A stretch of DNA of 28,203 nucleotides from Allobaculum fili (GTDB lineage: Bacteria; Bacillota_I; Bacilli_A; Erysipelotrichales; Erysipelotrichaceae), in the NCBI RefSeq assembly GCF_020969955.1, contig NZ_JAHDSX010000032.1:1-28203 (forward strand), written 5' to 3'. Numbering within the stretch: the first letter of the stretch is position 1; the number at the start of each line of letters is the position of its first letter. The notes under the pieces are model-generated. The model did not search any database. It had not been told where the DNA came from and saw only the letters and a program-made list of their open reading frames with translations. The position numbers were made by a program, and so were the translations under genes. Shown here piece by piece: positions 1 through 28,203 of the stretch.

Positions 1-122
1 ATTAGAAAGTGTCCGCAATTAGGGAACAGATCAAAACGATCGTCCAGTAGTTGGGGTCGCTGCTAATCGGGTGTCCTTGGAATAGGTTGACTCTAAAAAA
101 ATTGTCCACTTTCTGGGGTACA
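1..122. repeat. Three direct subterminal-type repeats (TGTCC-N5/6-YWGG); probable end of a second mobile element lying mostly left of the window
   Basis: TGTCC occurs at 10-14, 72-76 and 103-107. Each is followed 5-6 nt later by TAGGG, TAGG or CTGGGG. The last copy ends a few nt before IS66 tnpC homology is lost. Read on the minus strand, the block begins TGTACCCC (rc of 115-122). Confidence 0.35.
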
Positions 123-124
123 GT

Positions 125-811
125 TTATAGGGGTATATACAGATTCTGCCTGGAAAACGGAATCTCCTGGTAATTAAAATTCTTCTCCAGCCTGTACAGC
201 GGAAGACCGAGAATGGTTTTCATGCAGGTAATATGAGCCAGAAGAGATGGTGAAATGTAGCTGTGCGGGATCAGCTTAGGATTGGGATTATCCCCGCTGA
301 AAATCACAGTATCACCGTTTTCGTCTGTCCAGGCGAAGTGATGAATAATGGTTCTGCTGTTATAAATCTCTGCGCACTGGTATCCAATTTCTTCACAGAT
401 TGTCGGAGCAAGTTCTCGGCACTGGTCTTTGATTTCCAGAAATCGGGGATCATCAGGATAAACATCCTTTTCTCTGACTGGGAGCTGATCAATCGACTCC
501 CGTCTGCTTTTTCTCTTCTTGCGGATATGCTCCTGAATGACAGTGTATTGCTCCGCTTCTTCTTCGGCAGCCTGCTTCTCCAGCTTTTCCTGCTCTGTTG
601 GTTCTGTCTCAAAGAGGGGGATCTGTTCAGTCGAAGAGTCGTAAATCATGTTGGTAAGACGGCGTTTCTTGCTGAGAATTTGCCGGATCAGATAGATCAG
701 ATCTTCGGTATTGGACCGAAGTTCTTCTTCTGTCAGGCTGTTGAGCAGCTGATTCAGCTCACTGGTATCAAGGTCATCGGCATAAATCAGGGAATCGAGT
801 TGGACATTCAT
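125..811 (-). pseudogene. tnpC: IS66-family transposase TnpC (Orf3), 3'-truncated (about 225 of the ~500 codons expected)
   Basis: The 228-aa ORF lies directly downstream of IS66 tnpA/tnpB. It has an acidic/coiled N-terminus and the basic patch RKKRKSRRES. The core KLIPHSYISPSLLAHITCMKTILGLPLYRLEKNF matches the IS66 TnpC pattern I recall (..ASPSLLA....K....PLYRQE..F). Similarity breaks after FSRQNL and a stop follows at 125-127. Confidence 0.75.
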
Positions 812-910
812 GCTTTAAGTATAGGAAAAACCGATATCTTCATCCAACGATCTGCCCGAGAATAACCTTTTATAATAAGCGCTATAAACTGATAAATAAC
901 AGTGAAACGC

Positions 911-1261
911 TTAAATATATATAGGATAAGATTTTTTAAATACTGTTCCTGTGTCGACACATAGCCCGTTCAGCAGCCACATCAGCTGCTGCTCTGTAAC
1001 AGAAACCATGCCATCTCCTTCCATACGCCAGTCAAAATGCCCTTCGTTGAGGATTTTAGAGAACATCCAGAATCCTGTGCCGTCGTAAAACAGGCACTTG
1101 ATCCGGTCTTTATGACGGTTGGTGAAGATGTACAGCGACTGATCGCATGGATTAATGCCAAACTGATCAGCTGCGTACTGACAAAGTGTGTTGATGCCTT
1201 TTCGAAAATCAATCGGCTCTTTGGCAATATAGATGCCGGATATATCAAATGAGAGATTCAT
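911..1261 (-). CDS. tnpB: IS66-family accessory protein TnpB (Orf2)
   Basis: 116 aa. PIDFRKGINTL...LYIFTNRHKDRIKCLFYDGTGFWMFSKILNEGHFDW is the hallmark IS66 Orf2 pattern. The ATG lies 4 nt after the tnpA stop (TAAaaccATG). Confidence 0.9.
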   Translation of the reverse strand: MNLSFDISGIYIAKEPIDFRKGINTLCQYAADQFGINPCDQSLYIFTNRHKDRIKCLFYDGTGFWMFSKILNEGHFDWRMEGDGMVSVTEQQLMWLLNGLCVDTGTVFKKSYPIYI

Positions 1262-1265
1262 GGTT

Positions 1266-1517
1266 TTAGTCCTTTCTGATGACGACTTTGTAAAACGTGA
1301 TGTGCTGATCGGAACGTGCTGACCGATTCAGATGTGGCTGGGGTGATGCACCAGGCGGAGGCTTGATGAGTCCAAACTTCTCGCTGCGCAGAACAGATCG
1401 AAAGCTGTTGTAGCTGATCTGCTTCATTTGGCAAAAGCTCAAAACGGAGCCGCAGTGAGACTCTCTGAATTCATCAATCAATGGTTTCCATTTCTGGTAA
1501 GTTGTATATCTGGTCAT
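1266..1517 (-). CDS. tnpA: IS66-family Orf1 (TnpA-like small protein), 83 aa from ATG 1517
   Basis: It has the position and size expected for IS66 orf1. The ATG at 1515-1517 is preceded by AAGGAGGG. The longer 94-aa track ORF starts at a TTG inside the hairpin and is unlikely. Confidence 0.6.
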   Translation of the reverse strand: MTRYTTYQKWKPLIDEFRESHCGSVLSFCQMKQISYNSFRSVLRSEKFGLIKPPPGASPQPHLNRSARSDQHITFYKVVIRKD

Positions 1518-1520
1518 AAA

Positions 1521-1562
1521 AACAGGCCCTCCTTGGCAATAGTTTCTCAAGGAGGGCCTGTT
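1521..1562 (-). promoter_or_regulatory. Perfect 15-bp hairpin that sequesters the tnpA Shine-Dalgarno sequence
   Basis: Arms AACAGGCCCTCCTTG (1521-1535) and CAAGGAGGGCCTGTT (1548-1562) are exact reverse complements. On the minus-strand mRNA the downstream arm contains AAGGAGGG, about 10 nt before the ATG at 1517. Confidence 0.6.
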
Positions 1563-1812
1563 AATTTAAGATGTCAATGAATTGACGCTTACAAATCAAG
1601 ACCGAGCGTAATTAAAGAACAAATAGTAAACACTTTCTAAATATTACCTAAATCCGATTCACCGCCACTCAATATTGTGCTATTATCAAATCAATAATAG
1701 TTCTGTTAAAAATATGCGAGGTCAAAAGCTAATTCAATATTACCCGAACGCAAATTGCGATAAATTGTTAACAGCTAGCGTACTTGCTTCATAGAATCGA
1801 AAGGAGAAAGGT

Positions 1813-2451
1813 ATGAAATTCAAAAGAAAGATTTTTTCCTCTGCTTTATCTTCGTCGCTGATTCTTGGGGTGATCGGAGGAATTCCGATTTCTGCAAACG
1901 ATTATTCTATCACCGAAGAAAAAGCTGATAGCTATTCAGTTTCACTAACAGAAAATTCCATCGTCGAGTCGATCGAAGTTAATGTCAACGGAGATACAAT
2001 TTTCGTCAATCGTGAAACATTCGAAAACAATAATGTACTCCTGACTATTACAGAAGATGGAGTAACCCAGACATTCAACCAAACTGGTTCTTATGAACTT
2101 CTCCTTCAAGCAGTAAAAGGAGAGCTAAGAGCGAATGATGGACGCTTCTATGGACGGGTAGCAGGGTATAACTACAGGTATATGAAGGCTGTCTCTTCAA
2201 CCGATTACCTCACTCCGCAAAACAACACATATTCAACTATCCTAGCTGCGGTTTCTGGTACGCTTGGATATCTAGGTTTACCTGGTTCAACAATCACTGG
2301 CATAGCCTCTATGATCTTCGCAGCAAATGCTGCACCTGTAGAGACGAAAATTGTCACAACGCGACATTGGTATGAGATGACGGAGAAATCTTCGGGTGGA
2401 TTCATCGGTTATCATTGTGAGTGTTCGGTTATCATTGTGAGTGTGTGGTAG
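1813..2451 (+). CDS. Secreted hypothetical protein (signal peptide); 3' end frameshifted by a 20-bp duplication
   Basis: RBS AAAGGAGAAAGGT precedes the ATG. The N-terminus MKFKRKIFSSALSSSLILGVIGGIPISA/ND is a typical Sec signal peptide. I recognise no family. Confidence 0.7.
   Translation: MKFKRKIFSSALSSSLILGVIGGIPISANDYSITEEKADSYSVSLTENSIVESIEVNVNGDTIFVNRETFENNNVLLTITEDGVTQTFNQTGSYELLLQAVKGELRANDGRFYGRVAGYNYRYMKAVSSTDYLTPQNNTYSTILAAVSGTLGYLGLPGSTITGIASMIFAANAAPVETKIVTTRHWYEMTEKSSGGFIGYHCECSVIIVSVW
2405..2444 (+). repeat. Exact 20-bp tandem duplication (TCGGTTATCATTGTGAGTGT x2)
   Basis: Positions 2405-2424 and 2425-2444 are identical base for base. The length is not a multiple of 3. Confidence 0.97.
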
Positions 2452-2550
2452 GTACTTATGTTCGTAATTCTTCTGGTGGATGGACGTATCTTGGTTCGCA
2501 GACTGGGGAATTCGATAGTTTTGATGTATATTAACATCATCATAACGATT

Positions 2551-2862
2551 ATGTCGAACAAAAAGATTAAACAAACTTTTGTCTCTCTACTCATCTTAGC
2601 GACTGGTTTCCTGCTTCTTGCCAATGGATTTCCAAATAGTGGGATCGCTATAATCTTAACAGCCCTGACGTTAGCTTTATCTGTATGTGTAAAATCAACT
2701 AACAAATGGGGGTTGTGTTTGATTGTTGCTGCAGTTGTCGGAGTAGCGATAGCTCTTTTGTATTTTTTAAGTCACCATGACTGGATCAGCTCCTTAGCGT
2801 GCATTATACCAGCGGCTATATTGTCGGATATTATAGTGAAATCTTTCCGAAAGCTTAAATAA
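2551..2862 (+). CDS. Small polytopic membrane protein (103 aa, 3-4 predicted TM helices)
   Basis: MSNKKIKQ is followed by hydrophobic stretches (FVSLLILATGFLLLA, GIAIILTALTLALSV, GLCLIVAAVVGVAIALLYFL, LACIIPAAILSDIIV). The upstream part of the 134-aa track ORF overlaps the ancestral 3' end of the preceding gene. Confidence 0.6.
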   Translation: MSNKKIKQTFVSLLILATGFLLLANGFPNSGIAIILTALTLALSVCVKSTNKWGLCLIVAAVVGVAIALLYFLSHHDWISSLACIIPAAILSDIIVKSFRKLK

Positions 2863-2929
2863 TGCAGATACCTACAAACAATTGAGCCCTGATGTATTTG
2901 GACATCGCTTAGAGCGCTCACAGTAAAAT

Positions 2930-2977
2930 AAGCCCATCAGGCAGACAGGATCAATTCCTGCCATACCTGATGGGCTT
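2930..2977. terminator. Bidirectional rho-independent terminator (12-bp stem)
   Basis: AAGCCCATCAGG (2930-2941) pairs with CCTGATGGGCTT (2966-2977). It is flanked by AAAATA upstream and TTCATATT downstream, between a plus-strand and a minus-strand ORF end. Confidence 0.6.
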
Positions 2978-2986
2978 TCATATTGT

Positions 2987-3240
2987 CTAGTGAAATGTTC
3001 CCCAGGGCTCAAAGTTTCTTCCAGCAGAATTTGCTTTGCCGCAAGCCATCCAGCGTCTGGTGTGAGTTGTTGCAGAGATCCAGGAGATCCAGACATAACC
3101 TTCACGGATGACATAGCCATCATAATTGACACTCATGCCTTTGTTGTAGGTCAGCCCGGTATCCTTGCCGGCAACAGAAGGTGCTTCTCTAATCTTGATT
3201 GCATCAACAGTAACCCTTGCTGGTGTCAACTGAAAAATTG
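2987..3240 (-). pseudogene. Relic of a phage-type endolysin cell-wall-binding domain (SH3b / SH3_5-like), no catalytic domain
   Basis: VTVDAIKIREAPSVAGKDTGLTYNKGMSVNYDGYVIREGYVWISWISATTHTRRWMACG follows the bacterial SH3 pattern of Gram-positive lysins (..YD.....DGY.WISY.....RRY.A). The N-terminal 60 aa of the track ORF run through a hairpin and look non-coding. Confidence 0.55.
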
Positions 3241-3332
3241 CAGTTTGATCAATTGAAAAGTTGCAGCTGGCATCTCCGGTCAGCAGGACAAAATACGCCA
3301 ACCTCAAGTGTTCTGTGAACGAAACAGATGTA

Positions 3333-3387
3333 GGGCCTCCCCCTGCCGGTTCTCTGCGATCTTTCTCGATCCGGCAGGGGGAGGCCC
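3333..3387 (+). other. Orphan GC-rich perfect 17-bp inverted repeat (terminator-like hairpin)
   Basis: GGGCCTCCCCCTGCCGG (3333-3349) and CCGGCAGGGGGAGGCCC (3371-3387) are separated by a 21-nt loop and followed by GGCTTTTGT. The hairpin sits exactly between the two gene relics. Confidence 0.6.
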
Positions 3388-3425
3388 GGCTTTTGTACTT
3401 AACCTTGCCAGCTGCCTTATTGCTG

Positions 3426-4040
3426 TCAGTCAAGTATAAAAGGAGGGTTTCCCAGCACGATGTCCCACTTTTTTTTGGCCATATCTATTCCTTCTTTCCT
3501 TTCAATCTCTTTGTATCGAATCGTTTTTTTCGCTCTCCACTTTCGTACTTTACAAAGTGGAGCTTTTTCTTCTGGTTTGTCTTCAATATCGAAAAGGGTC
3601 ATCTGCTCAAAGACTGGCTGCGGAACACCCAATGGGACAGTTCCGTTCAATCCGTCCATTTGCCAGAAATTCCAAGTGATGATGTTTGTGATGGCAGTAA
3701 GAAGATCTTTATCGGCTTCTTTGTTCCAAACGCTTTGGTAGTAATCAACAAATGTCATGAGCAGGTTGATGCGGCCAATGAGTAAATTGTCGCCCTGGTA
3801 CTCATAGCCGTACACACTTTCATAGGCACGCGTCGCCCACTTGATCCAGTCTTCTTCATTGTCTGTGTTCTCCGTAACAACCCGCAGCTTTCGATCAAGA
3901 ATCCCGATTCGTTCTTCAACAGGAATGATCTGTCCGGTTGACGCGTTGTATCGGGATACAATGAATGGTGCTTCGCCACAGGTGATTTCAAGAACTGATC
4001 GGTCAACCGTGTTGGCAGGGTGGTTGAGTGCTGATCGACC
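3426..4040 (-). pseudogene. N6-adenine DNA methyltransferase fragment, truncated at both ends
   Basis: My own translation of the open frame gives ..VLEITCGEAPFIVSRYNASTGQIIPVEERIGILDRKLRVV...YGYEYQGDNLLIGRINLL...WNFWQMDGL...WDIVLGNPPFILD*. It contains an AdoMet-binding-like motif and the NPPF catalytic motif. The frame opens right after a stop (4041-4043) with no ATG, and it stops 4 codons after NPPF. Confidence 0.6.
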
Positions 4041-4148
4041 TTAGGAAGATGCGTTAGCAGCAACAATATGAAGATTGGTTTATCAGTCCCGTTGATATAA
4101 AAGATGTCCGAATTTGTTTAGCGATACCATCCTGATAACTCTTTTTAC

Positions 4149-4667
4149 CTATTGATAACCAAATACTTCGCAAACAAACGCATTCATTTGCGAACATATT
4201 TCCAGATTTCTGAAGTCTTCGTATGGATTGTTCACGACAAACAGGGCTCCGTTCTCTCCGTTGGGTTCGTAGTCACGGTTCATCATTCGCTCGATTTTCT
4301 GATCCACATCGAACGGATTAAAAACAGAGTTGTCCATATCGGCAAGACCGAGGTTGTTAAGCATCATCCAGAACCAAGTTGGAGTCTGGTCTCCGGCCTC
4401 CCAGTCATACAATCGACTTTCGGTTTTCTGTGCTACTCCGATGAGCAGCTCCAGAACAGAACAGTCCTCATCTGGATAGTCCGATAAATCTCCATTAAAT
4501 AAATATCGTAAATAAATACCATCTTGGGCGCGGTTGCGATCTCGTTCAATCGGAAATCTATCGAACTTTTTGTTCTGTAAATAAAAGAATAGGTTGGAAT
4601 AGTCCCGTTCCAGATGCAACCGATTCGGAACTAAACCAACCAAATACTGAAAATACTCCTGACTCAA
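4149..4667 (-). CDS. Hypothetical protein, paralogue A1 (172 aa, TTG start)
   Basis: RBS GAAGGAGG lies 4 nt before the TTG. It is collinear and gap-free with paralogue A2 at 5778-6296. No motif recognised. Confidence 0.7.
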   Translation of the reverse strand: MSQEYFQYLVGLVPNRLHLERDYSNLFFYLQNKKFDRFPIERDRNRAQDGIYLRYLFNGDLSDYPDEDCSVLELLIGVAQKTESRLYDWEAGDQTPTWFWMMLNNLGLADMDNSVFNPFDVDQKIERMMNRDYEPNGENGALFVVNNPYEDFRNLEICSQMNAFVCEVFGYQ

Positions 4668-4689
4668 TAGTCCTCCTTCAACTCAGGAT

Positions 4690-5322
4690 TTATTGATTCT
4701 GATACCGCTTCGACTCAGGAATATGGTCAGCATACTCATCATATGATTCCATAATCTTCCCGATGGCGAAGTTTTGGCCAAGATCGGGATTCCGGATATA
4801 CATGGAAGCATCCATACAGTCCTGAAGGAACGCATCCAGATTATCTTTTCCGAACAACTCATTCGCGAAGTCCCTATCAATGATGAAATCATCCTCATCG
4901 ATGAAGACCTCATCGGTGGTGATCTTGATCTCCTCATAGATGGGCGCATCATCCCTATAGTCATCCGCAATAATATCCCGGATCTCCACCCGATGTGGAA
5001 CGCTTTGGTCGTTTTCGGGAGGTTGTGTTTTAGGCATCTCCGTCACTTGTTTGCTCTTGGCTGAATAGTCAACGACCTGAGCTTTTGTTTTTGTTTCGTT
5101 CGGTTCCAATGACACAACCTCATCGGACTGACTATTCTCCTGCAGATCGGTTGTAATCTCCGTTTCTTCCGGTTCGTTAGAACCTTCGTAATACTGAATG
5201 ACCTCGTTAACCTGCTCACTGCCAATCTTACTATATTTATCTTTTATAAAGTAATTTGTCAGCCAATAGCTGATCGTACCTCCTGCCAGCAAACCCAGTA
5301 GAAATGAAGTAACTTTGTTCAT
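4690..5322 (-). CDS. Membrane-anchored, highly acidic hypothetical protein (210 aa)
   Basis: ATG 5322 is preceded by TAAGGAGAG. There is one N-terminal TM helix (VTSFLLGLLAGGTISYWLTNYF), then a D/E-rich region. The track ORF start at 5382 lacks an RBS. Confidence 0.65.
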   Translation of the reverse strand: MNKVTSFLLGLLAGGTISYWLTNYFIKDKYSKIGSEQVNEVIQYYEGSNEPEETEITTDLQENSQSDEVVSLEPNETKTKAQVVDYSAKSKQVTEMPKTQPPENDQSVPHRVEIRDIIADDYRDDAPIYEEIKITTDEVFIDEDDFIIDRDFANELFGKDNLDAFLQDCMDASMYIRNPDLGQNFAIGKIMESYDEYADHIPESKRYQNQ

Positions 5323-5335
5323 ATCTCTCCTTATA

Positions 5336-5602
5336 TTAAATTGTTCGCATTCGTACGTTTTCAATGATTTCCCCCTCAACATTCGGATCGATCAGGAACC
5401 CATCTCCGAATTCCGTTGGTCGGAGATCGACATAACAGTCTTTTCCTCCGTCTTTTTTATTGTCGATCCAACCAACAACCTGGCCGGCCTTCGTTTCGTC
5501 AAAGCCAAGTTCTCGATATACCGTGTTGAGGAATAGGAATCCGTCTCGGTGAAGTTTGTTGTTCAGCACCGATGTTTTGACCTTCAACCATTGCTCAACC
5601 AA
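5336..5602 (-). CDS. Small hypothetical protein; start uncertain, possibly 5'-truncated
   Basis: The frame is open back to a stop about 78 nt upstream of 5602, with no ATG and no SD. The track start is a TTG. The conserved-looking core is LNTVYRELGFDETKAGQVVGWI. The stop lies 13 nt before the next gene's ATG. Confidence 0.4.
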   Translation of the reverse strand: MVEQWLKVKTSVLNNKLHRDGFLFLNTVYRELGFDETKAGQVVGWIDNKKDGGKDCYVDLRPTEFGDGFLIDPNVEGEIIENVRMRTI

Positions 5603-5777
5603 GAATGGATCTTTGTCAAAATCCGGATTATGTAACTTACGGATATATCCTTTATATAAAGCTATTTTCAGGTTCAGATTTCAGGAAAAAGTCGTCTTTT
5701 TACGGCTTGTAACATAATATTGGATAGACTTTACGACTGTTTCATCCTCTTATGCATGTTTGACCAGCTGCCTTGCT

Positions 5778-6296
5778 TTACTCGTAGCCCGATACTTCAC
5801 AGACGAATGCATTCATCTGAAAGAAGATTTCCATTGTTCTGAAGTCTTCAGATGGATGGCTTACCACAAACAGTGCTCCGTTTGCGCCATTAGGTTCATA
5901 CGCACGGTTCATCATCCGTTCAATCTTCTCATCCGCAATACATGGATCGAATCCAGAATTATCCATACTGGAAAGTCCAAGATTATCGAGCATCATCCAG
6001 AACCACGTCGGTGTCCGGTCTCCAGCTTCCCAGTCGTACAGTACATTTTCAGTCCTTTTGGCGACTCCAATGAGCATTTCCAGAATTGAGCAGTCTTCAT
6101 CGGGATAATCTGATAAATCTCCATTGAATAAATATCGTAAATAGATCCCGTCCTGAGCCCGGTTTCGATCTCGGTCGATCAGATACTTATCGAACTTTTT
6201 GTCGTTCAGATAAAGAAACAGCCTGGAATAAACACGTTCCGGAAGCTGTCGATTCAGAACTGAACCAGCCAGATACTCAAAATACTCCTGACTCAT
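5778..6296 (-). CDS. Hypothetical protein, paralogue A2 (172 aa)
   Basis: ATG 6296 is preceded by AAAGGAGG plus 5 nt. By hand alignment it is 129/172 identical to A1, including an invariant 29-aa block RDRNRAQDGIYLRYLFNGDLSDYPDEDCS. Confidence 0.75.
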   Translation of the reverse strand: MSQEYFEYLAGSVLNRQLPERVYSRLFLYLNDKKFDKYLIDRDRNRAQDGIYLRYLFNGDLSDYPDEDCSILEMLIGVAKRTENVLYDWEAGDRTPTWFWMMLDNLGLSSMDNSGFDPCIADEKIERMMNRAYEPNGANGALFVVSHPSEDFRTMEIFFQMNAFVCEVSGYE

Positions 6297-6490
6297 TGCA
6301 GCCTCCTTTAGTTCGGGTTTATGGATGTACCCATCATACTGTCCAAAATTCCGGTAAAAACGTCTGATCGACGTCAAATAAAGCTTACCCATTTTCTTCC
6401 CTGTTTGATACGGCCTCTTTTTCCCTCTTTTTCCGCCAGTACTCCAATGCCAAGCTTCACTGTATATATTGAATAATATTAAATCATATT

Positions 6491-6507
6491 ATATATATAT
6501 ATATATA
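6491..6507. repeat. (AT)8 dinucleotide microsatellite in an AT-rich intergenic region
   Basis: atatatatatatatata was read directly from the sequence. It lies between the operon terminator (6538-6587) and the A2 start (6296). Confidence 0.95.
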
Positions 6508-6537
6508 ATAGTGAATTTGTTCATAAAATCACAGACT

Positions 6538-6587
6538 AAAAAAGCGATTCACAAAGTGACATACGCTGTCGTCCCGCTGTGAATCGC
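6538..6587 (-). terminator. Rho-independent terminator of the helicase-MoxR-VWA operon
   Basis: GCGATTCACA (6544-6553) pairs perfectly with TGTGAATCGC (6578-6587). On the minus strand it is followed by TTTTTT (6538-6543). It starts 13 nt after the VWA stop. Confidence 0.7.
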
Positions 6588-6599
6588 GAATGAGCTGAT

Positions 6600-8312
6600 C
6601 TAAAGCGCATCCAGAAGCGCCTGTGTTTGCGGAAGATCCAGATGCAGCGTATAGCCCCAGGGTGCTTCGATCGTTGGCGATGTAATCAGCCAGACTACGG
6701 GGATGCCCTGAGCCATCTCTTCGGGAGGAAACTGTGCGTAGCCGTCCGTAAAGATCAGAATCATTGCCGGAAGCTGCTCAAACAGTTCATTCATCCGATC
6801 AAAGATCGGCTCAAAGCTCGTTCCCCCGCCGCCCCGGACGGATAGAAATTCGATATCTTCGTATTTCGAAAACGGGATCGGGCGTGAAAGAAAGATATCG
6901 AAAAACGAAATGTACCCTTCGACGGAGTCAATCTGCTGGATCATGGATCGAATCTCATTAATGAATTCTTCCAGTTCCCATTCGAAGACGGAACCGCTGA
7001 CATCGACCACAACCCAGATGTTTTCGACCGCATTTCCGCTCAGATCGTCTAAATAGCCGGGCAGAATCGCCGGTCCCTTCATCCGCCGATCGGGTCTGGA
7101 AAAGGAATAGTCCGCAATATTGTGATGGAAAAGCTGACTGAGAATCGTCAGCCAGTCTACCTTTCCTTCGTCTTCCAGAGCTTTAATGTAGCGTTCCATG
7201 GTTCCAGGCAGAGAGCCGGTCTGTCTGGCCCATTCCGCTTCTTCTTCAATAGCTTTTGACCACTGAATTTCGAGTGAAGAGAAGTCTTCAATTTCTTTCC
7301 AGGCATCATGAGAATCCACTGCGGGATGATCGAATACTTCCATGAACGGGTCGTTCTGATGCATTACGGGCTTTCTGGTAGTCGATTCAACCTCAGACGG
7401 GATTTCGGGTGTGTTGTGCTGAAATGGCTGCAGAGCAGACGGTTCCTCTTCTTCCAGCTCTTCCTGAATTTCGGATTTACGCGAAGAATTCGAAAGCTCT
7501 GGATTTGAATTTTGAAGATTGGATTCTTTTCTGTTGCCCAGATTCGGTTTTCGAACCGATAGAATGCTGGAGGATACGTTTTGTTTTGGATCAGAAGAGG
7601 AATCTTCTTCGTCTTCTTCTGACTCCTCTTTTGAGGAGCTGTTTTCCTCTGGTCTGGATTCGTTTTGGACCGCTTGATCATCTTCCGTCTGATTATTACG
7701 GTCTATCGTCTGGTCCATTTCGTCGGAAGTACCCTTCTGGCTTTCTTCGTTATCCGACTTCCCTGCCCGCCCCCTCTGTTCAGTTTGTGAATCTTCGTCT
7801 TCGGGAGTCAAACCGCTGTCCGAAGAACTTTGCGAATCGAAATCCTTTGGAAGCTGATCGAGCAGCTGTTTATACACTTCTTCCGCGGTATGGACGCGTC
7901 CAGGAAGACCGTCTGGCGCGATGCACATCACCGGCTGATTTTCGAACAGAATGGTGTGGAGATGGAGCTCTTCAAGCGCTACGGAGTTCACAACGATATC
8001 GCAGGCAATTTGAAACAGATCAAAATTCATCGTTCCTGCCCGCAGCGGATGACCGAGCGCACAGTGCAGAATTTCATGAAGCAAAACGAATTCGAGCTGT
8101 TCATCATCGATTTCATCGACGAATTCCGGGTCAAAGAGAATCTGTTCCATGTTGGTCATAGCGGTTTTGCAGGGAGCAAAGGCAAAAGGCGTTCGCAGAA
8201 GCAGTCGGCCATAAAACGGAGTTTTCCCTAACAAAGACCTCCTGGCCAGCGTCAGACGGCGCGAGACGCGCATCCGCTGCTTTTTCAGGGCTTCGCGATC
8301 AGCTGTTTCCAT
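6600..8312 (-). CDS. HExxH zincin-like metallopeptidase domain + VWA domain protein (DUF2201_N/DUF2201-type MoxR partner), 570 aa
   Basis: The N-terminal domain carries LLHEILHCALGH. A ~160-aa acidic/Ser-rich linker follows. The C-terminal VWA fold has the MIDAS motif VVVDVSGS and ILIFTDGYA. The ATG overlaps the MoxR stop by 14 nt. Confidence 0.8.
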   Translation of the reverse strand: METADREALKKQRMRVSRRLTLARRSLLGKTPFYGRLLLRTPFAFAPCKTAMTNMEQILFDPEFVDEIDDEQLEFVLLHEILHCALGHPLRAGTMNFDLFQIACDIVVNSVALEELHLHTILFENQPVMCIAPDGLPGRVHTAEEVYKQLLDQLPKDFDSQSSSDSGLTPEDEDSQTEQRGRAGKSDNEESQKGTSDEMDQTIDRNNQTEDDQAVQNESRPEENSSSKEESEEDEEDSSSDPKQNVSSSILSVRKPNLGNRKESNLQNSNPELSNSSRKSEIQEELEEEEPSALQPFQHNTPEIPSEVESTTRKPVMHQNDPFMEVFDHPAVDSHDAWKEIEDFSSLEIQWSKAIEEEAEWARQTGSLPGTMERYIKALEDEGKVDWLTILSQLFHHNIADYSFSRPDRRMKGPAILPGYLDDLSGNAVENIWVVVDVSGSVFEWELEEFINEIRSMIQQIDSVEGYISFFDIFLSRPIPFSKYEDIEFLSVRGGGGTSFEPIFDRMNELFEQLPAMILIFTDGYAQFPPEEMAQGIPVVWLITSPTIEAPWGYTLHLDLPQTQALLDAL

Positions 8313-9411
8313 ACTTCTTTTTCCATTCCTTGTAGTAAGCGGAACTGATCATCGGCTTTTTCGTCGAATGAATCTGAAGCAGATCGTTGAACATGGACTG
8401 GGCAAAATCAGGCGGAAAATGCGATACATACGCAGCCAGATTATCCGCCTGCGTTACTTTTAGCGATGTTTTCCGGCTTTCCAGCTGCTTTTTCAGGGAC
8501 TGGCAGAGCGAAAAAAGATGACCGGACGTTTTGGGATACGTGCGGCATTCGCCTTTTAAAATCGCCTCCAGAGAAATGTTCAGTCCAAGCCCCTCACAAT
8601 ACGAAAGGAATTCCACAGCTGTATCGAGTCCAATTGCGGAAGCAATGAGTGCCACCATCTTCTTTGGCGGCTCGGACGGATATAGAGACAGCAGCTGGCT
8701 GACAAAAGTCCAGGTACGCGGGGATGGATAAGCGATGTCATTAATGCCTGGATCAGCGCAAAGCCGAGTCTGGTCCTGTTCCAGAAAGCCAATAATACGG
8801 GAATCGATTTGATTGGCTTCTGCCCATTTCTTCCAGTCGCGTACGCTTGGTTCGACCTGGAAATGGAGAAGACGCGAGCAGAGCGCTTTTGGCATCTGAA
8901 AAGCGACGGAGCGATCCGTTGTCCGGTTGCCGGCTGCAATGACCAGACAGTTGTCGGGCAGCTGATGCTCCCCTACTTTACGGTCCAGACACATCTGATA
9001 CGCTGCCGCCTGCATGGACTGCGGAGCGGCGGTGAGCTCATCGAGAAGCAAAATGTTAACGACATCTTCCGACGGATCCATCGCAAAGATTTTCGGCTTA
9101 AGCCAGAGGGCGCTTTCGCTGGCCGCATCGGCGACTGGAATACCGCGCAGATCGATTGGAGAAAAGAGAAGAAGACGAACATCCGTAACAACAACACGCT
9201 TGCCGGTCAGGTTTTCCACACGCTGGGCTGCCTGTCTTACGCCCTCGGATTTACCGATACCCGGCTTTCCCCAGAGAAAGACCGCTGGAACGGTATGCAG
9301 GGGCATTCCCAGTTCAATTGCGCGAATGTAAAGATCGCTCAGCCGCTCCACCAGCTCGCCGGTATAGAGCGCTGGCATTCCGCTGGATTTGTTATCGAGT
9401 TTTACAGCCAT
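8299..9411 (-). CDS. MoxR-like AAA+ ATPase (AAA_5 type), 370 aa
   Basis: Walker A is LWGKPGIGKS, Walker B is NILLLDELT, and sensor-1 is IAAGN. ATG 9411 is preceded by GGAGAGGA. An alternative ATG at 9528 would add a 39-aa Q/N-rich extension. The 488-aa track ORF overlaps the helicase gene and is unlikely. Confidence 0.85.
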   Translation of the reverse strand: MAVKLDNKSSGMPALYTGELVERLSDLYIRAIELGMPLHTVPAVFLWGKPGIGKSEGVRQAAQRVENLTGKRVVVTDVRLLLFSPIDLRGIPVADAASESALWLKPKIFAMDPSEDVVNILLLDELTAAPQSMQAAAYQMCLDRKVGEHQLPDNCLVIAAGNRTTDRSVAFQMPKALCSRLLHFQVEPSVRDWKKWAEANQIDSRIIGFLEQDQTRLCADPGINDIAYPSPRTWTFVSQLLSLYPSEPPKKMVALIASAIGLDTAVEFLSYCEGLGLNISLEAILKGECRTYPKTSGHLFSLCQSLKKQLESRKTSLKVTQADNLAAYVSHFPPDFAQSMFNDLLQIHSTKKPMISSAYYKEWKKKYGNS

Positions 9412-9550
9412 GCGTCGATCCTCTCCATTTCTATTTCTTTGCGTATAAGGTTGTGCTTCACTCTGGTTCACCGTCTGGTTTACCTGTTCGTTCTGATCGC
9501 GCAGAATCGGCACTTTCGTTGCCGGCATTTCAGCCAGCCTGCTTCTGCAA

Positions 9551-12500
9551 TCAGCTGTATGCCGCCTTTCTGGCCTCTTCTTTTGCCTGAGCTTCTTCTT
9601 CCAGAACGGCATCGATACGGGCCAGTTTTTCTTCGAGCTTTTCAATTCTGGCTTCGTGCGGGTTGCCTTTCGCCAGCTCCAGGTTTCCGTTTTCCGCGTT
9701 TTCGTTATAGCGCACAATCGCCTGTTCCGATTCGGTAATTCGATCGGACAGATGCGAAAGCGCATAGTCCAGACTCTGCAGCAGACCGGCTCCGTTCGAC
9801 GGTTTGACTTTCAGATCGTAACCATACGTCTTGTAGTGGCCATACAGCGTCAGTTCAAAGGCTCCCGGATCATAGTCGCTGGAATGGCTTGGGTTTCGAA
9901 CGATTAAAAACCCTTTGTAGTAGCCAATCTGTCTAGGAAAAGAGGTGTAGTACCAGTTATTGGAAAAGGCGCGAAGCTTGCTAAGAAGCTCATCGCCTAA
10001 CTCGTGACGCTCCTGTCGTGTCATGGGGCGATTCTTTTCCTGATACAGTTTGATATCCCGTTTCACGCGTCGAATGGCGTTTTGTTCCATCTTGATCTTT
10101 TCTGGCACCTGATCCACTTCCGCCTGAAGGTTTTGCAGCTGGCGCTGTCTCTGACGGGAGAGCGCCTTAGTTTTTTCCAGACGGTTCGCGGTTTCCACGC
10201 GTTCCTTGATCAGCGGATTGCCAATCGCCAGAGCTTTCAGTTCCGCGTAGCTCAGTACCGTATCCGCAATATCGTCCATGTCGCGGCTTTTGGAAGAGCC
10301 GGACAGGAAGGATCCGATAAAGCGCTGCTTGTTTTCGAGAAGCTGCCAGCTGTACGAGTCAAAGGTGCCTTCGGTGATATACCGGCAGATGAAGACTTCC
10401 GGCGAGGTATTTCCCTGTCGAATAATACGGCCTTCTCTTTGCACCATGTCCGCCGGTCTCCAGGGCACGGAAAGATGATGGAGAGCAACCAGCCGCTCCT
10501 GAATATTTACGCCGGTTCCAAGCTTTTCCGTTGAGCCGATAATGACTTTGATTTTGGCTTTGTTTACAGCCGCAAACAGCTTTTTGCGTGCCGCTTCGGT
10601 TGGCGCATCGTGAATAAAGGCTACTTCTTCCGGTTTAAAGCCGCGATCGATCAGCTGTTTTTTCAGTTCGTCGTAGACGTTGAATTCCTTTTTCGGGGTT
10701 CCGATGTCCGAGAACACAATCTGTGCCCGGTCCGGATACTGTTCCGCGATTTTTGCGATCTGATCGGCGCATGTGGAGATTTTCGACTGGGCGATTTCTT
10801 CTTTGGGAATATCGATGTCGAGCAGACGCAGATCGAGGGCACAGCGGCGTCCGTCATTGGTGATTTTGAGAAGATTATCGTCTTTCATCTTTACCCGATG
10901 CATACGAACCTGTTCGGTACGATCTGCCAGTACATCCAGATACGCTTCCTGAGAAGACGTCTTTTTGACCTGAATATCGGTATAGCCGCTAAATGCCGGA
11001 AGAAGATCTTCATGGGCGTCCGCGTAATGGAAGTCGCAGATGGTCGAAAAGAGCGACATGAGTTCCGGTAAATTGTGGAACGTGGAAAAGCGCGTCACTG
11101 GTCGCAGCGAAGATGCATCCACATCAACTTCAAAGTTAGTCTCACGCTGCGCAAATGTATTGATCCACTGGTCGAAGCTGGAAATCTGCAGATCTTCAAG
11201 CGCATCAGGCTGGAGATAGTTTTGCAAAACGAACAGATCCGCCAGCGAGTTGGTCAGAGGCGTGCCGGTCGAAAAAATCATGCGGTCGACGGTTTTGCAT
11301 TTCTCGACCATTTCCTTGCATTTGACCGCCCCTTCGGAATGAAGTCCGACGACATTATCGGCTTTGCAGAAGAGCGGGATGTTTTTGTATTTATGGACTT
11401 CGTCCACAAAGAGAACATCAAAATCCAGATCATCAAATCCCAGTCCGGGATTGGGATTTTCGCTCACCTTATCACGGTAGCGCTCGAGGGTTCGTGTCAT
11501 CGATTCGAGCTTGCTTTCCAGTTTGGCACGCATCGGTCCTCTTGTATTCAGCCAGCTCTGACGGACTTTCTGGATTTCCTCCTGCTGCATTTCCACCCAG
11601 TAAGAAGGCGTCATTTTAATGCGGTCAAAAATGGAATGCGGAATATAACACACTGTAAAATCCGATGTCCGGATTTTTTCCAGTGTCTCTTCTCGGTTTT
11701 TCGGTCGGAAATCCGCTGGCCCGATAGCGAGTATGTCATCTTCTGGATACAGAAGTTCATGCGCATCCAGAAATTCCTGATACACCTGGTTTGGCATTGT
11801 AATCAGAATGCGTTTGGCCAGACCGAGTCGATGCAGTTCATGCGCGCCGCAAATCATTTCGTACGTTTTTCCCGTTCCGACTTCATGGGCGAGCAGTACG
11901 TTTTCATCCGAAAGAAGGATTCGCGCGATCGCGTTGATCTGGTGCGGATACAGATGAATATCCGGGTTCAGATCTGGGAATTCGAGAAAGGTTCCGTCAA
12001 ATTCCGTCGTTCCATACGAAGAAAACTCTTCGTTATACGCCGTTTCGAGCTCTTCCATACGGTGGAGATCGGATTTGCACCAGTAAACAAACGCTTCAAT
12101 GATTTTCTGCTGCTTTTCCTGCGCTTCCTGCGTCTTTTCCTTGTTCAGAAAGGATTTCGTAACAAAGTCGCCTTTTTCGTAAACGACTTTTCGATCATAG
12201 ACTTTTACCGTTCGCGCATTCATCGTCTGTTCAATGATCTTCAAAGCGGAAATGTCCATGGTACCGTAGACCATTTCGTTCAGTACGGAAAATACTTCTC
12301 CGGATTTGAACTGAACGCGCCATAAGCCGAGCGTCGGTTCATAAATTACCGATCCTTCCATGAATACGCCCAGAAGTTCCTTAACGAAATCGGTATACAT
12401 TTCTTCTGGAATCCAGGTGGCTCCCAGCGTGATATGAATGTGTTCGATATCAATTCTGGGCGGCAGCTTGCGATCGAGCGCGTCCAGATTGGCCTGAAAA

Positions 12501-12874
12501 TAGCCCGGGCAGCGTTTCTCATAAGCATCGGCACGCATCCGTTTCTGACGGAGGTTTCCGTTCAGATAGCTTGCGGCCAGTACCCAGCCGTCACTGAGAT
12601 CGTATTCTTCCGAAATCTTCATATGATCGGGATCCTGGAAAATGCCGTGGCCGCGAAGACGTCCAATCAGCTCTTCGATGCTCAGGCCGGAAGCTTTGCT
12701 CATCCATTTGAGATCGACGCGTCCATTTTCACGAAGACTGCCGATCAGCGCATCCCCTGCAGATCCTTCTGGAATCTGTACGGAAGGATCTGGAATCTCT
12801 TCCTGGGCAGATGCCTCTTCTGACTCTTCCTCTGGATCCATATCATAAAAAAGATCCATTTCTTCATACTGCAT
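9551..12874 (-). CDS. SNF2/DExH-family helicase (1107 aa) resembling the helicase half of conjugative-element/phage methylase-helicase fusions
   Basis: Motif I is LAHEVGTGKTY, II is FVDEVHKYKN, III is STGTPLTNS and VI is QREGRIIRQGN. It has a long coiled-coil C-terminal tail. The first ATG is at 12874 (GGGGGAG lies 14 nt upstream). The track start at 12913 is a TTG. Confidence 0.85.
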   Translation of the reverse strand: MQYEEMDLFYDMDPEEESEEASAQEEIPDPSVQIPEGSAGDALIGSLRENGRVDLKWMSKASGLSIEELIGRLRGHGIFQDPDHMKISEEYDLSDGWVLAASYLNGNLRQKRMRADAYEKRCPGYFQANLDALDRKLPPRIDIEHIHITLGATWIPEEMYTDFVKELLGVFMEGSVIYEPTLGLWRVQFKSGEVFSVLNEMVYGTMDISALKIIEQTMNARTVKVYDRKVVYEKGDFVTKSFLNKEKTQEAQEKQQKIIEAFVYWCKSDLHRMEELETAYNEEFSSYGTTEFDGTFLEFPDLNPDIHLYPHQINAIARILLSDENVLLAHEVGTGKTYEMICGAHELHRLGLAKRILITMPNQVYQEFLDAHELLYPEDDILAIGPADFRPKNREETLEKIRTSDFTVCYIPHSIFDRIKMTPSYWVEMQQEEIQKVRQSWLNTRGPMRAKLESKLESMTRTLERYRDKVSENPNPGLGFDDLDFDVLFVDEVHKYKNIPLFCKADNVVGLHSEGAVKCKEMVEKCKTVDRMIFSTGTPLTNSLADLFVLQNYLQPDALEDLQISSFDQWINTFAQRETNFEVDVDASSLRPVTRFSTFHNLPELMSLFSTICDFHYADAHEDLLPAFSGYTDIQVKKTSSQEAYLDVLADRTEQVRMHRVKMKDDNLLKITNDGRRCALDLRLLDIDIPKEEIAQSKISTCADQIAKIAEQYPDRAQIVFSDIGTPKKEFNVYDELKKQLIDRGFKPEEVAFIHDAPTEAARKKLFAAVNKAKIKVIIGSTEKLGTGVNIQERLVALHHLSVPWRPADMVQREGRIIRQGNTSPEVFICRYITEGTFDSYSWQLLENKQRFIGSFLSGSSKSRDMDDIADTVLSYAELKALAIGNPLIKERVETANRLEKTKALSRQRQRQLQNLQAEVDQVPEKIKMEQNAIRRVKRDIKLYQEKNRPMTRQERHELGDELLSKLRAFSNNWYYTSFPRQIGYYKGFLIVRNPSHSSDYDPGAFELTLYGHYKTYGYDLKVKPSNGAGLLQSLDYALSHLSDRITESEQAIVRYNENAENGNLELAKGNPHEARIEKLEEKLARIDAVLEEEAQAKEEARKAAYS

Positions 12875-13379
12875 ATCCGAATCGTACGCTCCCCCTTTTC
12901 TTCTCTGGCACAAGCTTTCAAATCATCCAATCCAAAACGGTTTGCGGATTATGAATTTCGATCGGAATCGTTTCATCTCTGCATTGTTTAAATCGGATTC
13001 TCTCCTGCGCAATGCTTTATTTTCGCACGTTTTCCAGTAAAAAGGAAGACAAGGTACTCTTTCTCTGCTAACGGACTATTCGAAATTCTTCGATCGCGAT
13101 CCCCCAGTCAAAAAAAGAGCGGTTTTCATACGAAAGCAGAAAAACATTATTTCAATTTATTTTCGGAAATTGATTGCGGTGTTTCAGAAAGGCATGATGA
13201 AACACAGAAAAAATGAGACCGGATCGGACCTGCTGTATCGATCTCCCTATCGCATCCAGGCAAAGACATGAAATTTCATATCCGATCTGCCTGAACCGCT
13301 GCTTTGAACAAAGGAAAGGCTGATCGCCAGACAGGCATCTTCAGATCGTATTCGGTCATTCAGTGAAAGGAACTGCATC

Positions 13380-14354
13380 ATGACAACTCGTGTTGGTATT
13401 GTCGGTTACGGCAATCTGGGAAAAGGTACAGAAAAAGCCATTCAGGCTGCACCAGATCTTGAGCTGGCAGGCATCTTTACCCGCCGTAATCCCGAAAGTG
13501 TTCATCCCGTTTCAAATACGCCCGTCTACTCCATGGACGATCTTGAAAAATTCAAAGAAGATATCGATGTTCTGATTCTCTGCGGCGGTTCGGCTTCGGA
13601 CCTTCCCGTTCAGACTCCGCAGCTGGCTAAACTGTTTAATGTGGTGGATTCGTTCGATACGCATGCCAGAATTCCAGAACATTTTGCGAATGTAGATCAG
13701 GCCGCAAAAGAAGGCGGCAAAACCGCAGCCATTTCTATTGGCTGGGATCCAGGACTCTTCTCTCTCGTTCGTCTGCTTTCTGAATCGATTCTTCCCGACG
13801 GCGATACGTACACCTTCTGGGGCAAAGGCGTATCGCAAGGCCATTCCGATGCGATCCGCGGCATCGAAGGGGTCGTGGATGCCAGACAGTACACTGTACC
13901 GCGCAGCGAAGCGCTCGAAGCCGTTCGCGCAAACGAAAGACCTCAGCTCACTACCCGTCAGAAACATACGCGCGAATGTTATGTCGTCATCGAAGAAGGC
14001 GCCGATCCGGATCGTATCGAACAGGAAATCAAGACGATGCCAAACTACTTCAGCGATTACGATACGACGGTATACTTCATCTCTCAGGAAGAACTGAACC
14101 GCGATCATGCAAAGCTTCCCCATGGCGGATTCGTTCTGCGCAGCGGAGCAACCGGTGAGAATAAGCATCTCATCGAATTCTCACTCACTCTGGATTCCAA
14201 TCCGGAATTCACCTCCTCTGTTCTGACCGCTGTAGCGCGCGCAGTTGTCCGCATGAACAAGGAAGGTCTTACCGGCGCGAAGACAATCTTCGACATCCCG
14301 GCAAGCTACCTTTCCTGGAAAACCGGCGAAGAACTTCGTTCCACTCTTCTTTAA
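13380..14354 (+). CDS. ddh: meso-diaminopimelate D-dehydrogenase
   Basis: Full-length collinear resemblance to Corynebacterium Ddh as I remember it: VGIVGYGNLGK Rossmann start, GWDPGLFS, FWGKGVSQGHSDAIR, MPNYF and LPHGGFV. RBS is GAAAGGAA. Confidence 0.9.
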   Translation: MTTRVGIVGYGNLGKGTEKAIQAAPDLELAGIFTRRNPESVHPVSNTPVYSMDDLEKFKEDIDVLILCGGSASDLPVQTPQLAKLFNVVDSFDTHARIPEHFANVDQAAKEGGKTAAISIGWDPGLFSLVRLLSESILPDGDTYTFWGKGVSQGHSDAIRGIEGVVDARQYTVPRSEALEAVRANERPQLTTRQKHTRECYVVIEEGADPDRIEQEIKTMPNYFSDYDTTVYFISQEELNRDHAKLPHGGFVLRSGATGENKHLIEFSLTLDSNPEFTSSVLTAVARAVVRMNKEGLTGAKTIFDIPASYLSWKTGEELRSTLL

Positions 14355-14367
14355 ACATTAATTCTCA

Positions 14368-14410
14368 CCCTCTGTCTTTGGCGGACAGGGGGTATTTTTC
14401 GTTTTTTGCG
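14368..14410 (+). terminator. Rho-independent terminator of ddh
   Basis: CCCTCTGTC (14368-14376) pairs with GACAGGGGG (14384-14392), including one G-U pair. It is followed by TATTTTTCGTTTTTTG. Confidence 0.75.
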
Positions 14411-14591
14411 TTTAACCGAGCCAGAAGACTGTTCTTGAGCGAATTGTTGAAAGTGTCCCTTTCTCTTGAAATGGTAGCCGTCCCATTTCTGCGGCGCTCT
14501 TATAAGCGTATCAAGTATGCGGATTTGTTATCCTTATTAAAAATCCTCTGGGTTAAAATCCATCCTGTATAAACACCAGAAGGAAGTCTGA

Positions 14592-15584
14592 ATGACCAGC
14601 CAGAATTCCGGCTTTTCTTCGATGAGGATTCTTCAGAACATCCGTATTTCAATGATTGTCAGAAAGGAAGAAAGCAGAAAATTTATGACCGCAAATCCGA
14701 ATACTCCCCTTACTAATTCCGTTTCCAAAGAAAAAATCGATCTGAGCAAGAAGCCGTTTCTTACCAGCCCGGAACAGAAAGCGATCGTCTTTCTGGATCT
14801 GGACGGAACGCTCTGGATGCATGAAATCATTCCCGATTCCGCATTAAAAGCAATTCGCGAAGCCAGAGAAAACGGTCATCTGATTTTCGTCAATACCGGC
14901 CGCAGCAAAGACGGTGCGATTCAGTCCATTCAGTCTGTGCCGACCAGCGGTCAGGTCTATTCCGCCGGTACAGAAATCTGGATGGATGGAAAGCGAATTT
15001 TCTACAGTCCCATGCCTTCCCATAAGGCAAAGGCGCTTTTTGATCGCCTGCAGACAACGGGCTGCGGTATCATGATTGAAGGATCTGATTCCAGTTTTTC
15101 GGACCAGATCACCAGAGACTATCTCCAGCAGCTCGCTGCCAGACAAGGCATTTCCAGCCGGTATCTTCACGTCCCGTTTTACGAGGATATGCGCGATGAA
15201 GACTGGGAAAACGTCATGAAGATTTCCGTTCATGGTCTTAAACCTGGCGAGATTGATTCCTTCCTGCAGGAAAACGGTATGGTTCTGACGCTTTTCAGCA
15301 ATCTGGATTTTAAGGATCTGCTCTCTGGTGAAATTACTATGAAAGATTTGAACAAAGGCACCGCGTTTCAGTCCATTCAGGACGCTTTGTATAAACAGTT
15401 CACTACGATCGCGATTGGCGATTCCGCAAATGATCTTCCGATGTTTGAAGCTGCGGATCTGGCCATTGCAATGGGTAACGGGACACAGGAAGCCAAGGCT
15501 GCGGCCAGCTGGATTACCGATACGATCGATAACGACGGCTTATACAAAGCGTTTGAAGCGGCTGGCCTGATCAAATCCAGATAA
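14592..15584 (+). CDS. Cof-type HAD-IIB family hydrolase (phosphatase)
   Basis: Motif I is FLDLDGTL, motif II is VNTGR, and motif IV is GDSANDLPMF. ATG 14592 has a good RBS (GAAGGAAG). An alternative ATG at 14685 would remove a 31-aa extension. Confidence 0.8.
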   Translation: MTSQNSGFSSMRILQNIRISMIVRKEESRKFMTANPNTPLTNSVSKEKIDLSKKPFLTSPEQKAIVFLDLDGTLWMHEIIPDSALKAIREARENGHLIFVNTGRSKDGAIQSIQSVPTSGQVYSAGTEIWMDGKRIFYSPMPSHKAKALFDRLQTTGCGIMIEGSDSSFSDQITRDYLQQLAARQGISSRYLHVPFYEDMRDEDWENVMKISVHGLKPGEIDSFLQENGMVLTLFSNLDFKDLLSGEITMKDLNKGTAFQSIQDALYKQFTTIAIGDSANDLPMFEAADLAIAMGNGTQEAKAAASWITDTIDNDGLYKAFEAAGLIKSR

Positions 15585-15770
15585 TTCCATAATTCTTCCA
15601 TTCCGCTTCCATCTGATCCGGGCGATATTGGTCAGATGCGCGTGTCTGAATGCCGGATTAATTTCCTTTTTCTTCACCTTGCTTTCCGTTTCACCCCGCA
15701 TTACGCTTTTATCAAAGACGGAATGGAACCGCTTCAAACGAATACGTTTAAGAAAAGGAAATTGTAGTTT

Positions 15771-16454
15771 ATGAAAGAAAACAGTGACAGCGTTTCTTCT
15801 TCGAAGAAACAGCTCGATGTACCACCTGCCCCTCCTGCAGCTGCAGAGCCAAAGACGGAAGCAGCGGAAAAAGAAACGTCCAGCATTCCCGCTGGCTATG
15901 AAGAAATCGGCCGTACCGATTTCAAGGACCAAAGGCTGATGCTCTGGATCAATATCATTGGTTCAATTCCGCCTGCTGCCGGCTTTCTCTGGTACATCAT
16001 TTATTTCTTTAAGAACGATCTGCCTTATGCACAGTTCAACAGAGATTTTTTCTGGTACTGCCTCATTTACGTCGTCTACATCGTTCTCCACGAGCTGACA
16101 CACGGAATCGTGTATTCCTTAGCCACACGCAGGAAACTCTGCTTTGGCTTTAATGGAATGATCGCCTGGTGCGGCGTTCCCAATGTCTATGTCAATCGAG
16201 CCACTGCTCTGACCGCTCTGCTCGCTCCGTTTGTGGTCTTTGACATTGTCTTTGGAATCCTGTGCTATCACCCGATCGTTGCCTGGATGCAGCCAGTCTT
16301 TGTGCTTCTGCTTCTGACCCACATTGGCGGCTGCATTGGCGATCTGTACGATACCTGGCTGATCCTTTTTGACTATCGCCAGAAAGGTCTGCTTATGAAA
16401 GATGACGGTCCTACCCAGATCTTCTACGCGCCAATTGAAGAGGAAAAGCATTAA
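15771..16454 (+). CDS. DUF3267-like integral-membrane putative zincin peptidase
   Basis: It has a Pro/Ala-rich N-terminus and several TM helices. HELTHG lies inside a TM segment (YIVLHELTHGIVY), as in the DUF3267 family. Confidence 0.65.
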   Translation: MKENSDSVSSSKKQLDVPPAPPAAAEPKTEAAEKETSSIPAGYEEIGRTDFKDQRLMLWINIIGSIPPAAGFLWYIIYFFKNDLPYAQFNRDFFWYCLIYVVYIVLHELTHGIVYSLATRRKLCFGFNGMIAWCGVPNVYVNRATALTALLAPFVVFDIVFGILCYHPIVAWMQPVFVLLLLTHIGGCIGDLYDTWLILFDYRQKGLLMKDDGPTQIFYAPIEEEKH

Positions 16455-16527
16455 GGCGGCTTGATAAAAGGCATGGTATGAATTTACGTACCCGCCAATC
16501 AAACACCGTGAACCAAAAAAACAAGAA

Positions 16528-16590
16528 CGAGGTTCGGATTTTTCCATTCCGAAATGGTCTGGAGGGAAATCCGAACCTCGTTTTGATTTC
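16528..16590 (+). terminator. Terminator-like long hairpin after the DUF3267 gene
   Basis: CGAGGTTCGGATTT (16528-16541) pairs with AAATCCGAACCTCG (16567-16580). It is followed by TTTTGATTTC. Confidence 0.5.
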
Positions 16591-16614
16591 TGTCGCAGTT
16601 CATGCGCAGCAGAT

Positions 16615-16658
16615 AAAAAAAGAGCCCGTTTCCGAAGAAACAGACTCTCCTTTTTTTT
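16615..16658. terminator. Bidirectional rho-independent terminator between convergent genes
   Basis: A7, then AGAGCCCGTTTC-cgaa-GAAACAGACTCT, then CC-T8. On the minus strand the stem is followed directly by T7, so it serves the giant gene ending at 16798. Confidence 0.7.
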
Positions 16659-16797
16659 GAAAGAATGAAGATTTGCGTAAATCCGATTTACCAGGACGGA
16701 TCCGTCAGATTGTTTGAATTCAGCAGGAACTCGCGTTTCTGCTCATCCTCTTCGATCAGATCGGCAGACGCCCTGACATTCTTTTCTTTGAAACCGT

Positions 16798-19700
16798 TTA
16801 TTTGGAAGATTTCAGTGTATCCAGCGTGTCTTTGGATGGCGCTTTGCGCAGTTTCAGCATTGCGTCATTCAGAGCTTTTGCGGGATCATCGAGCCCCTTC
16901 TGTGTTGTGGCAGACGATTTTGCGCTGTCTGCTTCTGTCTTCTTCTCTGCGAAAGTTGTTTTGGCGCTTTCGTTATGGAAGCTGGTCAGAGCGTTGAGGA
17001 TGGATGCGGCTTTATCCGTCGCCATCGTGATCAGCGTTTTGTCGAGCTGCTCTTCCGGATTTGCATCTACCCATTTGGCATGGAGTTCATGATTTGCAGT
17101 AACCGGAGCATCCAGATCAAACTTCTGTGTATAGTTCTCGTCTGTATACCAGCCTTCGAGAACTTTTCCTTCAGGTGCAGTAACGGTCGGGATAGTGACT
17201 TTTTCGTTATAGCGTACAGGTCGTGCCACAGTCGTATTCGGATCACCCGTATTGAACTTGATCGTATAAATGTTCGACCATTTCGCATAAAGCGTCAGAT
17301 CAGAATTTACAGGACCTGGTACGTAGCGGTCCCAGCAGGAAGCATCCGTAAACCAGCCGACCAGACGGTATCCTTCGGTTGGATGCGTGGCGTTCGCAGG
17401 CGGAGTATACGTGTCGCCTTTCTTAATCTGGACAGGATCGATTGGATTACCCTTTCCGGTATTGAAGGTGACAGTGATTTTTTCCTCATCTACCCATTTG
17501 GCATGGAGTTCATGATCTGCAGTAACCGGAGCATCCAGGTCAAATTTCTGCGTGTATTCCTTGTCGGTATACCAGCCTTCGAGAACTTTTCCTTCAGGTG
17601 CAGTAACGGTCGGTACAGTGACTTTTTCGTTATAGCGTACAGGTCGTGCGACAGTCGTATCCGGAGCACCCGTATTGAACTTGATCGTATAAATATTTGA
17701 CCATTTCGCATAAAGCGTCAGATCAGAATTTACAGGACCTGGTACGTAGCGGTCCCAGCAGGAAGCATCCGTAAACCAGCCGACCAGACGGTATCCTTCG
17801 GTTGGATGCGTTGCGTTTGCAGGAGGAGTATACGTTTCGCCTTTTTTAATCTGGACAGAATCAATTGGATTGCCCTTTCCGGTATTGAAGGTAATGGTTA
17901 CTTTCTCTTCAACAGGAGCTTCCCACTTCGCGTAGAGGGTCGTGCTTTCCGTGATCTTATCGGAAGCGAAGTTGAAAGTCTGTGTGAGTGCTTCGTCCTT
18001 AAACCAGCCTGCGAACGTATAGCCGTTCTTTGTGGGCGCGGTCGGCGCTTCAATCGTCGTGTGGTAATTGGCTGAAACAGCAGCAACATCCGATCCGCCA
18101 TTCGATTCGAAGGTGACCGTATACGAGTTGATCGTCCAATGCGCAGTCAGTGTGAGATCTGCAGTAATTAGCGTATTGAAATCGAATGCGGTATCAGAAC
18201 CAGCCGCAAACCAGCCTGTAAAGGTGTAACCAGTCTTTGTTGGAGCGGTCGGCGCTGTGATCTTCGTATTGTACTCTGCTTTCACCGTTGTCGCTTCAGA
18301 ACCGTTATCCGCATTCATCGTCACGGTATAGGTGTTAATCGTCCAATGGGCTGTCAGCGTGAGATCCGCAGTAATTGGCGTATTGAAATCAAACGCGGTT
18401 TCGGAATCCTCCGCAAACCATCCAGCAAAGGTGCAGCCAGTCTTTGTCGGTTCGGTCGGAGCAGTGATCTTTGTGTTGTAGTCTGCTTTAACGGTTGTCG
18501 CTTCAGAACCGTTATCCGCATTCATCGTCACCGTGTAGCTGTTAATCGTCCAGCGTGCCGTCAGCGTAACACTCGTGTCGATTTTCGTTGTGAAATCAAA
18601 GGCCGTGTCCGCTTCTGGAGCATACCATCCGTCGAAGGTATAGCCAGTCTTTTCTGGATCAGCAGGTTTATCGACAGGAGTTCCTGGATCAATAGTTTGA
18701 GAGGTTGCCGTACCGTCTACATCGAATGTCACGGTAACTTTCTCAACCAGTCCTTCAACAGCCGTATCTAACGCTGCCTTAGCTGCATCCACGCTGTTGT
18801 CTCCCGTCTGATAAGCGGCTGGATTTGCAGCAGCAGCTTCCGCTTTTGCGAGTGCGTCCTGCATAGCCTTCCAGGAAGCGGCAGTGTAAGCATCTTCAGA
18901 TTTTGCTTTTGCTGCTTCAATCGAGGCATTCAAATCCGTCTTATCACTTGGCGAGAAGAATTTTACTTCTGCCACGGTTGCCGTCGTGTTCACAGGCTGA
19001 GACTTTCCTCCAGTGGCTTTAATCACCAGATTGACGTAACGAGCGTGAACTGGGGTGAAGTACATGTTGCGGTACTGGTCGCGCGTTTCATTGCTGAAAT
19101 ACGCCTCATTGCCATCGACTGCATGGTCAAACGCATAGGTACCTACGCATGTCATTTCTTCCTCAGATTCTCCCGCATATACTTCAACATTAAACAGGTC
19201 TCCGTTAATCGGAGAAGTGTACTGTCTGGGCAGGAAGCTGATCGCAAACAGATCTTTCGATTCGCCAAGGTCATAGAACAGGTTTCGATCTTTGGCAACC
19301 AGCTCGCTTGTACTGTCATCCGAGTGGTAATAAGACTGCGGATCATTGTCGAGTGTTTCCTCAATTCTGGAATTGCGGCCTTCTGTAGTCGAATTTTTCG
19401 TACTCTTAGAAGCAATGCCAGATACGCCTGTGATGGCTACACCAGTTGCATCCGTATCCTGAAGCACGTTGAGAACCGCCTGAACTGCAGCATTAATCTG
19501 TTCTACCGTAGAATCCACTGCCTCGTAAACTTCCTGATTGGCGGTAATGGATGTATTGAGAGCCTCATGATCTGCTGCGCTCATCAGATTTCTCTTGAGA
19601 ACATCTGCTGCCAGATCAAGTGCTTTACCAAGCGGCGCTTTATCGGTTGCTACCCACTTTGCGTACAGTGTCGTCTCTTCTTCGACGGTATCTGTACCGA

Positions 19701-22700
19701 ATACAAATTGGGTTTCGAAGGCTTCATCTTTAAACCAGCCTGCAAATTCGAATCCGCTGCGTGTCGGATTTTCTGGAGCCTCAAAAACTTCCCCTTTTGG
19801 AGCATAAACTGGACCCACTGCAGATCCGTCTTTGGAATCAAAGGTAACCTTCACAGCTTCTTTCAGTCCCGCATGGGCCGAATTGAGGGCGCTCAGAGTA
19901 TCACCAACTTCAGCAACAGATGCATCTGCCTTATCCAGGATTGCTTTTGCGCTCGTAAGAGCACTTGTCAATGCCGCAAAAGAAGCATCCGTCCATGCGC
20001 GATCTGCATTACTCAAAAGAGAGTAGTCATCGTAGGCCTTCTGAAGATCCGTTTTATCCGCAACAAAAGTTAAGACGTATTCTTCGTTTGCGTCGATGTC
20101 CGCAAATTCCTTATTCCAGGAAGCGATCGTGCCTGCTTCTGCCGTGATGTTGTTGTCTTCAAGTGCTTTTTCAGCAGCTGCCTGAATCTCCGATGCAGAT
20201 GTGGCTTTCGCATATTCATCGGAAGCAAGGACGTCATTACCATATTTGAACGTGATCGTGTACATCTTCGTCGTCTGCTGCGGGTCGTTAAAGACATCCG
20301 TGATCTGTTCCGGGGTCAAGGCTCTATTAAAAATTCGCAGTTCATCTACCGATCCCTGGAAATCGGATTTTCCAAGATAGTATCCCGGGAAATGAATTTT
20401 CCATCCGGTTCGTTCGTCATCCAGCGTTACGCCCTTCTGTACGCCATCAACATATACTTTCACCTGACCTGCAGTTTCATCATGAACATAGGTAAAATGA
20501 TTCCACGCGTCTTTATTTAAAAAAGGTTCCTGGCTTAAAGAAAGGACGCCTCCACTCTCCGGATTGACACGAATGCCAAACCCAGCTCTTGTTTGACCAA
20601 GGCGCAGAGCAAGCTCTGTGGATTCAGTCTGATCCTGCATAATGGAATACGTTCTCAGATCGGAAGTACTTGTAGAATATTCGAGATCGGATTTGGCCCA
20701 GAAGCTGATGGTCCAGTCAGAATCATCGTCGATGCCGAAAGTATTTTCAAATTTCAGGCCTTTATTGGGATCGATATGGATACTCTGGCCATTTTTGCCT
20801 TCGTCATCATAGCGAATTCCATCTTCCGCAATCGAAACACCATCCCAGTTTCCAACGTGGTCGTTCGGGTTTCCGTTAAACGGGAAATACGCGACCGGAC
20901 TGACAAGAGCAGATTTCCACTGGGCGATAAATGTGGTCGAAGCCATGGCTGTTTGAGGAAGCTCAGCATCCCAGCCGGTAAAGACAAATCCTTCACGGGT
21001 GAAAGAAGGAACTTTGTTTTCCCAGACGGACTGAGCAGAATCTTTTTCCACTTTTACTTTTACTGGAGAAGCATCCTCTTCCGTGGTCTTAAAGGTAAAG
21101 ATAACCGCATCTTTCAGTCCCGCTACAGCAGTTGTCAGCGCTTCTTCAGCGGATTTCACTTCATCCACTGTAGGCAGTTCTTTTTCTGTGATTGCTTTAG
21201 CAGCATCCATGGCCGTTTTGAACGCAGTATAGGATTCATCTGTATAGATATCCGGAATCTGATCATCCGTACCGAGTTTGTTTTCGTTATCGCTTACCAG
21301 TTTTGCCAGATTGGTCGTATCCCCTTTGAACTGGGCTGTAAATTCAAGGCGGCTGCCGGAAAGGACATCTCCGTCCTGAATGCCCCAGCCGATAAATACA
21401 CTGCCCTCAGGTCCAGTCGGGATTTCCGCAGGGATATAGCTGCTAAGCGGGCCGCCTTCTACAGCATTCTCTACTGTATAGAAGATCTCGTTTCCGTTTT
21501 TAAACGTCAGCGTAAACAGACGCTTCAGTTCAGCAGCTTCTCTTTGCAGATTGGTCAAAGCTTCACTTACTGCTTCTTCGGTAGGCAGCGGAGTTTTGAG
21601 TGCCTCTGCGGCAGCTGCAAGCGCGTCGGGGAATCCTTCCCAGGAAGGCGCGCTGTACTGTGCGGACTCGTAATCTTTTACATGATCATAGAACGTATTC
21701 AGAGTGGAACGATCCAGTCCATCGTATTTTCCGGATACAGTAACCCAGGCAATGGTCGGCTCTTTTTCTCCAGTCTTTTTGAATACGAGCGTTCCCGTCT
21801 GGTCAGTATTCAGATCAATTTCATAACGGAAAGCCTGCGCATTCTCTTCGGTGCTGCTGCAGTCGCCAAGTTCGTATTCCGTTCCGTCTTCCAGACGCCA
21901 GTACGCCTTCTGACCGCGCCGGCTGTCCGAATTCCACCAGTATCCATGGGTACCGACCTGAATCGTATGCTTTCCGGCTGGAAGCGTCAGCTTAATCTTT
22001 AAATTCTGGGAATCCTCATTCTTCGTTCCAGCCCACCAGCCATAGTCATATGGACTAAGGGAGGAATTGGATCCAGTAATTCCGTAATCGCCGTCGCTGG
22101 CAGCAGTGCCTGTGGTTTTTTCACCGATGACGCCCCAGGATTTTCCTTCTTCCCATCCCTGATCTGCGGCTTCTGTATTGAGCAGTCCTGGATAGAGTTT
22201 TTTAGCCAGTGTCCAGAGCGGATCATTCTCTGCTGCATTTCCATTGATCAGATATTCAAGATCTGCAGGATACAGCCAGGCTTTCGCAGTAATGGCCCCT
22301 TCTGGAAGACCTTCCGCTGCCTCAACGGTTCCAGTTACATCGATTACCGAAAACGGAATCCGACCGTCAAGATCCGGAATCTGCCAGGTTACGTTTCTTT
22401 CTACTCCGCCAGCTATAACAGACTGCGGAAGCGCTGAAACGTTTCCTTTAAAACCGCAAAGATCCGAAAGGACATAATCAGTACCTTCTCCATACACTTC
22501 AAATTCTGCAATGTTTACATAATCAGCATCGGGGTTCGTTCCTCGTTCATTTTTGTAATATTTGATGTAGCGATAGGATGTAGAAACGCCTTCATTAAAC
22601 GAAGAAGCGCGTACTTGGGTAATTTTGTTCTGAGCGGGGACTTCCGGAATGGTATAAAGATCCGTCCAGGTCTCTTTATCGTTGCTTCCGGCGATCACGC

Positions 22701-23067
22701 CATACTGCGTTCTGGCGGCATAATTATTGTTGCCTGCGTTGGTGCGCGGGCAGTATCCAATACCGGCGATCGTTTTCTCTTCGCCAAGATCGAATACCAT
22801 GTAACTGTTCTTCAGGCCGTCAAAAATGGTGCCCATATCGCCATCGATTGCTTTGTCTGCCCCGTTGCCGCTTCCCCAGGACTCTCCTTCTAAATCCACC
22901 GTGAGGGGCAGTTTGGTAAGATTCGGCACTGCGACAGGAACTTCGGATAGTGCACCTGGATCTGTTTCTTCAATCGCAAAGACCGGCATAAGGGAAGAAG
23001 TAACGCTTCCAAAAGCCATGCATCCGCTGCAGAGAACCTGAAGAAAAATGCGTGAATGTTTTTTCAT
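16798..23067 (-). CDS. Giant secreted multi-domain surface/adhesin-like protein (2089 aa)
   Basis: ATG 23067 is preceded by AAAGGAAAAAC. The signal peptide is MKKHSRIFLQVLCSGCMAFGSVTSSLMPVFA. There are two F5/8-type-C (discoidin)-like domains and a LamG/concanavalin-like domain (..GSVDELRIFNRALTPEQI). Many Listeria-Bacteroides (Flg_new / InlB B-repeat) modules are present (..GYTFAGWF....F.F.....TLYAKW), along with FIVAR-like helical segments. Confidence 0.85.
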   Translation of the reverse strand: MKKHSRIFLQVLCSGCMAFGSVTSSLMPVFAIEETDPGALSEVPVAVPNLTKLPLTVDLEGESWGSGNGADKAIDGDMGTIFDGLKNSYMVFDLGEEKTIAGIGYCPRTNAGNNNYAARTQYGVIAGSNDKETWTDLYTIPEVPAQNKITQVRASSFNEGVSTSYRYIKYYKNERGTNPDADYVNIAEFEVYGEGTDYVLSDLCGFKGNVSALPQSVIAGGVERNVTWQIPDLDGRIPFSVIDVTGTVEAAEGLPEGAITAKAWLYPADLEYLINGNAAENDPLWTLAKKLYPGLLNTEAADQGWEEGKSWGVIGEKTTGTAASDGDYGITGSNSSLSPYDYGWWAGTKNEDSQNLKIKLTLPAGKHTIQVGTHGYWWNSDSRRGQKAYWRLEDGTEYELGDCSSTEENAQAFRYEIDLNTDQTGTLVFKKTGEKEPTIAWVTVSGKYDGLDRSTLNTFYDHVKDYESAQYSAPSWEGFPDALAAAAEALKTPLPTEEAVSEALTNLQREAAELKRLFTLTFKNGNEIFYTVENAVEGGPLSSYIPAEIPTGPEGSVFIGWGIQDGDVLSGSRLEFTAQFKGDTTNLAKLVSDNENKLGTDDQIPDIYTDESYTAFKTAMDAAKAITEKELPTVDEVKSAEEALTTAVAGLKDAVIFTFKTTEEDASPVKVKVEKDSAQSVWENKVPSFTREGFVFTGWDAELPQTAMASTTFIAQWKSALVSPVAYFPFNGNPNDHVGNWDGVSIAEDGIRYDDEGKNGQSIHIDPNKGLKFENTFGIDDDSDWTISFWAKSDLEYSTSTSDLRTYSIMQDQTESTELALRLGQTRAGFGIRVNPESGGVLSLSQEPFLNKDAWNHFTYVHDETAGQVKVYVDGVQKGVTLDDERTGWKIHFPGYYLGKSDFQGSVDELRIFNRALTPEQITDVFNDPQQTTKMYTITFKYGNDVLASDEYAKATSASEIQAAAEKALEDNNITAEAGTIASWNKEFADIDANEEYVLTFVADKTDLQKAYDDYSLLSNADRAWTDASFAALTSALTSAKAILDKADASVAEVGDTLSALNSAHAGLKEAVKVTFDSKDGSAVGPVYAPKGEVFEAPENPTRSGFEFAGWFKDEAFETQFVFGTDTVEEETTLYAKWVATDKAPLGKALDLAADVLKRNLMSAADHEALNTSITANQEVYEAVDSTVEQINAAVQAVLNVLQDTDATGVAITGVSGIASKSTKNSTTEGRNSRIEETLDNDPQSYYHSDDSTSELVAKDRNLFYDLGESKDLFAISFLPRQYTSPINGDLFNVEVYAGESEEEMTCVGTYAFDHAVDGNEAYFSNETRDQYRNMYFTPVHARYVNLVIKATGGKSQPVNTTATVAEVKFFSPSDKTDLNASIEAAKAKSEDAYTAASWKAMQDALAKAEAAAANPAAYQTGDNSVDAAKAALDTAVEGLVEKVTVTFDVDGTATSQTIDPGTPVDKPADPEKTGYTFDGWYAPEADTAFDFTTKIDTSVTLTARWTINSYTVTMNADNGSEATTVKADYNTKITAPTEPTKTGCTFAGWFAEDSETAFDFNTPITADLTLTAHWTINTYTVTMNADNGSEATTVKAEYNTKITAPTAPTKTGYTFTGWFAAGSDTAFDFNTLITADLTLTAHWTINSYTVTFESNGGSDVAAVSANYHTTIEAPTAPTKNGYTFAGWFKDEALTQTFNFASDKITESTTLYAKWEAPVEEKVTITFNTGKGNPIDSVQIKKGETYTPPANATHPTEGYRLVGWFTDASCWDRYVPGPVNSDLTLYAKWSNIYTIKFNTGAPDTTVARPVRYNEKVTVPTVTAPEGKVLEGWYTDKEYTQKFDLDAPVTADHELHAKWVDEEKITVTFNTGKGNPIDPVQIKKGDTYTPPANATHPTEGYRLVGWFTDASCWDRYVPGPVNSDLTLYAKWSNIYTIKFNTGDPNTTVARPVRYNEKVTIPTVTAPEGKVLEGWYTDENYTQKFDLDAPVTANHELHAKWVDANPEEQLDKTLITMATDKAASILNALTSFHNESAKTTFAEKKTEADSAKSSATTQKGLDDPAKALNDAMLKLRKAPSKDTLDTLKSSK
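17065..17910 (-). repeat. Near-identical 423-bp (141-aa) tandem duplication inside the giant gene
   Basis: The unit starting ATCTACCCATTTGGCATGGAGTTCATGAT occurs at 17065 and again at 17488. The two protein copies differ at only ~8 of 141 residues. Confidence 0.9.
18127..18540 (-). repeat. Two highly similar 207-bp (69-aa) tandem units within a longer array of Flg_new-type modules
   Basis: Unit boundaries (GTTGATCGTCCAATG / GTTAATCGTCCAATG / GTTAATCGTCCAGCG) fall at 18127, 18334 and 18541. The protein units are WTINSYTVTMNADNGSEATTVKADYNTKITAPT.. and WTINTYTVTMNADNGSEATTVKAEYNTKITAPT... Confidence 0.85.
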
Positions 23068-23360
23068 GTTTTTCCTTTCTATATAGAGCCTTTTTTTCTC
23101 TTTTGAATCAGTCTTCTTAGTTGGAAACTGCCCGGAGTTCGCCAGTCTGTCACGAGTGACAATGGAATAGAAGAAGACCGATTCGGCCGCAAAAAGCACA
23201 ACTTATCCTTCGCCTTGCCCTGCGCAGGATGAAATGGCTTCTAGATTCTTTGCGGCGATTCTCCTTTTCAGGAGTCAGGAACTGATCCAGATCCGAAAAG
23301 CTTGCCCGGATTTCGGAACAGGACCAGCTGTAATCACGAAAAAGTAATCACTAGTGTAAT

Positions 23361-23374
23361 TGTAATCGTTTACA
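23361..23374. promoter_or_regulatory. Catabolite-responsive element (cre, CcpA box) candidate
   Basis: TGTAATCGTTTACA fits the consensus TGWAANCGNTNWCA at every constrained position. It lies in the divergent intergenic region, 294 nt upstream of the giant gene ATG. Confidence 0.45.
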
Positions 23375-23519
23375 TATCTCGATTGTTTAAATTCTCAAAA
23401 TTACTAATTTTTGATAATCCGATCTCAAATATGCTAATGCCGCATTTTGCATACAGCGATTCATTCCTTCCCTCAAACCGATTTCGTTCTGGCCGGAGAG
23501 TGGATAACTGACCCCCATG

Positions 23520-23568
23520 GAAAAGCGCCTCTTTATCTTTACGAGATAAGGAGGCGCTTTTCTGGCGA
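23520..23568. terminator. Strong 19-bp-stem hairpin with flanking A/T runs (orphan terminator, attenuator or sRNA 3' end)
   Basis: GAAAAGCGCCTCTTTATCT (23520-23538) pairs with AGATAAGGAGGCGCTTTTC (23544-23562), with one G-U pair and the loop TTACG. The core GCGCCTC/GAGGCGC is followed by TTTTCT. Confidence 0.55.
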
Positions 23569-23869
23569 AATCTGCTTCGTTTTTAACTCAGGACGGTTCA
23601 TCAAAATTCCATCGTCCGCGACAGCTGAAATGCAGGATTGTTCTTGTTTTCCAACGGGGAGATCGGAAAAATCAATAGATACTCTATATAGTATTTCTAT
23701 ATAGGTTCGAGTTCTTTCAAAAGAAAAAGATCGATACCACAAAAGAGCAGCGGCCGTATCGGTTGATTTCCTTAACAGAAAATTAAATGTCAGATCTTGC
23801 TGGACGTATGCCATGGAATTTCCACATTTTTCCTGTACTCTATCTAAGAATTCATGAAAGGAGCGAATA

Positions 23870-26455
23870 ATGCTTCAGTCTAAAAATATTGTCAAAGAGT
23901 ATTACTCCGGCGATGAGATCGTTCATGCGGTCAACGGCTTGAGCGTCACATTCCGGGACAATGAATTCGTCTCCATCCTCGGCCCTTCAGGCTGCGGCAA
24001 GACGACATTTCTGAATATCATTGGCGGTCTCGATCAGTACACCAGCGGCGATCTGATCATCAATGGAAAAAGCACGAAGGAATATACAGATAAAGACTGG
24101 GACACATACCGAAACCATCGAATCGGATTTATTTTCCAGAGCTACAACCTGATCATGCATCAGAGCGTACTCAAGAACGTCGAAATGTCCCTGACGCTTT
24201 CCGGAGTTCCTAAGGAAGAAAGAAAGAAGCGGGCAATCGCTGCGCTTGAAAAAGTCGGTCTGAAAGATCAGATCAACAAGAAGCCGACCCAGATGTCCGG
24301 CGGTCAGATGCAGCGTGTCGCAATCGCCCGTGCTCTGGTCAACGATCCGGAAATCGTTCTGGCCGATGAACCGACGGGTGCGCTGGATTCCGAGACTTCT
24401 GTGCAGATCATGGAACTGCTTAAGGAAATCGCCAGGGATCGTCTGGTCATCATGGTTACCCATAACCCGGAACTGGCCGAACGCTATTCCACCCGAATTG
24501 TCCGCCTTAAGGACGGCAAGATGATTTCCGATTCCATGCCGGTTAAAGAAGTAAAGGAAGAAGCCAAAGAGCAGAAGCTCAAACGGCCAAGTATGTCCTT
24601 CTGGACAGCCCTTTCCCTTTCGTTCAACAACCTGATGACCAAAAAAGGCAGAACGCTTCTGACTTCCTTTGCGGGATCCATCGGCATTATCGGAATCGGT
24701 CTGATCATGTCCCTTTCCAACGGGGTTCAGGATTATATTACCCGCGTTGAGAACGATACGATGGCGGACTATCCGATTGAGCTGAAAGACAACACGATGA
24801 ACATGTCGGTCATGATGAGTGCGATGATGGATATGCAGGACGAGACAGAAGCCAGCGAAATGGAAGACGGAAAAATCACGACCTCGAAAATGGTCGAATC
24901 CATTCTGGATTCCATTTCTTCATCCAAGACGAACAACCTCGCCGAATTCAAGAAATATCTGGAATCGGATCAGGGGGATGAATTCACATCCACCGCAAAA
25001 GCCATTGAATATTCGTACGGCATGGATATGACTGTCTTCAATTCCAATTCGGATTATGGTCTGGTACGCGTATCGCCGAACGAACTGATCGATAAGCTCG
25101 GCTTTAGTCAGATGGGCCAGGTTCAGTCCGCGTTTGGGGTAAGTTCGCCGATGAACCAGGAAATCTGGACCCAGATGCCGGATTCCCAGGCTCTGCGCGA
25201 AGACAATTACCAGCTGATCGACGGCGCCTGGCCAAAAGACGAAAGTGAAATTCTGCTGGCTGTCGATAAGAACAACGAAATTACCGACTACGCCCTCTAC
25301 TCTGCCGGTCTGCTTGATCAGGACGAACTGGTGAAAAACTATCAGAACGTTTTAGATGGCAAAACCGACAAGATTGAAGTTTCCGAAACGAAAAACTACA
25401 CCAACGAAGACTTCATCGGCATGGAGCTTTCCGTCCTGCCAAACTCCGCGCTGTATCAGAAAGTCAACGGTCTCTGGATTGATCAGTCCGACAACGAAGA
25501 CTTCATCAAGGACGCGCTTAAAAAGGAAGCCAAGTCGGTGAAAATTGTCGGTATCGTGAAACCGGCTGAAAAGACCGTTTCCTCAACCGCATTAGGTGGA
25601 ATTCTTTACGATTCCTCCCTGCGCAACTGGGCAGCCGACGAAGCGGATGCCTCCGAAATCGTTAAGGAACAGAAAGCCGATCCGAAAATCAACGTCTTTA
25701 CCGGACGCGAATTTACCAACGGCGAGAAGTTCTCGATGGATCAGCTTACCCCTGAACAGATGATGCAGATGCAGAGCATGCCCCAGGAAGAGCTGCCCAG
25801 TTACATCACCACCTATAACAACAACATCAACGCCACCTACGATTCCAACCTTTCGGATCTTGGCGTCATCGATCTCAACGAACCATCCAGCATCAAGCTG
25901 TATGCCAGGAGCTTTGATGACAAGGAAAAGCTTGGCGATCTGATCACCGAATACAACAACGTTCAGAACGATGAAGGAAAACCGGAAAACATTATCACGT
26001 ATACCGATACCGTGGGCGTAATGCTTTCCGGCGTACAGAGGGTCATCAACCTGATTTCCTACGTCTTGATGGGCTTCGTTTCTGTATCGCTGGTCGTATC
26101 CTCGATCATGATCGGAATCATTACGTACATTTCCGTTCTCGAACGCATCAAGGAAATCGGCGTTCTCCGTGCCCTGGGTGCTTCCAAACGGGATATTCGA
26201 AGAGTATTCAACGCGGAAACCTTTATCATCGGTCTGATTTCCGGTCTGCTTGGAATTGGAATTACTGCACTGCTGGACATTCCAATTTCCATGATCGTCC
26301 AGAACCTGACCGGTGTTGCGGGTATTGCCAGTCTCCCGGTTAACGGAGCGGTCATTCTGGTTCTGATCAACCTCGCGCTGACCATGATTGCCGGACTCAT
26401 TCCTGCCTCGATGGCTTCGCGCAAGAATCCGGTCGAAGCGCTGCGCACCGAATAA
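23870..26455 (+). CDS. Fused ABC transporter ATP-binding protein / FtsX-family permease (MacB-like), 861 aa
   Basis: RBS AAAGGAG precedes the ATG. Walker A is GPSGCGKTT, the signature is MSGGQMQRVAIARA, Walker B is VLADEPTGALD and the H-loop is VTHN. TM1 lies around aa 262-285, followed by a ~430-aa hydrophilic domain and three C-terminal TM helices typical of FtsX/MacB. Confidence 0.85.
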   Translation: MLQSKNIVKEYYSGDEIVHAVNGLSVTFRDNEFVSILGPSGCGKTTFLNIIGGLDQYTSGDLIINGKSTKEYTDKDWDTYRNHRIGFIFQSYNLIMHQSVLKNVEMSLTLSGVPKEERKKRAIAALEKVGLKDQINKKPTQMSGGQMQRVAIARALVNDPEIVLADEPTGALDSETSVQIMELLKEIARDRLVIMVTHNPELAERYSTRIVRLKDGKMISDSMPVKEVKEEAKEQKLKRPSMSFWTALSLSFNNLMTKKGRTLLTSFAGSIGIIGIGLIMSLSNGVQDYITRVENDTMADYPIELKDNTMNMSVMMSAMMDMQDETEASEMEDGKITTSKMVESILDSISSSKTNNLAEFKKYLESDQGDEFTSTAKAIEYSYGMDMTVFNSNSDYGLVRVSPNELIDKLGFSQMGQVQSAFGVSSPMNQEIWTQMPDSQALREDNYQLIDGAWPKDESEILLAVDKNNEITDYALYSAGLLDQDELVKNYQNVLDGKTDKIEVSETKNYTNEDFIGMELSVLPNSALYQKVNGLWIDQSDNEDFIKDALKKEAKSVKIVGIVKPAEKTVSSTALGGILYDSSLRNWAADEADASEIVKEQKADPKINVFTGREFTNGEKFSMDQLTPEQMMQMQSMPQEELPSYITTYNNNINATYDSNLSDLGVIDLNEPSSIKLYARSFDDKEKLGDLITEYNNVQNDEGKPENIITYTDTVGVMLSGVQRVINLISYVLMGFVSVSLVVSSIMIGIITYISVLERIKEIGVLRALGASKRDIRRVFNAETFIIGLISGLLGIGITALLDIPISMIVQNLTGVAGIASLPVNGAVILVLINLALTMIAGLIPASMASRKNPVEALRTE

Positions 26456-26495
26456 ACTTCACTGCAGGCGTTCTGGTCAAAACCTGACAATTCTT

Positions 26496-26543
26496 ACGTC
26501 CCTTCCCTATCGAATTTCCAGTCGAAGAAAGGGACGTTTTTCT
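26496..26543 (+). terminator. Rho-independent terminator of the ABC gene
   Basis: ACGTCCCTT (26496-26504) pairs with AAGGGACGT (26529-26537). It is followed by TTTTTCT. Confidence 0.55.
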
Positions 26544-26612
26544 ATATCGCCTGCAAAGCTGCTGTCTACGGGTCTGTCCTGTTTTCTTTCAAATTTACGA
26601 CCCGTGAGCATG

Positions 26613-26646
26613 AAAAAAGCAGAAAGCATGCGATTATGCTTTCCGC
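26613..26646 (-). terminator. Rho-independent terminator of the HTH gene
   Basis: GCAGAAAGCAT and ATGCTTTCCGC form the stem (26619-26646). On the minus strand it is followed by TTTTTT (26613-18), 37 nt after the stop at 26683. Confidence 0.65.
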
Positions 26647-26682
26647 TTACGATCCGGTTTCCTTCACCAATTGGAACTCAGT

Positions 26683-26937
26683 TTATTCTTCAGTCTCTTT
26701 CGGCTTTACGTCGCCTGAGTCAAACATGACCAGGGTTTCTCTTGTGAAGGGGTCTACGAAGGCAAGACGAGTGCCTGTCAGTTCTGCCAGGCGGATCAGG
26801 TCATCGCCCGAAAACGCATCCCGGGAATATTTGGTGTTGAGGGCCTGCGGACGGGAAAGACCGAGCGCGTAGGTGTAGTCAACGCTCTTCACACCTTTGA
26901 GTGCGAGCAGGCTCTTGATTTTGTTGGTTTTACTCAT
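26683..26937 (-). CDS. Small XRE/Cro-like helix-turn-helix DNA-binding protein (84 aa)
   Basis: RBS AAGGAGG lies 8 nt before the ATG. KIKSLLALKGVKSVDYTYALGLSRPQALNTKYSRDAFSGDDLIRLAELTGTRLAFVD follows the short phage/mobile-element HTH regulator pattern. Confidence 0.6.
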   Translation of the reverse strand: MSKTNKIKSLLALKGVKSVDYTYALGLSRPQALNTKYSRDAFSGDDLIRLAELTGTRLAFVDPFTRETLVMFDSGDVKPKETEE

Positions 26938-27385
26938 GAGTGAGTCCTCCTTGAGTTCTAATCGGCTCCAGAAACAATCTGACCATTATTTCATCGTACT
27001 GAACTCAATTCAATCTGTTGTGAATAAATTATATAGCAGATCTCATTAATCTTTAACTGATTGTCCTGTAACTATTACAATTATGGATATTTCACATGAA
27101 ATAGTCGATAAAATTCGAAAATATTCGGAATTTTCGTACAATTCATAAGAATAATGTCGTAATTTAGAAATTTGTAAGCGGTTATTATCTATCAAAGAAG
27201 GAATCAATCGAAGAGAATTGAACCCTTTGCCGGTTGTTTTATTTCTTCTCCAATCTAATACGTATTGGTTTTATGAATAATTTCAAATAGTTTTAGAAGT
27301 CAAGCCCAAATGATTAGTTGCGTTTTCATCTCCATGTTGACGAAAATGAAAATATGTTTCATTAGAACTTTCCCAATCAGCTAAA

Positions 27386-28203
27386 CTATACGGTCGGATT
27401 TTTGCGTGGACGACCACGTTTCCTTTTGGGCTGGTCTACTGGATCTGGTCGTGGAATCAGATCCAGTTTTTGAAGAATTTCTATCTGACCAGGATTCATC
27501 TTGATCAGTTCCCACTCATTATCATTTTTTATTCTTTTGCCTCTTTGCAGGATATGCATGATTTTCTTATAGCTCATGTCCTCAAGGAGGCCTTTTTCGT
27601 CGAACAGGTTCAAAAGTCTGAACGTGATGACGGTCGACAGAAAATCAATGAATTCGCTGCCGATCACTGAGTAGTCATCATGGACTCTGGTTACATCAAA
27701 GCCGAGGGCGTTCTTGTAGTACCGCATAACGATCTCGATTTGCCAGCGATAACTATAGGTCTTCCAGGCATCTTCCGGAGACAGATCGACATCTGATTCA
27801 AAGACCACTGTTCCAAATGTACGCTTTTTCTTTTCGTATTCTTCGAAATCGTACTTATCTTTACGATGCTTATCCAGCCAGTCCGTCTCCTCCTGAGCCG
27901 CTCTTCTCGGATCACGGAAACTGTAGAGCCATTTTCCCTTATTGGACAGCTTCTCTTTCTTAAACTGAATCGGTTCCATCTGCCCAAGAAAGCCGCAGCA
28001 GCCTTCGATCACGCCCTCGAAGTTATACATCTCATGATCGAAGGCAAGCTTGGCATTCCGATGAAGCGGGTTGAAGTAATGAAGCTGCGGGCAGTCTTTA
28101 AGGACTTCTTCGATCGATTTGACGGGAAACCCTTTATCACCAACCATAATTCCGCTTTGAATACCGTTCTGTTTCACAAAACTGTCATAGGATGTCAGAT
28201 CGA
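27386..28203 (-). mobile_element. IS4-superfamily (IS1634-like) DDE transposase, C-terminal ~270 codons; gene continues beyond the window
   Basis: The frame stays open to the window edge (..DLTSYDSFVKQNGIQSG..). The IS4-type Y-(2)-R-(3)-E-(6)-K signature is present as YSYRWQIEIVMRYYK. The C-terminal tail is basic (KRKRGRPRKNP). Confidence 0.8.

Follow-up and report, generated by a model that had tools for sequence, protein, structure and literature searches.

We found that three genes on the minus strand of a gut Allobaculum chromosome form a triad that is conserved across many gut Firmicutes: one codes for a SNF2 motor, one for a MoxR AAA+ ATPase and one for a zinc-protease/VWA adaptor. The linkage of the helicase to the MoxR/VWA pair is obligate in both directions. 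As judged by homology, the helicase is the helicase module of the DarB-like methylase-helicase giants of phages and plasmids, minus the methylase, while the MoxR and protease-VWA proteins are assigned to the phage N4 gp24/gp25 family. We tentatively interpret the triad as one chromosomal NTP-driven machine, built from two early-phase toolkits of phages or other MGEs and domesticated as a conflict module against invading DNA; we consider this reading plausible, at somewhat less than an even chance.

Architecture of the triad

The window (the whole 28,203 nt stretch of DNA that was analysed) carries the following features of the triad:

9551..12874, minus strand: standalone DarB-type SNF2 helicase, 1107 aa (Pfam, PHROG, orthologues)
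9551..12913, minus strand: helicase ORF at its maximal extent, 9551..12874 from the likely start (ORF check)
9412..9550, minus strand: helicase-MoxR spacer, 139 nt, with in-frame alternative ATG 9528 (sequence)
8299..9411, minus strand: MoxR-like AAA+ ATPase, N4 gp24 family, 370 aa (PHROG, Pfam, homologues)
8299..9765, minus strand: MoxR ORF at its maximal extent, 8299..9411 from ATG 9411 (ORF check)
8299..8312, minus strand: overlap of MoxR stop and VWA start, 14 nt (sequence)
6600..8312, minus strand: predicted zincin metallopeptidase fused to VWA/MIDAS, N4 gp25 family, 570 aa (Pfam, PHROG, orthologues, AF2); same extent in the ORF check
6538..6587, minus strand: intrinsic-terminator-like hairpin, 10-11 bp outer stem followed by U6, operon end (sequence, RNA fold)

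The first-pass annotation of this DNA had described three co-directional minus-strand genes in one unit, and the ORFs, the details of the MoxR start (including its ribosome binding site), the stop/start overlap and the terminator that it listed were all present in the sequence. One boundary was amended: the helicase ORF does extend to 12913, but the codon there is a TTG, which delimits the maximal ORF only, and the likely start is the ATG at 12874, giving 1107 aa. The helicase stop codon, TGA, is at 9551-9553. The MoxR ATG at 9411 is preceded by GGAGAGGA; an alternative ATG is at 9528, and the start at 9411 is supported by the length of the orthologues (365-370 aa). The MoxR TGA (8299-8301) overlaps the VWA ATG (8310-8312) by 14 nt, an arrangement that would imply translational coupling. 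At ~6538-6587, 13 nt beyond the VWA TAG stop, the hairpin GCGATTCACA...TGTGAATCGC is followed by T6; its fold has an energy of -21.1 kcal/mol (z = -2.4), and a simple terminator scan missed it because its loop is long (~24 nt). No minus-strand terminator-like site was seen by the terminator scan in the helicase-MoxR spacer. Upstream of the triad a convincing promoter was not found: the scan gave 3 promoter-like sites, where shuffled sequence would give 6.6. In its layout the triad appears as an autonomous, co-directional, co-transcribed and translationally coupled unit. At other loci the gap between helicase and MoxR has a median of 11 nt, and the spacing between MoxR and VWA is usually tight as well (median gap of 34 nt to the first aligned residue at orthologous loci).

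The three proteins

The helicase consists of an N-terminal WH_1/DUF8437 region, a SNF2 core and a separable C-terminal region of ~250 aa; at two loci (L008 and L175) an extra ORF is a paralogue of helicase residues 838-1092. The Pfam families SNF2-rel_dom, Helicase_C and ResIII were matched, and the orthologues have precomputed Pfam matches to WH_1, DUF8437 and Helicase_dom. The match to phrog_10089, ‘DarB-like antirestriction’, has an E-value of 1e-200, with residues 36-1104 aligned to profile positions 2106-3220 of 4647. The ORF begins where the helicase module begins, and Pfam gave no methyltransferase match for it. That the helicase is specifically of DarB type, and that the MoxR/VWA pair is the N4 gp24/gp25 family known from jumbo phages (PMC7824862), had been missed in the first-pass annotation.

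MoxR matched phrog_1297 at full length (E-value of 3e-83; residues 43-369 on profile positions 27-351 of 356). It had been expected to fall in AAA_5; its best Pfam match is instead AAA_3, at 26.9 bits just below the cutoff of 27.0. Homologues number more than 2,500 and are typically 365-370 aa long; 831 phage records have one. The VWA protein was matched by DUF2201_N (1.8e-34; the N-terminal metallopeptidase) and DUF2201 (7e-12; the C-terminal VWA), and by phrog_1314 (4e-72).

All the catalytic motifs quoted in the first-pass annotation were located in the translations, and their invariance in 52 helicase, 23 MoxR and 60 VWA orthologues excludes chance. In the helicase these are AHEVGTGKT (I), DEVH (II), TGTP (III) and QREGRIIRQGN (VI), all four motifs invariant in the 52 sequences. 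MoxR has Walker A GKPGIGKS and Walker B LLLDE; GxxGxGKS of Walker A, DE of Walker B and conserved arginines are invariant (n=23). The VWA protein has HEILH, DVSGS and TDG, with H79, E80, H83, H88, D333 and H335, as well as the MIDAS residues D437, S439, S441 and D523, invariant among 60 orthologues. All three predicted enzymes keep their active sites.

An AF2 model of the VWA protein has both domains at pLDDT >90, separated in confidence from an Allobaculum-specific acidic, Ser-rich disordered insert (~aa 160-330; pLDDT <50). In structure comparison the VWA fold matched BatB, CLCA1, the MIDAS of Rea1/MDN1 and Ro60. The protease domain had structural matches to phage metallopeptidase-VWA proteins, with E-values down to 3e-11, and a weak match to minigluzincins and solved zincins (E-value of 0.09); as the matches to solved zincins are weak, the predicted peptidase activity rests on the motifs.

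Conservation and linkage

Two near-invariant peptide patterns, run against 185,579 species genomes, recovered the triad from ~65 Firmicute species, a patchy distribution. In a census anchored on MoxR (62 species-level loci) the helicase was directly upstream in 56 loci and absent, with room for it, in one; the other 5 of the 62 could not be judged, which gives 56/57. The VWA gene was downstream of MoxR in all 59 loci with room. The census anchored on the helicase had the pair beside 19/19 standalone helicases, 1,083-1,327 aa long, versus 0/61 giant polyvalent relatives. In IMG/VR the pair was beside one of 80 helicase relatives, and that locus was the only match at an identity of at least 41%. 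Triad helicases are a separate clade, defined by their linkage to MoxR/VWA. The adjacency of the three genes, for which the first-pass annotation had asked whether it extends past close relatives, reaches far beyond them, down to 33-38% identity.

The conserved neighbourhood consists of these three genes only, the next commonest neighbour occurring in 10 of 65 loci. One variant locus (L059) has no SNF2 helicase; its co-directional cluster includes a gene for a FtsK/SpoIIIE-family ATPase, ~5 kb upstream. An AAA-FtsH fusion gene is nearby in only 4 loci.

Genomic setting

The triad is chromosomally resident and vertically inherited at stable sites. Allobaculum relatives have it at this DAPDH-linked site too, with ordinary metabolic genes after it; three Allobaculum-type genomes share its synteny with DAPDH and HAD, and in them the identity ranges of the triad (42-71%) and of the flanking genes (47-79%) overlap. 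In Acutalibacteraceae it is always between metK and an SDR gene. Flanks of the 65 loci are mostly housekeeping genes with sporadic matches to defence models, and no clear enrichment in defence islands was seen there. Genus-level stability of position is atypical of fast-turnover defence cargo, an observation that speaks against a conflict role. Recurrent optional neighbours code for peptidases, AAA+ proteins, HD proteins, phosphoesterases and a Card1-like nuclease.

Downstream of the triad the window holds phage relics, pieces of IS66 and a dead methylase, which had been described as a decayed mobile island and a setting typical of defence cargo. This picture did not hold up: the relics are specific to this window, the syntenic Allobaculum relatives lack them, and flanks elsewhere are mostly housekeeping. 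One could take the relics and IS66 fragments immediately downstream as a sign that the triad itself is a decaying prophage remnant with no current function. The ORFs, however, are intact, and between lineages at 33-71% identity the catalytic residues do not vary; conservation extends to the operon architecture, and syntenic relatives have no relics. We regard this explanation as hardly credible, effectively refuted by the conservation data.

The same relics, adjoining the triad, are consistent with a mobile origin, in which the triad would be MGE cargo or its remnant acting in counter-defence or establishment. Like P1 DarB, the helicase would protect DNA entering the cell from type I restriction; stripping or degrading host restriction complexes or nucleoid proteins would be the task of the MoxR/VWA protease. 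The nearest relatives of both parts are indeed early-phase proteins of phages and plasmids (PMC5512222), and one IMG/VR contig has the triad beside a gene for a phage-type sigma factor. Yet the triad was not found on any sequenced plasmid or phage in the collections searched; integrase, phage structural, packaging and conjugation genes are not enriched at the 65 loci. Consistent embedding in conjugation or phage modules, which the first-pass annotation had listed among the observations that would count against its proposal, was not seen. It is syntenic and vertically inherited among housekeeping genes, and it lacks the methyltransferase that all polyvalent relatives carry. We find a counter-defence module decidedly unlikely.

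Possible function

In the machine that we favour, the SNF2 motor would load onto duplex DNA and track along it as the DNA-sensing or targeting arm. The VWA MIDAS may dock onto a protein encountered on DNA, or onto the separable C-terminal module of the helicase; the MoxR hexamer would supply the unfolding or remodelling force, and the fused zincin domain would cut the target. Overall, this would be a DNA-guided, split FtsH-like or Midasin-like remover or degrader of DNA-bound proteins, with targets such as proteins that enter together with phage or conjugative DNA or are bound to it. A physical interaction of the helicase with MoxR/VWA we infer from gene linkage only. A conflict role for the machine is the most likely one, though a weaker inference than the mechanism, and a role as MGE cargo is less likely. 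Observations that run against a conflict role are that the triad has no nuclease or other obvious toxic effector, that PADLOC models are unmatched and that the flanks are mostly housekeeping.

A more specific version, which we hold as doubtful, is anti-invader ‘proteolytic restriction’: the DarB-type motor, taken over from anti-restriction proteins of the invaders themselves, would guide the AAA+-powered zinc protease to proteins on, or protecting, incoming DNA and have them destroyed, candidates being injected polyvalent proteins, terminal proteins and replication initiators. If true, it would mean restriction by proteolysis rather than by nucleolysis, and the N4 gp24/gp25 pair, core in N4-like phages and frequent in jumbo phages, would gain a function in removal of DNA-bound proteins.

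The machine could also serve the cell's own DNA. Eukaryotic SPRTN/Wss1 proteases act with p97/Cdc48 and a helicase; by analogy, proteins stalled or covalently trapped on the chromosome would be located by the SNF2 motor and cleared by the AAA+/zincin pair, as accessory genome maintenance. Stable genus-level positions among housekeeping genes and the absence of a toxic effector agree with this idea, as do neighbours that are sometimes genes for a SprT-like peptidase, NAD-dependent DNA ligase, HD proteins or phosphoesterases, and a precomputed SprT-like Pfam match in one orthologue (P0137). Against it, a fold search with the protease domain listed 50 of its 365 PDB matches with E-values up to 10, none of them SprT, Spartan or Wss1, and the BFVD matches to these were faint (E-values of 0.1-0.2); the very patchy distribution argues against a general repair need, and both parts are of phage-family origin. 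Such a role seems to us unlikely.

Comparison with known systems

A literature search found no paper describing the triad, and the earlier impression that it matches no named defence system was borne out against the PADLOC and NCBIfam models. The first-pass proposal thus came through those of its own refuting conditions that can be checked by computation. With PADLOC-DB v2.0.0 the VWA protein had 0 matches, MoxR one weak match to DolB (E-value of 1e-3) and the helicase partial, generic matches to SNF2 or helicase lobes; no single system covers the triad. Scores of the NCBIfam DISARM, Zorya and Dpd models were far under the cutoffs.

The closest counterpart of the pair is gp24/gp25 of N4, core and middle-expressed genes of N4-like phages (PMC4193335). 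Both pairs match phrog_1297 and phrog_1314, have DUF2201_N plus DUF2201, place the ATPase first and the protease-VWA second, and keep HExxH and MIDAS intact. They differ in that the triad is on a Firmicute chromosome, in housekeeping surroundings, and not encoded in a phage; its pair is obligately preceded by a DarB-type helicase, whereas the phage pairs inspected (Pollock, phiFa, AR9, phage G) have no adjoining one, and its identity to the phage proteins is only 25-42%. In group 2.2 jumbo phages this phage pair has been described as a ‘MoxR and MPTase-vWA chaperone-cochaperone pair’, and a role as virion-assembly chaperone was suggested for it by Iyer et al. (PMC7824862); their proposal counts against the machine that we favour.

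Applied to the triad, the proposal would have the pair mature or assemble a complex, as suggested for jumbo-phage virions and the tail of the archaeal virus ATV, with the helicase as client or unrelated passenger; complex maturation is the classical MoxR/VWA role (PMC7159879). No structural or virion genes were found with the triad, though, and the phage pair is expressed early or middle, in DNA-metabolism regions rather than late structural modules: in AR9 it is just downstream of an annotated early promoter and in Pollock beside DNA-metabolism genes. That the pair is so strictly linked with a DNA translocase, in both directions, also points to a DNA-centred activity, and we rate an assembly chaperone as very improbable.

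The helicase module of P1 DarB and of the polyvalent methylase-helicase dyad, part of DNA-delivered polyvalent proteins (Iyer et al. 2017, PMC5512222), is homologous over its whole ~1,050 aa, SNF2-flanking regions included, with 29-38% identity over residues 39-1092 of the triad helicase (tblastn). The EcoKI/TaqI-like adenine methyltransferase and LPD36, fused N-terminally in the dyad, are missing from the triad helicase, which at 1,107 aa compares with giant multidomain ORFs (median 3,718 aa) in non-triad relatives and, unlike polyvalent proteins, has no linkage to genes for virions or conjugation.

The vWA-MoxR ternary conflict systems (Kaur et al. 2020, PMC7159879; PMC12839542), NTP-dependent and with a proposed anti-invader action, have the MoxR and vWA adjacency in common with the triad and share its logic: a MoxR, a vWA protein with a peptidase as effector and a third conserved component. 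This component is a SNF2 translocase in the triad and VMAP, iSTAND or FtsH in the ternary systems, where an N-terminal zincin such as the triad peptidase is rare. The triad MoxR/vWA clade is that of phage gp24/gp25, unlike in the ternary systems, and its hosts are gut Firmicutes, whereas those systems occur in multicellular actinobacteria and cyanobacteria.

DISARM DrmD, BREX BrxHI/BrxHII and Zorya ZorD share a SF2/SNF2 core with the triad helicase (partial HMM matches, 53-62 bits), but only the C-terminal helicase lobe aligns and the partner genes are absent from the triad. For DrmD, NF038317 scored 53 bits versus a cutoff of 610, and the PADLOC match was partial at 62 bits; the 25 PADLOC and Pfam families listed as commonest in flank proteins included no DISARM partner model, PLD or DUF1998.

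With FtsH, Lon and Rea1/Midasin no homology was found beyond generic domains; they are functional analogues, in which an AAA+ motor works with either a zinc protease or a substrate-gripping MIDAS adaptor. AAA+ and protease are fused in FtsH and Lon, and Rea1/Midasin has AAA+ together with MIDAS. In the triad, unlike in these machines, the activities are split over two polypeptides, have no membrane anchor and are coupled to a DNA translocase.

Operon organization

The triad in the window comprises three minus-strand genes, coding for an SNF2 helicase, a MoxR AAA+ ATPase and a protein in which a predicted zincin metallopeptidase is fused to a VWA domain with a MIDAS site (the VWA protein):

9551..12913, minus strand: helicase ORF, maximal, from TTG 12913; TGA stop 9551-9553
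8299..9765, minus strand: MoxR ORF, maximal; ATG 9411 preceded by GGAGAGGA, alternative ATG 9528
6600..8312, minus strand: VWA ORF; ATG 8310-8312
TGA 8299-8301 and ATG 8310-8312, minus strand: overlap of MoxR stop and VWA start, 14 nt

ATG 12874 is the most probable start of the helicase, and TTG 12913 marks the maximal ORF; for MoxR the start at 9411 is favoured because its orthologues are 365-370 aa long. A hairpin, GCGATTCACA/TGTGAATCGC, followed by T6 starts 13 nt past the last stop of the operon and folds with -21.1 kcal/mol (z = -2.4); a simple terminator scanner missed it because the loop is long. The ORFs, the ribosome binding site, the stop/start overlap and the terminator described in the first-pass annotation can each be read from the sequence, and the motifs it quoted were all found in the translations. 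The promoter scan of the window gave nothing above chance; the Rfam and tRNA scans detected no RNA family and no tRNA. An (AT)n dinucleotide repeat run is located just 3′ of the operon terminator, at about 6488-6512.

Conservation and distribution of the triad

A census anchored on MoxR, made by a MoxR alignment scan of GTDB with one genome per species, produced 80 loci; the 62 loci of Firmicute type were taken to tblastn. The helicase gene was found directly upstream of MoxR on the same strand in 56 of the 62 (51 complete, 5 truncated at a contig end); it was missing, with room for it, in a single locus, L059 (see below), and 5 loci could not be judged. Downstream of MoxR, the VWA gene was present in all 59 loci with room. 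The median gaps in triad loci were 11 nt (helicase to MoxR) and 34 nt (MoxR to VWA).

The same linkage was seen from the helicase side. In a helicase-anchored census of metagenome contigs a MoxR gene followed each of the 19 standalone helicases (1,083-1,327 aa, 36-45% identity), and the VWA gene followed as well wherever the contig extended far enough. None of the remaining 61 helicase relatives had the pair; these were giant ORFs, ORFs cut by contig ends, or ORFs with too little downstream sequence. Among IMG/VR helicase relatives, 79 of 80 were giant ORFs (median 3,718 aa) without the pair; the sole match with at least 41% identity carries it. Six phage-collection contigs that we examined had the same pattern.

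Catalytic residues are conserved throughout: helicase motifs I, II, III and VI (alignment of 52 sequences); Walker A, Walker B and the conserved arginines of MoxR (n = 23); and, in the VWA protein (n = 60), H79, E80, H83, H88, D333 and H335 together with MIDAS residues D437, S439, S441 and D523 were all invariant. Judged by sequence, these appear to be three intact enzymes under purifying selection, encoded in an apparently translationally coupled operon with strict gene linkage in both directions, which bears out the earlier proposal that the triad is autonomous and conserved.

The spread of the triad is patchy: about 65 Firmicute species among 185,579 species genomes, in a scan with two near-invariant peptide patterns. 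Carriers include Allobaculum mucilyticum, Oscillospiraceae, Acutalibacteraceae, Lachnospiraceae, Ruminococcus, Coprococcus and Blautia; the closest named genome is that of A. mucilyticum (MoxR identity 71%), and annotation of 'uncultured Allobaculum sp.' includes a VWA protein nearly identical to that of the window. No triad was found in PLSDB plasmids, which had distant MoxR proteins only, or in the phage genome collection; a scan of IMG/VR with the MoxR protein alone gave no result.

Relationship of the helicase to DarB-type proteins

Pfam matches of the helicase were generic (SNF2-rel_dom, Helicase_C, ResIII). Among PHROGs, it matched phrog_10089, 'DarB-like antirestriction' (E 1e-200), with residues 36-1104 aligned to positions 2106-3220 of the 4647-position profile; therefore, the triad helicase corresponds to the complete helicase module of DarB-type methylase-helicase proteins, the polyvalent proteins of phages and conjugative elements (Iyer et al., PMC5512222). 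The family is large: exhaustive search returned 6,703 representative clusters, defined at 50% identity, at E <= 1e-30. Rank 3 was a protein of 5,669 aa; apart from it, the ∼55 top scorers were 760-1,300 aa long; giants of at least 2,000 aa started at about rank 56 and made up most of the remaining list.

In two loci an extra ORF of 265-285 aa is situated between the helicase and MoxR genes (L008, 9097-9954; L175, 9178-9975). The L008 ORF is a paralogue of helicase residues 838-1092 (27% identity), therefore the C-terminal module of the helicase can occur as a separate protein; the L175 ORF was equated with it by position in the syntenic locus, the alignment covering the L008 ORF only.

The MoxR/VWA pair and its phage relatives

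MoxR matched phrog_1297 (ATPase) at 3e-83, its Pfam AAA_3 score of 26.9 bits being slightly below cutoff. The VWA protein matched DUF2201_N (putative metallopeptidase, 1.8e-34), DUF2201 (VWA-like, 7e-12) and phrog_1314 (4e-72). In annotated phages the two families are those of N4 gp24 and gp25: they are labelled 'ATPase, N4 gp24-like' and 'metallopeptidase, N4 gp25-like' in phage Pollock, and 'AAA family ATPase' and 'zincin-like protease fused to vWA domain' in phage AR9, with an annotated early promoter just upstream. Genes gp24 and gp25 belong to the 14-gene core of N4-like phages, and N4 itself transcribes them in its middle phase (PMC4193335); the pair was also noted in jumbo phages by Iyer et al., who proposed a role as virion-assembly chaperone (PMC7824862). 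Homologues were present in 831 (MoxR) and 557 (VWA) phage records, all with identity below 42%.

For the zincin-VWA family, 'HNH endonuclease' is a widespread wrong label, in phrog_1314 as well as in RefSeq phages (e.g. NC_023719.1 gp576 and NC_027381.1). We consider this label an annotation artefact; a homing endonuclease is inserted in the gp24-like/gp25-like region of some phages, and such insertion in some N4-like phages, Pollock among them, is the likely source of the mislabelling. The Pollock-type insert has a gp24-like fragment on one side and, on the other, an unnamed ORF that precedes the gp25-like gene.

An AlphaFold2 model of the VWA protein (60-sequence alignment) had pLDDT > 90 in both the protease and the VWA domains. 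The two are separated by a predicted disordered insert, acidic and rich in Ser, Glu and Asn, at residues about 160-330 (window 7320-7835). The insert is present in the Allobaculum versions (515-570 aa); in most lineages the protein is ∼390 aa long, and a few others reach 490-567 aa. Fold matches of the VWA domain were BatB, CLCA1, the Rea1/MDN1 MIDAS domain and Ro60 vWA. As the fold search with the full-length model returned VWA domains only, the N-terminal domain was modelled separately, using the first 250 residues of an orthologue (pLDDT 81.7). Matches of this model to solved structures were weak, the top ones being the minigluzincins selecase and jannalysin (E 0.09); in BFVD it matched many phage metallopeptidase-VWA proteins well (E down to 2.7e-11, TMq about 0.6). 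Given these top PDB matches, and with only faint SprT/Spartan-like matches in BFVD, a SprT/Wss1-like identity of the protease domain is unsupported. Sequence searches for solved structures of close relatives found none for any of the three triad proteins: in PDB the VWA protein and the MoxR profile matched nothing, and the helicase had just weak matches near the motif II/III region of the SNF2 core.

Genomic context

Conservation of the neighbourhood is limited to the three triad genes, the next commonest neighbour cluster occurring in 10 of 65 loci. In the Pfam census of the flanks, 123 families were found among 150 dereplicated proteins, mostly housekeeping ones (PFK, MetK, ClpP, Hsp70, FBPase, aminotransferases, short-chain dehydrogenases); except for four BspA-type LRR proteins, no family covered more than two or three proteins. 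No integrase, phage structural or conjugation family was among the 25 commonest flank families listed. A defence-island test on the flanks revealed no clear enrichment; sporadic PADLOC matches, with 1-2 members each, were to Card1-like CARF-PDDEXK, type IV REase, HEC-06, PDC-S26 and PDC-S48.

In two Allobaculum-type loci (L002 and L004) the triad occupies the same site as in the window, adjoining the DAPDH and HAD-hydrolase genes (identity to the window: DAPDH 78-79%, HAD 47-53%, helicase 56-62%, MoxR 68-71%, VWA 42-45%). In both, ordinary genes of metabolism come after the triad; therefore the phage relics are a neighbour specific to the window and lie outside the system. The mobile island had been taken as typical of defence cargo; this argument fails, as the syntenic relatives have the triad at the DAPDH-linked site with no relics. 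The relics and debris in the window are as follows:

4149-4667, minus strand: phrog_4678 paralogue 1, phage relic
5778-6392, minus strand: phrog_4678 paralogue 2, phage relic
4690-5382 and 5336-5602, minus strand: phrog_4695 gene and DUF6353/phrog_2152 fragment, between the phrog_4678 paralogues
125-1261, 2987-3433 and 3426-3815, minus strand: decayed mobile-element debris (IS66, endolysin and methylase pieces)

The phrog_4678 pair with the genes it encloses forms a duplicated phage-relic block, missing in the syntenic Allobaculum relatives. The debris contains an IS66 transposase fragment, an intact-looking IS66 TnpB (Orf2), a C-terminal fragment of an SH3_5 endolysin and a fragment of an Eco57I-like N6-adenine methylase ending at NPPF. 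The window also encodes, at 16798-23199 on the minus strand, a secreted repeat-rich protein of 2,133 aa with many tandem ∼70-aa modules (motifs such as GYTFxGWF), likely of surface or adhesin type.

Acutalibacteraceae genomes have a common order of metK, triad, SDR, TspO and sulfate-permease genes; the sites shared within Allobaculum and within Acutalibacteraceae thus indicate that inheritance is mostly vertical within genera. Variable co-directional neighbours recur in 22 loci, mainly of Oscillospirales: NinI/Ppp-like metallophosphoesterases; SprT-like, M50 and S51 peptidases; Lon-lid and FtsH-like AAA+ proteins; an HD-domain protein of about 1,000 aa; and a Card1-like nuclease. The set could represent optional accessory genes, or else a conflict islet beside the triad. 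Loci with such shuffled neighbours include L009, L015, L017, L018, L022, L028, L045, L053 and L055. A Ppp-like phosphatase is also situated near the gp24/gp25 genes of phage Pollock.

L059 (Lachnospiraceae MAG JAZLGZ010000018.1, 1483-12449), the only MoxR/VWA locus that has room for the helicase yet lacks it, may represent an alternative system around the same pair. Three genes of the same orientation lie upstream of the pair, encoding an FtsK/SpoIIIE-family ATPase of 1,047 aa, a ThiF/E1-like protein of 471 aa and a transglutaminase-like one of 366 aa. The FtsK/SpoIIIE-family gene is part of this co-directional cluster, at a distance of about 5 kb; it hints that the pair requires a DNA translocase as its partner.

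A distant MoxR/VWA pair (31-34% identity) was found in Alphaproteobacteria MAGs (L066-L075), in five copies in CBDFKJ01, three in CBDFML01 and at least one in CBDFHH01. An extra 287-aa gene, called in 7 of the loci, lies between MoxR and VWA there, and the pair adjoins a phage DAM-like plus GNAT-like gene and a ParB_N gene. These loci look like a multicopy prophage-like element.

Possible mechanism and role

SNF2 family motors track on duplex DNA. The triad motor would do so as well; the MIDAS site of the VWA protein would grip a protein target or the separable C-terminal module of the helicase; the MoxR hexamer would remodel the target, and the zincin domain would cleave it.

A host conflict function, directed against invaders, would be the most likely single role, favoured because both parts are phage-derived, the distribution is patchy and conflict-type neighbours occasionally occur. 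Two alternatives, accessory clearance of DNA-bound proteins and counter-defence, retain some weight because the position of the triad is stable at genus level, its flanks are of housekeeping type and it includes no toxic effector. Should the triad act against invaders, the known defence repertoire would gain an effector logic based on a protease and guided by DNA; should it serve repair, bacteria would have in it an analogue of crosslink proteolysis assisted by a helicase and an AAA+ protein.

The triad joins two very widespread phage protein families, the DarB-type helicase module and the gp24/gp25 pair; their obligate link on the chromosome suggests for both that they may act on DNA-bound proteins. 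As a clonable cassette of three genes, it is an easier handle than polyproteins of 3,000-5,000 aa or large lytic phages.

Comparison with known systems

The triad had been said to match no named system, and comparisons with PADLOC and NCBIfam agree. PADLOC had no model matching the VWA protein, one weak DolB match for MoxR and only partial helicase-lobe matches for the helicase (DrmD, 62 bits); NCBIfam equivalogs (DISARM, Zorya, Dpd, PLD anti-phage protein) all scored far under cutoffs. Our literature searches turned up no account of a MoxR/DUF2201 pair coupled to a helicase of DarB type.

What defines the vWA-MoxR ternary conflict systems is a third component of the VMAP, iSTAND or FtsH kind, and the domains borne by their vWA proteins are mostly caspase or trypsin ones (Kaur et al., PMC7159879; PMC12839542); the triad has none of these third components. 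Unlike the DarB-like polyvalent proteins, its helicase lacks the methyltransferase and all their other parts. The triad is a MoxR/vWA-centred multi-component NTP-dependent system, with a DarB-type SNF2 helicase as the third component.
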